64,000 bases of DNA from an uncultured Acidimicrobiaceae bacterium (GTDB lineage Bacteria > Actinomycetota > Acidimicrobiia > Spongiisociales > UBA5794). The notes beneath the pieces were generated by a model that had not been told where the DNA came from, did no database searches, and saw only the letters and a list, made by a program, of their open reading frames with translations. Both the position numbers and the translations under genes were made by a program. The stretch covers positions 102,701-166,700 of the forward strand of contig CAYQEC010000002.1 in NCBI GenBank assembly GCA_964416425.1, written 5' to 3'. Shown here piece after piece: positions 1 through 64,000 of this stretch. Each line of letters opens with the position of its first letter. Position 1 is the first letter of the stretch.

Positions 1-2043
1 AAGCCCATCTGCTGGAACATCACCATATCGCCGGCGGCGAAGCCACCGAACACCGCCACCATGATGAGGGCGGCCCCGGTGATGATGGCGCCGGTGGAGC
101 CGAGGCCGAAGGCCACCGAGCCGTCGTTGTCGCCGGTGACGTCGTAGCGCTCCTTGATCCGGCTCATCAGGAAGATGTGGTAGTCCATCGAGAGCCCGAA
201 CAGCACCGTGAACAGGAAGAGCGGGATCCACGATTCGATGACGTCGGTCTGCTGGAAACCGAACAGGCTCGCTCCGATGCCGTGCTGGAACACGGCCACC
301 AGCAGCCCGTAGGCGGCGCCCACCGACAGCAGGTTCAGCAGGATCGCCTTGATCGGGACCACGATCGAACGGAACACGGTCATCAACACCAGGAAGCTGA
401 ACCCGAGCACGAAGGCGAAGATCGCCGGGGTGCGCCGGTTCAGCTCGCCGACGTAGTCGGCGGTCCATGCGGCTTCGCCGTCGACGAGCACCTCGGTGTC
501 GGTTGCATCGAAGGCCGCCGGGATCGTGTCGGTGCGCAGCGTCTCGACCGCCTGTCTCGCCTCCATGGTGGAGGGGTCCAGTTTGGTGACGGCGTCCACG
601 ACGACGATGGCGCCGTCGGGGCTCGTCCGAGTCTCGACCTCCCCGTAGTCCGGGTCGGCTTCGAGGTCGGCCACCAGGGAGGCGACCGCCGCGGTCACCG
701 CCGGGTCGGTGGCGTCTCCGTCGGCCACGATCGAGGTGGTCACGGCGCCGACGTCGAAGTTGTCGATGAGCACGGTCCAGGCGTGGCGGGCGTTGGACTG
801 CTCGGGGAGCGACTCGACGAAGTTCTGGCCGGTGTGCAGGCTCAGGTAGGGCGAAGCGAGGCCGAGCAGCAGCCCTCCTGCCAGCACGACACTGACGAGC
901 GGTCGTGCCGTCACCAGGCGGGTCACCCAGTGCCAGAACCTATTGCCACCTTCGTGGTAGGTGGTGCCGGAGACGAAGGGGACCTTGGCCCGGTTGATGC
1001 GGTCGCCGAGCAGACCGAGCACCGCCGGCAGCAACGTGAGCGAGGCTGCGACGGCGGCGAGCACGACGAGCACGGCGCCGATGCCGAGGCTGTGCATCAC
1101 CGTGTCCGGGGCGTACAGCAGCCCGAGCAGGGCGATGACGACGGTCATCCCAGAGAAGAACACGGCCCTGGTGGCGGAGTCGCCGGCGTGCTCGATGGCG
1201 GAGATGACGTCGCGCCCCTTGGCGCGTTCCTCCCGGAACCGTTGGACGACGAAGAGCGAGTAGTCGATGCCGACCGCCAGCCCGATCATCGTGATCATGT
1301 TCACGACGAAGAAGGACAGCTCGAACGCCTGGCCAACGATGACGGTCATGCCGAGCGCCGCCACGATCGAGACGACGGCGAGGATGAGGGGGATCCCTGC
1401 CGCCACCAGCGCCCCGAACACCAGAGCGAGGATCACCAAGGCGATCGACACCCCAAGCATCTCGCCCCGCTGCAGGGTGTCCTCGGCGAGGGCGCCGACC
1501 TCGTTCCAGACCGAGCCGTTGCCGATGGTCGTGACCCGGAAGCCGGGGGTGGCGTCGGCGTTCTCGACGACGGTCACGAGCGGCGCGGCGAGGTCGGACG
1601 CCTCGCCTTCGCCGGCGAGCTCGACCGGGATGAGGGCGACGGTGCCGTCATCCGAGACGAGGCCGGGGATACCGTCGAGGGTGGAGACGGCGGAAGTCAC
1701 CGTGGGGAGCTGCCGCAGCTCGGCGACGATGCGCTGCAATGCCACCGCGAACTCGGGATCGTCGGTTGTGGCGCCTTCGCTCTCGACGAGCACGTACTCG
1801 GCTTCCTGGGTCAGGGCTTCCGTTCCGGGTGTGATCGGAATGGAGAAGTGGCTGTCGACGAGGTCCTGGGCGCGCTCGGACTCGGTCTGCACCGTCGAGT
1901 CGCTCTCCTCGGTGAGCACGCTTCCCAGGTTGGTGGCGAGCATCACCGCTCCGGCGAGCACGACGAGCCAGACGGCGATCGTGCGCCACGGGTGGCGCGC
2001 CGTCGCTCCGGCCAGCCTCCCGGTGAATCCATGGGTGGACATG
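1..2043 (-). CDS. MMPL family (RND superfamily) membrane transporter, 5' part; gene continues beyond window start
   Basis: Minus-strand translation from ATG at ~2043 gives MSTHGFTGRLAGATARHPWRTIAVWLVVLAGAVMLATNLGSVLTEE... and continues uninterrupted to position 1. Alternating large loop and 6-TM modules are typical of MmpL. The listed + ORF 177..2156 is an antisense artefact. Confidence 0.75.
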
Positions 2044-2202
2044 ACTTCCTCCTCACGTCGCCACGACTCGGGTGCCGCAGCGGTGTTGTCTCGTTGTCTC
2101 CCGGGCATCGTGCGGGGAGCACGGTGCAGGCGCCATTGGGGATCACCCTGGAATGACCCCGAGCGCCGTCAGGGTGCCCTCAGGGAAGGAGGCTCAGCCG
2201 GC

Positions 2203-2511
2203 TCAGCCGGCGACGACGGCGAGCACCACCACCGCGGCGACCACCGTTGCGGCGAGCAGCAGCTCGGAGCGGACGCGGCCGCGGGGTCTCGTCCGCACCT
2301 GGGCGACGAGGGCGCGGTGATGGAAGACGACGTGGCGGGCGCCGAACACGATCGCCAGGATGCCGAGGGCGACATGGGCCGAGAGCAGGGCGCCGGGTTC
2401 GTCGCGAACGTGGGCGGCGATGCCGGTGACGGCCGTGCCCAGGGCCGAGAGGCCGAGTGTGAGCACCACGAAGGTGTGGGCCCGGAACGACGTGGCCGAT
2501 CGGGTGGTCAT
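2203..2511 (-). CDS. small hypothetical membrane protein (about 102 aa, 3 predicted TM)
   Basis: Internal ATG of ORF 2203..2604 preceded by GGAGG; product MTTRSATSFRAHTFVVLTLGLSALG... is hydrophobic. Confidence 0.45.
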   Translation of the reverse strand: MTTRSATSFRAHTFVVLTLGLSALGTAVTGIAAHVRDEPGALLSAHVALGILAIVFGARHVVFHHRALVAQVRTRPRGRVRSELLLAATVVAAVVVLAVVAG

Positions 2512-2710
2512 CGTGATGGCCTCCTCGGGTCGAGACGGGCGGCGGCGGGTCCGCCACTCCCGACATGGTGTGGGGAGGGAGCACTCGCATCCATCGGGGA
2601 TCACCCGGAAACTGCCCCGAGGTCCCGTCTCGCGTCTCGGGGGAGCGAGGATCAGTGTGTCGACCGTTGAGGCGGAACGGGCGGAGGTCGCGATTGGCCG
2701 GTCGGATCCG

Positions 2711-3397
2711 CTAGGAGGGGGAGCCGGGCCTCGCCTCGGCCAGCGTCTTGACGCCGAGCATCATCTTGCGGCTCATCACGAACAGGATCGGCTCCATCGG
2801 GAAGGGGCCGAAGAACACCCGGTTGGCGAGGCCGGGGCTGTAGTCGCTGCGTCCGCGGGTGAGGAGGCGAGTGCTTCCGTCGGGGTTCTCGGCGAGCCGG
2901 AACTGCCAGGTGGAGATGGCGAAGCCACCCTCGGCCGTCTGCTCGTTGGGATTGGGGGCGCCGTGCAGCACCAGCGTCTCGGGAGGCGCGGCGACCGCGA
3001 CTTCGAGCGCCGGCGCCTTGGGGTGGAGGCGGATCGGGTCGCCGACGTCGAGCTGCTGCAGCTCGGGGACGACGTGGTCGACGTTGTGGATGCGGCAACC
3101 GAACACGTTCTCGAGGGTCTGGTAGCTGTAGAAGCCGCCCCGGCCCTGGCCGATCTGGGCGAGCCACGGCCACACGTGCTCCCGGGGAGCGTTGATCGTG
3201 ATGGCGTACGTGTAGCTCCACTTCGGCTCGGGGACCAGCTCGTCGCCGGGCATGGGACCGGACACCTCATCGCTGGTGGCGCCCCAGCGGAGGCGCCGGG
3301 AGCGTACGAACGGCGTCGTCACGACGGCGGCGGCCATGAGCGTGAGCCCCTCCGCCGTTTCGGCGATCTCGTGGGAGAGGCGGCGGATGCTCGCCAT
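2711..3397 (-). CDS. SRPBCC (polyketide cyclase/dehydrase/AHSA1-like) family protein
   Basis: 228-aa ORF; ...WSYTYAITINAPREHVWPWLAQIGQ...GGFYSY... is a typical SRPBCC N-terminal beta-strand/helix signature. Confidence 0.7.
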   Translation of the reverse strand: MASIRRLSHEIAETAEGLTLMAAAVVTTPFVRSRRLRWGATSDEVSGPMPGDELVPEPKWSYTYAITINAPREHVWPWLAQIGQGRGGFYSYQTLENVFGCRIHNVDHVVPELQQLDVGDPIRLHPKAPALEVAVAAPPETLVLHGAPNPNEQTAEGGFAISTWQFRLAENPDGSTRLLTRGRSDYSPGLANRVFFGPFPMEPILFVMSRKMMLGVKTLAEARPGSPS

Positions 3398-3538
3398 GGT
3401 GCGGTCCCTTCGGGGTCGGAGCGAGCATCGTACCGGCGCTTCTCACGGTGTGACCGCGAGGGGTCGATTCATCCCAAACGAAACGGAGGGCGTCTCCGTC
3501 GGGACGCCCTCACGCGCGTCGCCGGTTGCCTTCCGACC

Positions 3539-6500
3539 TCAGCTACATCCCTTGCTGTCGCCGCAGTTGAGGCAGCGGTAGCACGAGCCGTTGCGCACCG
3601 TGATGTGGCCGCAGGTGTCGCAGAGGGGGGCGTCCCCCATCTTGTCGGCGAGCACCGCCTGCAGCGCCGCGGTCTGCACGTCGGCCGCGGTCCGCATCAC
3701 GGTGGCGGTGGCGACGCCGCCGCGGGCCCGGGCCGGGACCGGGGTGGGCGTGCCGCCCACTCCCACGACGGCTGAGCCGATCTCGACGTAGGCGTCGGCC
3801 TCGGCGTCGACGAACTCGGCCGCTCTCGCCTGGGCGGCGATGTCGGCCTCCTTGGCGGCATCCTCCAGAGCCATCTGATAGCCGGCCTCGACCGCCATGC
3901 CCTCCGGTGGCTCCGGCAGCTCGCCCCGCACCGGCGGGACCTGCGCCAGCTCGTCCCGGTGGAGGTATTCCACCCCGAGGGCCCGGAACACGTAGTCGAT
4001 GATCGAGTTCGCCATCTTGATGTTGGGATGGCCCTCCACCATGCCGCGGGGCTCGAACGTCTGGAAGGTGAAGGTGTCGACGAACTCCTCCAGCGGCACC
4101 CCGTACTGCAGGCCCTTGGAGACCGAGATCGCCAGGCAGGAGAGGATGCCGCGCAGGGTGGCACCCTCCTTGGCCAGGTCGATGAACAGCTCACCGAGGG
4201 TGCCGTCGGCGTACTCCCCGGTGCGGAGGAAGACCTTGTGCCCACCGACCCGGGCCTCCTGGGTGTACCCGCGCCGCCGTCCCGGCAGCAGGAAGCGGGG
4301 CCGGTGGATCTCCTTGTACGCCTGGGTGGGGGAGACGCCCGGGGCGAACATGCCGCCGTGGACGATCTGGCCCGACACCATCTCCATCTCTCCGTCGAGG
4401 GCGTCCTGCAGGCCGTCCTCGTCCTGCTCGGACACCGTCTCGTCGCTACTGGAGGACAGCGGCTGTGACGCCTTCGAGCCGTCCCGGTAGAGGGCCATCG
4501 CCTTCAGGCCCAGCTCCCACGACAGGCGGTAGGACTCCTCGATGTCGTCGGTGGTCACCTCGTTCGGCATGTTGATCGTCTTCGAGATCGCCCCCGAGAT
4601 GAAGGGCTGCACGGCCGCCATCATCTTGATGTGGCCGGTGTGGTGGATGAAGCGCTGCCCGAGCCGGCCGTTGCGGTTGGCGGTGTCGAACACCGGGAGG
4701 TGCTCGTCGAGCAGCCCCGGTGCTCCTTCGATCGTCTGGTGACCGCAGATGTAGTCGTTGGCCTCCTGGATCTGGGTCCCGGTGAAGCCGAGGGCCCGCA
4801 GCATGTCGAAGCCGGGTTTGTTGTACTCCTCGAACGTGAAGCCGAGCCGCTGCATCGTCGCCTCGCCCAGGGTCCACTGGTTGAAGGCGAAGCGCAGCTC
4901 GAAGACGCCGGGGAGGATGCGCTCGATCTTCTCGATGTCCTCGCCGGTGAAGCCCTTGGCGATCAGCGTCGCCGAGTTGACGTGGGGGGCGCCGTGCATC
5001 GACATGGTTCCCACCACGTACTCGAGGATCTGCTCGATGCTGCGCTCGGCGTAGCCGAGGTGCTGCAGCGCGGGGGCCAGCGACTGGTTGGCGATCTTGA
5101 AGTAGCCGCCGCCGGCGAGCTTCTTGAACTTCACCAGGGCGAAGTCGGGCTCGACCCCGGTGGTGTCGGCGTCCATCAGCAGGCCGATGGTGCCGGTGGG
5201 GGCGATGCAGGTCACCTGGGCGTTCCGGTAGCCGTACTCCTCACCCATCTTCACCGCGATGTTCCAGGCGTTGCGGGCCTCGTGCAGCAGGGCCGAGGGG
5301 CAGGAGGCCGGGTCGATGCCCACCACCTTGGTGGACACCCCGTCGTACTCCCGCTGGGGAGCGTTGTAGGCGGCCGCCTGGTGGTTGCGCATCACCCGCA
5401 GCATGGCGTCGCGGTTGGCGGCGAAGCGCCGGAAGGGGCCCAGCACCCGTGCCATCTCCGCCGAGGTGGCGTAGGAGTACCCGGTGAGGATGGCGGTGAG
5501 GGCGGCGCTGATCGCCCGACCCTTGTCCGAGTCGTAGGGGATGCCCATGCGCATCAGCAGCGAGCCGAGATTGGCGTAGCCGAGCCCGAGGGTGCGGTAG
5601 TCGTAGCTCCCCTCGGCGATCGCCTTGGAGGGGAATTGGGCCATCGTCACCGAGATCTCGAGCACGATCGACCAGAGCCGGATGGCGTAGCGGTAACCGT
5701 CGAGGTCGAACTCGCCGGTGGCGTCGTCGAAGAAGGTGCCCAGGTTGAGGCTCGCCAGGTTGCAGGCGGTGTTGTCGAGGAACACGTACTCCGAGCACGG
5801 GTTGGTGGCCCGGATCCTTCCGTCGGCCGGACAGGTGTGCCATTCCTGGATGGTGGTGTCGAACTGCACGCCGGGGTCGGCGCAGCGCCAGGCGGCGTCG
5901 GCGATCTGGCTCCACAGGTCCCGGGCCTTGACCCGCTTCATCACCGTGCCGTTGGTGCGGGCCGTCAGCTCCCAGTCGGCGTCGTCGAGCACCGCCTGGA
6001 TGAACTCGTTGGAGAGCCGCACCGAGTTGTTGGAGTTCTGGCCCGAGACGGTGGCGTAGGCCTCGCCGTTGAAGTCGGCCGGGTACCCGGCGGCCACCAG
6101 CGCCCGGACCTTGTCCTCCTCGGCGGCCTTCCAGCTGATGAAGGCCTCGACGTCGGGATGGTCGATGTCGACGATGACCATCTTGGCGGCCCGGCGGGTG
6201 GTGCCGCCCGACTTGATGGCGCCAGCGGCCCGGTCGCCGACCTTGAGGAAGCTCATGAGACCGGACGACTTGCCGCCCCCCGAGAGCTGCTCGCCCTCGG
6301 CTCGGATGTGCGAGAAGTTGGCGCCCGAGCCGGCGCCCATCTTGAACAGGCGCGCTTCGCGCACCCACAGGTCCATGATCCCGCCCGGGTTCACCAGGTC
6401 GTCGTCGATGCTGTTGATGAAGCAGGCGTGGGGAGCGGGGCGGCTGTAGGCGTCGGGGGAGGCGACGGCTTCCTCGGTCTCCGGGTCGACGTACCAGAAG

Positions 6501-6982
6501 CCCTGCTCGGTGCCGGTGATGCCGTACTTGTGGTGGAGGCCGGTGTTGAACCACTGCGGCGAGTTAGGGGCCGCCATCTGGTGCAGCAGCATGTAGGCGA
6601 GCTCGTCCTCGAAGATCTCGGCGTCGTTCTCGGAGGCGAAGTATCCGTGCTGCTCACCCCACCAACGCCAGGTGGCGGCGAGCCGCTCGATGACCTGGCG
6701 GGCAGACCGCTCCGGACCCGTGATCATCTTGCCGTTGTCGTCGAAGGTGGGGTTGCCGCGTTCGTCGAGCTCGGGGACACCGGCCTTGCGGAAGTACTTC
6801 GACACCATGATGTCGGAAGCCACCTGGGACCACCGGGCGGGCACCTCGGCGTCCTTCATCTCGAACACTACCGACCCGTCCGGATTGGTGATCTTCGAGT
6901 CCCGCCGGGTCCACTCCATCGTGTCGTACGGGCTGATCCGCTCCGACGTGAACCGACGTTCGATCCGCAAACCCTTGGTCAT
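3539..6982 (-). CDS. nrdJ: adenosylcobalamin-dependent ribonucleoside-diphosphate/triphosphate reductase (class II RNR), with C-terminal Zn-ribbon
   Basis: 1147-aa ORF; N-terminus MTKGLRIERRFTSERISPYDTMEWTRRDSKITNPDGSVVFEMKDAEVPARWSQVASDIMVSKYFRK is the conserved NrdJ start. Internal ...ATNPCSEYVFLDNTACNLASLNL... active-site region. C-terminal CDTCGHITVRNGSCYRCLNCG zinc ribbon. Confidence 0.9.
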   Translation of the reverse strand: MTKGLRIERRFTSERISPYDTMEWTRRDSKITNPDGSVVFEMKDAEVPARWSQVASDIMVSKYFRKAGVPELDERGNPTFDDNGKMITGPERSARQVIERLAATWRWWGEQHGYFASENDAEIFEDELAYMLLHQMAAPNSPQWFNTGLHHKYGITGTEQGFWYVDPETEEAVASPDAYSRPAPHACFINSIDDDLVNPGGIMDLWVREARLFKMGAGSGANFSHIRAEGEQLSGGGKSSGLMSFLKVGDRAAGAIKSGGTTRRAAKMVIVDIDHPDVEAFISWKAAEEDKVRALVAAGYPADFNGEAYATVSGQNSNNSVRLSNEFIQAVLDDADWELTARTNGTVMKRVKARDLWSQIADAAWRCADPGVQFDTTIQEWHTCPADGRIRATNPCSEYVFLDNTACNLASLNLGTFFDDATGEFDLDGYRYAIRLWSIVLEISVTMAQFPSKAIAEGSYDYRTLGLGYANLGSLLMRMGIPYDSDKGRAISAALTAILTGYSYATSAEMARVLGPFRRFAANRDAMLRVMRNHQAAAYNAPQREYDGVSTKVVGIDPASCPSALLHEARNAWNIAVKMGEEYGYRNAQVTCIAPTGTIGLLMDADTTGVEPDFALVKFKKLAGGGYFKIANQSLAPALQHLGYAERSIEQILEYVVGTMSMHGAPHVNSATLIAKGFTGEDIEKIERILPGVFELRFAFNQWTLGEATMQRLGFTFEEYNKPGFDMLRALGFTGTQIQEANDYICGHQTIEGAPGLLDEHLPVFDTANRNGRLGQRFIHHTGHIKMMAAVQPFISGAISKTINMPNEVTTDDIEESYRLSWELGLKAMALYRDGSKASQPLSSSSDETVSEQDEDGLQDALDGEMEMVSGQIVHGGMFAPGVSPTQAYKEIHRPRFLLPGRRRGYTQEARVGGHKVFLRTGEYADGTLGELFIDLAKEGATLRGILSCLAISVSKGLQYGVPLEEFVDTFTFQTFEPRGMVEGHPNIKMANSIIDYVFRALGVEYLHRDELAQVPPVRGELPEPPEGMAVEAGYQMALEDAAKEADIAAQARAAEFVDAEADAYVEIGSAVVGVGGTPTPVPARARGGVATATVMRTAADVQTAALQAVLADKMGDAPLCDTCGHITVRNGSCYRCLNCGDSKGCS

Positions 6983-7043
6983 CTGGTCCCTCCCTGGCTA
7001 CCGGCCCTCTGAGCGTCCGGGCGAAGACTTCTCCACAACTTTG

Positions 7044-7130
7044 CCCACACCTACAACATGTGGGGGTGAGGAAGTGAGCGTGACCCCACATATCGCATAG
7101 GGATGTCCATCTTAGTTACACCGCTGTAAC
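7044..7130. promoter_or_regulatory. three palindromes in nrdJ 5' region (candidate NrdR-box-like operators)
   Basis: CCCACA-n8-ATGTGGG (7044..7064); CCCCACAT...ATGT (7084..7106); perfect 16-bp GTTACACCGCTGTAAC (7115..7130). Located 60-150 bp upstream of the nrdJ start on the minus strand. Confidence 0.3.
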
Positions 7131-7507
7131 TACGTCAAGGGTATTCACGACGCGTCACCACCGTGCTGCGGTGCTGGGGAAGACAGGAGCCGTTCTACCG
7201 CCGGGAGCGCCCGAGGGGCAAGCGTTCCGGCTGGTTTTCTTTCGCGACTGGGGCCGCGTTTTCGCGCTCGGAGGCCATTCCGCGATCCCGCGCCACCGTC
7301 CGCTCGTCTCTCACCCAGCCGTCTGTCGAGACCGGGGAGGGTGGAGTGGGGGAGTCCCGCCCCCGGCACCATGGCGTCCCCGCACCCCCCTCGGCGCACT
7401 TCGTGCGCCGGTCCCGCTCAAGAAGGGGGGACGAGAAGAGAGTGGTGGCTTGCCTCCCTGACGCCGGGAGGGAGCCGGCGGTCGGGGACGGCTACCCTGC
7501 CGGCGCC

Positions 7508-8137
7508 ATGCTCGACACCTCGGCACTCACCGTCTTCCTCCTCGCCTCCCTGGTGCTGTTGCTCACCCCCGGGCCGGCGGTGCTCTACATCATCGCCCGC
7601 AGCATCGACCAGGGTCGCGGGGCGGGGATCGCCTCGGTGCTCGGGGTGGCGCTCGGCACCATGGTGCACGTCGTCGGCGCCGCCCTCGGCCTCTCCGCCC
7701 TCCTGGCGAAGTCGGCGGTCGCCTACTCGGTGGTCAAGTACCTCGGGGCCGTCTACCTCATCTACCTCGGCATCCGCCGGCTGCGTGGCTCCGATGCGGG
7801 AGCGGAGCCCGGCCGTACCGAGCGCAGCCTGCGGCGGGTCTTCACCCAGGGCATCTGGGTCAACGTGCTCAACCCCAAGACCGCGCTCTTCTTCCTGGCC
7901 TTCCTCCCGCAGTTCGTCGACGTCGACCGGGGGGCGGTGGCGCTGCAGTTCTTGCTGCTTGGGGCGGTCTTCGTCGCCATGGGCGTCGTCACCGACGGCC
8001 TCTATGCCCTCGCCGCCGGCACCTTCGGTGAGTGGCTGTGGCGACGTCCCAAGGTGATCGCCGCCCAGCGCTACCTCACCGGCGGCATCTTCGTGACGCT
8101 CGGCGTCGCCACCGCCCTCTCCGGCTCGAAAGACTGA
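7508..8137 (+). CDS. LysE/RhtB family amino-acid exporter
   Basis: MLDTSALTVFLLASLVLLLTPGPAVLYIIARSIDQGRGAGIAS... (the TPGP motif and six TM helices are typical of LysE/RhtB). Start taken at the internal ATG of ORF 7163..8137. Confidence 0.8.
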   Translation: MLDTSALTVFLLASLVLLLTPGPAVLYIIARSIDQGRGAGIASVLGVALGTMVHVVGAALGLSALLAKSAVAYSVVKYLGAVYLIYLGIRRLRGSDAGAEPGRTERSLRRVFTQGIWVNVLNPKTALFFLAFLPQFVDVDRGAVALQFLLLGAVFVAMGVVTDGLYALAAGTFGEWLWRRPKVIAAQRYLTGGIFVTLGVATALSGSKD

Positions 8138-8218
8138 CCCGCACTCCGAGCCCTCCGGGGGGCCCGGCGTTGGTATTGTGAGGAGGGCGAGACCCGGATC
8201 GAATCCCGGGGAGGGTTC

Positions 8219-9163
8219 ATGCCTGATCTCGAATCACGCCTCGATTCATGGACGGCTGCCGGGCTCATCACCCGCGAACAGGCGGAGGCGATCCGTGTCG
8301 CCGAAGCCGCACGTCGGCCGCCCGAGACGTCGGTGGGCCGGGTCCCGATCGTCACCGAGATCCTCGGCTATGTGGGTGCCGCCCTGGCCTTCTGGGCGAT
8401 CGCCATCCTCACTGCCGACGTGTGGGCAGACCTGGTGTGGTGGGCTCAGGCGGGACTCTTCCTGCTGGCCGCCGTCGCCTTCTTCGGCGGCGGATCCTTC
8501 ATTGGGGAGTCCGGCGAACCGGCCGCCGGCCGACTGGCGTCGGTGCTGTGGACCTGTTCGGTGGCGGCGCTGGCGGCCGCCGCCTGGATCACCGTGCTCG
8601 ATCTCGTCGAGTGGTCGGAGGAGGCGGCGACGATGACGACCGGAGCGATCAGCACGGGCTACGCCGTCGCGCTCTTCATCATGCGCCGCCGCGTGCTCCA
8701 GCACCTGGTCGTCTTCGGGAGCGCCGCGATGCTGGCCACAGGAGTCGCCATGTTCACCAGCCTCGACTCCCAGGAACTGGCCGGCCTCACCTACTGGGGA
8801 CTCGGAGCGGTGTGGCTGCTCGTCGCGCGCCGCGGCTTGCTCCCACCCGGGGAGACCGGGATCGCGATCGGGGCGGCCACGGCGCTGTTCGGGGCACAGA
8901 TCGTGGCGGGCTCCGATGTCGAGGCGATCGGATTGACCTTGGGTCTCGTGACCGCGGCGCTCCTCGCCGTCGTCGGACTCATCGGCGACCACAGGAGCGC
9001 CCTGATACTCGGTGCCGCCGGGATCTTCCTCTTCGTGCCCCAGACCGTGTTCCACTTCTTCGGTGACGCCGCCGCAGCCCTGGTGGCGTTGTTCGTCGTC
9101 GGGGTCGCCCTGGTTGCGGGCGCCGGCCTTTGGGCGCGTCACCGAATGCGCTCCGACACCTGA
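8219..9163 (+). CDS. DUF2157-like polytopic membrane protein
   Basis: N-terminal amphipathic segment ...LITREQAEAIRVAEAARR... followed by about 8 TM helices. Confidence 0.6.
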   Translation: MPDLESRLDSWTAAGLITREQAEAIRVAEAARRPPETSVGRVPIVTEILGYVGAALAFWAIAILTADVWADLVWWAQAGLFLLAAVAFFGGGSFIGESGEPAAGRLASVLWTCSVAALAAAAWITVLDLVEWSEEAATMTTGAISTGYAVALFIMRRRVLQHLVVFGSAAMLATGVAMFTSLDSQELAGLTYWGLGAVWLLVARRGLLPPGETGIAIGAATALFGAQIVAGSDVEAIGLTLGLVTAALLAVVGLIGDHRSALILGAAGIFLFVPQTVFHFFGDAAAALVALFVVGVALVAGAGLWARHRMRSDT

Positions 9164-9233
9164 GGGGGCCTCGGGTCGGCGCGCCGAAGACAGCTTCACG
9201 TGCGGTCGCCCACTCCCTGGAGAGAAGCGGGCG

Positions 9234-9469
9234 CTATTCGGCGGGTTCTTCGACCTCGGACCTCGGCATGCCGGTCCCGCCGGTCCGCTTGCGGCCGAGC
9301 GGCGCCAGCATGGCGAGCACCAGCCCGATGACGAGGAAGAGGACCGGCAGCCCGAACACACTCACGCGGTCGAGCGGCCAGATTCCCCACAGCATCAGGT
9401 TCAGCGAAAGGAACACTCCGAAGAAGAGCCCGGCGATCGCTCCCAGGATCGGTCGTCCTCGCATCATGG
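9234..9469 (-). CDS. small membrane protein (about 77 aa) translationally coupled to upstream gene
   Basis: ATGATG start overlaps the TGA of the 9464..10033 gene (ATGA overlap); MMRGRPILGAIAGLFFGVFLSLNLMLWGIWPL... has 2 TM helices. Confidence 0.4.
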
Positions 9470-10033
9470 CCTCCCCGGTCGGGCGAATGCCGCCAAGCCG
9501 ATCCCCGCTCCGAACACGACCAGCCCACCGAGGGCGATCCATCCGAGCGGGTTCGACAGCGGGTTGCCCTCGATCTTGATCATGGCGGTGCCGGAGCACT
9601 CTCCACCCGATGCGGTGTGCGAGCCGCTCACCACCCAGATCCCGGGGACCCGGCCGAACGGCACGACGTCGTCGATCTTCTCGTAGGCGTCGTCGAGCTC
9701 GTAGATACCGGCGGCGCCGCGGGTGTCGTCGGTGTTGGGATCACCCCATTCGGCGATGCCGATGTCGAATCCCGCGATCCGGACCGCGATCTCTCCACTG
9801 TGATCCAGGTTCTCGAAGTTCACCGTGCCGGTGTAGTCGATCAGGACCCCCTCCTCGTCGGGAATCGGGATCGCGTTCGACCGGGTGTCGTTGTCCGGCG
9901 TGTACGTCACGCCGTTGATGACGGCGGTTCCCCAGCACGCCCCCTCGGGCTCGACCCCGGCAGTGGCGATGGATGGCATCATGGCCAGCAGAAGACCGGT
10001 GGTGAAAAGCAGGAACGCGAGTCTTCGTACCAT
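9464..10033 (-). CDS. secreted hypothetical protein with signal peptide and C-terminal TM anchor
   Basis: MVRRLAFLLFTTGLLLAMMPSIATAG signal peptide; C-terminal LGWIALGGLVVFGAGIGLAAF anchor. Confidence 0.55.
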   Translation of the reverse strand: MVRRLAFLLFTTGLLLAMMPSIATAGVEPEGACWGTAVINGVTYTPDNDTRSNAIPIPDEEGVLIDYTGTVNFENLDHSGEIAVRIAGFDIGIAEWGDPNTDDTRGAAGIYELDDAYEKIDDVVPFGRVPGIWVVSGSHTASGGECSGTAMIKIEGNPLSNPLGWIALGGLVVFGAGIGLAAFARPGRP

Positions 10034-10070
10034 CTGAACCCCCTCCCTCTCGGTTGTGACTGCCGGAACT

Positions 10071-11510
10071 CTACCGCGCCGGGCCCTGCCTTTGGGGGTA
10101 CGCCGCCCGCTGCTCGAGGATCGCCTCGACCGCTCTGATGTCCCCCGGAGCGGTGCCGGCCGCCCGGGCGTAGCAGTACCCGGTGGGGAGGAAGAAGACC
10201 TGGAACACCGCCAGGCCCACCGCCCAGTTGAGCGGCGGCGGGAGGGCCCGCTCGAAACCGCCGGCAGCGGCCGCGGTCAGGGCGTTCCCGGCGGCCCGTC
10301 CCACGCCGTTCGAGAGGTTGCCGAGACCGAAGACGGTGCCGCGATGCTCCGGGAGGTTGACGTCCGAGACGAGGGCAAACCAGTTGGGGGAGTCGGCGGA
10401 GGTGAGCGCCAGGGCGAGCAGCGACGTGAAGAAGGCGGCCGCCACCCACGGGTTTGTCACCAGGGCGTGGAGGACCTCGGGCAGGAGCGTCGAAGTGCTC
10501 GCCCCGTTGGTGACCTCGAGGCCGTGCAGCGGGATGAAGAAGAAGACGAGGAAGAACGGGACCGCCCCGAGGATGCCGACCGCGCTGACGACGGCGCGGC
10601 CGCCTAGGGAGCGCCGCTGCATCCGGTCGCCGATCGCCCCGGCCAGGATCGAGAACAGGCCGCCGAGGCGGAGGATCGCCGCCATGAGGCCCCCGACCCG
10701 GGTGGCGGTCTCGACGTCGTAGCCGAGTGCCGCCACCTTCTCCTGGTAGAGCAGCGGGACCCAGATGAGCGACCCGTAGGCGAACTGGGCGCTGAGGCCC
10801 TGGGCGATGAGCCACACGTTGGTGCGACGCCGGAACAAATCGGGGATCTGGCCGGCGTCGATGCGGTGCTCGTAGGGATCCCCCGCCTCGTGCATCGCCC
10901 GCAGCGCCGGTTCCCGGAAGCCGCGGGGCGCGGAGAAGGTGAACAGGTAGAGCACCGCGAACCCGACACCGAGCAGGGCGATGAGGCGCAACGGGGCCCC
11001 GAAGTCCTCGGCGCCGAGCTGGCTCGCCACCAAGCCTCCGGCGACGGTGCCCAGGCCTTCGGCGAGACCCCAGAAGCTCATCGCCACACCCCGGTGCCGC
11101 GGTGAGACGAAATCGCTGATCACCGAGAAGCCGACCGAGGCGATCGCCCCCAGCCCCACGGCGGTGAGGACCTGCCATCCGAACAGCTCGCGATACCGGT
11201 CGGCGCCGGCGCTGAGATAGGCGCCCAGCGCCCACAGCAGGGTGCCGGCGAACAGCAGGCGCTTGCGGTCGGAGCGGTCCCCCCAGTACCCCCAGGCGAC
11301 GGCGGTGAGGGCCGCCAGCAGGATCACGGTGGCCGTCATCACCCCGATGGCGGTCTCCGAGGTGTGGAGCGCCTCCGTCACCGGCAGCACCATCTGGGGG
11401 ATGGCGGCGATGGCGGCGTTGTCGAGGGACGCCAGCGTCACGAATACCACGATGGTGACGACCAGGTGGAAGCGCCCGCCCCACCAGTTCGGACGCCTGC
11501 GGCCCGTCAT
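10071..11510 (-). CDS. MFS transporter
   Basis: 479 aa, 12-14 TM; ...GYWGDRSDRKRLLFAG... matches the MFS loop 2-3 motif. Confidence 0.85.
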   Translation of the reverse strand: MTGRRRPNWWGGRFHLVVTIVVFVTLASLDNAAIAAIPQMVLPVTEALHTSETAIGVMTATVILLAALTAVAWGYWGDRSDRKRLLFAGTLLWALGAYLSAGADRYRELFGWQVLTAVGLGAIASVGFSVISDFVSPRHRGVAMSFWGLAEGLGTVAGGLVASQLGAEDFGAPLRLIALLGVGFAVLYLFTFSAPRGFREPALRAMHEAGDPYEHRIDAGQIPDLFRRRTNVWLIAQGLSAQFAYGSLIWVPLLYQEKVAALGYDVETATRVGGLMAAILRLGGLFSILAGAIGDRMQRRSLGGRAVVSAVGILGAVPFFLVFFFIPLHGLEVTNGASTSTLLPEVLHALVTNPWVAAAFFTSLLALALTSADSPNWFALVSDVNLPEHRGTVFGLGNLSNGVGRAAGNALTAAAAGGFERALPPPLNWAVGLAVFQVFFLPTGYCYARAAGTAPGDIRAVEAILEQRAAYPQRQGPAR

Positions 11511-11556
11511 GAGGCGGCATTCTCGCGGGTCGCCCCGCCGCCTCGCACCCGGCCGC

Positions 11557-11991
11557 TCATGACGGGAAGCGTCCCGCCAGGCGGTCCAGGTTCCTCCGCC
11601 ACACCACGGTGAGCACCCGGGCGCCGACCAGGGCTCCGAGGCGGCCCCCCAGGTACCACGGGAATCGCAGCTCCTCCCGCCAGGTGAACCGGGTGGCCCC
11701 GCCCTCCTCCTCGAGGACGAACTCGCCGCTCCCGGTCACCAGCCCGACGTGGTGAATCGCCATGCGGTTGGGCGGGTCCCAGGCGACGAACTCCATGACG
11801 TCGGCGAGCCGGAACGGGCCGATCCTCGTCGCCACCTCCAGGCGGGTTCCGACGCCGCGGCGCTGCGCGGTGAGGAAGGTGATGCGTTCGGCGTCTGCCA
11901 TCCATTCGACATGGGATTCGAGTGCCGCGAGGTCGGCCCAGACACCGGCGACGGGGGCGGCGATGAGCCGGCTCACCTCGACGCGAGCCAT
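11557..11991 (-). CDS. SRPBCC family protein (about 144 aa)
   Basis: Internal start MARVEVSRLIAAPVAGVWADLAALESHVEWM... is the classic SRPBCC start; the longer N-terminus in the listed ORF is unlikely to be real. Confidence 0.65.
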   Translation of the reverse strand: MARVEVSRLIAAPVAGVWADLAALESHVEWMADAERITFLTAQRRGVGTRLEVATRIGPFRLADVMEFVAWDPPNRMAIHHVGLVTGSGEFVLEEEGGATRFTWREELRFPWYLGGRLGALVGARVLTVVWRRNLDRLAGRFPS

Positions 11992-12180
11992 CGCCACCTC
12001 GCCTCGCCGCGGACCGGAGCCGGGCCGGTCTCCCCATGGCGCCGGGCGGGAGCAGACCGCACTGCTGAGAAGTCCTCCCACATGTCCGGTGCGAGACTAC
12101 CGGCCGGAACGGCTCCCCGGAGGACGTCCACGGTCTCACCGCGGCGCCGGCATAGAATCGCTGGGAGGAATCGGAGGAAA

Positions 12181-13075
12181 GTCGTTGGAGGAGCCAGCCG
12201 AGCATTACGCGTCCCTGCGGGAGCGCGTCATGGGGGAACGCGGGGTCATCATGGTGGTCGGCGGCGCCGACACCGGGAAGACGACCATGTCCCGCTACCT
12301 GCTGGAGGGCGCCCTCGACGAGGGAATGTCCGTTGCCTTCATCGACGCCGACGTGGGTGTGTCGACCGTGGGCCCTCCCGCCTGTGTCGGGCTCCGCTGG
12401 GTGCGGAGCCGCGACGACCTGGCCAATTTGGGTGACGCCGACGAGCTGCGCTTCGTCGGATCCACCCAACCCCAAGGGGTGGTGCTGCCCCACGTGGTGT
12501 CGACGGCGACCCTGGTCGACATCGCCCGCCAGGAAGCCGACTTCATCGTGCTCGACACAACCAGCGTCGTCTCCGGCGTGCTGGGGCAGACGCTCAAGTA
12601 CCACCTGATGGAGGTGTGCGCCCCCACGCTGGTGATCGTCATGCAGCGGGGCGAGGAGATGGAGCCGATCATCGGCATGCTGCGCCGCTTCCTGTCGGCC
12701 CGGATCGCCAAGGCGGCCCCGCCCCCCGACCTGGTCCCGGCCAGTCCCGTGGAGCGGAGGGCCCGCCGCATCGCCTCGTTCCGCAAGGCGCTGGAGCCGC
12801 CGCTGCAGCGCTGGAGGGTCCACACCTCGGTCTTCGCCCCGACGCTGCCGGAGGGGTTCGACGTCTCCCGTCTCGCCGGGATGCTGGTCGGCGTCCAGGA
12901 TGGCGAGGGACGGTGCCTCGGCCTCGGCGCCCTCGAATACGACCAGGGCGTGGTCCGGGTCGCCACCCATTTCGGAGAGCAGATGAAGGGGCTCCGCCTC
13001 GGATCACTCCAGATCAACCTCGACACCTACGAGACCACCAGGGTCCGGCTGAGCGAGCTGATCTTCGGGTTCTGA
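12181..13075 (+). CDS. Clp1/Grc3-like P-loop NTPase (polynucleotide 5'-kinase family) homolog
   Basis: ...GVIMVVGGADTGKTTMSRYLLEG...VAFIDADVGVST... gives a Walker A GxxxxGKT and a D-x-D motif as in the Clp1 P-loop domain. Start assigned to TTG at ~12181 after GGAGGA. The upstream part of ORF 11762..13075 overlaps the convergent SRPBCC gene. Confidence 0.55.
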
Positions 13076-13485
13076 CCCCACCCATCACGGGCGGGTGGCC
13101 GGAGGACGTGGCAAAGCCCAAGGAACCTCCGCAGCCTGTCCCCGCACTTCCCCGAACGAGGTCTGGTTGCTCGAGCCCCTTGGGCTTTACCGTTTCGACC
13201 TTACGAAGACGGAGCGCACGATTCAAGTGCGTCGTTGGGGCCGATTCCACCCCGGATCCTCACTCCCAGATCGGGGTTGGCGCGCCAATTGCGGCTACTT
13301 CCCGCTCAAGCCGGCGGCTTCTCCACATATCCACAGCAATCCACAGGGTCTTGTGCACAACGGCGTGTCGACAAGTCCGGCACCGCGTTTTTTCGCGCCC
13401 GCCGCGGTCGTGTCGAATCGTGTGCCGATCCGGTGGGAACGCTTCAGGCGGGACCCCTGAAATGGGCCATCCGGGCCGGACGAGA

Positions 13486-14721
13486 TCACCGGGCGGTGAT
13501 GCCGTAGTACAGCTCGATGAGGTGGTCGACCGTCTTCGCCCAGGAGAAGCGGTCGGTGAACTCGACCCCACCCCGAGCGAGTTTGGTGGCGAGGCCGGGG
13601 TCACCCAGCACCCGTGTGAGCGCCTCGGTGTAGGCGGCCGGCTCGTGGCCGTCGACCAGGAAGCCGGAGCGCCCGTCCTCGACGGCGAAGCGGAGCCCGC
13701 CCACCGCAGCGGCGACCACCGGCAGCCCGCATGCCTGGGCCTCGGCCGCCACCAGCCCGAACGACTCACTGCGGGACGACATGACGAGGACATCGGCGCC
13801 CTGATAGAAGCGCGCCAGCTGCTCGTGGGGTTGCGGTGGGAGGAAATGGACCCGGTCGGCGACGCCGAGCACGGAGGCGAGCTCACGGAGCCGGGTCAGC
13901 TCGGGTCCCCCGTCCGGGCCACTGGGGCCGCCGACCACCACCAGATGAGGTGGCCGGAACGTTGCCGACTCCGGGATGGCGGCACAGGCCGCGATGGCGA
14001 TGTCGACCCCTTTCAGCGGCTGGATCCGCCCGACGAAGAGCACGACCGGGTCGTCACCCAGGTAGTCGTGGAGACCGGTCCAGACCCGGGCGGCGCGCCG
14101 CTCTCCCGGCCGGAAGACCGCGTGGTCGATGCCGGGAGGCGAGGTGCAGAGTCGCTCCGGACTGGCGCCGTAGTGCTCGAGTAGGTCGTCGTATTCGGCC
14201 GGGGTCGAGGCGATGACGCAGTTGGAGCGGGCGATGACCTCCTGCTCGGCCACGGTGCGGATCAGCCCGGCGCCGGGCTCGCCGGGCCGGCGATTCAGGT
14301 CCTTGATCCGCCCCAGAGTGTGGAACGAGTTGGCGAGCGGCAGCCCGAGGCGTTCCTTGAGGATCACCCCCGACCAGCCCGAGAGCCAGTAGTGGCTGTG
14401 GAGCAGGTCGAACGTGAGGCCGTTGGCGTCGATCCAGCCGAGCGTCTCTTCGGTGAAGTCGCCGACCAGGCCCGGCATCTGGCGCATCGGCACCGGTGCC
14501 GCCGGTCCGGCGGTGACGTGGACCACCCGGTAGCCGGGCTGCACGTGGACCACCTCGGGGTCGGATCCGGTGCGTCGGGTGAACACCACCACCTCGATGC
14601 CGCGCCCGGCGAGCGTCTTCGCCACCTCGTTGACGTACACGTTCATACCCCCGGCGTCGCCGATGCCGGGGAGCTGGACCGGGCAGGTGTGGAGCGACAG
14701 GAAGGCGACCCGGCTGATCAC
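13486..14721 (-). CDS. GT4 family glycosyltransferase, MshA-like (D-inositol-3-phosphate glycosyltransferase-type)
   Basis: MISRVAFLSLHTCP...GGMNVYVNEVAKTLAGRG...EAQACGLPVVA... matches the MshA/GT4 signature with the EX7E region. Confidence 0.8.
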   Translation of the reverse strand: MISRVAFLSLHTCPVQLPGIGDAGGMNVYVNEVAKTLAGRGIEVVVFTRRTGSDPEVVHVQPGYRVVHVTAGPAAPVPMRQMPGLVGDFTEETLGWIDANGLTFDLLHSHYWLSGWSGVILKERLGLPLANSFHTLGRIKDLNRRPGEPGAGLIRTVAEQEVIARSNCVIASTPAEYDDLLEHYGASPERLCTSPPGIDHAVFRPGERRAARVWTGLHDYLGDDPVVLFVGRIQPLKGVDIAIAACAAIPESATFRPPHLVVVGGPSGPDGGPELTRLRELASVLGVADRVHFLPPQPHEQLARFYQGADVLVMSSRSESFGLVAAEAQACGLPVVAAAVGGLRFAVEDGRSGFLVDGHEPAAYTEALTRVLGDPGLATKLARGGVEFTDRFSWAKTVDHLIELYYGITAR

Positions 14722-15667
14722 GCCCCACCCCCGAACGCCCCGGTGATGCGGTAGAGCGGGCGGGGACGCGCCCCGAGCCGGAACTTGTAGGGCTCACTGC
14801 CCTTGAGGAAGTCGAACCGTGGCAGTCCGCGCCGGATGGCGTGCTCGATCAGCAGGTTCACCAGCACGATCCCCGGCGAGGCGGTGGCCGCCTCCGGCTC
14901 GAAGGCGGAGTTGTAGAGGTAGTACCCGGCGGCGTCCTCGAACCCGAACCCGGCGGCCACCGCCACCCCGTCCCCACCGCGGAGCACGTCGATGACCCCA
15001 CCGACGTCGTCGTGGAGGGCGGCGAAGAAACGGGCCCGGGCCGGCGACATGAACCCGCCCTTCTCCCCGTCGGCGCGACGGTGGATCGCGACGAAGGCCT
15101 CCACCGCCCCCGGTCCTTGCTCACGCTGCAGGCGCGGCGCGCCGCGGGCGGCCTCGAACCGTCGCCCTTTCCGCCGTACTTCGTGACGCTGCTTCTTGTC
15201 GAGGCCGGCCAGGTAACGGTCGGGGTCGTCGGGTAGGTCGAGCACCGCCGCCACTTCGTGCCGTTCCGGTTCGACCCGGCAGCCGGCCGCCGCCAAGCCG
15301 GCGGCGACGACGTCGGCCGCCTCGCGCGGCAGGCTGCCGAAACGGAAGGGGGTCCCGCCGGGCAGGGCGGCGGCGAGCTTCGCCACCGCCGCCGGGACCT
15401 GGTCTCCGAGCGGGCTGTGGTAGTCGGTGAGGTCGGGGTCACCGAGGAACTCGAGGCGGTCGGCGTGCCGGTACAGCGGCAGCAGCGCGTCGCCGGCGTC
15501 GGCCAGCAAGAGTTCGGCGCCGGCAGGGCGGCAGTACTCCCACCAGGCGCGAAGGAAGGCGCGCCGCGGGAACGGACCGGTGTGTGAGGCCACCGGGTCC
15601 AGTTCGAAGGCGGGGGTCGCCCAGTCGTCGTGAACGTGCATGCCCTTCCCCGTGCGGTTCGTGGTCA
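14718..15667 (-). CDS. GNAT-type acyltransferase (FemAB/CelD-like Acetyltransf_6 family)
   Basis: MTTNRTGKGMHVHDDWATPAFELDP...; C-terminal ...YYLYNSAFEPEAATASPGIVLVNLLIEHAIRRGLPRFDFLKG... is typical of the BioF2-like/CelD GNAT family. 4-nt overlap with the downstream GT4 gene. Confidence 0.65.
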
Positions 15668-16609
15668 TTCCCCCGGCTCCGGTCCGAGCGAGCCGACGAC
15701 GACGCCGCCGCCCCAGACCGGGGGCCGGGCGACGTCGCACAGGGAGTCCCACGCCACCTGTGGCAACAACTCGAGGCACCGGATTGCTTCCATCAACGCC
15801 GCCAGCGCCACCGACGCCGATCCCTCGTGGCTTTTGGCGGCGACGCCGATCCCGTGTCGCCCGGCGGCGACGAGACCGGCCGCTCCTACCTTGACCGGCC
15901 CACCCCACCAGGCGCCGAGCCGCCCGTCGCCGCGCAGGTTGTCGGCGACCAGGGCGGGGTAGCGGTGCATGGCGGTGGCGGCGGCGGCGAAGCGCCGGTC
16001 CTCCGTGAGCCGGGCGAACGCCCGTGCCAGGCCCCGGATCGATCCCCGCAGGGTGGGAGCGCCGCAGCCGTCGACACCGGCCGGTTCGGGATCGACGCCG
16101 GTCACGTCGGCGACCACCTCGCGCACCTGTCGTTGCAGCGGATGATTCGGATTGAGGTAGCTCTCCTCCGGCCACCCGGCGGCGCGACAGGCCCGGAGCC
16201 AGGCGGCGTGCTTGCCGGAGCAGTTGTGAAACAGCGGGCGGGGCGCCCGGTGACCGCGGGCAACCAGGATGTCACGGGCGGCGTCGCTCAGTGGCCAGGC
16301 CGGTGGGCAGCGCAAGGCGGCTGTGGTGAGTCCGACGCCGCCCAGGATCGAGGAAACGAGGGCGAGGTGGGCCGGGAACCCCGAATGGCTGGCACAGGCC
16401 AGCGCCATCTGCTCGGGGGCGAGACCGGCCCCGGCCTCATCGGCGACGGTGGCTTGGAAGGGCTTGATCGCTGACCGGTAGAAGAGCGGGAGGTCGGGTT
16501 CACCCCACACCGCCAGGACCCGGCCGGAGGAGTCGGCGGCGACGGCGCTGGCGACGTGGAACGCTTCGGCGAGTCCGGATCGAACCGTGCGGATGCGGAG
16601 CGGGGGCAC
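15665..16609 (-). CDS. asparaginase II (Asparaginase_II, PF06089-like) family protein
   Basis: ...CASHSGFPAHLALVSS...HNCSGKHAAWLRAC... are conserved motifs of the Rhizobium-type asparaginase family. Confidence 0.65.
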   Translation of the reverse strand: MPPLRIRTVRSGLAEAFHVASAVAADSSGRVLAVWGEPDLPLFYRSAIKPFQATVADEAGAGLAPEQMALACASHSGFPAHLALVSSILGGVGLTTAALRCPPAWPLSDAARDILVARGHRAPRPLFHNCSGKHAAWLRACRAAGWPEESYLNPNHPLQRQVREVVADVTGVDPEPAGVDGCGAPTLRGSIRGLARAFARLTEDRRFAAAATAMHRYPALVADNLRGDGRLGAWWGGPVKVGAAGLVAAGRHGIGVAAKSHEGSASVALAALMEAIRCLELLPQVAWDSLCDVARPPVWGGGVVVGSLGPEPGE

Positions 16610-17128
16610 TCAGCTCGGCTGCAACAGCTCGTCGACGGTGGCGAGGCCCTCCCGGTACCGCCGGATCAGCTCGGCATGGATCAGCTCATGTGCTTCGTAG
16701 ACGCCGCGGCGTTGCCGGGAGACTTCGCTCTCGATCTCGGTCAGGGCCGCCTGGATGTCCTCCAGCTCGGCGTCGTCGATGCCGGGGAGGTGGGTGAGGA
16801 AATCGTCGCCGAGCACCCGATCGACCGAGCGGCGTCCCGTTGCGGGTGGCTGCGGCGGATCGATGGGCAGCGCCTTGGGGAGGGTGCTGCGCTGCCCGCC
16901 GTCGTCGGCGTCGCTCCCGGTCAGGATCTCCGGCAGCGCCTCGATCAGGCTGCGCTCTTCCTCGCCGGCCCGGCGCCGCATCTCGAAGGCGAGCAGGTCC
17001 ATGCGTCCGTGGAGGAGGCGCCGGTAGTAGGAGAGTTCGGTATCCAGCTCGTCACACAGCTTGCGGCGTTTGCGCAGCTCGTCGAGCGGCACGGTCTCGA
17101 CGTCGGCGACGAAGTCCGGGTCGAGCAC
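16610..17128 (-). CDS. acidic coiled-coil protein, RsiG-like (possible c-di-GMP-binding anti-sigma factor homolog)
   Basis: 172 aa, no TM. Two helices carry near-matches to the RsiG E(X)3S(X)2R(X)3Q(X)3D motif: DTELSYYRRLLHGRMD and ESEVSRQRRGVYEAHE. Confidence 0.45.
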   Translation of the reverse strand: MLDPDFVADVETVPLDELRKRRKLCDELDTELSYYRRLLHGRMDLLAFEMRRRAGEEERSLIEALPEILTGSDADDGGQRSTLPKALPIDPPQPPATGRRSVDRVLGDDFLTHLPGIDDAELEDIQAALTEIESEVSRQRRGVYEAHELIHAELIRRYREGLATVDELLQPS

Positions 17129-17200
17129 GATGTCGATGCGCCTGCGTTGGTGGTTCAGAGCCGATCCTTTCTGTGCCAGGCCGAGGCTACCAAGGAACCG

Positions 17201-18297
17201 TCACGGACACGCCGCCCGCAGGGTCGGGTACGGGTTCACCGGAGCACCGCCTCCGGGGTGGAGCTGGAAATGGAGGTGGGTCGCGCCGCCGATGGCGTTC
17301 CCGGTGTTGCCGACGTAGCCGAGCACGGTGCCCTTGGCGACGCGTTGGCCGGTGGCGATCCCAGGCGCATAACCGTCGAGGTGGGCGTAGTAGTAGGTGG
17401 CCTCGGCCCCCACCAGGAAGGCGGTGATGCCACCGAGGCTGTTGCTCTTGAGCCGCACGGTGCCGGCGGTGACGGCGACCACCGGGGTGCCACGTGGAGC
17501 GAACAAGTCGTTGCCCTTGTGGGTACGGCCGCCGGAACGGGGGAATCCCCAGTCGTTGATGAAGCTGGCGCCACTCGTGATCGGGCAGATGAACCCGGGA
17601 ATGGAGCCTGCGGGGAGGCCGCCGGCGGCGCCGGCCTTGCGGGCGGCCTCGGCGACCTTGCGGGCCCGCTCCGCCGCCTCGTACTGGGCGAGCACGTCGG
17701 AGTAGTTGGCCTTGGCATCGGCGTAGGCCGCGGCCTGGGCCTGCCTGGCCTCGTCGAGGCGCCCGACGTTGGCCTCGGCCTGGGCGCTCAGTTCCGCCAC
17801 CTCGGCCTCGTTGGCCTTCAACTCCTCTTTGCGGCGATCGAGATCCTGTTGCAGCGCCTCGAGACGGTCGAGCGTCACGAGGTTGGCGTCGGTGGCCCGC
17901 TCGATGAGCACCTGGCGGGTCAGGATGTCCTGGATGGATCCGGCGTCCATGGCGAGGTCGAGGATGCCGGTGCCCCCGTTGATGTAGGCCTCGACGACGA
18001 GATCCTGGGCGAGCTGCTTGAGATCCCGCACCTCGGCTTCGTCCTGCTTGATGCGGTCGACCATGCGGGTGATGCGATAGGTGAGGTCCTCGAGCCGGGC
18101 GTTGATGTCCTGGAATTCGGCCAGGGCCGCCTCCAGGTCGGCATCGGCGTCGGCGAGCTTCTGGTAGGCGGCGTCCCGTTCGGTCTTCGCCTGGTCGACC
18201 TGGCTCTTGGTCTGCGCGGTCGCCCCCACCGGCGTTACCGCGAGCAGGGCGAGGATCAACAGCGGGGTGAGCGCACGAATACGGCGCGTACATCGCA
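17201..18297 (-). CDS. M23 family metallopeptidase with N-terminal coiled-coil (EnvC-like)
   Basis: Signal peptide MRCTRRIRALTPLLILALLAVTPVGATA; long coiled coil; C-terminal ...HKGNDLFAPRGTPVVAVTAGTV...YYYAHLDG...GNTGNAIGGATHLHFQL is the M23 (LytM) HxxxD/HxH signature. Confidence 0.8.
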
Positions 18298-18401
18298 TGG
18301 CGGGAATCGAGGATAGCCCTTTCCCGGAAGCTGAGCGCATCCGCTGGATGTTTCGCCGTACTGGCGAGTGTGCTCCCGGGGCCACCCGCCCGAGGCGGCC
18401 C

Positions 18402-19328
18402 TCACCCGTCCCGCGCCGGCGCGCCGGCCCCGGGACGCCGGGTGGCGACGATGCCGACCGTCACCAGCACGATTCCGGCGAGCTGGCCGGGTCCGGGCAC
18501 CTCCGCCAGGAAGATCCAGCCGAGGACGGCGATCTGGATCAGCATGGTGTTGTTGATGGCGACCGACTCGGTGGCGGTGAGGTGGCGGAGGGAGAGGTTC
18601 CAGAGCGTGAAGGCGAGGGCGGTGTTGACCACGGCCAGCCACAGCACGATCAGCAGCGCCCGCCCGGTGAGGTGGGGCCAGCCCTCGGTGACGAGGCCGG
18701 CGAGGAGCAGCGCCCCGGCCCCGACCGTCATCGACACCGTGGTGGTGACGAGGGGAATGGCGCCCTCCATGCGGTGGACCCGGCGACCGAGCAGCGCCGA
18801 GGCGGCGTTGGCGAGTAACCCGACGCCGGCGGCCACCATGCCGGCCACGGTGGCCCCGAGCGAACCGGCGAAGTAGAGGCCGGCCCCCACCGCCACCAGG
18901 GTGGCGCCGCCGACCTGGCGCCCGCTGGGGCGTTCCCCGAGGGAGCGTCCCGCCAGGCCGGCGACCACCAGCGGGGTGAGGGAGAGCACGAGGCTGGTGG
19001 TGGCGGCCGGCTGATGGGCGAGCGCTACGAATTGGGCTCCCTGGGTGACGGTGTAGAAGACGAGGCCGAGTGCCACCAGCTCGCCCCACCCGCGCCGCAG
19101 CGCCGACCGCATGCCGGCCCGTGCCGCCGGGCGGGACAGCACCGTGACCAGGAGCACCAGCGCCGCCGCGGCGTAGCGCAGCCCGGCGAACATGATCGGC
19201 TCGAGTCCCTCGTTGTCGAGCCCGAAGCGGATGATCACCCACGAGGAGCTCCACAGCACGGTGACGAGGAGAGCGAGCCAGGTGGCGCGCCGGCTGCTGC
19301 GGCGCTCCGCCCCGAGTCGCGGACCCAT
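18402..19328 (-). CDS. EamA/DMT family transporter
   Basis: 308 aa, 10 TM, duplicated EamA-type halves. Confidence 0.75.
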   Translation of the reverse strand: MGPRLGAERRSSRRATWLALLVTVLWSSSWVIIRFGLDNEGLEPIMFAGLRYAAAALVLLVTVLSRPAARAGMRSALRRGWGELVALGLVFYTVTQGAQFVALAHQPAATTSLVLSLTPLVVAGLAGRSLGERPSGRQVGGATLVAVGAGLYFAGSLGATVAGMVAAGVGLLANAASALLGRRVHRMEGAIPLVTTTVSMTVGAGALLLAGLVTEGWPHLTGRALLIVLWLAVVNTALAFTLWNLSLRHLTATESVAINNTMLIQIAVLGWIFLAEVPGPGQLAGIVLVTVGIVATRRPGAGAPARDG

Positions 19329-19352
19329 CGCGTCGCTCCCGAGCCCGGCTCG

Positions 19353-20345
19353 TCAGCCGAACAGCCAGATCGCCGCCCAGTAGGCGGCGGCGCCCAGTGT
19401 CGCCCCGTCGAACATCGTCAGCAGGCCGGGGGCTCGGGCGGTGTGCACCACCGAGCCGGTGCGGAGCAGCGACCCGAGCAGGCGGCCCGTGATGAGGCCG
19501 GCCGCCGCCGCCACCGCCGCCAGCAGCAGGTGCCCGACCGAGATCGTGTCGACCACGAGGCCCACGGCGAGCCCGGCGCCGAGCGCCCCGAGCAGGGTCG
19601 CCAGGTTGGGGTCGAGGCCGGCGATCTCGCCGCCGCTGCGATGCACCGCCCAGGCGGCGAGTCCTGCCACCGATGCGATGATGAGGAAGGCGCTCACCTC
19701 GGGCGCGCTGCGCATCCGCACCAGGGTGAGGCCCCCGGTGGCCATGGCCCCGGCGGCGCTCACCAGCACCGAGATCGTGGCCACCTCCAGGCTGCGGTGC
19801 CCGGAATCGACCACCGTCCACACCAGCGTCACCATCACCGCGACCGCCAGCCCGCCGGCGAACCCGGCGACGCCCCACCGGTAGGCGCCGTTGGCGGCGG
19901 CGGTGGCGCCGATCATGAGCGGGATCACGTTGAGGGTGGCTCCCCGCCGGTTGAGGGCCTCACTGGCGTCCCACAGCCACGCCAGGGCGGTGCCGACGGC
20001 GACGAACACGAACGTCTGGAGGTCGATGAGATTGGCGATGGCGACGGCGACCAGCAACGAGAGCACCAGACCGGCCTGGGTCAGGTCGCCTTCGGGCTGG
20101 GCCACCATCGCCCCACCAGACACCGGGGGGATGAGGGCGACCTCGTCGCCGGCGCCGATGCCGGTGGCGACGTTGGCCTGCTCGCCGTTGACCCAGATCT
20201 TGGCGGAATCCACTCCCAGGGTGAAGTCGGCGCCGAAGCGCTCCCCGGCCGTGGCGAGCACTTCACCCACCGTTGCCCCGTCGATCTCGACCTCCGCCGC
20301 CCCGGCGGCTTCCCGGAGGTTGGCGAAGAGCCGCAGGGTGGCCAT
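19353..20345 (-). CDS. MoaD/ThiS-like ubiquitin-fold domain (ending in GG) fused in frame to a 6-7 TM membrane domain
   Basis: N-terminus MATLRLFANLREAAGAAEVEIDG...GDEVALIPPVSGG is a canonical MoaD sequence with a terminal Gly-Gly, continuing without a stop into AMVAQPEG... and about 245 aa of hydrophobic helices. Confidence 0.6.
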   Translation of the reverse strand: MATLRLFANLREAAGAAEVEIDGATVGEVLATAGERFGADFTLGVDSAKIWVNGEQANVATGIGAGDEVALIPPVSGGAMVAQPEGDLTQAGLVLSLLVAVAIANLIDLQTFVFVAVGTALAWLWDASEALNRRGATLNVIPLMIGATAAANGAYRWGVAGFAGGLAVAVMVTLVWTVVDSGHRSLEVATISVLVSAAGAMATGGLTLVRMRSAPEVSAFLIIASVAGLAAWAVHRSGGEIAGLDPNLATLLGALGAGLAVGLVVDTISVGHLLLAAVAAAAGLITGRLLGSLLRTGSVVHTARAPGLLTMFDGATLGAAAYWAAIWLFG

Positions 20346-20430
20346 CAGTTGCCGCCCCGTGCAACACCGACGGTGTCGTGCGCGTTCTGCATGGTCCGGC
20401 GCAGCGTACTACCGGCCGGGCGCCGGAGCC

Positions 20431-21231
20431 TCAGACCGGGCTGGAGTGGCTGCGGATCATCCCGACCAGCTCGGCCTGGGAATGGACCTCGAGCTTGCGG
20501 AAGATCGACTTGAGGTGGTTGCGCACGGTGTGCTCGCTCACCTCGAGCCGGGATGCGATCGAGACCACTCGATGGCCCCGTAGCAGCTCGTTGACCACGT
20601 CGCGTTCCCGCCGTGACAGCCGTTCCAGCTCGGGGGCCACCGCGGCTCCCGCCACCGGCTCGGTGTTGCCCACCGCCACGCCCAGCTTGCTCAGCTCGCC
20701 GGCGATGCGGCGGATGCCGTCTTCCAACGCCTGGCGCCGGCCGTCCCCGTTGAGCCGGGGCTCCACCGGCGTCGGGCTGAAGATCCACATCAGCGCCGTC
20801 GAGTGCTCGTTACCGTTCCGCATCGGGATCAGCTTGAGTTGGGCGCTGACCTGGTTGCCGCCGACGGTGATGAGCGACCAGTCGGTCACGATCGTCTCCC
20901 GACCGAACCGTCCCCCGATCGCCCGGTTGATGTAACGCTGATAGGCGCGCTGGCAATCCTGCGGGATCCACTCCGGCGCTGTCTCCGGTGTCATCTCACC
21001 GCACGCCAGCGGCCCCACGATCTGATCGAGCGCCGGATTGGTGTACGTGCACTTGCCGTGCTCGTCGGTGATCAAGACGCCGTCGGTCATCGCTTCGAGG
21101 AGCGCTTGAAGCGGCACCACGATGGTGCCTGTTCCATTGCGGGCCGTCATGTGAGCCTCGCACGCGCACACCGATGGATGCTGCCCCAGAGCATCGTCCA
21201 CCCCCTGTGTTGCCCCACCTTGCGCGGACAT
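20431..21231 (-). CDS. PAS domain-LuxR family transcriptional regulator
   Basis: PAS-like TIVVPLQALLEAMTDGVLITDEHGKCTYTNPA...; C-terminal LSRRERDVVNELLRGHRVVSIASRLEVSEHTVRNHLKSIFRKL is a LuxR HTH. An alternative start at the internal MTARNG (~21150) is possible. Confidence 0.75.
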   Translation of the reverse strand: MSAQGGATQGVDDALGQHPSVCACEAHMTARNGTGTIVVPLQALLEAMTDGVLITDEHGKCTYTNPALDQIVGPLACGEMTPETAPEWIPQDCQRAYQRYINRAIGGRFGRETIVTDWSLITVGGNQVSAQLKLIPMRNGNEHSTALMWIFSPTPVEPRLNGDGRRQALEDGIRRIAGELSKLGVAVGNTEPVAGAAVAPELERLSRRERDVVNELLRGHRVVSIASRLEVSEHTVRNHLKSIFRKLEVHSQAELVGMIRSHSSPV

Positions 21232-21435
21232 CTGGCCTGCGTCCGCTTTCTTCGGACGAGCGTACCTGTCCTGAGGGGGACCTGGAAGGAGGGTTTGGGC
21301 TGGCCCATTGTGGACTAGTCAGCCACACCATCCGGTCGGGTCGTGCGAGGCCGCCCCCGATCGTGGGGATGCGAGGGCCGGGGGGGGTGACCGGCGGACC
21401 CGGCAGGACCGCCGTGTCCTAGTGTCGCGGGGGAC

Positions 21436-22281
21436 ATGAACGTTCCGATCTCCTTCCTCTCCGACTTCGGCCGCGCCGACGAGTTCGTCGGCGTCGTGCA
21501 CGGCGTCATCGCCCGCATCGCCCCCGAGGTGCGCGTCGTCGACGTCGGCCACGACTTCCCCCGCGGCGACGTGCGAGCCGCCGCCCTCGGCCTGCTGCGG
21601 GCGATCCAGTACCTGCCCCAGGGTGTCGCCCTCGCCGTGGTCGACCCCGGGGTGGGCACCGAACGGCGGGCGCTGGCGGCCCGAACCGAATGGGGGACCC
21701 TGATCGGACCCGACAACGGCCTGCTCGCTCCCGCCGTCGCCATGGTGGGCGGCGCCGACCTGATCGTGGCGATCGAGAACCCCGAGTTGCGTCTCCCCGC
21801 CGAGGGCGCCACCTTCGCCGGGCGCGACCTCTTCGCACCGGCCGCGGCAGTGGTCGCCTCCGGGCAGGCGGCGATGGAGCAACTCGGCCCTGAGGTCGAC
21901 CCGAACACGGTGGTGCCGCTGATGCTCCCCCTCGTCGAGCGGGACGCCGGGACCCTGCACGGCGAGATCCTCTGGATCGACCACTTCGGCAACGCCCAGA
22001 CCAACATCTCGCCCGACGACCTGGGGGCGGCCGGCATCGCGCCCGGCAGCGAGGTCGTGGTCCGGATCGGCAGTGTCGAGTATCGCCTCACCTGGGTGCG
22101 GGTCTACGGCGAGGTGGAGCGGGGTGAGGGTCTGTTCCATGTCGACTCGTACGGTCAGATCGCCCTGGCGGTGCGGGAGGGTCGCGCCGACGAGGCGTTC
22201 CCGATCGCGGTGGGGACCACGCTCACGTTGCGGGGTCCCGGGACGCCGGCGGCCGAGCTTCAGAGCCCGTCGGCCAGTTGA
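21436..22281 (+). CDS. SAM hydroxide adenosyltransferase (DUF62/fluorinase-chlorinase superfamily)
   Basis: MNVPISFLSDFGRADEFVGVVHGVIARIAPEVRVVDVGHD... matches the conserved N-terminus of this family. Confidence 0.8.
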   Translation: MNVPISFLSDFGRADEFVGVVHGVIARIAPEVRVVDVGHDFPRGDVRAAALGLLRAIQYLPQGVALAVVDPGVGTERRALAARTEWGTLIGPDNGLLAPAVAMVGGADLIVAIENPELRLPAEGATFAGRDLFAPAAAVVASGQAAMEQLGPEVDPNTVVPLMLPLVERDAGTLHGEILWIDHFGNAQTNISPDDLGAAGIAPGSEVVVRIGSVEYRLTWVRVYGEVERGEGLFHVDSYGQIALAVREGRADEAFPIAVGTTLTLRGPGTPAAELQSPSAS

Positions 22282-22377
22282 AGTTGCACGACGAAGGCGC
22301 CGACGATGAGCAGCAGGAGCAGCAGCAGGACGAGGGCGGTGGCGGGTCGCATGGCGCGCCGGACGATAGTGGGACCG

Positions 22378-22667
22378 TGAACGACGCCCGCACGCTCCGG
22401 TTCGTCACCAGGGACGGGTGCGGCCGGTGCGCCGAATCCCTCGCCGCGATCCGGCGGGTCGCCACCCGGCTCGCGATCCCGGTCGTGGTGGAGGACGTCG
22501 ACGCCTCTCCGGACCTCTACGAGGCCTACACCGACCGGGTCCCGGTGGTGCTCGACCGGGGCGGGGGCGTAGTGGCCGAGGGGCGCCTCACCGGCCGGCA
22601 GGCCCTGTGGACCGTGCTCGCGGCCCGGATGCGACGGGGCCGGTCGCCGGGGACGCCGCAGGTCTAG
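22378..22667 (+). CDS. glutaredoxin/thioredoxin-fold family protein (CxxC)
   Basis: ...LRFVTRDGCGRCAESLAAIRRV... has CGRC in a glutaredoxin-like context. Start uncertain (GTG ~22378). The low-complexity acidic N-terminus of ORF 22278..22667 is doubtful. Confidence 0.5.
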
Positions 22668-22699
22668 AGCCCTCCGGCGGCCACTATCCTCCGCTCTCG

Positions 22700-23320
22700 G
22701 TGAAAGGCCCGATTCCCTCTGCCACGGTGGCGCGGCTCCCGGTGTACCTGCGGTGCCTCGGCGACCTCCCCACGACGCAGCCGACCTGCTCGTCGGAGCA
22801 GCTCGCCGCGATCGCCGGCGTCAACCCGGCCCAGGTGCGCAAGGACCTGTCCCACATCGACGCCAGGGGGGTGCGCGGCGTCGGCTACGGCATCGACGAG
22901 CTGCGCCGTGAGCTGCGCCGTGCCCTCGGCCTCGTCAAGAGCTACGCGGTGGCCATCATCGGCGCCGGCAACCTCGGCACCGCCCTCTCCAACTACCCCG
23001 GGTTCGCCGGGTGGGGATTCGAAGTGAAGGCGATCTTCGACGTCGATCCCTCCAAGGTGGGGGAGGAGGCCGACGGCCTGGTGGTGGAGTCCCTGGCGGA
23101 TCTCGAGAAGATCGTGGCCGAGCGATCCATCTCGATCGGGATCGTGGCGACGCCGGCCCATGCCGCCCAGGACGTCGCCGACCGGCTGACGCGGGCCGGG
23201 GTGCGCTCGATCCTCAACTTCGCCCCCGCCATCCTGCGCCGGGTCGACGGCGTCGAGGTGCGGCGGGTCGATCTCTCCACCGAGCTGCAGATCCTGGCCT
23301 ATCACCTGCAGCGCGACTGA
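22700..23320 (+). CDS. rex: redox-sensing transcriptional repressor Rex (NADH/NAD+ sensor)
   Basis: VKGPIPSATVARLPVYLRCLGDL... (winged-helix N-terminus), then Rossmann ...VAIIGAGNLGTALSNY..., C-terminal ...RRVDLSTELQILAYHL. GTG start at 22700 in frame with ORF 22418..23320. Confidence 0.8.
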   Translation: MKGPIPSATVARLPVYLRCLGDLPTTQPTCSSEQLAAIAGVNPAQVRKDLSHIDARGVRGVGYGIDELRRELRRALGLVKSYAVAIIGAGNLGTALSNYPGFAGWGFEVKAIFDVDPSKVGEEADGLVVESLADLEKIVAERSISIGIVATPAHAAQDVADRLTRAGVRSILNFAPAILRRVDGVEVRRVDLSTELQILAYHLQRD

Positions 23321-23394
23321 GTTCGCCGCAGGCCGCGGCCTTTGCGGCGACGGCGCGGTAGGGTCGGGAGACCTCGGAGACAGGAGTTCGATCG

Positions 23395-24711
23395 ATGCCA
23401 ACGCGCGTACTGATCCTCGGTGCCGCCGGACGTGATTTCCACGATTTCAACACGCTCTACCGCGGCCGTCCCGAATACGAGGTCGTCGGGTTCACCGCCA
23501 CCCAGATTCCCGACATCGGCGGCCGCCGCTACCCGCCGGAGCTGGCCGGACCGGGTTACCCGGACGGGATTCCGATCCACCCGGAGGACCGGCTCGAGCA
23601 GCTCATCGCGGAGCAGGCGATCGACCTCGTCCTCTTCGCCTACTCGGACGTCTCCCACGAGCACGTCATGCACCTCGCCGCCCGGGCCGTCGCCGCCGGC
23701 GCCTCATTCTCCCTGGCGGGCGACGCCGCCCTTATCCCGTCGTCGAAGCCGGTGGTGGCGGTAACCGCCACCCGGACCGGGAGTGGGAAGAGCCAGACGA
23801 GCCGCCGCATCCGGGGCATCCTCGCCGCCGCCGGGAAACGAGTCGCGGTGATCCGCCATCCGATGCCGTACGGTGACCTGCTGCGGCAGCGGGTGCAGCG
23901 CTTCGCCTCGTTCCAGGATCTCGTCGCGGCCGACGTCACGGTCGAGGAGCGGGAGGAGTACGAGCCGTACCTGCGCCAGGGTGCCGTCGTCTACGCCGGG
24001 GTCGACTACGAAGCCATCCTGCGCACCGCCGAGGAGGAGGCGGACGTGATTCTGTGGGACGGCGGCAACAACGACCTCCCCTTCTTCCGGACCGATCTCG
24101 CGCTGTGCGTCGTCGACCCGTTCCGGGCCGGGCACGAGCTGCGCTACTGGCCGGGAGAGGCCAACCTCCGGCGCGCCGACGTCGTCATCATCAACAAGGT
24201 GGACACCGCCCCGGCGGAGGGGGTCGAGCTGGTGCGCCGCAACGTGGCGGCGGCGGCTCCGGAGGCGGTGGTGATCGAGGCGGCGTCACCGATCACCGTC
24301 GAGCATCCGGAGCTGATCACCGGGAAGCGGGTGCTCGTGGTCGAGGACGGTCCCACCATCACCCACGGCGGCATGCCGGAGGGGGCCGGGGCGGTGGCGG
24401 CGCGCCGTCACGGGGCGGCCGACCTGATCGACCCCCGTCCCTTCGCCACAGGCTCACTCGCCGACGTCTACGCCGCCTACCCCCATATCGGTCCGGTGCT
24501 GCCGGCGATGGGATATGGCCACGAGCAGCTCGCCGAGCTGGCGGCGACGATCCGGGCCGCCGCCCCGGAGACGGTCGTGATCGGGACGCCGATCGACCTC
24601 GCTCGCATCGTCGACCTCGGCGATCTGCTCCGCACCAGGGTGTTCTACGAGCTGGAGGAAGTGGCCGGCGGTCCCACCCTCGAGCAGGTGCTGGGGCCGT
24701 TCCTCCGCTGA
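23395..24711 (+). CDS. cyclic 2,3-diphosphoglycerate synthetase (CPGS)-like protein
   Basis: MPTRVLILGAAGRDFHDFNTLYRG... and central ...VAVTATRTGSGKSQTS... P-loop-like segment, as in CpgS-family proteins. Confidence 0.6.
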   Translation: MPTRVLILGAAGRDFHDFNTLYRGRPEYEVVGFTATQIPDIGGRRYPPELAGPGYPDGIPIHPEDRLEQLIAEQAIDLVLFAYSDVSHEHVMHLAARAVAAGASFSLAGDAALIPSSKPVVAVTATRTGSGKSQTSRRIRGILAAAGKRVAVIRHPMPYGDLLRQRVQRFASFQDLVAADVTVEEREEYEPYLRQGAVVYAGVDYEAILRTAEEEADVILWDGGNNDLPFFRTDLALCVVDPFRAGHELRYWPGEANLRRADVVIINKVDTAPAEGVELVRRNVAAAAPEAVVIEAASPITVEHPELITGKRVLVVEDGPTITHGGMPEGAGAVAARRHGAADLIDPRPFATGSLADVYAAYPHIGPVLPAMGYGHEQLAELAATIRAAAPETVVIGTPIDLARIVDLGDLLRTRVFYELEEVAGGPTLEQVLGPFLR

Positions 24712-24745
24712 CGGCGGAGGTGACCGCCGCCGAGCCGAGGCCGGC

Positions 24746-25270
24746 TCAGTCGCGGTCCTGTTCCTTCTCGTAGCGGTCGAGGGCCACCAGGAACATGAGG
24801 AACAGGATGAGCGACGCCACGGCCAGCCCGATGGCGGGGATCCGCATCTGGAAGGCGTTGAGGCCGGCGAGGTTGGAGGGCCGCAGCCCGCGCGGGGCGT
24901 AGACGACGAACAGCATCGAGCCCACCACCAGCCACCCGAAGACGGCGGCGCCGGTCACGAGGAAGGCGAGACGGCGCCCGAGATTGGTGGAGAGCACCAG
25001 GAAGCCGGATCCCACGAACGCCACCACCGCCACCACGGTGATGAGGATGCCCTTGGCGGCGACGGAGAACCCGGTGGGGTCGCCGGCGTCGTCGACCTGC
25101 CCGAAGACCTTCTCCCACGCATCGCCGGCGATGCTGCGCACCAGCGGGATGAAGGCCAGCACCGCCAGGACGAGCAATGTCAGCCCCAGCTTCTCGAGCG
25201 AGCTGAGCCCGCGCTCGTCCCGGACGATGGCAGCCAGGCGATCCGGCAGGCGGCGGGTGCAGCGCATCAC
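24746..25270 (-). CDS. small 4-TM membrane protein, last gene of the cytochrome b6/Rieske operon
   Basis: GTGATG start overlaps the stop of the upstream cytochrome c gene; hydrophobic. Confidence 0.5.
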   Translation of the reverse strand: MMRCTRRLPDRLAAIVRDERGLSSLEKLGLTLLVLAVLAFIPLVRSIAGDAWEKVFGQVDDAGDPTGFSVAAKGILITVVAVVAFVGSGFLVLSTNLGRRLAFLVTGAAVFGWLVVGSMLFVVYAPRGLRPSNLAGLNAFQMRIPAIGLAVASLILFLMFLVALDRYEKEQDRD

Positions 25271-26880
25271 AAGGACCGCTCGTAGGTGACGATGAGCTCG
25301 ATGTCGTCCCGGCTCAGGATCTCCCCGAACGCCGGCATGCCGCCCACGCCGCTGAGACCGTTGACCCCGTAGTGGGAATCGGCCTCGGCGCCGCGGATCA
25401 CGAAGGTGACGTGGTCCTCGACGTCGGGGAACTGGGTGATGGCCCGCCCGTCGGTGAGCGCCGGCGCCCAGGCCCCGGTCCCCGCCTCTTGCTCGAAGGC
25501 GACCCCGGCGCTGTAGCCGGCGGTGTGACAGCGGGCGCAGTAGGCGTTGAACAGACCCACGGCGCGGGTGGCGTCGGCCAGCTCGAGGCCGGTGCGGGTG
25601 GCGACCTCCTCGAAATCGACGTCCCAGGACCGATCCTGCAGCGCCTTCTCGAGGAAGGCGATTCCCTCGTTGGCGCTCTCCAGGAACCGGTCCTGCCGTT
25701 CGCTGATGACCTCGAGCTGGAGGTGGGTGGTTTCGAGCTCCTGGTAGAAGTGGTGGGCCGAGTCGAGGTCCGCCACGGGGCGGCCCCGCTCGTCGCTCAT
25801 CGTGAAGGCGTTGTCCGGCGCCAGTTCGAGAGCGAACCGGTCGCTGGTGGTGGGCACGACCTCGAGGGTACGGTTCCCGTTCTCGTCGACCGATTCCTGC
25901 ACGGCGCGGGTCGTCACCGTGTCGAACGTGATGGCGGCATCGGCGGTGAGGGCCTCTTCGGCGGCGTCGGTGAGGCCGTCACGGTCGCGGTCCGGGCCGG
26001 GATTGTCGCAGCTCGTCCCCACCAGCTCGGCCGAGGCCTCGGTGCAGGTTCCGTCGCCGGAGAGCAGGGCGGCGATCTCGTCCGGCATGTCCTGGATCGT
26101 GGCGTACTGGCTCGGGGCGTCGAGGATGTCGTCCCGCGCCGCGTTCTGCTCGACGAGCCGCTTGCCGATCGTCTCCTCGGCGTTCTCGATCCGCTGCAGC
26201 GCCAGGGAGACGGCACCTTCGATCTTGTCGAGCGCCGCGCTCTGCGGGACCTGGATGCTCTTCAGGTAGGCCACCACCTGGTCGATCTGCTGCATCGTCA
26301 TCGAGCCGCCGCCGGCGAGCCCGGCCGCCGGCATCGGGGTGCCGTGGCGGCCGTAGGTGATCCAGTGCCGCACCTCGTCTTCGGTGTAGCGGAAGAGCAC
26401 GTCGTTGATCGACGGCGCCACCCACGACGTGTCGAGGCCGGAGCGGGCCTCGATGAAGGCGGCTCCGCCGCCTCCGCCGTCGGCGCCGTGGCACACCGTG
26501 CACTCGAAGAGCTTCCACCACCGGAGGCCCTCCTCGAGGTAGTTCTCCTCGACCTGCTGGGCCGCCTCGGCCTGGCGGTGCGACTCCCCGACGAAGTAGA
26601 CGGGGAGCAGGATGGCGAGCACCGCGGCGGCGATCGCCGCCGCCGAGAGCACGTGGGTGAGGCGGGTGGTTTCCAGCGCTTCGTCGTCGTCGTAGGGGTC
26701 GAGGTTCGGCGGAGGCGTCTCGGGGGGACGCCGACGCCGCCGGCTGGTGATGACGAGAAATCCCAGACCCAGCAGTAGCACTGCGACGGCGAGGATCAGC
26801 ACCACCGATCCGAGGCCGACGTTGCTGGGCCCGGCCGGCGTGGCGGGCTCGGCGGTGGCGAGGAGGGGCAGTGGGGTCAC
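25267..26880 (-). CDS. membrane-anchored dihaem c-type cytochrome (cytochrome c subunit of the Rieske/cyt b complex)
   Basis: Two CXXCH motifs (CTVCHG, CARCHT); N-terminal TM helix; GTG start at 26880 overlaps the Rieske stop (GTGA). About 537 aa, with a 250-aa insert between the two haem domains. Confidence 0.75.
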   Translation of the reverse strand: MTPLPLLATAEPATPAGPSNVGLGSVVLILAVAVLLLGLGFLVITSRRRRRPPETPPPNLDPYDDDEALETTRLTHVLSAAAIAAAVLAILLPVYFVGESHRQAEAAQQVEENYLEEGLRWWKLFECTVCHGADGGGGGAAFIEARSGLDTSWVAPSINDVLFRYTEDEVRHWITYGRHGTPMPAAGLAGGGSMTMQQIDQVVAYLKSIQVPQSAALDKIEGAVSLALQRIENAEETIGKRLVEQNAARDDILDAPSQYATIQDMPDEIAALLSGDGTCTEASAELVGTSCDNPGPDRDRDGLTDAAEEALTADAAITFDTVTTRAVQESVDENGNRTLEVVPTTSDRFALELAPDNAFTMSDERGRPVADLDSAHHFYQELETTHLQLEVISERQDRFLESANEGIAFLEKALQDRSWDVDFEEVATRTGLELADATRAVGLFNAYCARCHTAGYSAGVAFEQEAGTGAWAPALTDGRAITQFPDVEDHVTFVIRGAEADSHYGVNGLSGVGGMPAFGEILSRDDIELIVTYERSL

Positions 26881-27752
26881 AGGCAGGAAGGTCCTTGCGG
26901 GTAGGAGGCGGTCTTGTGGTGGGCGCGGGCGGTTTGAAAGATGGTGCCCGTGTTGATGATGAGGTCCCCGGCGTCGTTGACCGCCACCTCGAAACGGTCC
27001 ATGTTGCGAGGGGCCGGGCCGGCCTCGTACTCGCCGTGGAAGTTGTACCTGGATCCGTGGCAAGGACACTCGAATCCCTGTGAGGAAGTGCACTCCGGCA
27101 CCCGGCAGCCGAGGTGGACGCAGCGTTGCCACAGGGCCATCACACCCGGTTCGACCCCGCCCCCGGCGAGCACCGGGAGGCCTTCGAAGGAGCTGTCGGG
27201 AACGTCCTTCTCGTCCATGACGACCAGCCAGGACTGGGCGGGGGGGATGAACTTGGGGATGAGGGTGCCGTCGTCCTGCACGATCTCGTCGCGGAGGGCG
27301 ACGAGGTTGCCGGCGTTGATCGGGGTGCCGAAGCCTCCCTTCAGCTTGGGCCAGAGGAAGGAGAGCATGCCCAGGCCGAGTGAGGCGAAGAACGCCCCGG
27401 CGAAGAGCCCGAGGCTTGCCCGGTTGAGGAACTTGCGGCGGGTGACCCCCATCTCGGCGGCGGAGACCGGGATGCGGGGGATGGCGGCCGCCGGCTCGTC
27501 GCCGGGAAGCGGCGCCGCCGCGGCGGGGACACTCTCGGCAGCCTCCGCTGCGGCGGCGGGAGCGTCGTCCGCGGCGGGTTCCAGGGCCACGGGCTCCGGG
27601 GCGACGTCGGGCGTGGCGTCGGCGGCGGCGGGCTCGAACTCCCCGACGACAGGCCCGGTCGGGCCGCGGCGCCACGCGACGGTGAAGACCGCCACCGCCA
27701 GCAGTGCGGCGGCCGAGATCAGGGCGATCGCAAAGATGGTGGTGGCACTCAT
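26877..27752 (-). CDS. Rieske [2Fe-2S] iron-sulfur protein of a bc/b6f-type complex
   Basis: CVHLGC...CPCHGS Rieske boxes; N-terminal TM helix; Ala/Pro-rich linker. Confidence 0.85.
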   Translation of the reverse strand: MSATTIFAIALISAAALLAVAVFTVAWRRGPTGPVVGEFEPAAADATPDVAPEPVALEPAADDAPAAAAEAAESVPAAAAPLPGDEPAAAIPRIPVSAAEMGVTRRKFLNRASLGLFAGAFFASLGLGMLSFLWPKLKGGFGTPINAGNLVALRDEIVQDDGTLIPKFIPPAQSWLVVMDEKDVPDSSFEGLPVLAGGGVEPGVMALWQRCVHLGCRVPECTSSQGFECPCHGSRYNFHGEYEAGPAPRNMDRFEVAVNDAGDLIINTGTIFQTARAHHKTASYPQGPSCL

Positions 27753-29113
27753 CAGAAGTCGAAGAAGACGCCGTCGACCCAGGGGAACGTGAAGCTGAAG
27801 CCGGGACCCCGGAAGAACGAGCCGTAGATGGTGAGCACCGCCGCCGCCATCAGGAAGAACGTGAAGAGCATGATCGCCAGCTTCCGGTCGGAGGGCCGCG
27901 ACGACGGGTTCTTGTCGAGGTAGGGGATGAGGGCGATCCCGACGAGGCCGAAGGTCGGGATGATCACACCGGCGACCTGGGGGTCGAAGTAGGAGAGCAG
28001 CTCCTGGAGGCCGAGGAAGTACCAGGGCGCCTTGGACGGGTTCGGCTGCTGGTTGAAGTTGGCGAACTCGAGCAGCGGGGCGTTGACGAACACCGAGAAG
28101 ATGATGAGGCCGGCCGTTACCACCATGAGGGCCACGAATTCGATGGCGAGCAGGTGGGGCCAGGTGTTCACCTTGTCGGTGGGCTCCTTCTTGACCTGCT
28201 GGATCGCTCCCGCCTTGACGACGGTGAGGAGGCGTTGGGTCCGTACCTCACCGGGGGGTGGTGCCGTCGCCGTCGCCACGCCCCCGGCGGGTGCGGCGGC
28301 TGCGGGGGCGGCGGGAGTGGCGGGAGCGGCCGGAGTGGCTGCGGGGGCGGGGGTCTCGGCCGGTGGGGGTGGTGCCGTCGCGGCGGGCGCCGCGGGTTCG
28401 GGGGCGGCTGCGGGGGCGGCTGTGGGGGCTCCTGCCACGCGTTGTCGGGCCTTCATGGCGCGTTCGAGGAGGGGGACGGGGACGCCGTACTGCTCGGATT
28501 CGGCGGCGAGGTCCCGTCCGGCGGCGGCGGGAGCGGCCGGAGTGGCTGCGGGGGCGGGGGTCTCGGCCGGTGGCGGTGGCGTCGGGGTCCCGGCCGGTGC
28601 CGTCGCGGCGGGCGTCGCGGGTTCCGGAACGGAGGGAGTCTCCTCGGCCCTCAGCTCGGCGAGCACCTCGCCGACGTCTCTGCCCTCGGCCATGGCCCGT
28701 GCCTCGGCAGCCCGGAGCAGGAGGTGCTCCGGGAGCTTGGACCCCTCCAGCCCGCCGGTGGCGACCTCGGGAAGCGCCCCGACGGACTCGGGTTCGGGTA
28801 CGGCCGGCGCCGACGCGGTCTCGCCCTTCATCTCGGCGAGGACCTCCTCGACGTCGCGTCCCTCGGCCTTGGCGCGGGCCTGGGCGGAGCGGCGCAGGAT
28901 GTGGTCGGGCAGCCCGGCGAGTTCCAGGTCGCCGCTGATCGTGTGGTGGACCGGCTCCTCCTCCGGGGTCGCGGCGGGCTCCTCCGGGGTCGGCGTGAGC
29001 TCAGGCGCCGCCTCGCCCTTCATCTCGGCGAGCACTTCTTCCACGTCGCGCCCTTCGGCCTTGGCGCGGGCCTCGGCGGCGCGCCGGAGCAGGTGCTCGG
29101 GAAGGTCAGCCAT
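27752..29113 (-). CDS. cytochrome b6f subunit IV-like (cytochrome b C-terminal domain) with N-terminal triple about 30-aa repeat extension
   Basis: C-terminal ...WPHLLAIEFVALMVV...PNPSKAPWYFLGLQELLSYF...PYLDKNPS... matches PetD/cyt b C-terminal domain (PEWY variant APWY). N-terminal 300 aa contain 3 copies of LPEHLLRRAAEARAKAEGRDVEEVLAEMKGE plus PA-rich linkers. Confidence 0.8.
   Translation of the reverse strand: MADLPEHLLRRAAEARAKAEGRDVEEVLAEMKGEAAPELTPTPEEPAATPEEEPVHHTISGDLELAGLPDHILRRSAQARAKAEGRDVEEVLAEMKGETASAPAVPEPESVGALPEVATGGLEGSKLPEHLLLRAAEARAMAEGRDVGEVLAELRAEETPSVPEPATPAATAPAGTPTPPPPAETPAPAATPAAPAAAGRDLAAESEQYGVPVPLLERAMKARQRVAGAPTAAPAAAPEPAAPAATAPPPPAETPAPAATPAAPATPAAPAAAAPAGGVATATAPPPGEVRTQRLLTVVKAGAIQQVKKEPTDKVNTWPHLLAIEFVALMVVTAGLIIFSVFVNAPLLEFANFNQQPNPSKAPWYFLGLQELLSYFDPQVAGVIIPTFGLVGIALIPYLDKNPSSRPSDRKLAIMLFTFFLMAAAVLTIYGSFFRGPGFSFTFPWVDGVFFDF
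28646..29113. repeat. three about 90-bp in-frame direct repeats (spaced about 190 bp) encoding the LPEHLLRRAAEARAKAEGRDVEEVLAEM module
   Basis: DNA copies at about 28646..28735, 28826..28915 and 29023..29113 (ctcggcgag[c/g]ac...ggcc[tt/at]ggc...gagcagg...). Also a duplicated gcggccggagtggctgcgggggcgggggtctcggccggtgg at about 28320 and about 28536. Confidence 0.7.
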
Positions 29114-29128
29114 GGGCGCCTCCCCCGA

Positions 29129-29911
29129 TCACAGCGGCCCCGAGATCCCGCCGTCCTTACGCACCCGCCAGAAATGCACCGCCATGAACACGACGATGAT
29201 GAAGGGCAGGAAGAGGACATGCAGCACATACCAGCGCAGCAACGTGTCCGGGGTGATCTGCACCCCGCCGATAAGGGCGAACGACACCTGTTGACCGAAC
29301 AGGGGCGTGTACGAAGCCATGTTCGAGCCCACCGTCACCGCCCACAACGCCAGCTGATCCCAGGGCAGCAGGTACCCGGTGAAGGAGAGCAGCAGGGTGA
29401 GCAGGAGCAGGATGACCCCGACGACCCAGTTGAACTCGCGGGGCGGCTTGTAGGCGCCGTGGTAGAAGACCCGGGCCATGTGGAGGAACACGGTCAGCAC
29501 CATGAGGTGGGCTCCCCACCGGTGGATGTTCCGCACCAGCTGGCCGAAGGCGACGTCGGTCGAGAGCGCCTGCACGTCCGTGAAAGCCGCCGGCGACGTC
29601 GGGTGGTAATAGAACATGAGGAAGATGCCCGTGATGGTGAGGAGGATGAAGAGGAAGAAGCTCAACCCTCCGAGGCACAGCGTGTAGGAGAGACGCACCG
29701 CGTGCCGCTTCACCTTCACCGGGTGGAGGTGGTAGAGCACGTTGTTCATGATCACGTAGGAGCGGTTGCGGGGGGAATCGGAGTAGCCGTGGCGGAACGG
29801 CGAGCCGGGACGGAAGATGCTCGACCACGCCTGGCTGGAGCGAACGTGCTCCCCGGCGTTGGCGAGCCGTTCCCGCAGCCCCACCTTCCCGCTTCCGTTT
29901 CCGTTTGCCAC
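29129..29911 (-). CDS. cytochrome b6 (cytochrome b N-terminal, haem-binding domain)
   Basis: 260 aa; four conserved His in helices B and D (...[23 protein letters not shown]..., ...[28 protein letters not shown]), typical of PetB. Confidence 0.85.
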
Positions 29912-29962
29912 CTTGTCGTCCTTCCCACGGATCGGCGCCGCGGCCGGCCAAGATAGTCCCCG

Positions 29963-30409
29963 CTACCAGCGCATCCCGTACATGTACCCGTTCTTGAAGT
30001 CCCGCTGCCCCGAGTCGTACTCCCAGGGAGCGTCGTCGTACCGGCCGGCCTCGTCCGCCACCGATCCGGCGAATTTGCCGAGGGTGATCACGCCGGTCGG
30101 GCACCGATCGATGCAGAGGGCGCAGCGGGTGCAGGCGTCCTCGTCGACGAGGAAGAAGCCACGGTTCTCCGGCTTGTCGCCCGGATCGGAGACGTTGGTG
30201 GCATCGGTGATGGCGTCGAGCGAGAGGTAGTGGATGCACTTCCAGGGGCAGATGTCGACGCATCCCTCACAGAGGATGCACTCCGACTGGTCGATGTGCA
30301 GGAACTGCTTCGGCTTGACCGCACTCTGCAGGAATGAGCCGTCGACCTCAGTGAGCTCGTAGTCGTCCCGGGTCGGCACCAGGTCGGTCCACACGTCGGA
30401 CTTCGCCAC
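29963..30409 (-). CDS. 2x[4Fe-4S] ferredoxin-domain protein in the cyt b6 operon
   Basis: CILCEGCVDICP and CTRCALCIDRCP motifs; GTG start with GGGAGG RBS. Confidence 0.75.
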   Translation of the reverse strand: MAKSDVWTDLVPTRDDYELTEVDGSFLQSAVKPKQFLHIDQSECILCEGCVDICPWKCIHYLSLDAITDATNVSDPGDKPENRGFFLVDEDACTRCALCIDRCPTGVITLGKFAGSVADEAGRYDDAPWEYDSGQRDFKNGYMYGMRW

Positions 30410-30412
30410 CGG

Positions 30413-31021
30413 CTACCTCCCTTCCCTGCGCAACGGGCGCCCGTAGGCGGACACCGGCTCCGGGACGGGGGTGGGGACGGTGGGCTCCCGGGCCGCCCTG
30501 CCCTGCCAGCGCACCATGGTGAAGGCGACGGCCGCGAGGGCTCCGGCGGCGTAGCCCCCCGACACCATGTCCTTGAGGGCGGCGAACGAGATCGAGACCT
30601 CGTTGCCGAGCACGAGCCAGCTCGGGATGGTGAAGGCGATCTTCTGCGGCGTCCACTCCCACTGGGCCTGGGTCAGGGTCAGCCACTGATTGGGGACGAT
30701 GCCGAACATGATGATCATCAGCGCGGCGAACAGCGCCGCGCCCAAGGCGGCGCGGGCCCAGGTCATCTGCCGCTGGTAGAGGAAAGCGAGGGCCGTGCCT
30801 CCGATCGCCAGTACGACGCCGCCGACCGAGACGATCTGACCCAGCAGCGACCATAGCCAACCGCGCGGAATCGAGGGGTAGATGTCCCGTCCCAGGTTGT
30901 CGGTGACGGGCAGGGCGGTGAAGTGGGCCCACAGGGCGCCGAGCACCGCGGCGCTCACGCCGGCCATCATGGCGGCGAGGCCCAACCTCAGGTATCGCTT
31001 GTGCGTCTCGGTCTGCAGCAT
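30413..31021 (-). CDS. hypothetical 4-5 TM membrane protein, first gene of the cyt b6 operon
   Basis: MLQTETHKRYLRLGLAAMMAG... taken as start of ORF 30413..31162; the stop is 3 nt from the ferredoxin start. Confidence 0.45.
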   Translation of the reverse strand: MLQTETHKRYLRLGLAAMMAGVSAAVLGALWAHFTALPVTDNLGRDIYPSIPRGWLWSLLGQIVSVGGVVLAIGGTALAFLYQRQMTWARAALGAALFAALMIIMFGIVPNQWLTLTQAQWEWTPQKIAFTIPSWLVLGNEVSISFAALKDMVSGGYAAGALAAVAFTMVRWQGRAAREPTVPTPVPEPVSAYGRPLRREGR

Positions 31022-31338
31022 CGTCCTCGCTCGCCACGCCGGTCGCGTCGGCGGCATTCTAAGCAACCGAGTCTGGTGCGGTGACGGGTTCTGCGGGATG
31101 TCGCGAGGCCGATCGCGCCCGGCCGGAGCCCGCCGACCGGCCCCGGAACCGGGTGCCGGCAAGGGTGCGGGTGGCGCCGGAAGCTGCCCGACCCCGGCGC
31201 CTGCCCCGCCGGAGCGAGACCCCGGGGCCGGCGTCGCCGATCCTTCCCGAATCGTGTGTCCGGCCGCGGCCCTTTGGCTAGGCTGCCCCCGCCGCCGAGA
31301 GGTGGGGCGGCATCGGCGCAGAGGGAAGGGTGGAGGAC

Positions 31339-33271
31339 GGTGACCTCCGAGACGGCAACCGACACGGTGGGCGCCGCGGCCGAATCAGGGGCGGGGATGG
31401 CGGCGCCGCTCGTCGTCCGTCTCCACCTCGTCTGCTCGGTCGGCTTCCTCGTCGCCGGTAGCATCCTCGCCGCCCTCGCTGCCCTTCAGCTCGTGGCGCC
31501 GGACCTGCTCGGCGGCAGCCCACTCCTCGGCTACGGGCGCCTCGTTCCCGTCTCCCTCCACTTCGTCATCTACGGCTGGCTCACACTCGGGTTGCTCGGA
31601 GCCCTCTACCTGGCGGTGTCCGCCGGCGCCGGCGTCCCGCTGCGCAACCCGGGAACCGCTCGCATCGGGTTCGTGCTGCTCTCGCTGGGGTACCTCGCCG
31701 GCGGTGTCGCCATCGGCCTCGGCTTCTCGGAAGGCCGCCGCTACCTGGAGGCGCCGCTGTGGGCCGACGCCGTCACCCTGCTCGGCCTCCTGATCGCCGC
31801 CGTCGTCGTCACCCGCACCGTGGCGGCCCGGACGCGGGAGCTGGGTGTGGTGCAGTGGTACGCCGTCGCCGCCGTGTGGTGGCTGGTCCTCCTCCACATC
31901 GTGGGCAACGTTCCCGGGATCGAGGGTGTCAACGGGGCATTGCAGGCCGCCTTCTACCGCGCCGGCCTCACCGGACTCTGGCTCGCTTCCGCCGGGGTCG
32001 GAGCCGTCTACTCGCTCCTGTCCCGCCTCGGAGGCCGTCCCCGCCTCGTACCCACCCGCCTCTCCCTCATCGGGTTCTGGACCCTCGGCACGGCCTGGGC
32101 CCTCACCGGCTCCAACGAGCTCACCTACGGGCCGGTCCCGGACTGGTTCCAGACGATCGGCGTCGTGTTCTCGATCGCCCTGCTGGGGGCGGTGGCGGCG
32201 GTCATCACCGACGTCGTGATCGCGTTGCGGGGGCGCTGGGCCGCCGCCGTCGCCCATCCCTCCGCCCGGTTCCTGGTCGCAGGCCTCGCCCTCTTCGGGT
32301 TGCTGCCGGTGCTCGGCCTGCTGGAGGCGCTGCGGGCCTCCAGCGCCGTGGTCGGGCTCACCGACTGGGTCGCCGCCGTCGAGTGGGTCGGCGTGTTCGG
32401 CGCCTTCTCGCTGTGGCTCTTCGCCGTCGGCTACGACGCCCTTCCCCGGCTGCGGGGCCGCGCCGCCCCCGCCTGGCGGGCCCGGCTCCACCTCCAGGGC
32501 ACCCTGCTGGGTCTCGGTCTCGCGGTCGGCGCCATGCTGGTGGGAGCGGTGCAGGGCGGCCTCACCTGGCTCGGCGGCGCCAACTCGCAGTCGTTCGCCG
32601 CCGCCGGAGAGGGATTCCGCAACAGCCTCGAGCCGATGGCCGGGTTGCGGGTGGTGCGTTTCGCCGGCATCGCCGTCTTCGCCGTTGCCCAACTCGGCTA
32701 CCTCGGCAACGTGCTCTTCCGCCGCGCCGAGCCGATCACGGTGGAGGCCGCCGCCGACGAGGAGATCGACGAGGAGCTGGTGCTGGCGGCGCCGCCGTCG
32801 TGGAACCGGCTCCGCGCCGGCGTCGCAGGGGTGTTCGCCGTCGTGCTCCTGCTCGGCCTGGTGCTGCCGTCGCTCGACTCCGCCGACCGCAGTGCCACGG
32901 CCCTCGCCGACACCGCTCGGTACTACCCGAGCGACAGCACCGCGGCGGCCGGGCGCGAGGTGTACCTACGGGAGGGGTGCGGCTACTGCCACACCCAGCA
33001 GGTGCGGCCCATCGTCACCGACGTCGGGTTGGGGGCGGTGAGCGTGGCGGGCGACTTCGCCTCCGAGTCACCCGTCCTGCTCGGTGTCGAGCGCATCGGC
33101 CCCGACCTGATGCACGCCGGCTCGCGCAGCCCGACCAACTCCCAGACCTGGGTCGTCGGCCACCTCCAGGATCCCCGCCGGGATCGGGCCTGGTCGATCA
33201 TGCCCTCCTACGATTCGCTGTCGTCCACCGACCTGTGGGCGCTCGCCGCCTACCTCGAGTCGCAGAAGTGA
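31339..33271 (+). CDS. CcoN-like (cbb3 oxidase subunit I-like) membrane domain fused to CcoO/FixO-like monohaem cytochrome c domain; apparently ligand-deficient
   Basis: ...LQLVAPDLLGGSPLLGYGRLVPVSLHFVIYGW... and ...YGPVPDWFQTIGVVFSIALL... align with CcoN helices II and VII. C-terminal ...EGCGYCHTQQVR...ERIGPDLMHAGSR...WVVGHLQDPR...SIMPSY is a CcoO haem domain. Start uncertain (GTG ~31339 or ATG ~31394). Confidence 0.6.
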
Positions 33272-33275
33272 TCCG

Positions 33276-34367
33276 ATGAACGAATTGCTCGAACGCGTGT
33301 CGCAGGACCTCGGGGTCCCCGTCGAACTGCTGCGCCGCGCCGCCGCCGCCAGGGCGGCCGCCATGGGCGACACCGCCGAGGCGGTGGTGGGGCGCTGGGC
33401 GGGCGAGGAGCCTACGGGCGAGGAGCCTACGGGCGAGGAGCCTACGGGAGCGGAGCCGACGGGCGAGGTGCCGGCCGCCGCCTCCCCGCCGCCACAACCC
33501 GCCGCGACAGAAACGCCGGCGGAGGGGTCGGCCCCGGCCGCCGAGCCGGCGGGGCTGCCCGAACACCTGGTGCGGCGCACCGCGGCGGCTCGCGCCAAAC
33601 GGGAAGGGCGCCCCCTCGAGGAGGTGCTGGCCGAGATGGGCCTCGAAACCGGGGCTCCCCCAACCCCGGCCGCCGCGCCCACCCCGGCCGCCGCGCCCGC
33701 CCCGTCCGCCATGGAGCCGGCGCCGCCGGAGGCGTCACCGGACGCGACCCCGGCCCCCGCCGAGGAGCCTGCCGCGGCGCTCCCCGAGCCACCGGCCCCA
33801 CCCGACGACGAGCCGGCCGCCTCCCTCTTCGGTGGTTTCCCGCGCTGGCTGGCCGCCTCGTTCGTGCTGTTGCCGCTCATCGCCCTCGTCTACGCCCTCG
33901 TCTCCCCCAACGGGCCCGACTGCGGCACCTCGGGCAGGCTCGCCATCGACCCGGTCACCGGTGTCGGCCAGAACTGCGACGGCAGCGCCTTCGGGACCTC
34001 GAGCACCGACTTCTTCACCAGCGGCATGGAGCTGTTCACCGGCGCCACCTGCAACGTCTGCCACGGCGACCAGGGGCAGGGCGCGGTGGGCCCCGCCTTC
34101 GCCGGCGGGGCGGTGCTCGTCACCTTCCCGAGCGGGAGCTGCGCCGACCACGTCGAATGGGTGAGGGTCGGCACCGACGGCTGGCCCGACCCCACCTACG
34201 GCGCCACCGCCAAACCCGTCGGGGGGAGCGGCGCCAAGATGCCGGCCTTCGGAAACCAGCTCAGCGACGAGGAGCTGCGCAGCGTGGTGCTCTACGAACG
34301 GGTCGCCTTCGGGGGCGAGCCGTTGGCGGAAGCCGAGGCCGACTGCGGCCTCGTCCCCGCCGAGTGA
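33276..34367 (+). CDS. membrane-anchored monohaem cytochrome c with N-terminal repeat-module extension
   Basis: CNVCHGDQGQGAVGPAF haem motif; TM helix WLAASFVLLPLIALVYALV; N-terminal VPVELLRRAAAARAAAMG... and LPEHLVRRTAAARAKREGRPLEEVLAEMGLE repeats. Confidence 0.7.
   Translation: MNELLERVSQDLGVPVELLRRAAAARAAAMGDTAEAVVGRWAGEEPTGEEPTGEEPTGAEPTGEVPAAASPPPQPAATETPAEGSAPAAEPAGLPEHLVRRTAAARAKREGRPLEEVLAEMGLETGAPPTPAAAPTPAAAPAPSAMEPAPPEASPDATPAPAEEPAAALPEPPAPPDDEPAASLFGGFPRWLAASFVLLPLIALVYALVSPNGPDCGTSGRLAIDPVTGVGQNCDGSAFGTSSTDFFTSGMELFTGATCNVCHGDQGQGAVGPAFAGGAVLVTFPSGSCADHVEWVRVGTDGWPDPTYGATAKPVGGSGAKMPAFGNQLSDEELRSVVLYERVAFGGEPLAEAEADCGLVPAE
33406..33465 (+). repeat. 15-bp tandem repeat x4 encoding (EEPTG)n
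   Basis: ggcgaggagcctacg repeated; in frame inside the cytochrome c gene. Confidence 0.7.
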
Positions 34368-34416
34368 CCCTGGGTCCCGTCCGGCGCCGCTCCACCGCCC
34401 GGTAGCCTCTGCTCCC

Positions 34417-35682
34417 GTGAGCACCACGCCCGACGTCCTCGTGATCGGTGGCGGCCCCGCCGGCGCCGCCACCGCCTTCTGGCTTGCCCGCGCCGGGGCG
34501 TCGGTGCTCGTCGCCGAGAAGCGCGGCTACCCGCGGGAGAAGACCTGCGGCGACGGCCTTACCCCGCGGGCGATCAAGCAGCTCGCCGACATGGGCTTCG
34601 ACTTCGACCTACCCGAGCTGCACCGCATCGTCGGGCTGCGCGCCTACGTGGGGGAGCGCCGGCTGGAGATGCCGTGGCCCCGCCACACCGTCTATCCCGA
34701 CTGGGGGGCGGTGATCCGGCGCTCCGACCTCGACCTCCAGGTCGCCCGGCTCGCCGAGAAGCAGGGGGCGGTGATCCGCCAGCACACCGAGGCGGTCCCG
34801 GTGATGGAGGCCGGCCGCCTCGCCGCGGTGGAGCTGCGGACGAAGAACGGCACGGTGGGGAGCGAGGTGGAGGTGGTGCGTCCCCGTCTTGTCGCCGTCG
34901 CCGACGGCTCGCTGTCCCGCTTCGGGCGCCCCCTCGGCGTCCGGCGCCGCCGCGACTACCCGTTCGGGCTCGCCCTCCGCGGCTACTACGCCAGTCCCAA
35001 CTCCCGGGACGGGTACCTCGAGAGCCAGCTCGACATCCGGGACGGCGCCGGGCGGTCGCTTCCCGGGTACGGCTGGGTGTTCCCGCTCGGCGACGGGGAG
35101 GTCAACGTCGGCGTCGGCGTCGTCTCCACCTTCCGGGGATGGAAGGACGTCGGGACCTCTCGCCTGCTGGAGGCTTACCTCGCCTCGCTCCCCGGTCACT
35201 GGGAGATCGGTCCCGGCTCCGAGACCCGGGCACCGATCGGTGGCAAGCTGCCGATGGCGATGTCGGTGGGCCCGCGGTTCGGGGCCAACTGGGTGGCCGT
35301 GGGAGATGCCGCCGGGGCCGTCAACCCCTTCAACGGGGAGGGCATCGACTACGCCTACGAGACGGGCCGGATGGCGGCCGGCTCCCTCCTCGAGGCGCTC
35401 GCCGCCGGCGATCCCGGGGCGCTCGTCGGCTATTCGCGGGCGATCGACGCCGCCTACGCCGACTACCACCGGGTGGCCCGCCTCCTGGTGATGGCGATCG
35501 GTAACCCCCCGGTGATGCAGGCCCTGACCCGGGTAGGGATCCACTCCCGGCCCCTCATGGAATGGGCGCTCAAGGTGATGGCCAACTTGCTGGAACCCGA
35601 GGAGCGGGGGACGTCGGAGTGGGTGTACCACCTCATCGAACGCCTCGTCGCCCTCGGTCCCGACCCGCTCATCCGCCGCTGA
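34417..35682 (+). CDS. geranylgeranyl reductase family FAD-dependent oxidoreductase (MenJ-like)
   Basis: DVLVIGGGPAGAATAFWLARAGASVLVAEKR (GxGxxG FAD fold) ...KTCGDGL... is typical of geranylgeranyl reductases. Confidence 0.85.
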   Translation: MSTTPDVLVIGGGPAGAATAFWLARAGASVLVAEKRGYPREKTCGDGLTPRAIKQLADMGFDFDLPELHRIVGLRAYVGERRLEMPWPRHTVYPDWGAVIRRSDLDLQVARLAEKQGAVIRQHTEAVPVMEAGRLAAVELRTKNGTVGSEVEVVRPRLVAVADGSLSRFGRPLGVRRRRDYPFGLALRGYYASPNSRDGYLESQLDIRDGAGRSLPGYGWVFPLGDGEVNVGVGVVSTFRGWKDVGTSRLLEAYLASLPGHWEIGPGSETRAPIGGKLPMAMSVGPRFGANWVAVGDAAGAVNPFNGEGIDYAYETGRMAAGSLLEALAAGDPGALVGYSRAIDAAYADYHRVARLLVMAIGNPPVMQALTRVGIHSRPLMEWALKVMANLLEPEERGTSEWVYHLIERLVALGPDPLIRR

Positions 35683-35780
35683 GAGACCTCGATTCCGACC
35701 GCGCGTTCCTTAGCCGATGCCCCCTCGCTAGGCTCGAAACAGGTCCGGTCCGGGCCGTCCGGGAGGGCCGTTCCCGCGTT

Positions 35781-35798
35781 TTGCGAGCGGGGTCGCAA
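35781..35798. promoter_or_regulatory. Rex-operator-like inverted repeat TTGCGAGCGGGGTCGCAA upstream of nuoA
   Basis: 6-bp arms TTGCGA/TCGCAA with 6-bp spacer, 36 bp upstream of the nuoA start; resembles the Rex box TTGTGAA-n4-TTCACAA with one change per half-site. A third half-site TGCGAC lies at 35809..35814. Confidence 0.35.
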
Positions 35799-35833
35799 TT
35801 CCTAGTCTGCGACATCGGAAGGAGTCCGCCGAG

Positions 35834-36262
35834 ATGACGCTCGCTGCCTATCTGCCGGTCGCCCTGCTGTTCCTCGTCGGGGTGGGCTTCGCGGTGGTGG
35901 CACTGACGCTCTCACGGAGGATCGCTCCCCACAATCCGACCCCGGAGAAGCTGGCGCCCTACGAATGCGGCATCGTCCCGTTGCAGGAGCCGGCCGAGCG
36001 CTTCCCGGTCAAGTTCTACCTCGTTGCCATGCTGTTTGTGATCTTCGACGTCGAGCTGGTCTTCCTCTTCGCCTGGGCCGTCCGCTTCGTGGACTTCGGC
36101 TGGGCCGGTATCGGCGCCATGGCGATCTTCGTGGTGTTGCTCGCCGAGACCCTCTTCTACGTGTGGAAGCGCGGCGCCCTCGACTGGAACGTCGCCCGCC
36201 GCGACCGCTACCGCCGGGTCGTGGCCCCCGAGGGTGTGCCATCCACCCGGGAGGCTGCTTGA
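35834..36262 (+). CDS. nuoA: NADH-quinone oxidoreductase subunit A
   Basis: ...YECGI...[12 protein letters not shown]... is the conserved NuoA motif. Confidence 0.9.
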
Positions 36263-36732
36263 TGGCCGGCACCGCCGAGCCGCCCGGCTTCCTCCTCACC
36301 ACCCTCGACAAGGGAGTCAACTGGGCCCGGACCCGCTCGATGTGGGGGGCCGTCTTCGGCCTCGCCTGCTGCGCCATCGAGATGATGGCCACCGGCGCCG
36401 CCCACCACGACCTCGCCCGTTTCGGGATGGAGGTGTTCCGGGCCTCGCCGCGGCAGGCCGACCTGATGATCGTCGCCGGCCGGGTGTCGCAGAAGATGGC
36501 CCCCGTCCTCCGCCAGGTCTACGACCAGATGGCCGAGCCGAAATGGGTGATCTCGATGGGTGCCTGCGCCTCGACCGGGGGCATGTTCAACAACTACGCC
36601 GTCGTCCAGGGGGTCGATCAGGTGGTGCCCGTCGACATCTTCGTGCCGGGATGCCCGCCCGGGCCGCAGTCCCTCATGCACGGGATCCTGATGCTGCAGG
36701 AGAAGATCATGGCCGGCGAGATCAAGCATTAG
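36262..36732 (+). CDS. nuoB: NADH-quinone oxidoreductase subunit B
   Basis: [10 protein letters not shown]...GACASTGG...PGCPP motifs (N2 cluster ligands); ATG overlaps the nuoA stop. Confidence 0.9.
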
Positions 36733-36742
36733 AGGAAGCGAC

Positions 36743-37273
36743 GTGACCGACCAGGACCTCCCGACCACCGACACCGCCGCCGGCGCCGACGACCCGGTGC
36801 TCGCGGAGCTGGCGGTGCTCTTCCCCGATGCCCGGTTCGAGCGGTTCGAGCCGCCGGTCGGCCCGGCGCAGGACGTCGTGCACGTCGCCCCCGCCGACTA
36901 CCTCGACCTGGTGACCGCCGCCCGCAACGCCGGCTTCGACACCTTCGTCGACCTCTGCGCGGTCGACTACCTGTGGCGCGATCCGCGCTTCGAGGTCGTC
37001 GTCATCCTGGGGTCGATGGAGCTGCGCCGCCGGCTGCGGATCCGGGTCGGCGTCGGCGGCTCCCGACCGACCCTGCCCACGATCACCTGGGTGTTCCCCG
37101 GCGCCAACTTCTACGAGCGGGAGTCCTTCGACCTCTACGGCGTCACCTTCGACGGCCATCCCGACCTGACCCGCATCCTGCTCCCCGACGACTGGGAGGG
37201 ACACCCGCTGCGCAAGGACGAGTCGGTCGGCTCGGTGCCGGTCCAGTTCAAGGAGGCACACAAGGCGCCATGA
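36743..37273 (+). CDS. nuoC: NADH-quinone oxidoreductase subunit C
   Basis: 176 aa; ...FDLYGVTFDGHPDLTRILLPDDWEGHPLRKD... NuoC signature. Confidence 0.9.
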   Translation: MTDQDLPTTDTAAGADDPVLAELAVLFPDARFERFEPPVGPAQDVVHVAPADYLDLVTAARNAGFDTFVDLCAVDYLWRDPRFEVVVILGSMELRRRLRIRVGVGGSRPTLPTITWVFPGANFYERESFDLYGVTFDGHPDLTRILLPDDWEGHPLRKDESVGSVPVQFKEAHKAP

Positions 37274-38706
37274 GCGACACCCCCAACGTCGTCACCGGGG
37301 ATTTTGAAGCCCCCACCATCAAGCCGCCCACCGCCGACGAGTCGCAGCCGTCGGCGACGGCCGAGCGGCGGCGGGAGATTCACGACATCTGGGTGGCCGG
37401 TACCGAGGAGCCGTCCTGGGTGCGGCAGGCGACCGACGAGGGGTCTCAGGAGATGCTGATCGCAGGCGCCGACCAGGCCATCGCCGTGCAGGAAGGCACC
37501 GTCGTCTCCGACGACTACGTGGTGCAGGACGACAGCGACGCCGACGAGCGCCAAATCCTCAACATGGGCCCGCAGCATCCCTCCACCCACGGGGTGCTCC
37601 GGCTCCACCTCGAGCTGGAAGGGGAGACCATCCGGCGGGTCAAGCCGATCATCGGGTACCTCCACACCGGGATGGAGAAGACCGCCGAGACCCTCACTTA
37701 CCTCCAGGGAAGCACCAACGTCACCCGGATGGACTACCTGTCGTCGTTCCACGTCGAGCTGGCGTTCGCCCTTGCCGTCGAGCAGCTGCTCGGGGTCGAG
37801 ATCCCGCCGCGGGGACAGGCGATCCGGGTACTGCTCACCGAGCTGAACCGGGTTTCCAGCCACCTGATCTGGCTCGCCACCCAGGGCATGGACATCGGGG
37901 CGATCTCGATGATGCTCTACGGCTTCCGGGAGCGGGAGTTGTGCGTCAACTTCTTCGAGAAGGTGACCGGGCTCCGCATGAACCACAACTTCATCCGGCC
38001 CGGCGGGGTCGCCGCCGACTTGCCGGACGGGTGGGAGGACGACGTCGAGTTCCTGCTGGAGAAGGTCCCGGCCGGGATCGTCGAGTACGAGGAGCTCCTC
38101 AACGAGAACCCGATCTTCCTCGACCGCACCGTCGGGGTCGGGGTGATCACTCCCGAGGAGTGCAAGGCGTACGGCGTCACCGGGCCGACCGCCCGGGCGG
38201 CCGGGCTGGGATGGGACCTGCGCAAGGTGTTCCCCTACAGCGGCATCGACCAGTACGAGTTCGACGTGCCGGTGGGCCGCCACGGGGACGTCTACGATCG
38301 CTACCTGGTGCGGATGGAGGAGATGAAGCAGTCGCTCCGGATCACCCGCCAGGCGCTGGAGACGATGCCGGCCGGCGACTACCGCAGCGACGACCGCAAG
38401 GTCACCCCACCCCCCCGCAAGCGCATCGACGAGTCGATGGAAGCCCTCATCCACCACTTCAAGCTGTTCACCGACGGCTTCAAGGTCCCGGCGGGGGAGA
38501 CCTACCAGGCGGTCGAGTCGCCCCGCGGCGAGCTCGGCGTCTACCTCGTGGCCGACGGGCGCTCCCGGCCGTGGCGCCTCCACGTCCGCGCTCCGTCCTT
38601 CAATCACGTGCAGGCGTTGCCGGTGATGCTGACCGACTCGTTGATCGCCGACAGCGTCGCCACCCTGGCCTCGATCGACCCGGTGCTGGGGGACGTAGAC
38701 CGATGA
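37270..38706 (+). CDS. nuoD: NADH-quinone oxidoreductase subunit D (with about 90-aa acidic N-terminal extension if the first ATG is used)
   Basis: ...[15 protein letters not shown]... at the start and ...RAPSFNHVQALPVML...DVDR at the end; ATGA overlap with nuoC. An alternative start at the internal MLIAGAD (~37450) would give a canonical length. Confidence 0.85.
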   Translation: MSDTPNVVTGDFEAPTIKPPTADESQPSATAERRREIHDIWVAGTEEPSWVRQATDEGSQEMLIAGADQAIAVQEGTVVSDDYVVQDDSDADERQILNMGPQHPSTHGVLRLHLELEGETIRRVKPIIGYLHTGMEKTAETLTYLQGSTNVTRMDYLSSFHVELAFALAVEQLLGVEIPPRGQAIRVLLTELNRVSSHLIWLATQGMDIGAISMMLYGFRERELCVNFFEKVTGLRMNHNFIRPGGVAADLPDGWEDDVEFLLEKVPAGIVEYEELLNENPIFLDRTVGVGVITPEECKAYGVTGPTARAAGLGWDLRKVFPYSGIDQYEFDVPVGRHGDVYDRYLVRMEEMKQSLRITRQALETMPAGDYRSDDRKVTPPPRKRIDESMEALIHHFKLFTDGFKVPAGETYQAVESPRGELGVYLVADGRSRPWRLHVRAPSFNHVQALPVMLTDSLIADSVATLASIDPVLGDVDR

Positions 38707-39356
38707 CGACCCGCCAGCCCTCCGATCCCCTCGCCCCCATCGCCGAATGGAGCGAGCCCAACCGGCGCCGGGCCCGCACCGCGCTCGACGCCTACCCGGA
38801 GCGGCGCTCGGCGGTGATGCCGCTGCTGTTCCTGGCGATGATGGAGCACGGCCACGTCACCGACGAGGCGATGCAGGAGGTGGCAGACCTCACCGGCCTC
38901 ACCGCCGCCCAGGTGCTCTCGGTCGCCAGCTTCTACACCATGTACAAGCGGGAGGACCCGGGCCGCTACCTCATCTCGGTGTGCACCTCGATCTCCTGCC
39001 ACCTGCTCGGGGCCGACGAGGTGCTGGCCGCCATCGTCGACGAGACCGGCACGGCCGACGGCGAGACCGCCGAGGACGGGCTGATCAGCGTCGAGCACGT
39101 CGAGTGCAACGGCGGCTGCGGCGGCGCCCCGGTGGTGCTCGTCAACTACGAGATGATCGAGGGGGTCACCCCGGAGAAGGGCCGGGCGCTGTGCCGCTGG
39201 TTGCGCGACGGCCGCCCCGAGGTGGTCTTCGCCGGCGAGATGCAGCAGCTCTTCGGGGGGCGCCGCTCCTTCGACTGGGGCATCGTTGACGAGGAGGGGG
39301 CCATCGTCCCCGTCCCCGCCTTCGAGCCCTACGGATCATCCGGGGAGGGATCGTGA
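38703..39356 (+). CDS. nuoE: NADH-quinone oxidoreductase subunit E (2Fe-2S)
   Basis: ...SVCTSISCHLLGADE...CNGGCGGAP... cysteine pattern; ATGA overlap with nuoD. Confidence 0.9.
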   Translation: MTTRQPSDPLAPIAEWSEPNRRRARTALDAYPERRSAVMPLLFLAMMEHGHVTDEAMQEVADLTGLTAAQVLSVASFYTMYKREDPGRYLISVCTSISCHLLGADEVLAAIVDETGTADGETAEDGLISVEHVECNGGCGGAPVVLVNYEMIEGVTPEKGRALCRWLRDGRPEVVFAGEMQQLFGGRRSFDWGIVDEEGAIVPVPAFEPYGSSGEGS

Positions 39357-40645
39357 CCGCCCCTCCCCTCATCCTCACCGAGCGCATGACGGCCCATCCC
39401 TCCGACAGCCACACCATCGAGCGCTACGAGGCGACCGGCGGCTACGCCGCCCTCCGTAAGGGGCTGGAGGACATGACCCCGGAGCAGGTCGCCGCCGAGG
39501 TGAAGGCCTCCAACATCCGGGGGCGGGGAGGCGCCAACTTCCCGGCCGGGGTCAAGTGGGGGTTCCTCCCGCCGACCAAGCCCCGCTACCTCGTCGTCAA
39601 CGGCGACGAGTCGGAGCCGGGCACCTTCAAGGACCGCCAGTTGATGGAGCGTGACCCGCATCAGCTCGTGGAGGGGGTGATCCTCGCCGCCTACGCCCTC
39701 GAGGTGAACCACGCCTTCATCTACATCCGGGGCGAGTACCCGAAGTCGGCCCGCCGGGTCCAGGCCGCGGTCGACGAGGCCTACCGCCGCGGCTACGTCG
39801 GCAAGGACATCCTGGGAACCGGCTTCGATCTGGAGATCACGGTGCACCTCGGGGCCGGCGCCTACATCTGCGGCGAGGAGACCGCCCTGCTCAACAGCCT
39901 GGAGGGGCGGCGCGGCGAACCCCGCATCAAGCCGCCGTTCCCGGCGGTGGAGGGCCTCTACGCCAAGCCGACGATCGTCAACAACGTCGAGACGTTGTCG
40001 AACCTGCCGTGGATCGTGCTCAACGGCGGGGTGGAATACGCCCGGATCGGTCCCGAGACCTCCGCCGGCACCCGGCTCTTCTCGCTGTCGGGCCACATCG
40101 AGCGGCCCGGCAACTACGAGATCGTGATGGGCATGTCGTGGCGGGAGTTGATCTACGACATCGGCGGCGGCATTCCCGCCGGCCGCGCCCTCAAGACCTG
40201 GATTCCCGGCGGGGCATCCGCCCCGTGGCTCGTCCCCGAGCACCTCGACACGCCCGTCACCATCGACGACGTCGCCCAGCAGGGAACGATGCTGGGGTCG
40301 GGGGCCGTCATCGTGATGGACGAGACCACCAACGTGCTGGCCGCCGCCCTCCGTATCGTCCGCTTCTTCGCTCACGAGTCCTGCGGGCAGTGCACCCCCT
40401 GTCGGGAGGGGACCACCTGGCTGGAGCGGGTCCTGGACCGGATCCTCGCCGGCGAGGGGAGGCCCTCTGACCTCGACCTGCTGCTCGACGTCAGCGACGG
40501 CATCAGCCCCGGCCTGCGCTGGCCGCCGGTGATGACCACCATCTGCCCGCTCGGCCCGTCGGCGGTGTCGCCGGTGGTGTCGATCATGCAACACTTCCGC
40601 GACGAGGTGGAGGCGATGATCACCAAGGGGGTGCCGGTTGCCTGA
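39353..40645 (+). CDS. nuoF: NADH-quinone oxidoreductase subunit F (FMN, NADH-binding, 4Fe-4S)
   Basis: ...GRGGANFPAGVKWGF... (FMN site), ...ESCGQCTPCREGTTW... (N3 cluster); GTGA overlap with nuoE. Confidence 0.9.
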   Translation: MTAPPLILTERMTAHPSDSHTIERYEATGGYAALRKGLEDMTPEQVAAEVKASNIRGRGGANFPAGVKWGFLPPTKPRYLVVNGDESEPGTFKDRQLMERDPHQLVEGVILAAYALEVNHAFIYIRGEYPKSARRVQAAVDEAYRRGYVGKDILGTGFDLEITVHLGAGAYICGEETALLNSLEGRRGEPRIKPPFPAVEGLYAKPTIVNNVETLSNLPWIVLNGGVEYARIGPETSAGTRLFSLSGHIERPGNYEIVMGMSWRELIYDIGGGIPAGRALKTWIPGGASAPWLVPEHLDTPVTIDDVAQQGTMLGSGAVIVMDETTNVLAAALRIVRFFAHESCGQCTPCREGTTWLERVLDRILAGEGRPSDLDLLLDVSDGISPGLRWPPVMTTICPLGPSAVSPVVSIMQHFRDEVEAMITKGVPVA

Positions 40646-40658
40646 CGAGGCCGGTGAC

Positions 40659-43085
40659 ATGGTCACGATCACCGTCGACGGCACCGAGATCCAGGTGCCG
40701 GCCGGGGAGCTGCTCATCAAGGCGGCCGAGGAGCACGGCATCTACATCCCGCGTTTCTGCTGGCACTCCCGCATGAAGCCGGTGGGCATGTGCCGGATGT
40801 GCCTCGTCGAAGTGCAGGGGCCGCGGGGCACGATGCTCACCACCTCGTGCACCACGCCCGTCACCGACGGCATGGTGGTGGACACCAAGTCCGCGGTGGT
40901 GGAGAAGGCCCAGGAGGGAGTGCTCGAGTACCTACTCATCAACCATCCCCTCGACTGCCCGGTGTGCGACAAGGGCGGCGAGTGCCCGCTGCAGGACCAG
41001 ACACTGGCGTACGGGCCGGGGGAGAGCCGGTTCGTCGAGGAGAAGCGGCATTTCGAGAAGCCGATCCCGATCTCGGATCTGGTGCTGCTCGACCGGGAGC
41101 GCTGCATCCTCTGCGCCCGCTGCACCCGTTTCAGCGAGGAGATCTCGGGCGATCCCCTCATCGAGTTCATGGATCGTGGCAACCACACCCAGGTGCTCAC
41201 CTTCCCCGGCGAGCCCTTCACCTCGTACTTCTCCGGCAACACCGTGCAGATCTGTCCGGTGGGCGCCCTCACCGCCATTCCCTATCGATTCAAGGCCCGT
41301 CCCTGGGACCTCGAGGCGGTGGAGAGCGTCTCGCTGGTCGACTCGGTCGGCTCCAAGGTGTCGGTCCAGGCGAGCCAGAACGCGGTGGTGCGGATCGACG
41401 GCGTCGACAACGAGCCCACCAACCAGGGCTGGCTGTCGGACAAGGACCGCTTCTGCTTCGAGTACATCAACTCCCCGCAGCGCCTCACCGTGCCGCTGGT
41501 CCGCCAGGACGGCGAGCTGCGAGAGGGGACCTGGGGTGAGGCGCTGCAGGTCGTCGCCGACCGCCTCGGGGCCATCCCCGGCGCCGCGGTGGCGGGTCTG
41601 GGCGGCGCCCGCAACACCAACGAGGAAGCCTTCGCCTTCGGCAAGTTCCTCCGCACCGTCGTCGTCACCCCCCACATCGACGCCCAGCTCGGCGACGGGC
41701 TCGACCCCCAGTTCCTCGCCGCCGTCACTCCCCGGGCCACCATCCCCGACCTGGAGCGGGCCAGGACGATCCTGCTGTGGGGCCCCGACCTCAAAGAGGA
41801 GTACCCGGTGCTCTACCTGCGGGTGCGCCGGGCCGCCACCGCACTCGGGGCGACCCTGATCGTGGTGCACCCCCGCCGCACCGGGCTCCACGACGTCGCC
41901 ACCCACACCCTCTCCTACCGGCCCGGGACCGGGCCCGAGGTGCTGGCCCGGCTGGCGAAGGGACGGGCCACCAAGGCGATCGCCCCGCTGCGCCGCGCCC
42001 TCAAGGAAGGATCGGTGGTGGCGATCGTGGGACGGACCGGGCTGGCGGAGGATCCTCGCCTCGCCGAGGCCGTCGCCGCCTTCGCCCGCGACCTGCCCGA
42101 AGCCACCATCATGCCGCTGGCCCGCCGCGGCAACGTCTTCGGCGCCCTCGACATGGGCCTGGCGCCCACCCTGCTCCCGGGCCGGGTCTCGGCGATCGGG
42201 GAGGAGGGGAGGCGACGCCTCGAGGAACACTGGGGACCCCTCCCCGAGGAGATGGGCCGCGACGCCACCGGGATCCTGCAGGGGCTGCGGGACGGTGAGC
42301 TGCGGGCCCTCGTCATGCTCGGGACCGACCCGGTCCGTGACCACCCCGACCCGCGCCTCGCCCGCGACGCCCTCGAGAACGCCGAGTTCGTGGTGGCCTT
42401 CGACCTATTCCTCAGCGATTCCGCCGCTCTTGCCGACGTCGTGCTGCCGGTCGAGGGATTCGGGGAGGTGGAGGGCACCGTCACCAACCTCGAAGGCCGG
42501 GTCCAGAAGGTAAACCGGCTCCTCCCGGGTCCGGGCCAGACCCGGGTCGTCTGGTCGGCCCTCGACGACCTCTCCGTCCGCATGGGCGGGGTGCTCGGCG
42601 CCACCTCCGCCACGGCGCTGCTGGAGGAGATCCGGGCGGTGGCTCCCGCCTACGGCGGCGTCAGCTGGGACCTGCTCGACTGGGGTGGCGGGCGGGAAGG
42701 GGTCGTGCTCCCCACCCCCGAGGGCCACCAGCCGCTCGAGTACATCCCGGTCGATCCCGGCCTCCCGCCCGGGCCCGACGGCTGGGGTCTCCATCTCGCC
42801 CGGGTGCTCTACGACGACGGGGTGCTCACCCGGATGAGCCCGTCGCTGGCGGCGCTGGCGCCGGAGGGTCGGGCCTACCTGCACCCGGCGGACGTCGCCG
42901 CGGCGTCACTCCACCCGGGATCCACGGTCACGGTGGCGGGGGAGGCGGGGAGCGTCGACCTGCCGCTCGGCATCGACGGTGGCCTCGTTCCGGGGACCGT
43001 CTACGTGCCCGCCAATCTGGCGGCGACCGCCGGGCTGGGCGCGACGCCGGTGGTGACCGTCACCGCGGCGGGAGGGGAGGCCTGA
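40659..43085 (+). CDS. nuoG: NADH-quinone oxidoreductase subunit G
   Basis: MVTITVDGTEIQVP...RFCWHSRMKPVGMCRMCLVEV...CPVCDKGGECPLQ... Fe-S motifs; about 808 aa. In-frame upstream TTG at 40638 is an alternative start. Confidence 0.9.
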   Translation: MVTITVDGTEIQVPAGELLIKAAEEHGIYIPRFCWHSRMKPVGMCRMCLVEVQGPRGTMLTTSCTTPVTDGMVVDTKSAVVEKAQEGVLEYLLINHPLDCPVCDKGGECPLQDQTLAYGPGESRFVEEKRHFEKPIPISDLVLLDRERCILCARCTRFSEEISGDPLIEFMDRGNHTQVLTFPGEPFTSYFSGNTVQICPVGALTAIPYRFKARPWDLEAVESVSLVDSVGSKVSVQASQNAVVRIDGVDNEPTNQGWLSDKDRFCFEYINSPQRLTVPLVRQDGELREGTWGEALQVVADRLGAIPGAAVAGLGGARNTNEEAFAFGKFLRTVVVTPHIDAQLGDGLDPQFLAAVTPRATIPDLERARTILLWGPDLKEEYPVLYLRVRRAATALGATLIVVHPRRTGLHDVATHTLSYRPGTGPEVLARLAKGRATKAIAPLRRALKEGSVVAIVGRTGLAEDPRLAEAVAAFARDLPEATIMPLARRGNVFGALDMGLAPTLLPGRVSAIGEEGRRRLEEHWGPLPEEMGRDATGILQGLRDGELRALVMLGTDPVRDHPDPRLARDALENAEFVVAFDLFLSDSAALADVVLPVEGFGEVEGTVTNLEGRVQKVNRLLPGPGQTRVVWSALDDLSVRMGGVLGATSATALLEEIRAVAPAYGGVSWDLLDWGGGREGVVLPTPEGHQPLEYIPVDPGLPPGPDGWGLHLARVLYDDGVLTRMSPSLAALAPEGRAYLHPADVAAASLHPGSTVTVAGEAGSVDLPLGIDGGLVPGTVYVPANLAATAGLGATPVVTVTAAGGEA

Positions 43086-44140
43086 TGCTCACCGGATGGG
43101 AGGTGTTCCTGGAGGCGGCGATCAAGGCGGTGGCGGTCTTCGCCATGCTGCTCACCGTCACCATCCTGCTGGTGTGGATGGAGCGCAAGATCGTCGCCGA
43201 CATGCAGAACCGGATCGGCCCCTACCGGGCCGGACCGTGGGGCATCCTCCAGACCGTCGCCGACGGGCTCAAGCTGCTCTTCAAGGAATCGGTCACCCCC
43301 CGCAAGGTCGACTACGCCATCTACATCGCCGCCCCGGTGGCCGCCCTCGTCCCGGCGCTGCTCATCTTCCTCGTGATCCCGATCGGGCAACCGTTCCACA
43401 TCGGGGACCGGCTCATCGAACTGTCCGGCACCGACCTCAACGTGGGTGTGCTCTACATCCTCTCCCTGTCGTCGATGGCGGTGTACGCGGTGGTGCTCGC
43501 CGGATGGTCTTCCGGCTCCAAATACCCGCTGCTGGGGGCGGTGCGGGCCAGCGCCCAGATGATCTCCTATGAGGCGGCGATGGGGCTGGCGCTGGTGCCG
43601 GTCATCCTCTTCACCCGTACCGCCTCCCTCACCGGGATCGTCGACGCCCAGGGCGGCGACACCCTCGGCTTCCTCGGGGTGTGGAACGTGGTGCTGGTGC
43701 CGTCGTTCGTGATCTTCTTCATCTCCGGGATCGCCGAGACCAACCGCGCCCCCTTCGACCTCGTCGAGGCCGAGAACGAGCTGGTCGGCGGCTACCACAC
43801 CGAGTACTCCGGCTTCCGCTTCGCCATGTTCTTCCTCGCCGAGTACATCAACATCTTCAACATCTCGGCGATCACGGTGACCCTCTTCCTCGGCGGCTGG
43901 TACGGCCCCGACTTCGGCACGCCCGCCGCGGTCGCCTGGGTGTTCCCGATCCTGTGGTTCTTCCTGAAGACGTTCCTGCTCGTGTTCGTCTTCATCTGGG
44001 TCCGGGCCACCCTGCCCCGGATGCGGTACGACCAGTTGATGAGCTTCGGCTGGAAGCGGCTGATCCCGGCCAGCCTGCTGTGGATCGCACTGTCGACCCT
44101 GGCCGTCGCCTACCGGCGGCTCGGCCTGCCATGGACGTGA
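43085..44140 (+). CDS. nuoH: NADH-quinone oxidoreductase subunit H
   Basis: ...WMERKIVADMQNRIGPYRAGPWGILQTVADGLKL... NuoH/ND1 signature. Confidence 0.9.
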   Translation: MLTGWEVFLEAAIKAVAVFAMLLTVTILLVWMERKIVADMQNRIGPYRAGPWGILQTVADGLKLLFKESVTPRKVDYAIYIAAPVAALVPALLIFLVIPIGQPFHIGDRLIELSGTDLNVGVLYILSLSSMAVYAVVLAGWSSGSKYPLLGAVRASAQMISYEAAMGLALVPVILFTRTASLTGIVDAQGGDTLGFLGVWNVVLVPSFVIFFISGIAETNRAPFDLVEAENELVGGYHTEYSGFRFAMFFLAEYINIFNISAITVTLFLGGWYGPDFGTPAAVAWVFPILWFFLKTFLLVFVFIWVRATLPRMRYDQLMSFGWKRLIPASLLWIALSTLAVAYRRLGLPWT

Positions 44141-44151
44141 GGTAAGCGCGG

Positions 44152-44841
44152 ATGGGTTGGTTCTCAGAGATGCTCGGTCCCTTCCAGGGATTCGCCACCA
44201 CCTTCCGGCAGATGTTCAAGCCGCGGGTCACCGTCTCCTACCCGCGGGAGAAGCGGGTGAAGCCGCAGCGCTTCCACGGCCGTCACATCCTCAACCGCTA
44301 CCCGGACGGCATGGAGAAGTGCATCGGATGCGAGCTGTGCGCCGGGGTGTGCCCGGCCCGCTGCATCTACGTCCGGGGTGCCGACAACCCTCCGGAACAG
44401 CCGGTCTCGCCGGGGGAGCGGTTCGGGTTCGTGTACGACATCAACATGCTGCGCTGCATCTTCTGCGGCCTCTGCGTCGAGGCCTGCCCCACCGAGGCGA
44501 TCACGATGACCCACCTCTTCGAGATGTCGGTCACCAATCGTGCCGATGCCATTTACACCAAGGCCGAGCTCCTGGTGGAGCCGGACGGGACCCCCAACCA
44601 TCCGCAACCCGCCAACCCGCTCATCGACCTCGACGAGCTGCGCCTCGGCTCGGGGTGGCTGCGGGCCACCTCCCCGTCGGGCCGCGCCGACTACGAGGGC
44701 GTCACCGCTTGGACCCCGTCGGCCACCGCCGGGGACCTTCCACCCGAGCAGGGCCAGCGCCGGCCGGGGCCGGCCGCCGGGGAGGCCGACGAGGTGGCGG
44801 CGGCCGGTGACGTCGACCGAGACGGGGAGGAAGCCCCGTGA
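44152..44841 (+). CDS. nuoI: NADH-quinone oxidoreductase subunit I (2x4Fe-4S) with about 50-aa C-terminal extension
   Basis: CIGCELCAGVCP and CIFCGLCVEACP motifs; 229 aa. Confidence 0.9.
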   Translation: MGWFSEMLGPFQGFATTFRQMFKPRVTVSYPREKRVKPQRFHGRHILNRYPDGMEKCIGCELCAGVCPARCIYVRGADNPPEQPVSPGERFGFVYDINMLRCIFCGLCVEACPTEAITMTHLFEMSVTNRADAIYTKAELLVEPDGTPNHPQPANPLIDLDELRLGSGWLRATSPSGRADYEGVTAWTPSATAGDLPPEQGQRRPGPAAGEADEVAAAGDVDRDGEEAP

Positions 44842-45392
44842 TTGAGGTCATCGTCTTCGCCATCTTCGCCGTGGCCGCCGTCGCCGGCGCCGTCACCCTG
44901 GTGGCGTCCCGCAACTCGGTGCACTCGGCGGTGGGGCTGCTGGTGACGATGTTCTCGATGGCGGTCTTCTACGTACTCAACGGCGCCCACTTCGTGGCGG
45001 TGGTGCAGGTCCTCATCTACGCCGGCGCGGTGATGACGCTGTTCCTGTTCGTGATCATGCTCATCGGGGTCGACAGGTCCGAGGAGCGGGAGGAGCGCAT
45101 CCCGTTCCAGCGGCCGCTGGTGATGGTGCTCGGCAGCGGCCTGCTGGTGCTGATCCTGCTGGCGGGACGCGCCGTCTGGGTGATCCGGGGCGGGCGCTCC
45201 GGCGTCGCGGTCGGCACTATCGAGGAGATCTCGGATCGCCTCTTCGGCACCTGGATGCTCCCGTTCGAGTCGACGGTGCTGCTGCTCACCATCGCCGCGG
45301 TGGGCACGGTGGCGCTGGCCCGCTACGGCGGCCGGTCCCGCCACGCCGAGTTCAGCGGCGGCGACGACGACGAACCGGAGGCGGGGGACTGA
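44838..45392 (+). CDS. nuoJ: NADH-quinone oxidoreductase subunit J
   Basis: 184 aa, 5 TM, ATGA overlap with nuoI. Confidence 0.85.
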
Positions 45393-45697
45393 TGGAGGTC
45401 ACGGGCGGCTGGTACATGGCATTGGGGGCGGTGCTCTTCTCCATCGGCGCCGCCGGCCTCCTGCTGCGCCGCAACGCCTTGGTCATGTTCATGTCGATCG
45501 AGCTCATGCTCAACGCCGTCAACCTCAGCTTCGTCGCCGCCGGCAACGAGCTGGGGTCGCTCGACGGGCAGCTCGCCGTGCTGTTCGTGATGGTGGTGGC
45601 CGCCGCGGAGGTCACGGTCGGGCTGGCGATCATCGTCATGGTGTTCCGGCGGCGGGCGACCGCCAGTGTCGACGAGCTGTCGGGGATGGGGGGCTGA
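45392..45697 (+). CDS. nuoK: NADH-quinone oxidoreductase subunit K
   Basis: ...[27 protein letters not shown]... NuoK/ND4L signature. Confidence 0.9.
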
Positions 45698-45701
45698 GGG
45701 C

Positions 45702-47588
45702 ATGACCGACCTGATCTGGCTGGTGATCGCCCTGCCGCTGCTCGGCGCCGTCGGGCTGCTCTTCCTCGGCCGCCGCCTCGGCGAGCCCGCGGCCGGCTGG
45801 GTGGCGTCGGCGACGGTGGTGGTGTCGTTCCTCATCGCCCTGGTGGCGGCGATCGACTTCTTCGGGGGCGGCGCCGGGGCCGAGCCGCAGCGGGTGATGC
45901 TCTTCGAGTGGATCCCCGGCCTTGGGATCGACTTCCAGCTCCTGTGGGACCCGCTCTCGGCGCTCATGACCCTCGTGGTCACCGGCGTCGGGGCCCTCAT
46001 CCACGTCTACTCGATCGGGTACATGCACGGCGACGCCCGCTTCGTGCGCTTCTTCAGCTACCTCAACCTGTTCATCATGTCGATGCTGACCCTGGTGCTG
46101 GGCGACAACTTCGCGGTGCTGTTCATCGGCTGGGAGCTGGTGGGGCTCAGCTCGTACCTGCTCATCTCGTTCTGGTTCGAGAAGCCGTCGGCGGCCGCCG
46201 CCGGCAAGAAGGCGTTCGTCGTCAACCGGATCGGCGACCTCGGCTTCCTCGTGGCCCTCATGCTGATCTTCGCCACCTTCGGCTCGCTCGCCTTCGGGGA
46301 CGTCTTCTCACGGGCGCCCGACCTGCTGAAGCACGGCGGCACCACGGCGACCGCCATCACCCTGCTGCTGCTGCTCGGAGCCGCCGGCAAGTCGGCCCAG
46401 CTCCCGCTCTACGTCTGGCTCCCCGACGCCATGGAGGGCCCCACCCCGGTCTCGGCCCTGATCCACGCCGCCACCATGGTCACCGCCGGTGTCTACATGG
46501 TGGCCCGCACCGGGGCGCTGTTCGAGCTGGCGCCCTTCTCGGCGGGCGTCGTCGCCACCGTCGGCACCGTCACCGCCCTCTACGCCGCGACGATCGCCAT
46601 CGGCCAGCGGGACATCAAGCGCATCCTCGCCTACTCGACGATCAGCCAGCTCGGCTACATGTTCCTCGGGGTCGGGGTCGCCGCCTACGTCGCCGGCACC
46701 TTCCACCTCATGACTCATTCCTTCTTCAAGGCCCTGCTGTTCCTCGGCGCCGGGTCGGTGATCCACGCCATGGCGGGAGAGCAGGGGGTGTGGAAGATGG
46801 GCGGCCTCCGCAAGGTGTTGCCGGTCACCTACGCCACCATGGCCGTCGCCTGGCTCGCCATCAGCGGCATCCCGCCCTTCTCCGGGTTCTGGTCGAAGGA
46901 CGAGATCCTCGCCGTGACCTTCGCCAAGGGCGGCTGGTACGTGGCGCTGTGGGCGGTCGGGGTCGTCACCGCCGGTCTCACCGCCTTCTACATGAGCAGG
47001 CTCATCTTCCTCACCTTCTGGGGTGCGCCCCGCTGGGACGAAGGGGTCGAACCGCACGAGTCGCCGTCGGTGATGACCCGGCCGCTGCTCGCCCTGGCGG
47101 CGCTGGCTGCCGTCGGTGGGCTGGTGAACATGCCGTGGACCCCCGCCCTCGAGCACTTCATGGAGCCCGCCTTCGCCGGGCTCCACCAGGGCCACCTGCC
47201 CTCCGGGGCGACGTCGTGGCTGCTGGGGGCGATCTCGGTCGGGGCGGCGGTCATCGGGATCCTCTACGGCTACCGCCGCTACGTCGCGGCCACCCTTCCC
47301 GACGAGACCGGGGCGGGATGGGACCTGTTGGAGCAGGGCTACCGGGTCGACGACCTCTACGGGGCCACGGTGGTGCTGCCCGGGAAGCGGGTGGCCGAGG
47401 CGATGGCGTTCCAGGCCGACGCCAAGGTCCTCGACGGCGCCGTCAACGGGGTCGGGGCCGCCGTCAAGGAGATCGCCGCCCGGCTCAAACCGATCCAGTC
47501 GGGCCTGGTCCGCAGCTACGGAGCGGCGATCCTGCTCGGCGCGGTCGGGGTGCTGCTTGTCATGCTGCTGCGGGGAGGCGGGCTGTGA
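45702..47588 (+). CDS. nuoL: NADH-quinone oxidoreductase subunit L
   Basis: MTDLIWLVIALPLLGAVG... about 628 aa antiporter-like subunit (...AMEGPTPVSALIHAATMVTAGVY...). Confidence 0.9.
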   Translation: MTDLIWLVIALPLLGAVGLLFLGRRLGEPAAGWVASATVVVSFLIALVAAIDFFGGGAGAEPQRVMLFEWIPGLGIDFQLLWDPLSALMTLVVTGVGALIHVYSIGYMHGDARFVRFFSYLNLFIMSMLTLVLGDNFAVLFIGWELVGLSSYLLISFWFEKPSAAAAGKKAFVVNRIGDLGFLVALMLIFATFGSLAFGDVFSRAPDLLKHGGTTATAITLLLLLGAAGKSAQLPLYVWLPDAMEGPTPVSALIHAATMVTAGVYMVARTGALFELAPFSAGVVATVGTVTALYAATIAIGQRDIKRILAYSTISQLGYMFLGVGVAAYVAGTFHLMTHSFFKALLFLGAGSVIHAMAGEQGVWKMGGLRKVLPVTYATMAVAWLAISGIPPFSGFWSKDEILAVTFAKGGWYVALWAVGVVTAGLTAFYMSRLIFLTFWGAPRWDEGVEPHESPSVMTRPLLALAALAAVGGLVNMPWTPALEHFMEPAFAGLHQGHLPSGATSWLLGAISVGAAVIGILYGYRRYVAATLPDETGAGWDLLEQGYRVDDLYGATVVLPGKRVAEAMAFQADAKVLDGAVNGVGAAVKEIAARLKPIQSGLVRSYGAAILLGAVGVLLVMLLRGGGL

Positions 47589-49129
47589 CCGGCTTCCCCA
47601 CCATCGCACTGCTCGTCGTGCTTCCCCTCGTCGGCGCCCTCGTGGTGGGGCTGGTCCCCAAGAGCCGCCGGGAGTTGCTGTTCCCGCTCGCGGTGGCGAT
47701 GAGCATGCTGCCGCTGGCCGTCGCCGGCTACATCCTGTGGGAGTTCCAGGTCGGCGACGCCGGCTACCAGTTCACCCAGCAGGTGTTGTGGTACCAGCCG
47801 TGGGGCATCTCCTGGAACGTCGGCATCGACGGGATCTCGTTGCTGTTGGTGGCGCTCACCGCCCTGCTGTTCCCGCTCTCGATCGCGGCCTCCCGGTCGG
47901 TCGAGAAGGACCTCAAAATGTACCTGGTCGTCATGCTGGTGCTGGAGACCGGGCTGCTCGGGGTGTTCGTCGCTCTCGATCTCATCCTCTTCTTCGTGTT
48001 CTTCGAGGTCACCCTGGTGCCGATGTACCTGCTGATCGGGATCTGGGGGAGCGGCCGCCGGGTCTATGCCGCCGTCAAGTTCGTGATCTACACCGCGCTC
48101 GGGTCCGCCCTGATGCTGACCGGGATCGTGTGGCTCGGGGTGGTGGGGGACACCTTCGACTTCCGCCAGCTTCTCGACGTCCCGCTCAGCTCGACCCAGC
48201 AGCTCTGGCTGTTCCTCGGCTTCGGGCTCGCCTTCGCCATCAAGGTGCCGCTGTTCCCGTTCCACACCTGGCTGCCCGACGCCCACACCGAGGCTCCCAC
48301 CGCCGGCTCGGTGCTGCTCGCCGGGGTGCTGCTCAAGCTCGGCGCCTATGGCTTCATCCGCTTCAACCTGACCCTGTTCCCCGACGCCGCGGTGCGGCTC
48401 GCCCCCTGGCTGGTGGCCCTGGCGGTGATCGGCATCGTCTACGGCGCCGCCGTCGCCATCGTGCAGCCCGACGTGAAACGGCTCGTCGCCTACTCCTCGG
48501 TGAGCCACCTCGGCTTCATCGTGCTCGGTATCTTCGCCATGACCAGCCAGGGCTTGCAGGGCGGGGTGATCCAGATGGTGAACCACGGCCTCACCACCGG
48601 GGCTCTCTTCCTGCTGGTGGGGATGATCTACGACCGGCGCCACACCCGGCAGATCGACGAGTACGGGGGGATCGCGGCGGTGATGCCGATCTTTGCCGGC
48701 GTCTTCCTGTTCACCGCCTTCGCCTCGATCGGGCTCCCCGGCCTCAACGGCTTCGTCGGCGAGTTCAACATCCTGCTCGGCAGCTACCTCCGCTTCCCGG
48801 CGGCGGCCGTTATCGCCGCCACCGGCGTGATCCTGGCGGCGGTCTACCTGCTGTGGGCCTACGAGCGCATCTTCACCGGCCCGATCGTCCGCCCGGCGAA
48901 CGAGAAGCTGCTCGACCTCGACTTCCGGGAGAAGGCGATCCTGCTGCCGCTGGTGGTGCTGATCGTGTTCCTCGGGGTGTACCCGAAGCCGGCGCTCGAC
49001 CGGATCGAGCCCTCGGTCGGGGCGGTGCTGGAGCGGATCGAGGCCACCACCGGCTTCGACGTGCCCGAGTTCGGCCTCCCGGCCGACCTGATCCGGCAGG
49101 CGCCCGAGTCGCCGGTGGGGGAGGAGTAG
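47585..49129 (+). CDS. nuoM: NADH-quinone oxidoreductase subunit M
   Basis: GTG start overlaps the nuoL stop (GTGA); ...FFVFFEVTLVPMYLLIGIWG... NuoM/ND4 signature. Confidence 0.9.
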   Translation: MTGFPTIALLVVLPLVGALVVGLVPKSRRELLFPLAVAMSMLPLAVAGYILWEFQVGDAGYQFTQQVLWYQPWGISWNVGIDGISLLLVALTALLFPLSIAASRSVEKDLKMYLVVMLVLETGLLGVFVALDLILFFVFFEVTLVPMYLLIGIWGSGRRVYAAVKFVIYTALGSALMLTGIVWLGVVGDTFDFRQLLDVPLSSTQQLWLFLGFGLAFAIKVPLFPFHTWLPDAHTEAPTAGSVLLAGVLLKLGAYGFIRFNLTLFPDAAVRLAPWLVALAVIGIVYGAAVAIVQPDVKRLVAYSSVSHLGFIVLGIFAMTSQGLQGGVIQMVNHGLTTGALFLLVGMIYDRRHTRQIDEYGGIAAVMPIFAGVFLFTAFASIGLPGLNGFVGEFNILLGSYLRFPAAAVIAATGVILAAVYLLWAYERIFTGPIVRPANEKLLDLDFREKAILLPLVVLIVFLGVYPKPALDRIEPSVGAVLERIEATTGFDVPEFGLPADLIRQAPESPVGEE

Positions 49130-49133
49130 CCGT

Positions 49134-50610
49134 GGAGAACATCGCCTTCCTCCCGATCGGCCCCGAAGTGGTGTTGCTGGCCGGCGCGGTGCTGGTGTTG
49201 ATGGCGGGGGTCGCCCTCAACCTCGGCTCCCGTGACTGGGCGATCCTGGCCGGGGTCTCCCTGGTGGCCTCCTTCCTCCTCTCCTGGGTGCAGTGGCTGC
49301 GGGTCGACGACCTGGGCCGCCAGCTGGCGTTCTCCGCCCGCGGGGTGGCGACGCCGAACACGCCGATGGTGGTGATGGACGCCTTCTCCGCCTTCGGGGG
49401 CATGGTGCTGTTCGTGGTGGCGATCCTGGCCGTGGCGGCGGCGTGGCGTCTCGTCGTCGAGCTGGGAGCCCGCGGGCCGGAGTTCGTGGCCCTGCTGCTG
49501 CTGGCCACCGCCGGGCTCCACATCATGATCATCTCGGCCAACCTCATCATGCTGTTCATCGGACTGGAGACCGCCTCCATCGCCCTCTACGTGGTGGCCG
49601 GGTTCACCCGCACCGAGCAGAACTCCGACGAGGCGGCGATGAAGTACTTCCTGCTCGGCTCGTTCGCGTCGGCGATCTTCCTCTACGGCATCGCCCTCGT
49701 CTTCGCCGCCACCGGCTCGCTCTCCATCTACGGTGGCGGCGGCATCCTCTCCTTCTTCCGTGACACCCCGGTGGCGCTGCTCGACGTCGGCATCCTGCTC
49801 GCCGGGATCGGTCTCATGATCGTCGGGCTCGGCTTCAAGATCTCGGCCGCCCCGTTCCACCAGTGGGCCCCTGACGTGTACCAGGGCGCCGCCTCCGGCG
49901 CCGTCCCGCTCATGACGGCCGGGGTGAAGGTGGCCGGGATCGCCACCATCACCCGGGTGCTGGTGGGGGCGTTCGGGTCCCGGATCGAAGACTGGGCCCC
50001 GGTGATCGCCGTGCTCGCCGCCCTCTCGGTGGTGGTGGGGACGTTGGGGGCGATCGCCCAGCGGGACGTGAAGCGCATGCTGGCCTACTCCGGGGTGGCC
50101 CACGCCGGGTTCATGCTGACCGGACTGGTGGCCGGCGGCGACGGCGTTCCCGCGGTGTGGTTCTACCTCGCCACCTACGCCGTGCAGCTCGTCGGCGCCT
50201 TCATCGTCGTGACCGTCGTCAGCGGCAGCCGGAGCGGGCGGTCCTCCTTCGACGACTACGAAGGATTGGCACGGCGGTCCCCGGTGCTGGCGGGGGCGAT
50301 GGCGACGTTCATGCTGGGGATGGGCGGCATCCCGGTCTTCACCGGCTTCGTGGGCAAGATCGGCGTCTTCGAGGCGGCGATCGGAGCCGGTTACCTGTGG
50401 CTCGTCATCGTCGGGCTGGTGGCGTCGGTCGCCGGCCTCTTCTTCTACCTGCGGATCATCGTCCTCATGTACTTCGAGGAGGCGGAGGCGCCGGCTCCCG
50501 TCACGACCCGAGGCGCCGGCACCGCCCTCGTGGTGGCGGCGGCCGTCACCCTGCTGGTCGGCGTCGTCCCGTGGCCGTTGCTCAACCTCGTCCAGCACGC
50601 CCTGCTCTGA
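49134..50610 (+). CDS. nuoN: NADH-quinone oxidoreductase subunit N
   Basis: GTG start; ...MLFIGLETASIALYVVAGF... NuoN/ND2 signature. Confidence 0.9.
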
Positions 50611-50645
50611 CCGCCCCGCAAGCGGCAAGGCGCTCCTAGGGTGAG

Positions 50646-51950
50646 GTGCCGATGACGCTGCTTCCCGCCGGCCTCCGCCGCACCCTCGGCACCCTCGCCG
50701 TGCTCGGCGTCGCGCTGGTGGCGATCGCGGTTCCCTGGCGGGCCGTCGTCGCCGACGTCATCACCACCGGGGCCTACATCGTCACCGCCGACGAGGTGGA
50801 GAACGAGGACGTGTACGTCGCCGCCTCCAGCGGGTCGGTGGAGGGCGTCATCGACGGGGACCTCGCCATCGTCACCGGCGGCGATCTTGCCATCAGTGGC
50901 CGTGTGACCGGGGACGTCCTCGTCCTCTCCTCCGGCACGGTGTCGGTGACGGGCACGGTGGAGGGCTCGCTGCGGGGAGCGGCCCGCGAGGTCGCCATCG
51001 AGGGGACGGTGCAGCGCGACGTGGCCGTCGCCGCCATCTCGACCCGGATCTCGGGCACGGTCGACCGGGACGCTCTCGTCTTCGCCGCCTCGTTCGGTCT
51101 CTCCGGCGACGTCGGGCGCGACGTCAAGGGCAGGTTCGTCAGCGGCACCATCGACGGCGCGGTGGGCCACGACGTCGACGTAGCGGTCGGCGACCTCGAA
51201 CTGGGGCGGGCCGCCGCCGTCGCCGGGGACATCCGGTACCGCTCGGGAAGCGACGCTTCGGTGGAACCGACCTCGCAGGTGGGGGGACAGCTCGCCCGTC
51301 TCCCCACCCGGGGTTCGTTCTTCGTCGAGCTGATCCTGACGGTGGCCACCGTCCTCAGCTTCTTCGCCTTCCTGCTGGCGGGCATCGTGCTGCTGTGGGT
51401 GTTCCGCGCCACCGCGCCGCGGGCGGCCGGTGCCGTCCTGCGGCATCCTTGGCAGTCACTCCTGGTGGGAGGCGCCGCCGTGTTGTTGCTGCCCTTCGCT
51501 GTCGGATTCTTCGCCATCAGCCTGGTGGGGATCCCGCTGGCGGTGGCGCTGCTGCTCCTCATCGTGCTCGGGCTCCTCTTCGGGCCGATCCCGGCGGTGA
51601 CGGCGCTGGGCACCCGGATGTTGCGAGGCCGCGGCGGCCTCTACGGGGCCTTCCTGGTGGGAGGCATCGCCTGGAGGATCGGCATCTGGCTGCTCCCTCT
51701 CGTCGGTCTCGGCCTCTACCTCGGCGGCCTGGTTCTCGGGGTCGGAGGTTGGCTGATCGGAGCCTGGGAGCAGCGCCGGATCCGGTCGTCACGGCGCGCC
51801 GCGGGACCTGCCCCCGCCGCAGTCACTGCGACCGAGCCGGAAGGATGGGAAGCGCCGCTGGCGCCGGCCCCCGCCACACCGGTGGAAGCGGCCGGCGGCC
51901 CGGAGGCCGAATCCGGGGACGATCCCGCCACCGAGGAACCAGACCACTGA
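50646..51950 (+). CDS. bactofilin-like (polymer-forming, beta-helix repeat) domain fused to polytopic membrane domain
   Basis: Repeated G-x-V/I-x-G-D/T-V units (GDLAIVTGGDLAISGRVTGDVLVLSSGTVSVTGTVEGSL...) then about 6 TM helices and an acidic C-terminal tail. Confidence 0.5.
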   Translation: MPMTLLPAGLRRTLGTLAVLGVALVAIAVPWRAVVADVITTGAYIVTADEVENEDVYVAASSGSVEGVIDGDLAIVTGGDLAISGRVTGDVLVLSSGTVSVTGTVEGSLRGAAREVAIEGTVQRDVAVAAISTRISGTVDRDALVFAASFGLSGDVGRDVKGRFVSGTIDGAVGHDVDVAVGDLELGRAAAVAGDIRYRSGSDASVEPTSQVGGQLARLPTRGSFFVELILTVATVLSFFAFLLAGIVLLWVFRATAPRAAGAVLRHPWQSLLVGGAAVLLLPFAVGFFAISLVGIPLAVALLLLIVLGLLFGPIPAVTALGTRMLRGRGGLYGAFLVGGIAWRIGIWLLPLVGLGLYLGGLVLGVGGWLIGAWEQRRIRSSRRAAGPAPAAVTATEPEGWEAPLAPAPATPVEAAGGPEAESGDDPATEEPDH

Positions 51951-51959
51951 AGCCGGGGA

Positions 51960-52484
51960 TCAGCGGTCCGGCTCATCCTCCGAGAACACGATCCGGGTGT
52001 CGGCGAAGGCCCCGGCGCTGGTGCTGAATCCGCTCACCGGTGGAGTCCCGGGGACCGGAGTGCCGCCGGGCTCGGTCCGGGTCGACTCGAGCTGCGAGAT
52101 CCGGCGGTTGCGCCGTTTCACCTCGGCCTCGAGTCGGGCGGCGTTCTCGTTGGCTTTCTCCAGCTTGGCGCGGAGCTCGGTCATCGCCTCGGTCTCGTCG
52201 GCCGGGGGGCGCTGGAAACGCACCGCGGCGCTGCGCTCCGCCTCGGCGGCCTCCTCCCGGGCCAGGACCGCCTCTTTCTTGGCGGCGCCGAGCGCCGCCT
52301 CGAGGGCTTCCCGCTCTTCCTCCAGCTCCCGGATGGCATCGTGGGCGATGGTGAGGCGGTACTCGAATTCGGGGTCTGCTGCCGCGGCGCGCCTCCGGCC
52401 GGAACGGCCGAGGAGGGAGCCGAAGATGGCGGCCGCGATCATGAAGACCACGACCACGAGGATCGTGTACAGGATCCCGTTCAT
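51960..52484 (-). CDS. membrane-anchored coiled-coil protein (about 175 aa)
   Basis: MNGILYTILVVVVFMIAAAIFGSLLG (TM) then a charged coiled coil; AAGGAGG RBS. The longer N-terminus of ORF 51960..52703 is rejected. Confidence 0.5.
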   Translation of the reverse strand: MNGILYTILVVVVFMIAAAIFGSLLGRSGRRRAAAADPEFEYRLTIAHDAIRELEEEREALEAALGAAKKEAVLAREEAAEAERSAAVRFQRPPADETEAMTELRAKLEKANENAARLEAEVKRRNRRISQLESTRTEPGGTPVPGTPPVSGFSTSAGAFADTRIVFSEDEPDR

Positions 52485-52572
52485 GAAGGGCCTCCTTGCG
52501 GGCCGAAAGGTTGGAAGCGGCGCGCGCGACGTCCATTGATTACGGTCGGTCGCCGGGCCCGATGAAGTCCTT

Positions 52573-53634
52573 TCAGGCCGGGAGCGATGGAAGCTCCTCG
52601 TCCCGGCCGGGGAACAGGACCATCTCGTCGATGCCGATCTCGACCCGGTCGCCGGGAACGAGCATCGGCCCGGGGCCGATCCGGGAGCGGAGGAGGCGCC
52701 CATCGACCAGCTCGAGTTCGAGCAGCTGGTCGTGGCCGTAGAACTCCTGGTCGACGACCACGACCGACCCGTCGGCCGCCGGTGTCGGATGCACCCACTC
52801 GGGGCGGATCATCACCACCACCTCGCCGCGCAGGTCACCGAAATGGGGGAAGGAGCCGAGCGGCGTCTCCACCCGGCCGATGGTGGCCGTGCCCGGGAGG
52901 AACTCGCTCTCGCCGACGAAGCTCGCCACCCACGGCGAGACCGGCTCCCGGTAGATCCGGTGCGGCGCCGCCACCTGCAGCACCCGGCCGTGGCGCATCA
53001 CCGCCACGACGTCGGCGATCGCCAAGGCTTCCTCCTGGTCGTGGGTGACGAAGATCGCGGTGGCGGCGGCGTCGCCGAGGATGCGGCGCACCTCGCGCCG
53101 CATCCTGCCCCGCAGCAAGGCGTCGAGGTTGGAGAACGGCTCGTCGAGCAGGATCACGTCGGGACGGGGCGCCAGGGCCCGGGCGAGGGCGACCCGCTGC
53201 TGCTCGCCACCCGACAGCTCGTGCGGCATACGATCGCCGTGGCCACCGAGACCGACGAGGTCGAGGACCTCGGCGATCCGGCGGGAGCGATCGGCGGCGG
53301 CGACCCCGTAACCGACGTTGCCGGCCACGGTGAGGTGCGGGAACAAGGCGTAGTCCTGGAACACCATGCCGACCTGGCGCCGGTCGGGCGGCAGGTGCAC
53401 CCCGTCCCCGGCGACTTCACGCCCGGCGATGATCACCGTCCCGGCATCGGGCCGGTCGAATCCGGCGATGACCCGCAGCGCCGTGGTCTTTCCGCATCCC
53501 GACGGCCCCAGCAGGCTGACGATGGCCCCGGGGGCGACTTCGAGCTCGAAGCCGTCGAGGGCCACCGTGGAGTCGAAGCGCTTGGTGAGCTCGTGGCAAT
53601 GGATCGCCGCCGGGTCGGCGGTGCCCGCCGTCAC
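52573..53634 (-). CDS. ABC transporter ATP-binding protein (Fe3+/spermidine-type, FbpC/PotA-like)
   Basis: Walker [12 protein letters not shown], signature [15 protein letters not shown], Walker [13 protein letters not shown]-terminal TOBE-like domain. GTG start overlaps the permease stop. The upstream part of ORF 52573..55161 is a frame artefact. Confidence 0.85.
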
Positions 53635-55259
53635 GGCGCCACCTCCCGGCGCCGGATCACCAGGAAGTAGATCGGGACCGCCGAGACGGCCACCAGCAGC
53701 AGCGCCGGCGCCGCGGCCCGGGCGTAGAAGACCTCTCCGGCCGCCGACCACACCCGCACCGCCAGCGTGTCGAACCCGGTCGGGCGCAGCAGCAGGGTCG
53801 CCGGCAGCTCCTTCATGGTGGTGAGGAAGACGAGGGCGGCGCCCGCCAGCAGGCCCCGCCCCATCAGCGGCACCGTGATCTGGCGCAGGGTGGCGATGCT
53901 GCCCTTGCCGAGACTGCGGGCCGCCTCTTCCAGGTGTGGGCTCACCTGGAGCAGGGCGGTGCGTCCGGCCCCGGTCGCCTGGGCGAGGAAGATGGCGGCG
54001 TACACCACGACGAGCAGCGGCAACGACTGGTAGAGGCCCCCCAGGTAGCGGGCGGCGAAGAACACCACGGCGAGGGCGACGGTGATGTGGGGGAGGGAGA
54101 AGCCGACGTAGACCGCCCGTTCCACCCAGGCGGCGGCCCGACTGCGGTGGCGCACCGTGAGGACGACGACCGGGACGGCGGCGACGAGGGCGAGCAGGGC
54201 GGCGAGGAGCGAGCCGGTGAGCGATCCGGCGACGGCGCCCCATCGCATGTCGATGGTGCCGCCGCCGAGCAGGCCCCGTCCCAGCCAGATGGTGAGCACC
54301 GTCACGGGGAGCACCACCCCGGCGGTGACCATACCGGAGAGGAAGAGCAGCGCCGCCCGTCGTTGCCCGCCGCGCAGCGCGACCCGCCGCCCGGGCCGGG
54401 TGGGGCGATGCGAGGCGTAGGCGGCCCGGCCCCGGGTGCGCTGCTCGGCCCACAGCACCACCAGCACGATGGCGATCAGCACGAGGGACAGCACCGCGGC
54501 CGGGGTCCGGTCGAGTCGGATCTGGTACTGGGCGTAGATCACCCGGGTGAACACGTCGAAGCGCATCAGGGAGACGGCCCCGAAATCGGACAGGGTGTAG
54601 AGCGCCACCAGGAGGGACCCGGCCGCCAGCGCCGGCCGCAGCTGGGGGAGCACGACGGTGCGGAAGGCTCGCCACCCGGAGGCTCCCAGGCTGCGGGCCG
54701 CTTCCTCGTGGGCGGGGTCGAGGCGCCCGAGGGCGGCGCGGGTGATGAGGAAGACGTAGGGGTAGGTGGAGAGGGTGAGCGCCAGCCAGGCGCCGGCGAA
54801 GCCGTGGATGGCCGGCAACCCGATCCCGGTGAGGTCGGCGAAGAGGCCGCGGGGGCCCTGGAAGGAGAGGATGGCGAGGGCGATCACGTAGGAGGGGATG
54901 ACGAGGGGGAGCGCGATGAGGGTAGACCAGGCGCCGGCCCCGGGGAGCCGGGTGCGGGTGGTGAGCCAGGCCGCCGCCACCCCGATGGCGGCGGCGGTGA
55001 CGGTGACGGCCGTGGTGAACAGGATCGACCGCACCAGGAGGGCGGCGGTGTCGGCGGAGACCAGGGTGGCCCCGGCGGTCCGGGCCGATCCGGCCACCCG
55101 GGCCGCGAGGAACAGCACCGGGACCACGACCGGAACCAGAACCAGCAGGGCCGCCGGCCACAGCCAGCCGGGGGCCGGGAGCCCGCGCCCGGACGCGGGG
55201 GTGATGGGCGTCGCGGCCTCCGGGTCGGTCCGGGCCGGCTGCACCCCGGACCCGGTCAC
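53631..55259 (-). CDS. iron(III)-type ABC transporter permease (two fused permease domains)
   Basis: About 540 aa, 12 TM, two EAA-like loops (...EAARSLGASGWRAFRTVVLPQLRPAL..., ...EEAARSLGKGSIATLRQITVPLM...). GTG start overlaps the SBP stop. Confidence 0.8.
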   Translation of the reverse strand: MTGSGVQPARTDPEAATPITPASGRGLPAPGWLWPAALLVLVPVVVPVLFLAARVAGSARTAGATLVSADTAALLVRSILFTTAVTVTAAAIGVAAAWLTTRTRLPGAGAWSTLIALPLVIPSYVIALAILSFQGPRGLFADLTGIGLPAIHGFAGAWLALTLSTYPYVFLITRAALGRLDPAHEEAARSLGASGWRAFRTVVLPQLRPALAAGSLLVALYTLSDFGAVSLMRFDVFTRVIYAQYQIRLDRTPAAVLSLVLIAIVLVVLWAEQRTRGRAAYASHRPTRPGRRVALRGGQRRAALLFLSGMVTAGVVLPVTVLTIWLGRGLLGGGTIDMRWGAVAGSLTGSLLAALLALVAAVPVVVLTVRHRSRAAAWVERAVYVGFSLPHITVALAVVFFAARYLGGLYQSLPLLVVVYAAIFLAQATGAGRTALLQVSPHLEEAARSLGKGSIATLRQITVPLMGRGLLAGAALVFLTTMKELPATLLLRPTGFDTLAVRVWSAAGEVFYARAAAPALLLVAVSAVPIYFLVIRRREVAP

Positions 55260-56253
55260 AGCAGGCCCGCCTCCGCCACCAGCTCGGTGGCGCGGTCCTG
55301 CACCCCGGCGAGGCGGGACAGGTCGAGGTCGGGAGGGTCGAGCGTGTCGAGCGGGGGGATCTCGGGGAGGGCGGGGACGCCGGCGGCGAGCGGGTACTCG
55401 AAGGTCTGCTCGGCGAAGTAGTGCTGGGCGGATTCCGAGAGCAGGAACTCGATGAGTTGTCGCGCCGTGCCCTGCTGCTCGCTGCTGCGCAGGATCCCGG
55501 CTCCGGCCGGCATCACGAGGCCGCCGGCCCCGGTGAGGTAGTGGTTGCGCACCACCACCGCGTCGCCCAACTCGTCGATCCTGCGGTACAGGTAGTAGTG
55601 GTTGACGAGTCCGGTCTCGACCGCGCCGTCGTCGATCGCCGCCACGATTGCCGAGTTGTCCGGGAAGGTGGGCGATCCGTTCGCCGCCATCTCGTCCAGC
55701 CACTGCCGGGTGGCGTCCTCTCCTTCCAGCAGGATCTGGGCGGCGACGAAGGCGAGGAACGAGGCGTTGGTGGGGGCGAGGGCGACCCGCCCGGCCCACT
55801 CGGGGGCGGTGAGCTCGTCGACGGTGGTTGGCAGGTCGGCGGGGTCGATCTTGGTGGCGTCGTAGGCCATCACCCTGGAGCGACCCGAGGTGCCGATCCA
55901 GCGACCCCCGTCGTCGGAGAAGCGGTCCGGCACCAGTGCCAGCACGTCGTCGGGGAGCACGCTGAGGAGCCCGGCTGCGGCGACGACCCCGAGCGAGGCC
56001 GGGTCCTGGGCGAAGAAGACGTCGGCGGGGGAGTTGGCTCCCTCCTCGATCAGGGTCGCGGCCAGTTCGGCGCTGCCGGCGTAGCGGACCGCCACCTCGA
56101 TCCCGGTCTCGGCGGTGAACTGGTCGTAGAGCGGCTGGACCAGTTGCTCGCTGCGCCCCGAGTAGACGGTGAGGGTGACGGTGTCGTCGTCGCCGCTACC
56201 GCAGCCCGTGGCCAGGAGCAGCAGGGCGGTCGAGATGGCGAGCAGGCGGCGCA
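55256..56253 (-). CDS. iron(III) ABC transporter substrate-binding lipoprotein (FbpA/AfuA-like)
   Basis: MRRLLAISTALLLLATGCGS lipobox; ...LTVYSGRSEQLVQPLYDQFTAETGIEVAVRYAGS... matches Fe3+ SBPs. The upstream part of ORF 55256..57226 is rejected. Confidence 0.8.
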
Positions 56254-56334
56254 TGCGGGTTCCCCTGTCGATGCTGGAGCGAGGGTAGCTAAATACACCT
56301 ACGCCCGTAGTGCAAATGAGTCGGGTCCCGCGAG

Positions 56335-57186
56335 CTACTCGGGCAGGTCCACCACCAGGTCGGGATCGTTGGCGTCGGCCAGCTCGAAGCGCATCGTCAT
56401 CTCCCCGGGCCCGTCGAGTTCGAGCTCGGGTGGTATCCCCGTGTCGGCGAGCGCCGCCTCGTCGATCCCGACGGCCATGTCGAGCGCCACCACGTAGCCG
56501 TCTTCGGAGATCCAGGTGGTGAAGGTGTCGAACGAGACCCCTTCCAGGGCGGGCACGAGTCCCAGGCCGCCGAATCCTTCGACCGCCTCGCGCAGATCGA
56601 TCCGCTGGGCCGGGATCCCGTTGACGTCGTCCGACTCGGACGTCAGGCCCGAGATGCCGCCCGGCAGGCTGAACTGCTCCCAGAAGGTCGGCGCCGCCGG
56701 GCAGGTCTCGACGACCGATGCCGTGTCCGGATCGTCCAGCGAGGAGGGCTCGAAGCCGAACCCCGTGTCGACCCAAGCCTGGTACGGGGTGGCGACGACG
56801 TGCTGCTCGATGCCGAGCCCGAACATGTTGGTGGTCGTGCTGCAGGAGAAGGCCTCGGGCGTCCACACCCCTTCGGTGCTCATGTCGACGGTCAGCTCCC
56901 CGAGGTCGAAGGTCATCTCCATCGTGGCCGTGAAGCTGTCGAGCTCGGCTTGGGGAGTTCCCGCCATCACGGTGTAGATCGGCTCGTCGCCGATGGTGGT
57001 CGCCGTGTCGTCCGGGACGGAGGTGGTCGTGGACGTGGTGGTGGTCGCCGCCGCGGTGGTCGTCGTCGTGGCAGTGGCCGTGGTGGTGGTCTCCGGTGGC
57101 GCCGCCTGGGTCGTGTCGCTGCCGTTGTTGCTGCAGGCGGCGCCCAGCAGCGACAGGGCGGCGACGGTGGCGAGGAGCCGTCGCAT
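56335..57186 (-). CDS. hypothetical lipoprotein with Thr-rich linker
   Basis: MRRLLATVAALSLLGAACSNN lipobox; TTTTATATTTTTAAATTTTSTTTS linker. Confidence 0.5.
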   Translation of the reverse strand: MRRLLATVAALSLLGAACSNNGSDTTQAAPPETTTTATATTTTTAAATTTTSTTTSVPDDTATTIGDEPIYTVMAGTPQAELDSFTATMEMTFDLGELTVDMSTEGVWTPEAFSCSTTTNMFGLGIEQHVVATPYQAWVDTGFGFEPSSLDDPDTASVVETCPAAPTFWEQFSLPGGISGLTSESDDVNGIPAQRIDLREAVEGFGGLGLVPALEGVSFDTFTTWISEDGYVVALDMAVGIDEAALADTGIPPELELDGPGEMTMRFELADANDPDLVVDLPE

Positions 57187-57188
57187 GG

Positions 57189-58328
57189 TCAGTGTCCCTT
57201 CTCTGCATCGGCTGGTCCGGACCCATCGGTGGGTCCCGCCGCCACCATGAGCGGTATCAGGCGTTCGGCGTCGGTGAGGCCCCCGTGGGCGCCGGTCATC
57301 CGGTCGTCGCTGTGGCGGTGGAGCAGCAGGATATCGTCGTCGGCGACGAGCACCCCGTCGGGAGCCCGCTCCTCGAACGCCGGATGGAGCGGGCCAGGCC
57401 CCCACCAGGAGCGCATCTCGTCGATGGAGATCCAGGTGGCGGGGAGCTTCGCCGCCAGCGAGGCTCCCTCTCCCTTCACGAACATGGCGCGCCCGTCTCC
57501 GAAGAACTCGCGGTCGGTGTGGTCCGCCTTGGCGATGCGGATCTGGTGGCCCGGGGGGAAGTCGACGTGACCGTGGTCTGCGGTCCCCACCGCCACCGCT
57601 CCCGCCGGCAAACGTAGGCAGAGCCGTTCCCAGGCGGTGGCGACGGTCCGCACCGCGACGGCGTACTCGTCGGCGCCCTGGCCGTAAACGTGGGCGGCGA
57701 AGTCGACCTGGGGCAGGTAGGCGAGGATCAGCCTGCCGGGGTGCTCCGCGAGCTGGGCGGCGGCGTCCACCCACTCGCCGATCGTGGAGATCCCCTCGAA
57801 CCGGGATCCCCGGTAGAGGACCTCGCTCAGGTTGCTGCCCTCGAAGTTGGCCGGCTGGATGACGATCGGCTCGACGCCGCGCCCGGCGAGGCGCTCCCAC
57901 AGGTTGGGCGAGGGGAGGAAGGGACGCGGCGTGAAGTCGATGGCGTCGCCCCACAGTGTCCTCCAGTGGATCGTGTTGACCACCTTGCCGACCGAGGGGA
58001 GCCACATCTGGTAGCCGAGCAGGCCGTGGCGGGACGGGGGCAGTCCGGTCGCCAGCGATGCCAGGCTGACGGTGGTGGTGGTCGGGAACGGGGCGTCGAG
58101 CCGTCCGACCAGGGCATCCCGCAGCGGGGCGGCCGCCGGGTGGTCGAGCTGGTGGAGGCCGAGCCCGTCGCAGAGGACCAGTACGTAGGTCGCCGCCTCC
58201 GGGATGAGGTCTGCCACCTTCGGGTGGAGCGGGGCCGAAGGCGCCGCCCCGGCGAGCCGCAGCTCGAGCTCGGCGACGAGGTTGACGAGGGAGCCGCCCG
58301 CATAGTCGGGCACGGTGATCGACGGCAT
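57189..58328 (-). CDS. alkaline phosphatase superfamily protein (nucleotide pyrophosphatase/phosphodiesterase-like)
   Basis: ...YVLVLCDGLGLHQL...TTTVSLASLATGLPPSRHGLLGY...GTADHGH... are AlkP-core metal-ligand motifs. Confidence 0.7.
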   Translation of the reverse strand: MPSITVPDYAGGSLVNLVAELELRLAGAAPSAPLHPKVADLIPEAATYVLVLCDGLGLHQLDHPAAAPLRDALVGRLDAPFPTTTTVSLASLATGLPPSRHGLLGYQMWLPSVGKVVNTIHWRTLWGDAIDFTPRPFLPSPNLWERLAGRGVEPIVIQPANFEGSNLSEVLYRGSRFEGISTIGEWVDAAAQLAEHPGRLILAYLPQVDFAAHVYGQGADEYAVAVRTVATAWERLCLRLPAGAVAVGTADHGHVDFPPGHQIRIAKADHTDREFFGDGRAMFVKGEGASLAAKLPATWISIDEMRSWWGPGPLHPAFEERAPDGVLVADDDILLLHRHSDDRMTGAHGGLTDAERLIPLMVAAGPTDGSGPADAEKGH

Positions 58329-58370
58329 GTGGGGGCCGACGGTAGCAACCGGGCGCGGTGGGGGAACTTC

Positions 58371-59060
58371 CTACTCGGGGAACCGGACGATGCGGGGGGC
58401 GGCGAGGTCGTCGTTGTCGATCAGGACGTCGGCGCGGGCCTCCGGCTTGGCCACCCTGGCGTACAGCTCCTGGCCGGGGATGTAGCGGCGACGGTACCTG
58501 CGCGCCGTCTCCTCGGCGGTGCCGAAGCGGACCTCGTCACGGTCGAGGGCCCGCTCCAAGGCCACCCCGACCCGCACCGCCAGGAAGACCGTGAGGTCCC
58601 AGCAGTCCCGTAGCTCCGGGCGCAGCAGGAAGACGCCGTCGAAGAGCAGCACCACGTCGTGGGGCACGACCCGGGGTCTCTCCTCGACCCGGGCATCGTG
58701 GCGGGCGTCGGACACCCGGGTCCGGATCTGGCGGGTGCCGTCGGGGCCGAGCGGGTCGAGCAGCGCTCGCCGCAGGGCCGGGTAGTCGAAGGAATCCTCG
58801 TAGTAGCTGCGAGCCGGGTCCTCGCCGGACCGGCGCTGCCGGATCGGTGCCGGATGGTGGAACCCCTCGACCGAGGCCCGCACCACGGTCATGCCGGCTG
58901 CGCCGAGCGGGGCGGCGAGCTCATCGGCGAAGGCGGTCTTGCCGGCGGCGTCCATGCCGTCGATGCCCACCAGGAAGGGCTCGGTCCCCGCGCGTCGTGC
59001 GATGAGGCCGGCGACGCGGGAGATGACCCGATCCCGCGGTGACCTGTCGTAGCTGACCAT
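58371..59060 (-). CDS. uridine kinase-like P-loop nucleoside/nucleotide kinase
   Basis: ...FLVGIDGMDAAGKTAFADELA... Walker A; internal start MVSYDRSPRD used. The upstream part of ORF 58371..59474 has no coding character. Confidence 0.6.
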   Translation of the reverse strand: MVSYDRSPRDRVISRVAGLIARRAGTEPFLVGIDGMDAAGKTAFADELAAPLGAAGMTVVRASVEGFHHPAPIRQRRSGEDPARSYYEDSFDYPALRRALLDPLGPDGTRQIRTRVSDARHDARVEERPRVVPHDVVLLFDGVFLLRPELRDCWDLTVFLAVRVGVALERALDRDEVRFGTAEETARRYRRRYIPGQELYARVAKPEARADVLIDNDDLAAPRIVRFPE

Positions 59061-59242
59061 TGCCACTCCTCGGCCGCGCCGCCGAGCATAGGCAGTTCGA
59101 CCCGCCGCCGTCCGGCTCGCGGGTCCCGGTCGATCCCGCCGTCGGCCGCCGCAACCGTCCGCGCCCCCCCACTTCGGACCGGATCCGTTCGGTCGGTTCC
59201 GGGGCGCCCGGCCCCCTATACTCGCTCCGGCGCGCCGCCCGC

Positions 59243-59260
59243 CGACACGGCGCAGTGTCG
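59243..59260. promoter_or_regulatory. inverted repeat CGACACGGCGCAGTGTCG plus TATACT -10-like hexamer upstream of second nuoA-like gene
   Basis: 6-bp arms with 6-bp spacer, 32 bp upstream of the GTG start at 59292; TATACT lies about 20 bp further upstream. Confidence 0.3.
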
Positions 59261-59291
59261 CGCGGAGAGCCGTTGGGAAGGGGAGAAACGG

Positions 59292-59675
59292 GTGCTTGAT
59301 CGGTACTTCGGGGACTACATCACCGTCGGTGTGTTCCTGGCGGTGGGTGCGCTCATCGTCGGCGGCGCGGTCCTCGCCTCGGCGATGCTCCGCCCCAACA
59401 GGCCCAACCGGTTCAAGTCCGAGGTGTACGAGTGCGGCATCGCCCCGATGGGGAGCGGCTGGAGCCAGAGTCACATCCGCTACTACATCTTCGCCCTGCT
59501 CTTCCTCGTCTTCGACGTCGAGGCGGTGTTCATCTTCCCTTGGGCGGTGCGGGTCGAGGCCTTCAGTAGCGCCGGGATGGGGGCATTCGTGCTCGTCGAG
59601 ATGATGATCTTCATCGTGATCCTGGTGCTCGGCCTCGTCTACGCGGTCCGCAAGGGAGTGCTCCGGTGGGAGTGA
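59292..59675 (+). CDS. complex I-like subunit A paralog (NuoA2)
   Basis: ...YECGI...[12 protein letters not shown]...; clearly paralogous to nuoA at 35834. Confidence 0.85.
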
Positions 59676-60163
59676 TCGAGAAGTTCGGCGCCCCCAAACC
59701 GCTCTCCTGGCTGCTCAACTGGTCACGCAAATACTCGCTGTGGTTCTTCAACTTCGGGCTCGCCTGCTGCGCCATCGAGGTGATGGCGGCGGCCGGACCC
59801 CGCTACGACTTCATGCGCTTCGGCGTCATCCCGCTTCCGGCGTCACCCCGCCAGGCCGACCTCATGGTGGTGGCAGGGACCCTCACTGACAAGATGGCGC
59901 CCGCCGTCAAGCGTCTCTACGACCAGATGCCCGACCCCAAGTACGTCATCTCGATGGGGTCGTGTGCCAACTGCGGCGGACCGTACTGGGACTCCTACTC
60001 GGTCACCAAGGGCGTCGACCAGGTCATCCCGGTCGACGTCTACGTACCCGGCTGCCCGCCGCGGCCCGAGGCGCTGATGGAGGGGATCCTGCTGCTGCAG
60101 GAGCAGATCACCCACGAGGATGTGCGGCGGAAGTGGAGCGAGCGTGACCCCCAGCCCGTCTGA
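59666..60163 (+). CDS. complex I-like subunit B paralog (NuoB2)
   Basis: [10 protein letters not shown]...GSCANCGG...PGCPP. Confidence 0.85.
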
Positions 60164-60743
60164 GACCGCCACGGACCCGGCTGCGCTCGCCGCCCGCCTC
60201 GCCGACCTGGTCGGTTCCACCGAATGGAGCGCCGAGCACGGCACGGTGAAGATCCAGGTGGAGCGGGATCGGTGGGTCGAGGCCATCCGCACCGCCCGCG
60301 ACGAGGCCGGCCTCGCCTTCTTCTCATGGCTCTCGGCCGTCGACTGGACCCGGGAGGTGGCGGTGGGCGACCCGCCGGCCGAGCCCGACACGGTCGAGGA
60401 GCGCTACGACGTCCTGTGCCGCCTCTCCTCGGTGGAGCGAGCCGACGCCGCCGTCTTCGTTGCCTCGCTCCCCAAGGACGGCGCCCGGATCGACTCCCTC
60501 GTCCCCGTCTTCGGAGGCGCCGCCTGGCACGAGCGGGAAGCCGCCGAGATGTACGGCATCGAGTTCACCGGGCATCCCCATCTGGTCAAGCTGTACCTGC
60601 CGGAAGGCTTCGAAGGTCACCCGCTCCGCAAGTCGTTCCCGTTGCTTTCCCGTGAGGTGAAGCCCTGGCCGGGCACGGTCGACGTCGAGGCCATGCCGTC
60701 GACCGAGAACCGGGAAGCCGGCGAGGGAGGCGAGGAGGCATGA
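60144..60743 (+). CDS. complex I-like subunit C paralog (NuoC2)
   Basis: ...[24 protein letters not shown]...; GTG start, 20-nt overlap with NuoB2. Confidence 0.8.
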
Positions 60744-61933
60744 CCACCCTCGACTCCGGCGGCCTGGTCCACATCTCCGACGCCGCCGTCTCGGTGGAGC
60801 TGGTGGGTGAGGACATGATGCTCAACATCGGCCCGCAGCATCCCTCCACCCACGGGGTGCTGCGTCTCATCGCCCAGGTCGACGGGGAGCGGATCACCCG
60901 ACTCGAGCCGGTCATCGGCTACATGCACCGCGGCAAGGAGAAGCTGGCCGAGGTGCGCACCTACCCCCAGATCACCACCCTCATCAACCGCATCGACTGG
61001 ATCTCCGGATTCGCCAACGAGGTCCCGTTCGTGGTGGCGGTGGAACGGCTCATGGGCATCGAAGCGCCCGAACGGGCCCAGTACATCCGGCTCATCCTGA
61101 CCGAGCTGACCCGCATCTCGAACCACCTCGTGTTCGCTTCCTCCTACCCGCTCGAGCTCGGCGCCGCCACCCCGCTCATGTACGCCTTCCGGGAACGGGA
61201 GCGGGTGCTCGACCTCATCGAGGGCGTCACCGGCGGACGGTTCCATCCCAACTTCAACCGGGTCGGCGGCGTCAAACCCGCCGCCGGCGGGGGATCCACC
61301 CAGAAGAAGGTGGTGCTCGACCTGCCCGAGGGGTTCTTCGACGCCACCCGCCGCGCCATGGATCGGGTCATCGAGGTGTGCGACGAGATCGACGACCTCG
61401 TCGTCGGCAACGAGCTGATCCAGGCCCGCACCATCGGCGTCGGCGTGATCCCGGCCGAGAAGGGCCTCGAATACGGTGTCTCCGGTCCCAACCTGCGGGC
61501 GGCGGGGGTCGACTTCGACCTCCGCAAGCACGAGCACCTGCTTCCCTACGACGACTTCGAATTTGACGTCATCGTGCGCCCCAACGGGGACTGCTTCGAC
61601 CGCTACGTCGTCCGCATCGAGGAGATCCGCCAATCGGTCTCCCTCGTGCGCCAGGCCATCGACAAGATCCCCTCCGGCCCGCTCCAGGCCAAGGTGCCCC
61701 GGGTGCTCAAGGTCCCGCCGGGCGAGATCTACGTCCGGGCGGAGAACCCGAAGGGCGAGATGGGGTACTACGTCGTGTCCCAGGGCGGGCGGGTGCCCTA
61801 CCGGGTCAAGATCCGCTCCGCCTCCTTCTCCAACATCTCGGTGCTGCCCTGGGTGGCGCAAGGCCAGCTCATCCCGGACCTGGTGGCGACGATGGGGAGC
61901 CTCGACTTCGTGTTGGGAGACGTCGACCGATGA
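60740..61933 (+). CDS. complex I-like subunit D paralog (NuoD2)
   Basis: ...[15 protein letters not shown]... and C-terminal ...DFVLGDVDR; 397 aa. Confidence 0.85.
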
Positions 61934-62940
61934 GTTTCAGCGTCGAGTTGCTGCTGAAGGTGGTCGTCGTCCTCGGCCTCGTCCTGCCCCTGGCGCTGGT
62001 GGTCATCTTCGGGGAGCTGAAGATCTCGGCCCACATGCAGAGCCGGATCGGGCCCTACTTCGCCGGCGGCCGCTGGGGTTGGGCCCAGCCGCTCGCCGAC
62101 GCCGTCAAGTTCATGCAGAAGGAGGACCTGGTACCCGCCGGCGCCGACACTCAGGTCTACAAACTCGCCCCCTACGTGGTGCTCATGGGCACGGTCGCCA
62201 CCTTCGTGATCATCCCGATCGGGCCCGACCTGGTGTCGCGGAACCTCGACCTCGGGCTCTTCTACGTGCTCGCCGTGTCCTCGCTGTCGACACTGGGAGT
62301 GCTGATGGCGGGATGGTCGTCCGGCAACAAGTACTCCCTCATCGGCGGGTTGCGGGCCGGCGCCCAGCTCATCGCCTACGAGCTGCCGCTGGTGCTGGCG
62401 GCGGTCGGGGTGGCGGTCCAGGCCGGGACGCTGTCCCTCAACGGCATCGTCGCCGCCCAGGCCCAACCCTGGTTCCACATCGGGGACTTCGGTGTCGCCG
62501 TGCCCTTCGTGGTGTCGGGCCAGATCATCGGGTTTCTCATCTTCCTCACCGCCGGCCTGGCCGAGCTGAGCCGGATCCCGTTCGACATGCCGATCGCCGA
62601 ATCCGAGCTGACGATGGGCTACCTCACCGAGTACTCCGGCATCCGCTTCACGATGTTCTTCCTCGGCGAGTACGCCGGCATGGTGTCGCTGTCGGCGATC
62701 GCCGCCACCCTCTTCCTCGGCGGATACTGGCTGCCCGGCCTCAGCGGCGACGCCCTCAACTGGGTGGGGCCGCCGGTGCTGATCGGCAAGGTGCTGTTGC
62801 TCTGCTTCCTCTTCATCTGGTTCCGCTGGACCTTCCCCCGGCTGCGGGAAGACCAGCTGCAGGGCCTCGCCTGGAAATGGCTCATCCCGGCGGCCCTCGT
62901 CAACATCGTGGCGACGGCGTTCTTCAAGGTGGTCTTCTGA
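61930..62940 (+). CDS. complex I-like subunit H paralog (NuoH2), directly after NuoD2 (no E/F/G)
   Basis: ...[27 protein letters not shown]... Confidence 0.85.
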
Positions 62941-63401
62941 TGGCCAAGATCCCCCTCGGCGGTCTGCTCAAGGGCATGAAGGTGACGCTCAAGGCGCTCT
63001 TCACCAAACCCGTCACGGTCAACTACCCCCTCGAGAAGGAGACCCTGGTGCCGCGGGCCCGCGGGGTCATCGCCCTCGACGTCGAGAACTGCACGGTGTG
63101 CATGCTGTGCGCCAGGGAATGTCCCGACTGGTGCATCTACATCGAGGGCCACAAGGAGGAGGCCCCGCCCTCCAAGCCGGGCGGCCGGGTCCGGTCCCGG
63201 GCCAAGCTCGACCGTTTCGACATCGATTACGCCCTCTGCATGTACTGCGGCATCTGCGTCGAGGTGTGCCCGTTCGACGCCCTCTACTGGAGCCCCGAGC
63301 ACGAGTACAGCGAGTACCGGATCTCCGACATGCTGCACGACAAGGAACGTCTCACCGAATGGCTGGAGACGGTCCCCGAGCCCCCGGCGCTGGAGCCATG
63401 A
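62940..63401 (+). CDS. complex I-like subunit I paralog (NuoI2, 2x4Fe-4S)
   Basis: [12 protein letters not shown] and [12 protein letters not shown]; ATG overlaps the NuoH2 stop. Confidence 0.8.
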
Positions 63402-63970
63402 TGCCCGTGATCGCCGTCACCGCCGCCGACTGGTTCGGGGAAGTCGAGAACTGGGTGTTCCTCGTGATCGCGGTCGTGATGGTGGCCGGCTCCTTCCGGG
63501 TCGTCACCAGCCCCAACGTGGTGCACGCCGTGCTCGCCCTGGTGGCAGCCCTCGGCGCCTCCGCGGCGCTGTTCCTGCTGCTCGGGGCGGAGTTCGTCGC
63601 CTGGACCGTGGTGCTGGTGTACATCGGCGCCGTCGTCGTGCTGTTCCTCTTCGGGATCATGATCACCCGGGCCCCTCTCGGTCACGAGACCGCCCTCAGC
63701 CACCCCTTGCGGGTCCGGGCCGGGGCTGCCCTCGTCTCCGGGGCGCTCTTCCTCCTCATCGGGGGCGCCATGCTGGACGCCTTCTCCGACCGCCTCATCG
63801 ACGAGCCGGCCGCCGCCACCCGAACCGCCGACCTGGGCAAGTCGATGTTCGAACGGTTCGTGATCCCCTTCGAGGTGGTGTCGGTGGTGCTGCTCGCCGC
63901 CCTCATCGGCGGCATCGTGCTGGCGAGGAAGGACCCGGAACCGGGCGTCGCCGGCGAGGTGTCGCGATGA
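63398..63970 (+). CDS. complex I-like subunit J paralog (NuoJ2)
   Basis: 190 aa, 5 TM; ATGA overlap with NuoI2; cluster continues past the window end. Confidence 0.75.
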
Positions 63971-64000
63971 GGTCGCCGGCTCGGCCCTCCCGCTCCCGAC

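Follow-up and report, generated by a model that had tools for sequence, protein, structure and literature searches.

Some carriers of the ThiS/MoaD family extend beyond their diglycine and need trimming by a protease of the JAMM/Mec+ type, and these trimmed carriers are encoded beside their own JAMM protease and an E1-like enzyme. MoaD works with the enzyme MoaE. Iyer et al. (2006) have proposed precursor cleavage for ThiS/MoaD fusions. MoaX of M. tuberculosis must be cleaved for activity (PMC4326299), and the MoaD-MoaE protein of D. radiodurans is cut by DRJAMM (PMC8832034). In actinobacteria, EccD of type VII secretion carries an N-terminal cytoplasmic beta-grasp followed by a multi-helix membrane domain and is not conjugated (PMC1779556). 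The phosphatidate cytidylyltransferase TmCdsA has a cytoplasmic N-terminus and a cytoplasmic funnel whose walls are formed by M1 together with the C-terminal domain. Each alanine mutant of its residues D144, K167, D219, K226, D246, and D249 loses >98% of activity (PMC4083444).

The locus described here lies in a 64-kb stretch of DNA from an uncultured member of the Acidimicrobiia (the window). It encodes a MoaD/ThiS-type beta-grasp in frame with a polytopic membrane part, with the following features:

19353 to 20345, minus strand: fusion gene, a complete ORF of 330 aa plus stop, made up of beta-grasp, linker, and predicted CdsA-fold membrane domain (ORF list, Pfam)
20112 to 20345, minus strand: beta-grasp of the MoaD/SAMP1 type, residues 1-78, ending in IPPVSGG (Pfam, PDB profile, Foldseek)
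20112 to 20117, minus strand: codons GGT GGG for Gly77-Gly78, the invariant diglycine, with Ala79 next in frame (sequence)
20088 to 20111, minus strand: linker, residues 79-86, variable and of low AlphaFold confidence, from GG to the first membrane helix (pLDDT, identity)
19356 to 20087, minus strand: predicted CdsA-fold membrane domain, residues 87-330 (hhalign, AF2, Foldseek)
19407 to 19487, minus strand: residues 287-313, putative remodelled counterpart of the CdsA signature (alignment)

The protein, a single ORF in the ORF list of the window, begins with MATLRLFANLREAAG. An earlier note on this DNA had the frame running on past the diglycine for 245 residues of membrane helices; it does continue into a polytopic membrane part, but the actual count after GG is 252 residues, which are hydrophobic and form a helical bundle in the AlphaFold model. 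The reading favored here, with a probability of about 0.5 and drawn from sequence comparison and modeling, is that of a two-module inner-membrane protein in which a ubiquitin-like (Ubl) domain and a CdsA-derived domain act as one unit within an envelope block.

Authenticity and Distribution of the Fusion

The earlier note had named a sequencing error as a possible source of the fusion. According to this explanation, a frameshift or missed stop after GG joined moaD to a membrane-protein gene in the assembly. The conservation data refute it. Samples from JGI and Logan contain 18 contigs with an identical protein, [IL]PPVSGG is in frame with the membrane domain at 63/63 loci from GTDB species-representative genomes, and [ILV]PPV[SA]GG is kept in 168/168 of the retrieved family members with 300 aa or more. 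Because the ORF is identical on the 18 contigs and in frame in all these species and relatives, a frameshift is excluded. The in-frame relatives include proteins whose membrane domain is down to 38% identical to that of the window protein, and GC3 is 0.94 along the whole ORF. No point in support of an artefact was found; at one locus (L065) the N-terminal part is out of frame, and one lineage is truly split. The fusion is genuine and conserved widely in uncultured Acidimicrobiia, so that the homologous fusions for which the note had suggested a search do exist.

The Beta-Grasp Module

The assignment of the N-terminal domain to the MoaD/ThiS type was borne out by profile and by fold. Pfam ThiS (PF02597) matches residues 5-78 (E 1.9e-11; 44.7 bits, cutoff 22.5 bits), and the match spans profile positions 2-76 of 76, i.e., it reaches the profile end. 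Residues 70-78 read ALIPPVSGG, as had been noted. Matches to PDB profiles include SAMP1 (2l83, E 7e-10) and MoaD (1fm0, E 8e-6), and Foldseek gives a probability of 1.00 to SAMP1 (3po0) and to MoaD (6jbz_B and 1fm0_D), with AF2 pLDDT of 78-90 for residues 1-72. The domain is therefore a ThiS/MoaD beta-grasp.

At the level of subfamilies, the fusion protein scores below cutoff for MoaD proper (NCBIfam TIGR01682, 39.3 vs 66.15), for SAMP1 (NF041918, 42.6 vs 60), and for moaD_arch (TIGR01687, 46.7 vs 49.5). Because of the scores under the NCBIfam MoaD and SAMP1 cutoffs, and because the neighborhood examined has no molybdenum cofactor (Moco) context, the protein is probably not a housekeeping MoaD. 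The statement in the earlier note that MoaD function requires a free C-terminal GG holds for sulfur carriers. PADLOC returned no defence-system match for the fusion protein, and a role in defence (anti-phage Ubl or other) was rejected.

Among 62 species, mean pairwise identity is 61% for the beta-grasp, 47% for the membrane domain, and 26% for positions 79-90. About 30 positions of the beta-grasp are conserved at 95% or more, the entire tail among them. This stronger conservation of the beta-grasp than of the membrane domain, with a linker free to vary, speaks for the two modules acting as one unit. It also bears on the idea of a passive remnant, in which a former moaD became joined by accident and its beta-grasp now serves as a mere cytoplasmic spacer. 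Repeated loss of the beta-grasp with retention of the membrane gene would fit a spacer; a spacer should hardly show the highest conservation in the protein, whole tail included, nor persist as a gene of its own after fission, and the idea is very unlikely.

Gene Neighborhood

The fusion gene heads a conserved block of M23 peptidase, RsiG, asparaginase II, acetyltransferase, and GT4, as seen by comparison of 63 loci. In the window, its neighbors are as follows:

20431 to 21231, minus strand: PAS + LuxR/GerE regulator gene, 85 nt upstream of the fusion gene (subset of lineages)
18402 to 19328, minus strand: EamA-family transporter gene, 24 nt downstream of the fusion gene (clade-specific insertion)
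17201 to 18385, minus strand: coiled-coil M23 peptidase with HxxxD and HxH intact (motifs, synteny)
13486 to 17128, minus strand: conserved co-directional block from RsiG to GT4 (starts and stops abut or overlap)
16610 to 17128, minus strand: RsiG
15665 to 16609, minus strand: asparaginase II
14718 to 15668, minus strand: Acetyltransf_6 acetyltransferase
13486 to 14721, minus strand: GT4

The EamA insertion is present only in L012-L014 among the 63 loci. The M23 peptidase is the usual immediate downstream neighbor of the fusion gene and also adjoins the forms in which the membrane gene stands alone (TM-only) or is split from the ThiS gene. No terminator-like site was found on the block strand, and an Rfam scan over the whole window gave no RNA feature. 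The constant linkage to the M23 peptidase, with its intact motifs, and to RsiG hints at an envelope-remodeling role in this large uncultured actinobacterial class. Synteny inside one bacterial class may, however, reflect shared ancestry rather than function, which counts against reading the two modules as one unit. Nothing specific was found in the literature on the genes around RsiG or on Ubl proteins with cytidylyltransferases, and the nucleotidyltransferase in Makarova and Koonin's cytidylyltransferase-Jab idea is apparently another one.

The earlier note had also suggested a search for JAMM and MoeB/E1-like genes. None was found in the ORFs scanned: ThiF/MoeB (E1), JAB/MPN (JAMM), MoaE, and rhodanese are all lacking among about 55 Pfam-annotated window ORFs (the gene calls of 9353-28423 and 30 further ORFs, outside the short ORFs and 47557-50610), and E1, JAMM, MoaE, and rhodanese are lacking in about 20 kb around seven homologues. 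As M23 enzymes act as Gly-Gly endopeptidases, the neighboring M23 peptidase was considered as the protease cutting at GG. It was rejected on topology, because this coiled-coil hydrolase is presumably exported, while the beta-grasp lacks a signal peptide and CdsA has its N-terminus in the cytoplasm.

Linker, Split Genes, and Possible Cleavage

AlphaFold gives pLDDT <50 for residues 75-86 and a pTM of 0.67 for the full-length protein, i.e., it docks the modules without confidence, which weighs against a single unit. The stretch from G78 to the conserved N105 has 24-31 residues in 61/62 sequences. The remaining species (L034) has 63 residues with (SVSGG) repeats, an expansion of 35 residues bearing extra SGG sites, and this one species argues against a rigid geometry in cis. 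An internal start of the membrane domain at Met80 was rejected since Met80 is not conserved.

One lineage has the two modules as separate genes, an 80-aa ThiS gene followed 5 nt later by the TM gene; this form was found on at least 29 contigs from at least three independent samples. The split ThiS protein ends in ...PPVSGGDR or GGGR, not in GG, so the point of gene fission is two residues after the diglycine. In a few other lineages the ThiS module is missing and the membrane gene is kept in the same context. The TM-only and split forms fall inside fused clades in a neighbor-joining (distance) tree that is rooted on CdsA and carries no support values. The fusion would thus be ancestral and the losses secondary, and TM-only as the ancestral state was rejected for the same nesting. 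Since the beta-grasp can be lost while the membrane gene stays, the membrane domain is not strictly dependent on it, and the losses in several lineages count against the one-unit reading. The presence of fusion and GG in 63/63 species and 168/168 full-length proteins, together with the adjacent split pair, counts for it, as does the co-directional block with no Moco, E1, or JAMM genes in the ORFs scanned. Overall, the modules form a pair, fused in most lineages and lying side by side as two genes in one.

A possible though doubtful alternative is that the protein is a precursor. Cleavage after Gly78 by a protease whose gene lies elsewhere, of the JAMM/MPN+ type or another, would free a MoaD/SAMP-like protein, which would be adenylated by an E1-like enzyme and then thiocarboxylated or conjugated, while the CdsA-fold protein would stay in the membrane as a partner or co-translated passenger. 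A tail that is invariant in 168/168 proteins, followed by a variable P1' residue (T/A/S/V/E) and a disordered linker, is what such a precursor should show. The invariant PPVSGG is in itself the pattern of an E1-activated carrier with a free C-terminus, which favors the precursor over the one-unit reading. MoaX, the MoaD-MoaE protein of D. radiodurans, and the proposal of Iyer et al. (2006) provide precedents, and both the natural fission two residues past GG and the linker's tolerance of a repeat expansion with extra SGG sites agree with cleavage there. The precursor is harder to reconcile with the absence of JAMM, E1, MoaE, and rhodanese genes from the window ORFs scanned and from the surroundings of the seven homologues, with the lack of Moco or thiamine context and the scores under the MoaD and SAMP1 equivalog cutoffs, and with the GGDR or GGGR end of the split protein, whose gene could encode a free GG but does not. 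Cleavage of the Gly78-Ala79 bond in the mature protein is given somewhat less than an even chance. Coupling of the modules is independent of this cleavage.

The Membrane Domain

Pfam and NCBIfam scans, and a search of PDB sequence profiles with the alignment of the full-length family, matched the beta-grasp alone and left the membrane domain without a match. Pfam CTP_transf_1 (PF01148) gave no match to the membrane domain of the window protein at E up to 10, and one distant relative (P0152) alone matches it, with E 3.1. A Foldseek search of the PDB with the full-length model returned beta-grasp matches and poor EccD- and GPCR-like matches only. The match to CdsA appeared only when the membrane domain was modeled alone with a deeper alignment. 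AF2 then gave pLDDT 94.9 and pTM 0.91, and the top Foldseek match was TmCdsA (4q2g_B) with TM-scores of 0.63/0.60 over 272 columns, the next best being 0.27. DSSP assigns 8 helices, of which a 40-residue helix (140-179) aligns with M3+M4 of the nine-helix CdsA fold. Profile comparison by hhalign against CdsA gave a probability of 96.9% with E 1.3e-10 over 227 columns (reversed control 0.1%), and 95.2% with TmCdsA as master sequence. In a search of 1.84 billion proteins, the family HMM matched true CdsAs with E 8.5e-7 to 1e-3; 106 matches were obtained among 50%-identity cluster representatives, and 3 of these are true CdsAs. By profile and predicted fold, the membrane domain is homologous to the phosphatidate cytidylyltransferase CdsA, though very divergent from it. 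The suggestion in the earlier note of a Ubl domain tethered to a membrane transporter or enzyme comes close as regards an enzyme-type fold, with the catalytic residues mostly gone, and fails as regards a transporter.

Residues 287-313 read G-R288-x2-G-S292-x2-R295-x-G-x-V-x-H-T-x-R304-x-P-G-x-L-T-x2-D313 and correspond to GDxxESxxKR...KD...PGHGGxxDRxD of CdsA (M8 end, cytoplasmic A-loop, M9 start). CdsA D219 is replaced by R288 (R in 50/61), D144 by A/G/V, and K226 by R295 (59/61), and K167 falls in a deleted loop. D313 (58/61) matches only one of D246/D249, the register being ambiguous between two alignments. S223 is retained, HGG has become LLT, and the SPxKxxEG loop has become DPN. The Asp219-Asp249 metal dyad is not intact in the family, which has instead a family-wide charged set of D126, R184, D245, R288, R295, R304, and D313.

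Because most of the essential CdsA residues are missing, the domain is probably not a CDP-DAG synthase. It is very unlikely that the protein is an active CdsA isozyme making CDP-diacylglycerol or another CDP/CMP-linked lipid, with the beta-grasp as a regulatory appendage. The homology and fold, the retained S223, the Arg at K226, and the one conserved residue of D246/D249 would suit an isozyme; the changes at D219 and D144, the deletion of K167, the variable second residue of D246/D249, and the blindness of the Pfam model to the domain even at E = 10 would not. For the evolution of CdsA, the family represents a paralogue that keeps the fold and, presumably, a conserved cytoplasmic cavity while metal-binding aspartates have become arginines, a swap that points to a new ligand or chemistry.

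A quite unlikely reading is that of a CdsA-derived enzyme acting at the membrane with the Ubl tail as its substrate or co-substrate. In one version, a bacterial counterpart of Atg8 lipidation, the carboxylate of Gly78 would be attached to the head group of a phospholipid held in what was once the CdsA cavity. In another version, sulfur would pass from the Ubl domain to a lipid of the membrane or to polyprenyl phosphate in a thiocarboxylate-dependent manner. If true, a liponucleotide-synthase fold would have been re-tooled for Ubl chemistry, with arginines replacing the metal dyad.

Proposed Arrangement of the Two Modules

In the favored one-unit reading, homology with TmCdsA would make the beta-grasp cytoplasmic and would put the conserved charged residues on that same side of the membrane. 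Since both would be so placed, the diglycine tail would lead directly to the mouth of the remodeled, arginine-rich cavity. The membrane-docked Ubl or sulfur-carrier-like module may present its tail to a CdsA-derived lipid- or phosphate-binding site, or gate it. The unit would work within the conserved cell-envelope block of M23 peptidase, RsiG, asparaginase II, acetyltransferase, and GT4.

Comparison with Known Systems

The pairing of a Ubl domain with a CdsA fold is not described in two Ubl comparative-genomics surveys or in the full-text literature searched for the combination. The domain architecture is new, and both halves come from well-studied superfamilies. Current annotation covers the first 78 residues only and labels the entire product a "MoaD/ThiS family protein," which wrongly implies a role in Moco synthesis for the family. 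A prokaryotic Ubl domain with an invariant diglycine, physically tied to a lipid-enzyme fold, is a tractable case, and its natural fused, split, and Ubl-less variants would allow one to test cleanly whether the tails of bacterial Ubl domains can act at membranes.

TmCdsA (CTP_transf_1, PDB 4Q2E/4Q2G) shares with the family the fold of the whole domain, a colinear alignment, and a recognizable GxxxxSxx[KR]...PG...D; the family differs in having no intact metal dyad, in escaping the Pfam model, and in carrying an N-terminal Ubl domain. SAMP1 and archaeal-type MoaD (NF041918, TIGR01687) are the best matches to residues 1-78, with an FA-LRE-AG start and a PPVSGG end, whereas the protein described here is bacterial, scores below their cutoffs, does not end at GG, and has no E1 or JAMM partner in the scanned ORFs. 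EccD resembles it in Ubl-membrane architecture, and EccD of ESX-3 (6sgz_E) is in the Foldseek list of the full-length model; its beta-grasp is, however, of the YukD type without a GG tail, its 11-12 helices are unrelated to CdsA, and the rmsd is about 15 A. Membership in the EccD/YukD type was rejected, as Pfam gives ThiS and not YukD, the superposition is poor, and no ESX genes occur in the context. The "MoaD related protein" of Thermus thermophilus (1V8C) also has, in its crystallized form, a MoaD-like beta-grasp, an internal GG, and a further domain, but that domain is soluble, about 80 residues long, and not a membrane domain. The GG-DR or GG-GR end of the split form resembles that of the trimmed carriers, without an adjoining JAMM or E1 gene in the scanned ORFs here. 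MoaX and the MoaD-MoaE protein of D. radiodurans likewise combine a MoaD-family beta-grasp, an internal GG, and further protein in frame; their partner is MoaE in a Moco context, whereas here it is a predicted CdsA-fold membrane domain outside any Moco context.

The beta-grasp domain

The fusion protein is encoded by a single open reading frame (ORF):

19353-20345 (-): 330-aa fusion protein, N-terminal start MATLRLFANLREAAG

The sequence ALIPPVSGG occupies residues 70-78. Its two Gly codons lie at 20112-20117, with Ala79 next in the same frame. An earlier note on this DNA had described a MoaD/ThiS beta-grasp at the N-terminus followed by 245 residues past the Gly-Gly (GG); the frame does continue, the correct count being 252, and the domain scores in profile searches. 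Pfam ThiS (PF02597) matched residues 5-78 (E 1.9e-11, 44.7 bits, cutoff 22.5) up to the last profile position. A family profile compared with solved structures matched SAMP1 (2l83, E 7e-10) and E. coli MoaD (1fm0, E 8e-6), all matches stopping at residue 78, and residues 1-72 in the AlphaFold model align structurally with both proteins. Scores against NCBIfam were below the cutoffs for MoaD (39.3 vs 66.15), SAMP1 (42.6 vs 60) and archaeal-type MoaD (46.7 vs 49.5). From these profile and structure matches and sub-cutoff scores, residues 1-78 are assigned to the MoaD family as a beta-grasp that is no equivalog of a known carrier.

The membrane domain

Residues past 78 gave no match in Pfam, NCBIfam or PDB sequence searches. 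Searching 1.84 billion cluster representatives with an HMM limited to the membrane domain gave just 106 proteins; 58 carry a PPVSGG tail upstream and the remainder are mostly fragments. The lowest-ranking matches (E 8.5e-7 to 1e-3) were true phosphatidate cytidylyltransferases (CdsA), and one retrieved protein, P0220, hits Pfam CTP_transf_1 with E 8e-59. The CdsA lead was checked by two independent routes. Using hhalign, a 61-sequence family alignment matched a 41-sequence actinobacterial CdsA alignment with a probability of 96.9% (E 1.3e-10) over 227 colinear columns, almost the entire membrane domain; the control with the CdsA alignment reversed gave 0.1% (E 0.46). The second route was structural: the membrane domain was modelled by itself in AlphaFold (69 sequences; pLDDT 94.9, pTM 0.91) and the model compared with the PDB by Foldseek. 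The best match was Thermotoga CdsA (TmCdsA) 4q2g_B, with a probability of 1.00 and a TM-score of 0.63/0.60 over 272 columns; the runner-up had a TM-score of 0.27. The hhalign and Foldseek matches identify the domain as a strongly diverged protein of the CdsA fold. As a caveat, DSSP assigns eight helices in the models, with a single 40-residue helix (140-179) where CdsA has M3 and M4.

In TmCdsA the N-terminus is cytoplasmic, and M1 and the C-terminal domain line a cytoplasmic funnel. By this homology, the beta-grasp would be cytoplasmic. Its diglycine tail would lead via roughly 10 to 15 variable residues directly into M1, and conserved charged residues would lie at cytoplasmic helix ends and loops. 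Long N-terminal soluble extensions also occur on actinobacterial CdsAs such as P0220.

The Mg-K centre of TmCdsA is held by Asp219 and Asp249, and alanine mutants of D144, K167, D219, K226, D246 and D249 each lose >98% of activity (PMC4083444). TmCdsA residues were transferred to the family via PDB alignment and hhalign.

Table. TmCdsA positions and their family counterparts
D144: A/G/V
K167: none; its loop is deleted in the family (SPxKxxEG to DPN)
D219: R288 (Arg in 50/61)
E222: G291
S223: S292
K226: R295 (59/61)
D246 or D249: D313 (58/61); just one of the two matched

The alignments disagree on whether D246 or D249 corresponds to D313; anchoring on a shared PG favours D246. By this mapping the CdsA metal dyad is disrupted, and the domain is unlikely to act as an ordinary CDP-DAG synthase. 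Decay of the domain is contradicted by nine positions (W123, D126, R184, D245, G287, G291, R295, G307 and D313) that are at least 90% conserved, most distant members included.

Conservation and natural variants of the fusion

The protein recurs unchanged on 18 contigs, which come from different JGI and Logan samples. Of 495 relatives retrieved by protein search, every one of the best 120 has 318-367 aa and a ThiS domain. Scanning one genome per GTDB species gave 63 loci, almost all labelled as Acidimicrobiia, Acidimicrobiaceae or Actinomycetota MAGs, with a few bins under other or generic labels. The homologous fusions that the earlier note had thought worth seeking are thus plentiful: at all 63 loci [IL]PPVSGG and the membrane domain share one reading frame, and [ILV]PPV[SA]GG is present in 168/168 family proteins retrieved with a length of 300 aa or more. 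The 18 contigs and these relatives rule out a sequencing or assembly artefact, and the frameshift or missed stop after GG that the same note had considered is not borne out. Mean pairwise identity (62 species) is highest in the beta-grasp (61%), followed by 47% in the membrane domain and 26% at positions 79-90. At one MAG locus (L065, about 5734-6741) the ThiS part is out of frame over its N-terminal two thirds, a frameshift that marks either a pseudogene or a fault in the assembly.

Two other forms were found:

L075 152-1163, L076 2400-3411, L077 and L078: split form, ThiS gene and CdsA-fold gene, then M23 and RsiG
P0150 (L011 1476-2249), P0130 (L010 390-1190) and P0143 (own contig): membrane-only form

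In the split form, seen in one lineage, a separate ThiS gene of 80 aa, with LPPVSGGDR-stop at its end, is followed 5 nt on by a 254-aa membrane-only gene. The 80-aa protein occurs on at least 29 contigs (NCBI, Logan, ENA) with GGDR and GGGR ends, and the arrangement recurs in three independent SRA samples; the gene fission is therefore real. No ThiS gene lies upstream of P0150, P0143 or P0130, where an opposite-strand gene or a MaoC dehydratase is found. M23 and RsiG still lie downstream of P0150 and P0143; the contig of P0130 does not extend far enough to tell. In a neighbour-joining tree (CdsA root, without support values) split and membrane-only forms nest inside fused clades, making the fusion ancestral and the losses secondary. 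On an Acidimicrobiia MAG chromosome (OY970200.1, L034, fusion gene around 5395-6711), five or six tandem SVSGG repeats come right after IPPVSGG, adding extra internal SGG sites; GG to the conserved Asn of M1 spans 63 residues there vs 24-31 in all other species.

Genomic neighbourhood

Across the 63 species, the genes downstream of the fusion gene, on the same strand, encode a coiled-coil M23 peptidase, RsiG, asparaginase II, Acetyltransf_6 and a GT4 glycosyltransferase. In the window, an EamA transporter gene separates the fusion gene from the M23 gene, an insertion confined to the window's clade.

17201-18385 (-): M23 peptidase, long coiled coil, HxxxD and HxH motifs intact in translation
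13486-17128 (-): RsiG (c-di-GMP-binding anti-sigma family), asparaginase II, Acetyltransf_6 and GT4, start/stop codons abutting or overlapping

The peptidase is a near-constant downstream neighbour, and the order from RsiG to GT4 is kept in nearly all 63 species. No terminator-like sites were found on the (-) strand from 21231 to 13486. The peptidase layout resembles EnvC/PcsB-type regulated cell-wall hydrolases, although the window protein appears catalytically competent. A YbjN-like gene comes after GT4 in relatives, an arrangement that presumably resembles the mshA neighbourhood of other actinobacteria. Since every member comes from a single class, the block order could be partly inherited rather than a functional link.

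Other genes in the window include:

3-2108 (-): MMPL-family transporter
3539-6982 (-): class II (B12-dependent) ribonucleotide reductase, 1147 aa, with TSCPD domain
31256-33271 (+): 671-aa ORF with COX1 (residues 53-441) and FixO and cytochrome c domains (560-670), resembling an oxidase subunit of fused CcoN-CcoO type
35834-47588 (+) and 59292-62940 (+): two separate complex I (nuo) sets within 64 kb; a 577-aa ORF of the first, with a 49-kDa (NuoD) domain at residues 307-577, is probably a NuoC-NuoD fusion
47557-50610: long ORF, probably nuoM/N
50646-51950 (+): 434-aa ORF, sole match a weak, sub-cutoff Pfam bactofilin (E 3.6e-5, 24.4 bits vs 27.9)

Proposed working and comparison with known systems

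Iyer et al. (2006) have proposed cleavage of such fusions in general, and MoaX (PMC4326299) and DrMoaD-MoaE (PMC8832034) are precedents. Release of Gly78 by proteolysis would suit a tail that does not vary, a linker that is variable and disordered, and the natural fission point two residues past GG. It is a tentative proposal here, of somewhat less than even probability: the split protein terminates GGDR, 1V8C and EccD are among precedents that stay uncleaved, and neither a protease nor an E1 partner is nearby. The JAMM and MoeB/E1-like genes that the earlier note had envisaged did not turn up, no ThiF/MoeB, JAB/MPN, MoaE or rhodanese domain being found among the scanned window ORFs or around seven homologues.

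The preferred reading is that both modules cooperate at the cytoplasmic face of the membrane, where the ubiquitin-like (Ubl), sulfur-carrier-like domain would position its diglycine tail at the opening of a CdsA-derived cavity that has been remodelled and is rich in arginine. The fused, split and Ubl-less natural variants open the system to testing. Relatives are annotated solely as "MoaD/ThiS family protein" or "molybdopterin converting factor small subunit", which takes no account of three quarters of the protein and suggests a function in Moco that this analysis does not support. The Ubl comparative-genomics surveys consulted do not describe the architecture, and searches of full-text literature for the domain combination gave no match. 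The system would be neither a housekeeping MoaD nor a CDP-DAG synthase; its component kinds are already known, and what is new is the domain architecture together with an unannotated, catalytically remodelled CdsA paralogue family.

Follow-up and report, generated by a model that had tools for sequence, protein, structure and literature searches.

A split cytochrome b6/Rieske operon with a dicluster ferredoxin conserved across Acidimicrobiia

The operon and the divergent cbb3-like genes

The window analysed here is a stretch of 64,000 nucleotides of contig CAYQEC010000002.1 from an uncultured Acidimicrobiaceae bacterium. Its minus strand carries seven coupled genes, and all of the open reading frames were present as an earlier note on this DNA had described them, with correct coordinates. 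The operon, in gene order, and the features beside it are as follows.

30413-31021, minus strand: M1, operon gene 1, 202 aa, basic (pI 10.4), 3-4 predicted transmembrane helices (TM)
29963-30409, minus strand: ferredoxin, 148 aa, two CxxCxxCxxxCP motifs, Pfam Fer4 families
29129-29911, minus strand: cytochrome b6, 260 aa, PF00033 (E 8e-49)
27752-29113, minus strand: subunit IV (SUIV), 453 aa, PF00032 at residues 351-432, motif KAPWYF
28640-29113, minus strand: N-terminal repeat region of SUIV, three helical copies of ~31 aa
26877-27752, minus strand: Rieske protein, 291 aa, PF00355, CVHLGC...CPCHGSRY
25267-26880, minus strand: cytochrome c, 537 aa, PF13442 and PF00034, CTVCH at 127 and CARCH at 448
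24746-25270, minus strand: M2, last operon gene, 174 aa, basic, 4 predicted TM
31022-31339, no strand: intergenic stretch from which the operon and the cbb3-like genes diverge, presumed promoter region of both
31340-33271, plus strand: CcoN-CcoO fusion homologue, PF00115 (E 1e-28) and PF02433 (E 3e-23)
33276-34367, plus strand: CcoP-like monohaem cytochrome c, 363 aa, PF13442

The intergenic gaps from M1 to M2 are, in order, 3, 51, 15, -1, -4, and -4 nt, the last being a 4-nt overlap of the cytochrome c and M2 genes. Shine-Dalgarno-like GGAGG runs are located 5' of the ferredoxin, b6, and SUIV genes, and no terminator-like site was found on the minus strand within the cluster. The region at 31022-31339 contained no sigma-70-like and no Rex-operator match; its role as a shared promoter is presumed only from the conserved head-to-head arrangement.

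Wherever a locus included enough upstream DNA, the fusion gene and the operon were arranged head-to-head. In the window, its reading frame opens at 31256, and the GTG at 31340 was chosen as the start from the Shine-Dalgarno-like run before it. The CcoN-like part (12 TM) retains none of the haem or CuB ligands (H207A, H257N, H258E, H345V, H347W, and Y251W when aligned to Pseudomonas stutzeri CcoN), and the haem c domain of the CcoO-like part is preserved. Among 26 members of the fusion family, no His was conserved in the CcoN part, and C575xxC578H579 and M649 were at least 96% conserved. The CcoP-like protein, which has a single CxxCH at 259, starts with two copies of the cytoplasmic repeat of SUIV, followed by one TM (192-210). 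This repeat, LPEHLLRRAAEARAKAEGRDVEEVLAEM, occurs in three copies in SUIV (regex matches at 29104, 28912, and 28735) and has no Pfam match. A repeat HMM matched the N-termini of SUIV, the CcoP-like protein, and separate CcoO-like proteins in most loci. The common cytoplasmic repeat suggests that the cbb3-like assembly and the Rieske/b6 complex are physically linked.

Conservation of the gene order

The order M1-ferredoxin-b6-SUIV-Rieske-cytochrome c-M2 was kept in all of the 80 Acidimicrobiia loci fetched, and the cluster is far beyond chance, the same seven genes recurring in the same order in every one of them. Six of the seven contexts of distant Actinomycetota ferredoxin subfamilies (L081, L082, L084, L085, L086, and L088) had the same seven-gene order, albeit with ferredoxins only 30-40% identical. 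The remaining one (P0166, L087) was not adjacent to any b6 gene. Each of the seven products in the window was pairwise homologous to its counterpart in the distant operons, M1 only marginally. We found at least 593 matching stretches in a one-genome-per-species collection, and L088, an example of abundant aquatic heterotrophic lineages, occurred in 365 blocks of the assembly collection.

The seven-gene order with the ferredoxin is thus the standard of the lineage and not an oddity of the source genome. On the other hand, the operon is neither annotated nor characterised as qcr, so that the 'distinct variant' proposed in the earlier note holds for the class as a whole, not as a peculiarity of this genome. 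The neighbouring genes are respiratory. In the window, they include nuo, the cbb3-like genes, and a gene similar to GGR/MenJ, and in the distant lineages aa3/caa3, Ccm/ResBC, and nuo. No conventional qcrCAB was detected in the window or in any locus fetched. Altogether, we regard the operon as encoding the standard, never-studied respiratory complex III of the Acidimicrobiia and of deep-branching actinobacteria related to them. A split cytochrome b was already listed for Ilumatobacter (Acidimicrobidae) and Rubrobacteridae by Kao and Hunte in 2014 (PMC4122944).

Across the 80 loci, the amino acid identity was 59-94% for the ferredoxin, 68-97% for b6, 41-74% for Rieske, and 34-57% for cytochrome c. 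The ferredoxin is therefore about as conserved as b6 and far more than Rieske or cytochrome c, as is usual for tightly packed subunits.

The core of the complex and its relatives

Judged from sequence, the core consists of a cytochrome b6 (haems bL and bH, conserved haem-ci Cys), a three-TM SUIV, an 'S-Y' Rieske protein, and a dihaem cytochrome c. In b6, all four His ligands of the b haems, and likewise the haem-ci Cys, matched Mastigocladus cytochrome b6 residue for residue; Cys79, in LCLGG, was aligned to Cys35 of cyanobacterial b6 (the best PDB match), and T[LF]CLGG was found in 77 of the 80 loci. Against solved chains, b6 scored 166 bits with cyanobacterial b6 and about 83 bits with mycobacterial QcrB. 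The C-terminal domain of SUIV, which follows a long cytoplasmic extension, is PetD-like with APWY as its Qo motif, and KAPWYF was found in 68 of 72 loci and also in L081, L082, and L084. Among the NCBIfam models, b6 exceeded the cut-off for ExtP (308 bits against 290) but neither that for cytochrome b6 PRK03735 (218 against 325) nor that for bc1_QcrB_actin (115 against 500). With APWY as its Qo motif and the Geobacter-type ExtP as its best-scoring family model, the complex can be assigned to the 'APWY clade' of Kao and Hunte (PMC4122944). The same two features rule out a complex of the Bacillus, heliobacterial, or cyanobacterial type, to which the earlier note had judged it closer. The split b6/SUIV arrangement distinct from the unsplit QcrB of Actinomycetia was borne out, along with a dicluster ferredoxin dedicated to the complex and two additional membrane proteins.

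The N-terminal extension of b6 is strongly basic (pI 11.5 for residues 1-74), and its residues 26-74 are conserved to the same degree as the haem-binding core (0.88 versus 0.89). It is missing from PetB (the alignment begins at residue 75) and from the ExtP model (which begins at 54).

The Rieske protein possesses an N-terminal TM, an Ala/Pro linker, an internal Tat-like motif (TRRKFL), and a second TM. Its best NCBIfam models are of the PetC type, under cut-off. The 'S-Y' signature was found in 65 of 66 loci and has been read as a high potential, >260 mV (PMC4122944); the present Rieske protein would presumably be of this kind. The cytochrome c is membrane-anchored by two N-terminal TM, and an insert of ~220 aa separates its two haem domains. 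Two CxxCH were found in 56 of 60 complete homologues, and the counterparts in the distant operons were shorter (only 198-403 aa).

As in Geobacter ExtO/ExtP/ExtQ of the APWY clade, a split cytochrome b with a CxGG haem-ci motif is paired with a SUIV-like protein bearing APWY. However, SUIV scored under the ExtQ cut-off (59.8 bits against 150), and no ExtO-type model was among the five NCBIfam matches of the Rieske protein. The partners of Geobacter ExtOPQ are multihaem cytochromes with no ferredoxin (PMC5877670), in contrast to the dihaem c, ferredoxin, M1, and M2 found here. Compared with the APWY clade, the present b6 also has the conserved basic extension of ~50 residues, and LCLGG instead of the usual WCMGG. 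Cyanobacterial and chloroplast b6f shares a four-helix b6, with exactly aligning haem-ci Cys and four His, and a three-helix SUIV, but has PEWY rather than APWY and cytochrome f rather than a dihaem c. PetG/L/M/N genes are absent from the operon, the quinone is probably menaquinone, and the ferredoxin is operon-encoded and 2x[4Fe-4S], unlike the soluble plant-type [2Fe-2S] protein. The Bacillus and heliobacterial b6c complexes (QcrABC and PetCBDA) are likewise Gram-positive, menaquinol-oxidising, and split into b6 and SUIV with haem ci. In Bacillus, SUIV is fused to cytochrome c. These complexes carry PDWY or PEWY (PMC4122944) and lack the ferredoxin, M1, and M2, whereas the present operon combines APWY with all three.

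QcrCAB of Actinomycetia (the bcc complex of the bcc-aa3 supercomplex) comes from the same phylum and resembles the present complex in its anchored dihaem c, in a Rieske protein with an extra N-terminal TM and an internal Tat-like motif, and in that nothing points to a soluble cytochrome c as carrier. Nevertheless, its QcrB is unsplit with PDWY and without the haem-ci Cys, and the QcrB, QcrA, and QcrC models gave here scores of 115, 21, and 23 against cut-offs of 500, 275, and 200, respectively. The Rieske/cytochrome b complexes of anammox bacteria (Kuenenia) are similar in that the core is encoded with a cytoplasmic FeS redox subunit, a high-potential Rieske protein works with menaquinone, and an exit of the low-potential chain to the cytoplasm has been proposed (PMC12954380, PMC5600118). 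The anammox subunit, an NAD(P) oxidoreductase, is large, binds FAD and NAD(P), and has multihaem or HAO-like partners, while the protein here is a 148-aa dicluster ferredoxin without a nucleotide-binding domain, found in gene neighbourhoods of an aerobic respiratory type.

Role of the ferredoxin

The ferredoxin is acidic (pI 4.3) and, with neither signal peptide nor TM, considered cytoplasmic. It belongs to a narrow family: of 1.8 billion representatives searched, 25 clusters fell below 1e-30. More than 2000 homologues shared 70-94% identity, and those named were of Acidimicrobiia. Among 123 sequences of three subfamilies, the eight cluster Cys, Cys58, Trp56, Asp52, Phe86, Asp89, Arg95, and Arg102 were invariant. 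The source annotation reads '4Fe-4S binding protein' only or misnames it NuoI. NuoI can be rejected (37 bits against a cut-off of 113), and the genuine nuoI is a separate gene of the window (44146-44841). Sequence and fold comparisons retrieved no solved relative except generic ferredoxin domains. PsaC, PscB, and NuoI/NdhI, which are 8Fe subunits on the cytoplasmic face of their complexes, were among the matches and share the 2x[4Fe-4S] core, but all matches were weak (Foldseek E>=0.005, TM-score ~0.33, for an AF2 model of moderate pLDDT, 68). The N- and C-terminal extensions match nothing and, like Cys58, are specific to the family.

M1 (3 TM by hydropathy) had no Pfam or NCBIfam match even at E<=10. 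It was found 5' of the ferredoxin in 80 of 80 loci (31-81% identity) and was marginally similar (E 0.004-0.014) to a 115-151-aa protein at the equivalent place in the distant operons. M2, also without a Pfam or NCBIfam match, was 44-66% identical across loci and homologous to the last gene of the distant operons (E 1e-6). We found no family model, solved relative, or published description for the ferredoxin, M1, or M2; the three are lineage-specific and inherited as one unit with the core.

We propose that the operon encodes a menaquinol:cytochrome c oxidoreductase with a ferredoxin bound on the cytoplasmic (n) side, and give this explanation as a whole an even chance. Menaquinone is presumably the quinone of these organisms. 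The ferredoxin would be a permanent subunit, comparable to PsaC, PscB, and NuoI/NdhI, docking onto the basic extension of b6. Its clusters would then be near enough to haem ci/bH for electron transfer, which would give the low-potential chain a cytoplasmic port. Cytoplasmic redox subunits on Rieske/cytochrome b complexes have precedent (PMC12954380, PMC5600118), as do FeS-fused cytochromes b (PMC4122944), and a ferredoxin:quinone reductase role, with n-side feeding of haem cn, has long been proposed for b6f (PMC5600118). The direction of electron flow is not fixed by sequence. We slightly favour input, in which reduced cytoplasmic donors would pass electrons through the bound ferredoxin and haem ci to menaquinone at Qi, over output, in which bifurcation of quinol electrons at Qo would reduce an acceptor of low potential in the cytoplasm, as has been put forward for the anammox complexes. 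The high-potential chain may lead to the c-type haems on the adjacent, catalytically dead cbb3 scaffold and then to a true oxidase. If this reading of the ferredoxin is right, the low-potential haems of the enzyme may connect to the cytoplasm.

Alternatively, the complex may be an ordinary forward b6c-type complex III, and the co-transcribed ferredoxin could serve in maturation or assembly (for example, in inserting haem ci or the Rieske cluster), as a redox sensor tuning the complex, or as a soluble carrier for other enzymes. From synteny alone, a dedicated assembly factor or a soluble carrier would look the same as a subunit, the invariant ninth cysteine, Cys58, could suit sensing or thiol chemistry, and P0166 is encoded away from b6. 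The haem-ci complexes of Firmicutes, cyanobacteria, and Geobacter need no bound ferredoxin (PMC4122944, PMC5877670), and, as ExtOPQ belongs to the same clade, the core can work without one. We nevertheless hold this explanation to be rather unlikely: assembly factors rarely match a catalytic subunit in conservation, but the ferredoxin exceeds even the Rieske protein; its place between M1 and b6 (3-nt and 51-nt gaps) is fixed across subfamilies of 30-40% identity; and charge complementarity with the conserved, operon-specific b6 extension points to stable docking.

The complex could also normally run in reverse, with electrons from a periplasmic or high-potential donor passing through the c haems and Rieske and being driven uphill by PMF to menaquinone and, via the bound ferredoxin, to low-potential cytoplasmic acceptors. 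Some Acidimicrobiia oxidise Fe(II), and a cytoplasmic ferredoxin is a logical end-point of uphill flow. APWY substitutes for the proton-accepting Glu/Asp of the Qo motif, and Kao and Hunte argued for reverse operation of the APWY clade, with a link to Geobacter metallireducens (PMC4122944). We find this improbable, as the operon is universal in Acidimicrobiia, aquatic heterotrophs (L088) included, no conventional qcrCAB accompanies it in the loci covered, and the adjoining nuo, aa3/caa3 oxidase, and cytochrome c maturation genes fit a main forward complex III.

Least probable is that M1 and the ferredoxin constitute a separate anchor/FeS module for the cbb3-like assembly or another partner, linked to Rieske/b6 only genetically. 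The two genes are promoter-proximal, form the tightest pair (a 3-nt gap; overlapping starts in L081, L082, L086, and L088), and face the cbb3-like genes across the divergent region. Nonetheless, they stay with b6-SUIV-Rieske in lineages that lack the cbb3-like genes or have others in their place (aa3-type in L084, Ccm in L085, no CcoN in L088), and thus track Rieske/b6 rather than the cbb3-like genes.

Composition and class of the complex

ORF calls bore out the seven minus-strand genes (24746-31021) described in the earlier note. The unit opens with a 202-aa membrane protein (M1), followed by a 148-aa ferredoxin with Fer4-type dicluster domains, a 260-aa cytochrome b6 (PF00033, E 8e-49), a 453-aa subunit IV (SUIV; PF00032 at residues 351-432), a 291-aa Rieske protein (PF00355), a 537-aa cytochrome c with two class I cytochrome c domains and a 174-aa membrane protein (M2); these domain assignments come from Pfam and also uphold the Rieske protein and the dihaem cytochrome c of the first reading. 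Hydropathy predicted 3 transmembrane (TM) helices in M1 and 4 in M2, neither of which matched a family in Pfam (up to E<=10) or NCBIfam (at its threshold). From the first to the seventh gene the intergenic distances are 3, 51, 15, -1, -4 and -4 nt. Several of the starts have a Shine-Dalgarno-like run ahead of them. No terminator-like hairpin was seen on the coding strand of the unit, and a scan for consensus promoters and terminators was uninformative in this DNA of 70% GC. Between its two haem domains, the cytochrome c (25267-26880, minus strand) carries an acidic insert of ~220 residues (~210-435) without domain match; its counterparts in distantly related operons (see below) are only 198-403 aa long.

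The four His ligands of haems bL and bH (helices B and D) were aligned with those of PetB of Mastigocladus (1vf5_A) in a pairwise alignment, and PF00033 and PF00032 lie on separate ORFs, agreeing with the earlier reading of a four-His b6 split from a PetD-like SUIV with APWY. Cys79 of b6, within the motif LCLGG, aligned with PetB Cys35, to which haem ci/cn is covalently bound; the b6 thus has the CxGG cysteine, and attachment of haem ci/cn is predicted. The C-terminal domain of SUIV has 3 predicted TM helices and bears the Qo motif KAPWYF at the position of PEWY in b6f, while the Rieske protein has the boxes CVHLGC and CPCHGSRY (the 'S-Y' signature).

Among PDB chains, cyanobacterial and chloroplast b6 matched the window b6 best (163-167 bits), and mycobacterial and corynebacterial QcrB reached ~77-84 bits. 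In NCBIfam, the b6 passed the Geobacter-type ExtP model (308 bits, cut-off 290) and failed the cytochrome b6 model PRK03735 (218 bits, cut-off 325). The four-His cytochrome b and the co-encoded Rieske protein are those of Rieske/cytochrome b complexes in general, and the four-helix b6, the three-helix SUIV and CxGG are those of b6f-type split complexes. A true b6f was nevertheless rejected: the cyanobacterial and chloroplast complex is characterized by PEWY, cytochrome f and PetG/L/M/N, whereas here we found APWY and a dihaem class I cytochrome c, and the operon has none of the small Pet genes. The actinobacterial QcrCAB has an unsplit QcrB of ~540 aa, but the b subunit is split here and all three bc1_*_actin models scored far under their cut-offs (QcrB 115/500, QcrA 21/275, QcrC 23/200), so that this assignment was rejected as well. 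The Geobacter ExtOPQ module is recognized by the ExtP, ExtQ and ExtO models along with the multihaem cytochromes ExtM/N/S and a porin (PMC5877670). Only ExtP passes here, as SUIV failed the ExtQ model (59.8 against a cut-off of 150), the ExtO model was absent among the NCBIfam matches of the Rieske protein, and neither multihaem cytochromes nor a porin were found in the unit by ORF and Pfam checks; the Ext module was therefore rejected.

The 'APWY clade' defined by Kao & Hunte unites split cytochromes b that carry CxGG, with members in δ-Proteobacteria, Chloroflexi, Nitrospirales, Planctomycetes, deep-branching Firmicutes and Actinobacteria (PMC4122944). According to these authors no member of the clade had been characterized, the S-Y signature denotes a high-potential Rieske protein (>260 mV), and split cytochromes b occur in Ilumatobacter coccineum (Acidimicrobidae) and Rubrobacteridae (PMC4122944). 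With APWY on the C-terminal half and CxGG on the N-terminal half of its split cytochrome b, the window complex fits this clade by every testable motif, an assignment based on motifs and the ExtP score. The kinship with complexes of the Bacillus, heliobacterial or cyanobacterial kind that had been suspected was not borne out by these motifs and this score. Altogether, the complex is b6-type, and a split cytochrome b in Acidimicrobiia is not new.

Distribution of the seven-gene unit

More than 2000 homologues of the ferredoxin share 70-94% identity with it, the named ones being mostly of Acidimicrobiia, and at least 593 matching stretches were retrieved when one genome per species was scanned. 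The best 80 of these loci are almost all from Acidimicrobiia MAGs, with a few under other, probably mis-binned, names. In tblastn searches with the window proteins, the order M1-ferredoxin-b6-SUIV-Rieske-cytochrome c-M2 was found in all 80 loci within the limits of each contig, and CcoN/CcoO-like and CcoP-like genes diverge from the unit wherever the upstream DNA suffices. By the refuting criterion set in the earlier note, the exact gene order is thus the standard of the lineage and not an oddity of this genome. The haem ci motif T[LF]CLGG was conserved in 77 of the 80 loci, KAPWYF in 68 of 72 and two CxxCH motifs in the cytochrome c in 56 of 60; the Rieske boxes were present in 64-65 of 66 loci, with S-Y itself in 65. 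Typical operons with ferredoxins of 69-72% identity were also detected in MAGs labelled Kiloniellaceae, Gammaproteobacteria or Acidobacteriota (L022, L035, L045, L046, L048, L055, L056 and L059), which are probably mis-binned contigs or mis-labelled MAGs rather than cases of transfer.

When 1.8 billion representatives were searched exhaustively with a profile, the ferredoxin family proved to be narrow, with only 25 clusters below 1e-30, many of them fragments, and weaker matches leading to generic Fer4 proteins. The family comprises three subfamilies, the named members of which are nearly all Actinomycetota. Candidate fusions of the ferredoxin with M1 or b6 (P0170, P0172, P0187, P0188 and P0169) were rejected as frameshifted or run-on gene calls. 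We examined the genomic contexts of seven family members 30-56% identical to the window ferredoxin, and the seven-gene unit was kept in six of them (L081, L082, L084, L085, L086 and L088), the exception being the context of P0166 (L087). T[LF]CLGG was found in L081, L082 and L084 as well, and the identities computed on these three operons are given below.

Amino acid identity between the window proteins and those of L081, L082 and L084
b6: 68-70%
SUIV core: 57-61%
Rieske protein: 39-46%
Ferredoxin: 36-41%
M2: 36-40% (E ~1e-6)
Cytochrome c: 27-30%
M1: marginal (E 0.004-0.014)

The neighbours of the unit vary while the unit itself persists: a ligand-less separate CcoN and a CcoO in L081, an aa3/caa3 oxidase in L084 and Ccm genes in L085. 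As the unit is constant while its neighbours change, we regard it as an inherited complex III module of Acidimicrobiia and related Actinomycetota lineages.

The divergent cbb3-like genes, the shared repeat and the flanking genes

The features relevant to the cbb3-like neighbour and to a repeat shared with SUIV are as follows.

31340-33271, plus strand (ORF opens at 31256): CcoN-CcoO fusion of the window, divergent 'cbb3 oxidase'
1193-2740 of L081, minus strand: ligand-less separate CcoN of a distant operon
28640-29113, minus strand: repeat region of SUIV in the window
33276-33650, plus strand: repeat region of the CcoP-like cytochrome in the window
4686-5510 of L040, minus strand: example for the repeat in another locus
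4462-5295 of L051, minus strand: example for the repeat in another locus
4705-5622 of L029, minus strand: example for the repeat in another locus

In cbb3-type CcoN (Pseudomonas stutzeri numbering), the ligands are H60 and H347 for haem b, H345 for haem b3, and H207, H257 and H258 for CuB, with Tyr251 cross-linked. The CcoN part of the fusion has lost all six His ligands and the Tyr (H207A, H257N, H258E, H345V, H347W and Y251W among the replacements), no His is conserved in this 12-TM part across 26 homologues, and TIGR00780 of NCBIfam scored 116 against 583. A true cbb3-type oxidase was rejected for the divergent neighbour on these grounds; the separate CcoN of L081 is equally devoid of the ligands. 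The haem c domain is intact, the CxxCH and Met of the CcoO-like part being conserved at >=96% in the 26 homologues. Judged from these residues, the fusion seems to be an oxidase without catalytic activity that has been retained as a cytochrome c scaffold, which would hold c-type haems relaying electrons onward. Genes of this kind are likely counted as high-affinity cbb3 oxidases in metagenome surveys, by which the microaerobic capacity of these lineages would be overstated. The putative scaffold seems dispensable, since no CcoN/CcoO-like gene was found within 7 kb upstream of the ferredoxin in L088, which retains the seven-gene unit and the CcoP-like cytochrome, with nuo directly after M2.

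A helical repeat of ~31 aa (LPEHLLRRAAEARAKAEGRDVEEVLAEM) occurs in three copies in the cytoplasmic N-terminus of SUIV and in two copies in that of the CcoP-like cytochrome; in lineages with an unfused CcoO-like cytochrome it was found at the N-terminus of the latter as well. The repeat has no meaningful match in Pfam (E<=10). Its presence on both SUIV and the CcoP-like or CcoO-like cytochromes suggests that the two divergent operons encode physically linked assemblies, which might form a supercomplex or share a partner in the cytoplasm.

The window unit is flanked by Glrx-like and Rex genes on one side, and by a gene of the geranylgeranyl reductase (GGR)/MenJ-like type and then nuoA-N on the other. 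The genes for the Glrx-like protein (DUF836; 22278-22667, plus strand) and the Rex repressor (22418-23320, plus strand) lie just beyond M2, and the pair was likewise detected in two distant lineages (L084, 12370-13369; L085, 11966-12901). As a rex gene adjoins the operon, we sought the Rex operator (TTGTGAAN4TTCACAA, <=3 mismatches), the sole match of which, at 1289, is at chance level, with none near the operon. Convergent to M2 is a gene for a 438-aa protein (23395-24711, plus strand) with weak similarity to CobW/HypB/UreG (G3E GTPases), which may be a metallochaperone and has relatives of 73-75% identity in L005 (13184-14491), L006 (14733-16034) and L012 (13218-14525). Directly 3' of the CcoP-like gene lies a gene for a GGR-family FAD protein (34368-35682, plus strand), possibly a MenJ-like menaquinone side-chain reductase, followed by the nuoA-N operon for complex I (35732-47588, plus strand). 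The genes of the whole region form a respiratory island. This GGR gene and nuo genes are also found on the flanks of the operon in L088, an aquatic metagenome contig whose ferredoxin (P0494) occurs in 365 blocks of the assembly collection and which apparently represents a very abundant aquatic lineage.

The ferredoxin as a putative cytoplasmic subunit

The ferredoxin has neither a signal peptide nor a TM helix and is acidic (pI 4.3). Across 123 ferredoxins of all subfamilies, the eight cluster Cys, a ninth Cys58 (CPWxC), Trp56, Asp52, Phe86, Asp89, Arg95 and Arg102 are invariant, and in the Acidimicrobiia loci its conservation is comparable to that of b6 and far above that of the Rieske protein or the cytochrome c. 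The b6 starts ~44 residues ahead of PetB and ~53 ahead of the ExtP model; this N-terminal extension is strongly basic (pI 11.5), lies on the cytoplasmic side if the known topology of b6f applies, and is conserved at residues 26-74 as well as the haem-binding core (0.88 versus 0.89). No solved relatives of the ferredoxin were found in the PDB beyond generic polyferredoxin domains. AlphaFold2 (AF2) gave a pLDDT of 48 with 73 sequences and of 68 (pTM 0.62) with 123, and in a Foldseek search of the PDB only the dicluster core of ~80 residues of the model was matched, weakly (E>=0.005, TM ~0.33), to chains of FwdF, NdhI, PscB, PsaC and oxalate oxidoreductase.

Most simply, the ferredoxin would be bound to the complex as a subunit on the n-side, comparable to PsaC, PscB or NuoI. 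The acidic protein would dock electrostatically on the basic extension of b6 near haem ci and serve as a cytoplasmic port for the low-potential chain. That ferredoxin supplies electrons to haem cn is an old proposal for b6f, and Dibrova et al. described short cytochromes b co-occurring with FeS/NAD(P) proteins (PMC5600118); Kao & Hunte listed fusions of cytochromes b with 4Fe-4S or flavin modules (PMC4122944). Two anammox Rieske/cytochrome b complexes combine cytoplasmic NAD(P) oxidoreductase subunits with high-potential Rieske proteins and were proposed to bifurcate quinol electrons to NAD(P)H (PMC12954380). The anammox-type operons encode a FAD/NAD(P)-binding FeS protein, whereas only Fer4-type domains and no nucleotide-binding domain are found here; the resemblance is functional and not one of membership.

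Electrons could flow in either direction. The quinone used with the complex is presumably menaquinone, which in combination with an S-Y Rieske protein would offer a large bifurcation span and so allows an output model, from quinol to ferredoxin. We slightly prefer an input model, in which ferredoxin reduces menaquinone by way of haem ci, because the unit resides in respiratory neighbourhoods of the aerobic heterotroph type, the conserved haem-ci Cys argues that the Qi site is still used, and electron entry would be energetically easy. The complex may alternatively run in reverse, as Kao & Hunte proposed for the APWY clade (PMC4122944), or the ferredoxin may be an assembly factor, a sensor or a soluble carrier instead of a bound subunit. 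That M1 and the ferredoxin form a module separate from the complex is disfavoured, as both stay with the Rieske/b6 core even where the cbb3-like genes do not. The most far-reaching version of the bound-subunit reading, in which a natural ferredoxin-wired b6-type enzyme exchanges electrons between a permanently bound 2x[4Fe-4S] subunit and haem ci and is joined through the repeats in a supercomplex with the dead cbb3 cytochrome c scaffold, strikes us as rather unlikely. If true, an activity that has been under debate for haem cn of b6f for a long time, ferredoxin:quinone (or bifurcating, from quinol to ferredoxin), would here have its first hard-wired example.

The 'distinct variant' of the earlier note holds for a whole class of organisms and not just for this genome. 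The kind of the core is known and was noted in Acidimicrobiia from sequence in 2014, but we found no description in the searchable literature or the PDB of the invariable order of the seven genes, of a ferredoxin dedicated to the complex, of the conserved extension of b6, of M1 and M2, or of a ligand-less cbb3 scaffold paired with such a complex. The searchable literature gave no earlier account of the ferredoxin-bearing operon or the ligand-less CcoN beyond Kao & Hunte (2014), though Dibrova et al. (2013) or ten Brink et al. (2013) may mention them.

Two considerations make the complex worth pursuing. Acidimicrobiia abound in soils and sediments, in sponges and in both fresh and sea water, and all electrons moving from quinol to oxygen in these bacteria would go through this uncharacterized complex. 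Moreover, an operon-encoded, cytoplasm-facing ferredoxin would be a genetically fixed system in which to test the purpose of haem ci and whether the low-potential chain of Rieske/cytochrome b complexes exchanges electrons with cytoplasmic carriers, a question bearing on chloroplast cyclic electron flow and the anammox complexes. Since Ilumatobacter, Iamia and Acidimicrobium are in culture, the old question of the partners to which haem ci and the n-side are connected in b6-type complexes becomes testable in cultivable organisms.

The genes also invite misannotation. The b6 gene would receive the NCBIfam equivalog name 'selenite/tellurite reduction ExtP', and in several source annotations the ferredoxin goes under 'formate hydrogenlyase subunit 6' or, often, under NuoI; the true nuoI of the window lies at 44146-44841.

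What the first reader, a model, noticed from the sequence alone, without database searches (positions are those of the whole stretch)
27752..29113. Unrecognised about 30-aa repeat module shared by subunit IV and the oxidase-side cytochrome c
Three tandem copies of LPEHLLRRAAEARAKAEGRDVEEVLAEMKGE (encoded by about 90-bp DNA repeats) precede the PetD-like domain. Two related copies (VPVELLRRAAAARAAAMG..., LPEHLVRRTAAARAKREGRPLEEVLAEMGLE) sit at the N-terminus of the cytochrome c gene at 33276..34367. In both proteins the module lies on the cytoplasmic side before a TM helix and is followed by Pro/Ala-rich linkers. Sharing the module between a bc-type complex subunit and an oxidase-cluster cytochrome suggests a docking or assembly element, perhaps for supercomplex formation. 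I do not recognise it as a named domain.
Basis: seen in the sequence. Interest (0 to 1): 0.65.

Follow-up and report, generated by a model that had tools for sequence, protein, structure and literature searches.

The report
Shared helical module on respiratory subunits
A small, strongly conserved and so far unnamed helical module sits in one to seven copies on flexible tethers at the cytoplasmic ends of subunits of two neighbouring respiratory enzymes in Acidimicrobiia, and it probably acts as a docking piece, although no partner has been shown.

Summary
Subunit IV (27752-29113, minus strand) carries three diverged 32-residue copies, a conserved half copy, Pro/Ala-rich linkers and a PetD domain. 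The cytochrome c gene after the fused cbb3 oxidase gene (33276-34367) carries two copies. The copies are interspersed with linkers, not head-to-tail.

No Pfam, NCBIfam or PDB family matches the module. AlphaFold2 predicts a confident helix-turn-helix hairpin (type A). A three-helix variant (type B) opens the cytochrome c.

An exhaustive profile search of 1.84 billion representatives found only 383 carriers. Those that could be classified are:
- subunit IV
- this cytochrome c
- separate CcoO subunits
- one membrane protein next to a CtaG gene

The named genome records are all Acidimicrobiia, Acidimicrobiaceae or loosely labelled actinobacterial or unclassified MAGs. The two main carrier genes always lie in one divergent b6c-cbb3 supercluster.

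Module 1 is as conserved as the membrane core (79% vs 80%), while the linkers are not (29%). It persists from 34% to 70% GC. Copy number varies from 1 to 7.

My best reading is a tethered cytoplasmic docking module that links the two complexes, directly or through a shared partner. This is inferred, not shown. It is a new, uncharacterised domain family of moderate interest.

The parts
27752..29113 (-). Subunit IV (PetD-like) gene, 453 aa. It consists of the N-terminal module region (aa 1-285) and a three-TM PetD domain.
   Evidence: ORF. Pfam PF00032 matches aa 351-432 at E 1.9e-8. TM segments at 321-339, 380-398 and 412-430.
29012..29107 (-). Type A module copy 1 (aa 3-34, DLPEHLLRRAAEARAKAEGRDVEEVLAEMKGE).
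   Evidence: 68 bits. AF2 predicts helices 6-20 and 24-31 with pLDDT blocks 87-97.
28820..28915 (-). Type A module copy 2 (aa 67-98).
   Evidence: 71 bits. AF2 predicts helices 70-84 and 88-95, pLDDT 92-93.
28643..28738 (-). Type A module copy 3 (aa 126-157).
   Evidence: 57 bits. AF2 predicts helices 129-143 and 147-157, pLDDT 96-97.
28430..28516 (-). Conserved half element (aa 200-228): a short helix, then GVP, then a module-like long helix. It resembles the first two helices of type B.
   Evidence: AF2 predicts helices 202-209 and 213-226, pLDDT 92-94. Invariant or near-invariant columns D201, G210, P212, L215, L216, R218, A222-A224, G228. A weak extra module hit just upstream of the PetD domain is seen in most homologues.
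28259..28642 (-). Pro/Ala-rich linkers flanking the half element. They include a second 103-nt direct repeat (28312-28414 / 28519-28621, 78% identity).
   Evidence: Repeat. Composition A 33%, P 26%, T 13%, E 10%. pLDDT is mostly below 60, with many segments below 50.
27755..28258 (-). PetD membrane domain (aa 286-453).
33276..34367 (+). Membrane-anchored monohaem cytochrome c (CcoP-like), 363 aa, starting 4 nt after the fused CcoN-CcoO gene.
   Evidence: ORF. PF13442 matches aa 249-340. CNVCH haem motif at aa 259 and a single TM at 192-210.
33279..33407 (+). Type B module (aa 2-44): helix 0, then GVP, helix A, G, helix B, ending RWAGE.
   Evidence: 53 bits for aa 13-44. AF2 with a 47-sequence alignment predicts helices 2-12, 16-30 and 34-41, pLDDT 92-96, pTM 0.67.
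33552..33647 (+). Type A module in the cytochrome c (aa 93-124, GLPEHLVRRTAAARAKREGRPLEEVLAEMGLE).
   Evidence: 60 bits. It carries the cytochrome-c-specific type A signature KREGRPL..EMGL that is seen in 35 internal copies of the family.
33408..33551 (+). Linker 1 of the cytochrome c. It includes an in-frame 15-nt tandem repeat (EEPTG-type pentapeptide, 4.9 copies) at 33400-33472.
33648..33848 (+). Pro/Ala/Glu-rich linker 2 of the cytochrome c, running up to the TM helix.
31256..33271 (+). Context gene: fused cbb3-type CcoN-CcoO. The module-bearing cytochrome c follows it directly.
   Evidence: PF00115 plus PF02433. NF011053 at 203 bits.
24746..31162 (-). Context: the b6c-type operon. In transcription order it holds a membrane protein (30413-31162), a 2x[4Fe-4S] ferredoxin (29963-30409), cytochrome b6 (29129-29911), subunit IV, Rieske (26877-27752), a dihaem cytochrome c (25267 to about 26700) and a membrane protein (24746-25270).
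   Evidence: The same gene order is seen in the loci.

Best explanation
The unit is an uncharacterised, lineage-restricted small helical domain.

**Anatomy.**
- Type A is a 32-residue hairpin: a 15-residue basic, Ala-rich helix, a G-R-D turn, and a 9-11-residue acidic helix.
- Type B is the same hairpin preceded by a third short helix.
- The module sits in 1-7 copies on disordered Pro/Ala/Glu-rich tethers.
- It is found at the cytoplasmic N-termini of membrane subunits of two respiratory enzymes encoded side by side. These are subunit IV of a b6c-type menaquinol:cytochrome c reductase and the CcoP-like cytochrome c of a cbb3-type oxidase. Where CcoO is a separate protein, it carries the module too.

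**Proposed mechanism.** A two-helix hairpin of this size cannot bury a hydrophobic core on its own. I therefore propose that it is a docking ('sticker') module. Hairpins on the two complexes would associate on the cytoplasmic face, either with each other as small helical bundles or through one shared partner. This would keep the reductase and the oxidase within tether distance, so that their periplasmic haem domains can exchange electrons. It would be a leashed, multivalent supercomplex.

**Shown here:** existence, fold prediction, conservation, distribution and gene context.
**Inferred:** cytoplasmic location (from family topology), binding function, and the identity of the partner.
For: 1. 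**Narrow distribution.** An exhaustive profile search of 1.84e9 representatives gave 383 hits at E<=1e-3. The long hits that could be classified are the PetD family, this cytochrome c family, CcoO (P0340, P0280), and one polytopic membrane protein beside a Caa3_CtaG gene.
2. **Always present in both families.** All 120 listed subunit IV homologues and all 118 cytochrome c homologues carry at least one copy. In the fetched loci, the 73 PetD and 46 cytochrome c frames include it. The few apparent exceptions examined were frameshift splits or one divergent copy just under threshold.
3. **Conserved co-location.** The two carrier genes lie in one divergent supercluster, [cyt c <- CcoNO] <-> [membrane protein, ferredoxin, b6, subunit IV, Rieske, dihaem c, membrane protein]. 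This holds in 21 genome loci, 17 metagenome loci and a 34%-GC marine lineage.
4. **Selection acts on the module, not the spacer.** Mean pairwise identity is 0.79 for module 1, 0.80 for the PetD membrane domain and 0.29 for the adjacent linker (n=116). The peptide is kept from 34% to 70% GC.
5. **Confident fold.** Hairpin pLDDT blocks are 87-97, the three-helix variant has pTM 0.67, and much of the linker sequence falls below pLDDT 50.
6. **Sticker-spacer anatomy.** Copy number is 1-5 in subunit IV (7 stretches in one representative) and 1-5 in the cytochrome c, with variable linkers.
7. **Behaves as an exchangeable unit.** In L041 the first 195 nt of the CcoO and cytochrome c genes are 98% identical, then identity drops to about 50%.
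8. **Resemblance to a dimerising fold.** The hairpin aligns with helices 1-2 of an Arc/CopG ribbon-helix-helix protein, whose fold exists only as an intertwined dimer. That such folds dimerise is from general knowledge.
Against: - No interaction was computed or measured.
- Co-location and shared architecture fit binding to a common soluble partner just as well as module-module binding.
- Copy numbers in the two proteins do not rise together (Spearman rho -0.30, p 0.06, n=39, not corrected for phylogeny). This does not favour a simple 1:1 pairing.
- The known bc1-cbb3 and bcc-aa3 supercomplexes are held by membrane and periplasmic contacts, not cytoplasmic tethers. In Pseudomonas aeruginosa the contact is a cytochrome c1 hairpin extension (PMC10556555).
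- One carrier (P0338) is neither b6c nor cbb3.
- The resemblance to ribbon-helix-helix rests on a single sequence and is not homology.
Confidence: 0.4

Rival explanations
1. **Recruitment domain for a soluble cytoplasmic partner.** The model is the peripheral-subunit-binding domain of 2-oxo-acid dehydrogenase E2 chains. The basic helix A would dock an acidic protein and hold it near the membrane complexes. The obvious candidate is the 2x[4Fe-4S] ferredoxin encoded two genes upstream of subunit IV. The complexes would not need to touch each other.
For: - The module is about 32 aa, helix-turn-helix, and flanked by Pro/Ala-rich linkers. That is the architecture of the E2 binding domain (from general knowledge).
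- Helix A is net +1, with Arg9 and Arg14 (Lys in a minority) conserved in both module types.
- The ferredoxin has no signal peptide or TM by inspection and a net charge of -13. It is present in every locus that covers that position.
- The b6 protein has a Cys in a YTLCLGG context. By comparison from memory with the FYCIGG site of b6f, this could carry an n-side haem, which would give a cytoplasmic redox partner a purpose (sequence; not tested).
Against: - The module is also on the oxidase's cytochrome c and CcoO, and on a CtaG-neighbouring protein. A b6c-specific ferredoxin has no obvious role there.
- No E2 binding domain appeared in the PDB profile search or in Pfam.
- The whole module is net -3.
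- No interaction was computed.
Confidence: 0.3
2. **Biogenesis or stability handle.** The N-terminal module would be recognised by an assembly factor, insertase, chaperone or protease that handles haem-containing respiratory subunits. Alternatively it would fold quickly to fix the N-in topology. It would have no role in the mature complexes.
For: - The first copy is always at the extreme N-terminus: aa 3 in subunit IV, and aa 13-16 in nearly all cytochrome c homologues.
- One carrier lies beside a cytochrome oxidase assembly gene of the CtaG type.
- All carriers are N-in membrane proteins.
Against: - Extra copies (up to 7) and long tethers are not needed for a recognition tag.
- Internal copies are also conserved.
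- Other subunits of the same complexes (b6, Rieske, dihaem c, CcoN) lack the module.
Confidence: 0.12
3. **Ribbon-helix-helix-derived nucleic-acid binding or regulatory element** fused to membrane proteins.
For: hhalign aligns the module to helices 1-2 of P0090, which matches Arc, FitA-like and RHH_5 in Pfam. Identity is 59% over 29 columns.
Against: - No beta strand precedes the helices in either AF2 model.
- No Pfam RHH model matches the module, even at E<=10.
- No RHH chain appears in the PDB profile search.
- The module is net acidic.
- P0090 was a borderline hit (E 0.78) in a database of 5.8e9 sequences.
Confidence: 0.03
4. **Assembly artefact or neutral low-complexity expansion** with no function.
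For: - The region is repeat-rich and 70% GC.
- Many database entries are truncated or frameshifted here.
Against: - The copies differ at 17-25% of bases.
- Hundreds of independent assemblies carry the module.
- Module identity is 0.79 against 0.29 for the linker.
- The peptide is conserved across a 34-70% GC range.
Confidence: 0.01

Closest known systems
Peripheral-subunit-binding domain (PSBD, Pfam E3_binding) of 2-oxo-acid dehydrogenase E2 chains
   Same: It is about 35 residues, a helix-loop-helix mini-domain set between Ala/Pro-rich flexible linkers. It has a basic first helix and docks other proteins onto a large complex. Neighbouring modules in E2 chains vary in copy number between species. 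This comparison is from general knowledge and concerns how the module may work.
   Different: - No sequence similarity was detectable: Pfam gave no hit and no E2 chain appeared in the PDB profile search.
- The module here sits on integral membrane respiratory subunits.
- It is itself repeated.
- Its partner is unknown.
Ribbon-helix-helix domains (Arc/CopG/MetJ; Pfam PF03869, PF22513, PF07878)
   Same: - The pattern is the same: helix, G-x-(S/T/D) turn, helix.
- One RHH protein (P0090) aligns at 59% identity over 29 columns.
- RHH folds are obligate dimers, which suggests the hairpin also needs a partner.
   Different: - There is no N-terminal beta strand.
- No Pfam RHH model matches.
- The module is not basic overall.
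- It is not in a DNA-binding context.
Known complex III-IV supercomplexes: bc1-cbb3 of Pseudomonas aeruginosa (PMC10556555) and the actinobacterial bcc-aa3 supercomplex (PMC8361435, PMC8795186)
   Same: They pair a quinol:cytochrome c reductase with a haem-copper oxidase, and lineage-specific protein extensions mediate the contact. The gene neighbourhood here pairs a b6c-type complex with a cbb3-type oxidase.
   Different: - In P. aeruginosa the contact is a periplasmic cytochrome c1 hairpin extension touching CcoO and CcoP.
- No cytoplasmic, repeated, tethered module is described in that paper. The full-text searches for Acidimicrobiia b6c or cbb3 complexes returned nothing on such a module.
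- Whether a supercomplex exists in Acidimicrobiia is not known.
N-terminus of chloroplast PetD (stromal regulatory segment interacting with the STT7 kinase; PMC13287000)
   Same: It is a cytoplasmic or stromal N-terminal segment of subunit IV used for protein-protein interaction rather than catalysis.
   Different: The chloroplast segment is short and not a repeated folded module. No sequence relationship was seen. The paper was only seen as an abstract.
TAL-effector repeats
   Same: They are 34-residue helix-loop-helix repeats that share a local string (AHGLTPEQVVA against AEGRDVEEVLA).
   Different: The PDB 'hits' are sums of 14-15 matches of 12 residues, each worth 1.2-1.6 bits and not significant on its own. 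This is chance, not a relationship.

Membership tests
Cytochrome b6f subunit IV / PetD (Pfam PF00032) - applies to the C-terminal domain of the 27752-29113 gene | Profile match above Pfam's gathering score | tested here: met
   34.9 bits against a cut-off of 20.7, aa 351-432.
Cytochrome b6f subunit IV / PetD | Three TM helices, and a gene directly after a split cytochrome b6 gene | tested here: met
   TM segments at 321-339, 380-398 and 412-430. The b6 gene 29129-29911 ends 15 nt upstream.
ExtQ (NCBIfam NF040970, selenite/tellurite reduction operon membrane protein) | Score above the curated cut-off | tested here: not met
   59.8 bits against a cut-off of 150. The profile is 134 positions long and covers only aa 316-444, so it has no counterpart of the module region. 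The neighbouring b6 does pass the ExtP cut-off (308 against 290).
CcoP, cbb3 oxidase subunit III (TIGR00782) - applies to the 33276-34367 gene | Score above the cut-off, and two haem c domains | tested here: not met
   24.4 bits against a cut-off of 180. There is one CxxCH motif. It is CcoP-like only by position after CcoNO and by its membrane anchor.
Ribbon-helix-helix (Arc/CopG/FitA) | N-terminal beta strand that forms the ribbon | tested here: not met
   AF2 models show helices only. Copy 1 has just two residues before the module.
Ribbon-helix-helix (Arc/CopG/FitA) | Match to a family profile | tested here: not met
   No Pfam family at E<=10 for module peptides, or at E<=1 for the whole proteins. 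Only one pairwise hhalign match, to P0090.
Ribbon-helix-helix (Arc/CopG/FitA) | Helix, G-x-S/T/N turn, helix | tested here: met
   A G19-R20-D21 turn lies between two helices. G19 is 98% conserved.
Peripheral-subunit-binding domain (E3_binding) | Profile or sequence match | tested here: not met
   No Pfam hit. No E2 chain among the PDB profile hits at E<=10.
Peripheral-subunit-binding domain (E3_binding) | Binds a peripheral enzyme through the basic first helix | not testable with these tools
   This needs multimer modelling or binding assays.
UBA / TS-N-like three-helix bundles (considered for type B) | Profile or structural match | tested here: not met
Twin-arginine (Tat) signal peptide | RR motif followed directly by a hydrophobic h-region and a cleavage site | tested here: not met
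   The RR is followed by SAEARAKAEG. The first hydrophobic segment lies about 150-310 residues downstream of the module copies.
TAL-effector repeat | Significant match of the whole repeat unit | tested here: not met
   Each matched stretch is 12 residues, 1.2-1.6 bits, with i-Evalue above 2000.

The most novel reading that the evidence does not exclude
The hairpins are mutually binding 'Velcro'. Multivalent type A and type B modules on long flexible tethers would cross-link b6c dimers and cbb3 oxidases from the cytoplasmic side. They might also cross-link further respiratory membrane proteins such as the CtaG-neighbouring carrier. The result would be a leashed supercomplex or a respiratory membrane patch. 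This would be a way of organising an electron-transport chain that has not been described for any complex III-IV pair. Copy number would tune the valency.
Probability: 0.25. Interest if true: 0.8.

Novelty: new variant of a known kind. Interest (0 to 1): 0.55.

Why it matters
Supercomplexes between complex III and complex IV are known from mitochondria, Actinobacteria and Proteobacteria. In the examples consulted here, the contacts are membrane or periplasmic surfaces specific to each lineage.

Here a short folded module is as conserved as the catalytic core and has no entry in Pfam, NCBIfam or PDB. It is displayed on flexible cytoplasmic tethers by subunits of both a b6c-type reductase and a cbb3-type oxidase across Acidimicrobiia, a class that is abundant in soil, sediment and the ocean.

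If the module mediates association, it would show a new and simple principle for coupling respiratory enzymes. The principle would be genetically tunable through copy number, and it would give a 32-residue handle that can be tested in vitro.

If instead it recruits the operon's ferredoxin or another soluble protein, it would point to an unrecognised n-side redox input or output of a b6-type complex.

Either way it defines a new domain family. It also explains why these genes are so often truncated or mis-called in metagenome assemblies.

Tried and rejected
- **Query too short.** I used a synthetic two-unit alignment instead. It returned only short N-terminal fragments, so full-length searches were needed.
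- **Alignment too diverse.** The search for related loci rejected the 15-sequence module alignment as not conserved enough. A tighter five-sequence alignment worked.
- **TAL-effector hits.** The PDB profile search listed TAL effectors at E 1e-7 to 1e-11. These are sums of many insignificant 12-residue matches and were rejected.
- **Ribbon-helix-helix homology.** Considered because of P0090. Rejected as membership because there is no strand and no profile match.
- **Tat signal.** Rejected; see the membership test.
- **Stand-alone module-only ORF.** L022, L061, L067 and L070 at first looked like a soluble paralogue. L022 and L061 are the same population (99.9% DNA identity). The ORF lies between the two genes whose counterparts flank the whole b6c-cbb3 supercluster in the window. 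It is therefore most simply a remnant left by deletion of the supercluster.
- **Copy-number correlation.** The correlation between the two proteins is weakly negative, not significant and not corrected for phylogeny. I did not use it as evidence.
- **Literature.** Searches found nothing on this module or on Acidimicrobiia b6c or cbb3 complexes.
- **Source organism.** The exact window proteins for subunit IV and the cytochrome c are not in the protein collection, so the source organism could not be named beyond Acidimicrobiia-like.
Full report
**1. The observation**

The window is 70% G+C. The ORF 27752-29113 on the minus strand encodes 453 residues. Three copies of a 32-residue unit lie at aa 3-34, 67-98 and 126-157.
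- At the DNA level they form a three-copy direct-repeat family of 106 nt at 71-82% identity, with start-to-start spacing of 177 and 192 nt.
- Over the 96 coding bases the copies are 75-83% identical.

The copies are interspersed rather than head-to-tail. Each is followed by a 27-42-residue linker rich in Pro, Ala, Thr and Glu. Tandem Repeats Finder reports no array with that period.

The ORF 33276-34367 on the plus strand has two further copies, at aa 13-44 and 93-124. An HMM built from the five units scores 53-71 bits on each of them. It scores nothing above 5 bits in any other stop-to-stop frame of the 64-kb window. The repeat is therefore real and far beyond chance. Because the copies have diverged, it is not a product of collapsed or expanded assembly.

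**2. Anatomy of the two proteins**

*Subunit IV.*
- After the third copy comes a Pro/Ala tract. Then comes a conserved half element at aa 200-228 (RDLAAESEQYGVPVPLLERAMKARQRVAG).
- A second Pro/Ala tract follows. It repeats the first at the DNA level (103 nt, 78% identity).
- Last is the PetD domain (Pfam PF00032, 34.9 bits, aa 351-432), with three hydrophobic segments.

*The cytochrome c.*
- It has one hydrophobic segment (aa 192-210) and one CNVCH haem motif (aa 259).
- It matches PF13442.
- It starts 4 nt after a fused CcoN-CcoO gene (PF00115 plus PF02433; NF011053 at 203 bits).
- It does not reach the CcoP cut-off (24 against 180 bits). I therefore call it CcoP-like by position only.

*Topology.* From the established topology of subunit IV (N-terminus on the n side) and of any membrane-anchored c-type cytochrome (haem domain outside), both module regions are cytoplasmic. 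This is inference, not a test.

**3. Predicted fold**

AlphaFold2 with a 61-sequence alignment gives each copy in subunit IV as a 15-residue helix, a three-residue turn and an 8-11-residue helix. The pLDDT blocks for these are 87-97.
- The half element is a short helix plus a 14-residue helix (pLDDT 92-94).
- Much of the linker sequence falls below pLDDT 50.

The first 50 residues of the cytochrome c, with a 47-sequence alignment, form three helices (2-12, 16-30, 34-41). The pLDDT is 92-96 and pTM is 0.67.

I therefore distinguish two forms:
- Type A is a two-helix hairpin ending ..AEMKGE.
- Type B is the same hairpin preceded by a helix and a G-(M/V)-P junction, ending ..EWAGE.

The half element of subunit IV looks like the first two helices of type B.

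**4. Is it a known domain?**

- Pfam finds nothing for the module, either within the proteins at E<=1 or as isolated peptides at E<=10.
- NCBIfam finds nothing for that region.
- A profile search of all PDB sequences lists TAL effectors. Each matched stretch is 12 residues worth 1.2-1.6 bits, so this is a summation artefact.
- Foldseek of the three-helix model against PDB has a best E of 3.9.

One borderline database hit, P0090, is an Arc/CopG-type ribbon-helix-helix protein. The module profile aligns with its two helices at 59% identity over 29 columns. However, the module has no ribbon strand and matches no RHH profile. This is a resemblance of pattern, not membership.

From general knowledge, the closest functional analogue is the peripheral-subunit-binding domain of E2 chains. 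That domain is about 35 residues, helix-loop-helix, set between Ala/Pro linkers, and has a basic first helix. No sequence relationship to it was detected.

**5. Distribution**

An exhaustive HMMER search with a 15-sequence module profile against 1.84 billion representatives found 383 proteins at E<=1e-3.

Among the long hits, those that can be classified fall into three groups:
- subunit IV or this cytochrome c family;
- CcoO/FixO proteins with an N-terminal type B module (P0340, P0280);
- one protein with about 7-8 hydrophobic (TM-like) segments and an N-terminal type B module, encoded beside a Caa3_CtaG gene (P0338, locus L040).

The many short hits are N-terminal fragments. They arise because gene calls break in the repeat and linker region.

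All 120 best subunit IV homologues carry a copy at aa 3-34. Counting weaker partial hits, they show 1-5 module matches each. Most also have a weak hit at the half element.

All 118 cytochrome c homologues carry 1-4 copies. In nearly all of them the first copy starts at aa 13-16.
- In subunit IV all but three copies are type A.
- In the cytochrome c the first copy is type B in 115 of 116 scored homologues.
- Internal copies of the cytochrome c are type B (155) or type A with their own signature KREGRPL..EMGL (35). The second copy in this window belongs to that last group.

**6. Gene context and taxonomy**

Thirty-nine genome loci were fetched. Their records are labelled Acidimicrobiia, Acidimicrobiaceae, Actinomycetota or Actinomycetes MAGs, or simply 'uncultured bacterium'. 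Fifty-five metagenome loci were also fetched.

Almost all show the same divergent supercluster as the window:
- On one side, the cytochrome c with its module follows CcoNO.
- On the other side are a membrane protein, a 2x[4Fe-4S] ferredoxin, cytochrome b6, subunit IV with its module, Rieske, a dihaem cytochrome c and a second membrane protein.

Both carrier genes were present together in 21 + 17 loci. Apparent absences that I examined were contig ends, frameshift splits, or one divergent copy just below threshold.

A marine lineage with 34% G+C (L041) has the same cluster. There CcoO is a separate protein, and three subunits carry the module: subunit IV (type A), CcoO (type B) and the cytochrome c (type B). 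The first 195 nt of the CcoO and cytochrome c genes are 98% identical, after which identity falls to about 50%. This is the signature of gene conversion or a recent duplication of the module-coding segment.

**7. Selection**

Across 116 subunit IV homologues the mean pairwise identities are:

| Region | Mean pairwise identity |
|---|---|
| Module 1 | 0.79 |
| C-terminal 160 residues of the membrane domain | 0.80 |
| The 25 residues after the module | 0.29 |

Most positions of module 1 are above 80% conserved, and all are above 45%. The residues shared by types A and B are the Pro at the start of helix A, Leu7, Arg9, Ala11, Ala13, Arg14, Ala15 and Gly19. Helix A is net +1 and the turn plus helix B is net -3.

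**8. Mechanism**

A 32-residue two-helix hairpin cannot bury a hydrophobic core alone. Yet it is predicted confidently and conserved on essentially every face. It also sits on long disordered tethers in variable copy number. This anatomy is that of a docking module.

My preferred reading (confidence about 0.4) is that it keeps the b6c complex and the cbb3 oxidase together from the cytoplasmic side. This could be through module-module bundles or through one shared partner.

The main rival (about 0.3) is recruitment of a soluble acidic partner. The operon's ferredoxin (net charge -13) is the obvious candidate. In that case the module works like an E2 binding domain and the complexes need not touch.

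A biogenesis handle, a nucleic-acid-binding relic and an artefact are less likely, for the reasons given under the rivals.

None of the binding steps is shown. Copy numbers in the two proteins do not co-vary positively (rho -0.30, p 0.06, n=39, no phylogenetic control).

**9. Comparison with known systems and novelty**

Known III-IV supercomplexes use membrane or periplasmic contacts. In the Pseudomonas aeruginosa bc1-cbb3 structure, a cytochrome c1 hairpin extension touches CcoO and CcoP (PMC10556555).

My full-text searches returned nothing on a cytoplasmic, repeated, tethered module shared by a reductase and an oxidase. The module itself is absent from the domain libraries searched.

I rate it a new variant of a known kind, namely lineage-specific accessory docking domains of respiratory complexes. 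It is of moderate interest, which would rise sharply if module-mediated coupling were demonstrated.

Noticed in passing
window 24746-31162 (-): The b6c-type operon contains a cytoplasmic-looking 2x[4Fe-4S] ferredoxin (29963-30409; no signal peptide or TM by inspection; net charge -13). It also has two membrane proteins with no Pfam or NCBIfam family (30413-31162 and 24746-25270). All three are conserved in position in the related loci that cover them. The b6 protein passes NCBIfam's ExtP cut-off (308 against 290 bits). It also has a Cys in a YTLCLGG context that, from memory of b6f, could carry an n-side haem. A ferredoxin as a standing partner of a Rieske/b6 complex is unusual and deserves its own study.
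   Followed up: partly
L041 4836-6588 (-): In a 34%-GC marine relative, the 5' 195 nt (plus 11 nt upstream) of the CcoO-like gene and of the next cytochrome c gene are 98% identical. Identity then falls to about 50%. This looks like gene conversion or a recent duplication of the module-coding segment between adjacent genes.
   Followed up: yes
L022 5295-5948 and L061 5733-6386 (also L067, L070): One population (L022 and L061 are 99.9% identical) has a 217-aa ORF made only of two [type A + half element] units, ending exactly where the PetD domain would begin. A one-unit variant exists (L070, P0005). The ORF lies between a geranylgeranyl-reductase-like gene and a CobW-like 437-aa gene. Their apparent counterparts (by position and length) flank the whole b6c-cbb3 supercluster in the window (34417-35682 and 23395-24711). 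It therefore looks like a remnant left after deletion of the supercluster. Whether it is expressed is unknown.
   Followed up: partly
L040 30-1187: P0338 has a type B module at the N-terminus of a 385-aa protein with about 7-8 hydrophobic (TM-like) segments and no Pfam family. It is encoded beside a Caa3_CtaG (cytochrome oxidase assembly) gene on a 2.4-kb contig. It is a possible fourth class of carrier.
   Followed up: partly
window 33400-33472 (+): An in-frame 15-nt tandem repeat (4.9 copies, 89% matches) encodes repeated EEPTG-type pentapeptides in the first linker of the cytochrome c. It is likely to vary in length between strains.
   Followed up: no
window 28312-28414 and 28519-28621 (-): A second direct repeat (103 nt, 78% identity) encodes the Pro/Ala tracts on both sides of the half element of subunit IV (PPPPAETPAPAATPAAPA twice).
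   Followed up: no
window 31256-33271 (+): CcoN and CcoO are fused into one 671-aa protein here and in the GC-rich relatives. In L041 and six metagenome loci (L086-L090, L096), CcoO carries its own N-terminal module; in L041 it is called as a separate 266-aa gene.
   Followed up: partly
loci L001-L039 and L042-L096: Copy numbers of the module in subunit IV and in the cytochrome c tend to be inversely related (Spearman rho -0.30, p 0.06, n=39). This is not corrected for shared ancestry, so it may mean nothing.
   Followed up: partly
window 34417-39356 (+): Directly after the cytochrome c gene come a geranylgeranyl-reductase-like FAD protein (34417-35682) and what looks, by inspection of the translations only, like the start of a NADH dehydrogenase (nuo-like) operon from 35834. 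The window would then hold complexes I, III and IV side by side. These ORFs were not scanned against any family library.
   Followed up: no
protein database entries P0001-P0090, P0251, P0280, P0296, P0327: Many public gene calls for these two families are truncated after the first module or run on in a wrong frame through the GC-rich linker region. Automated annotation of these genes is therefore often wrong.
   Followed up: partly
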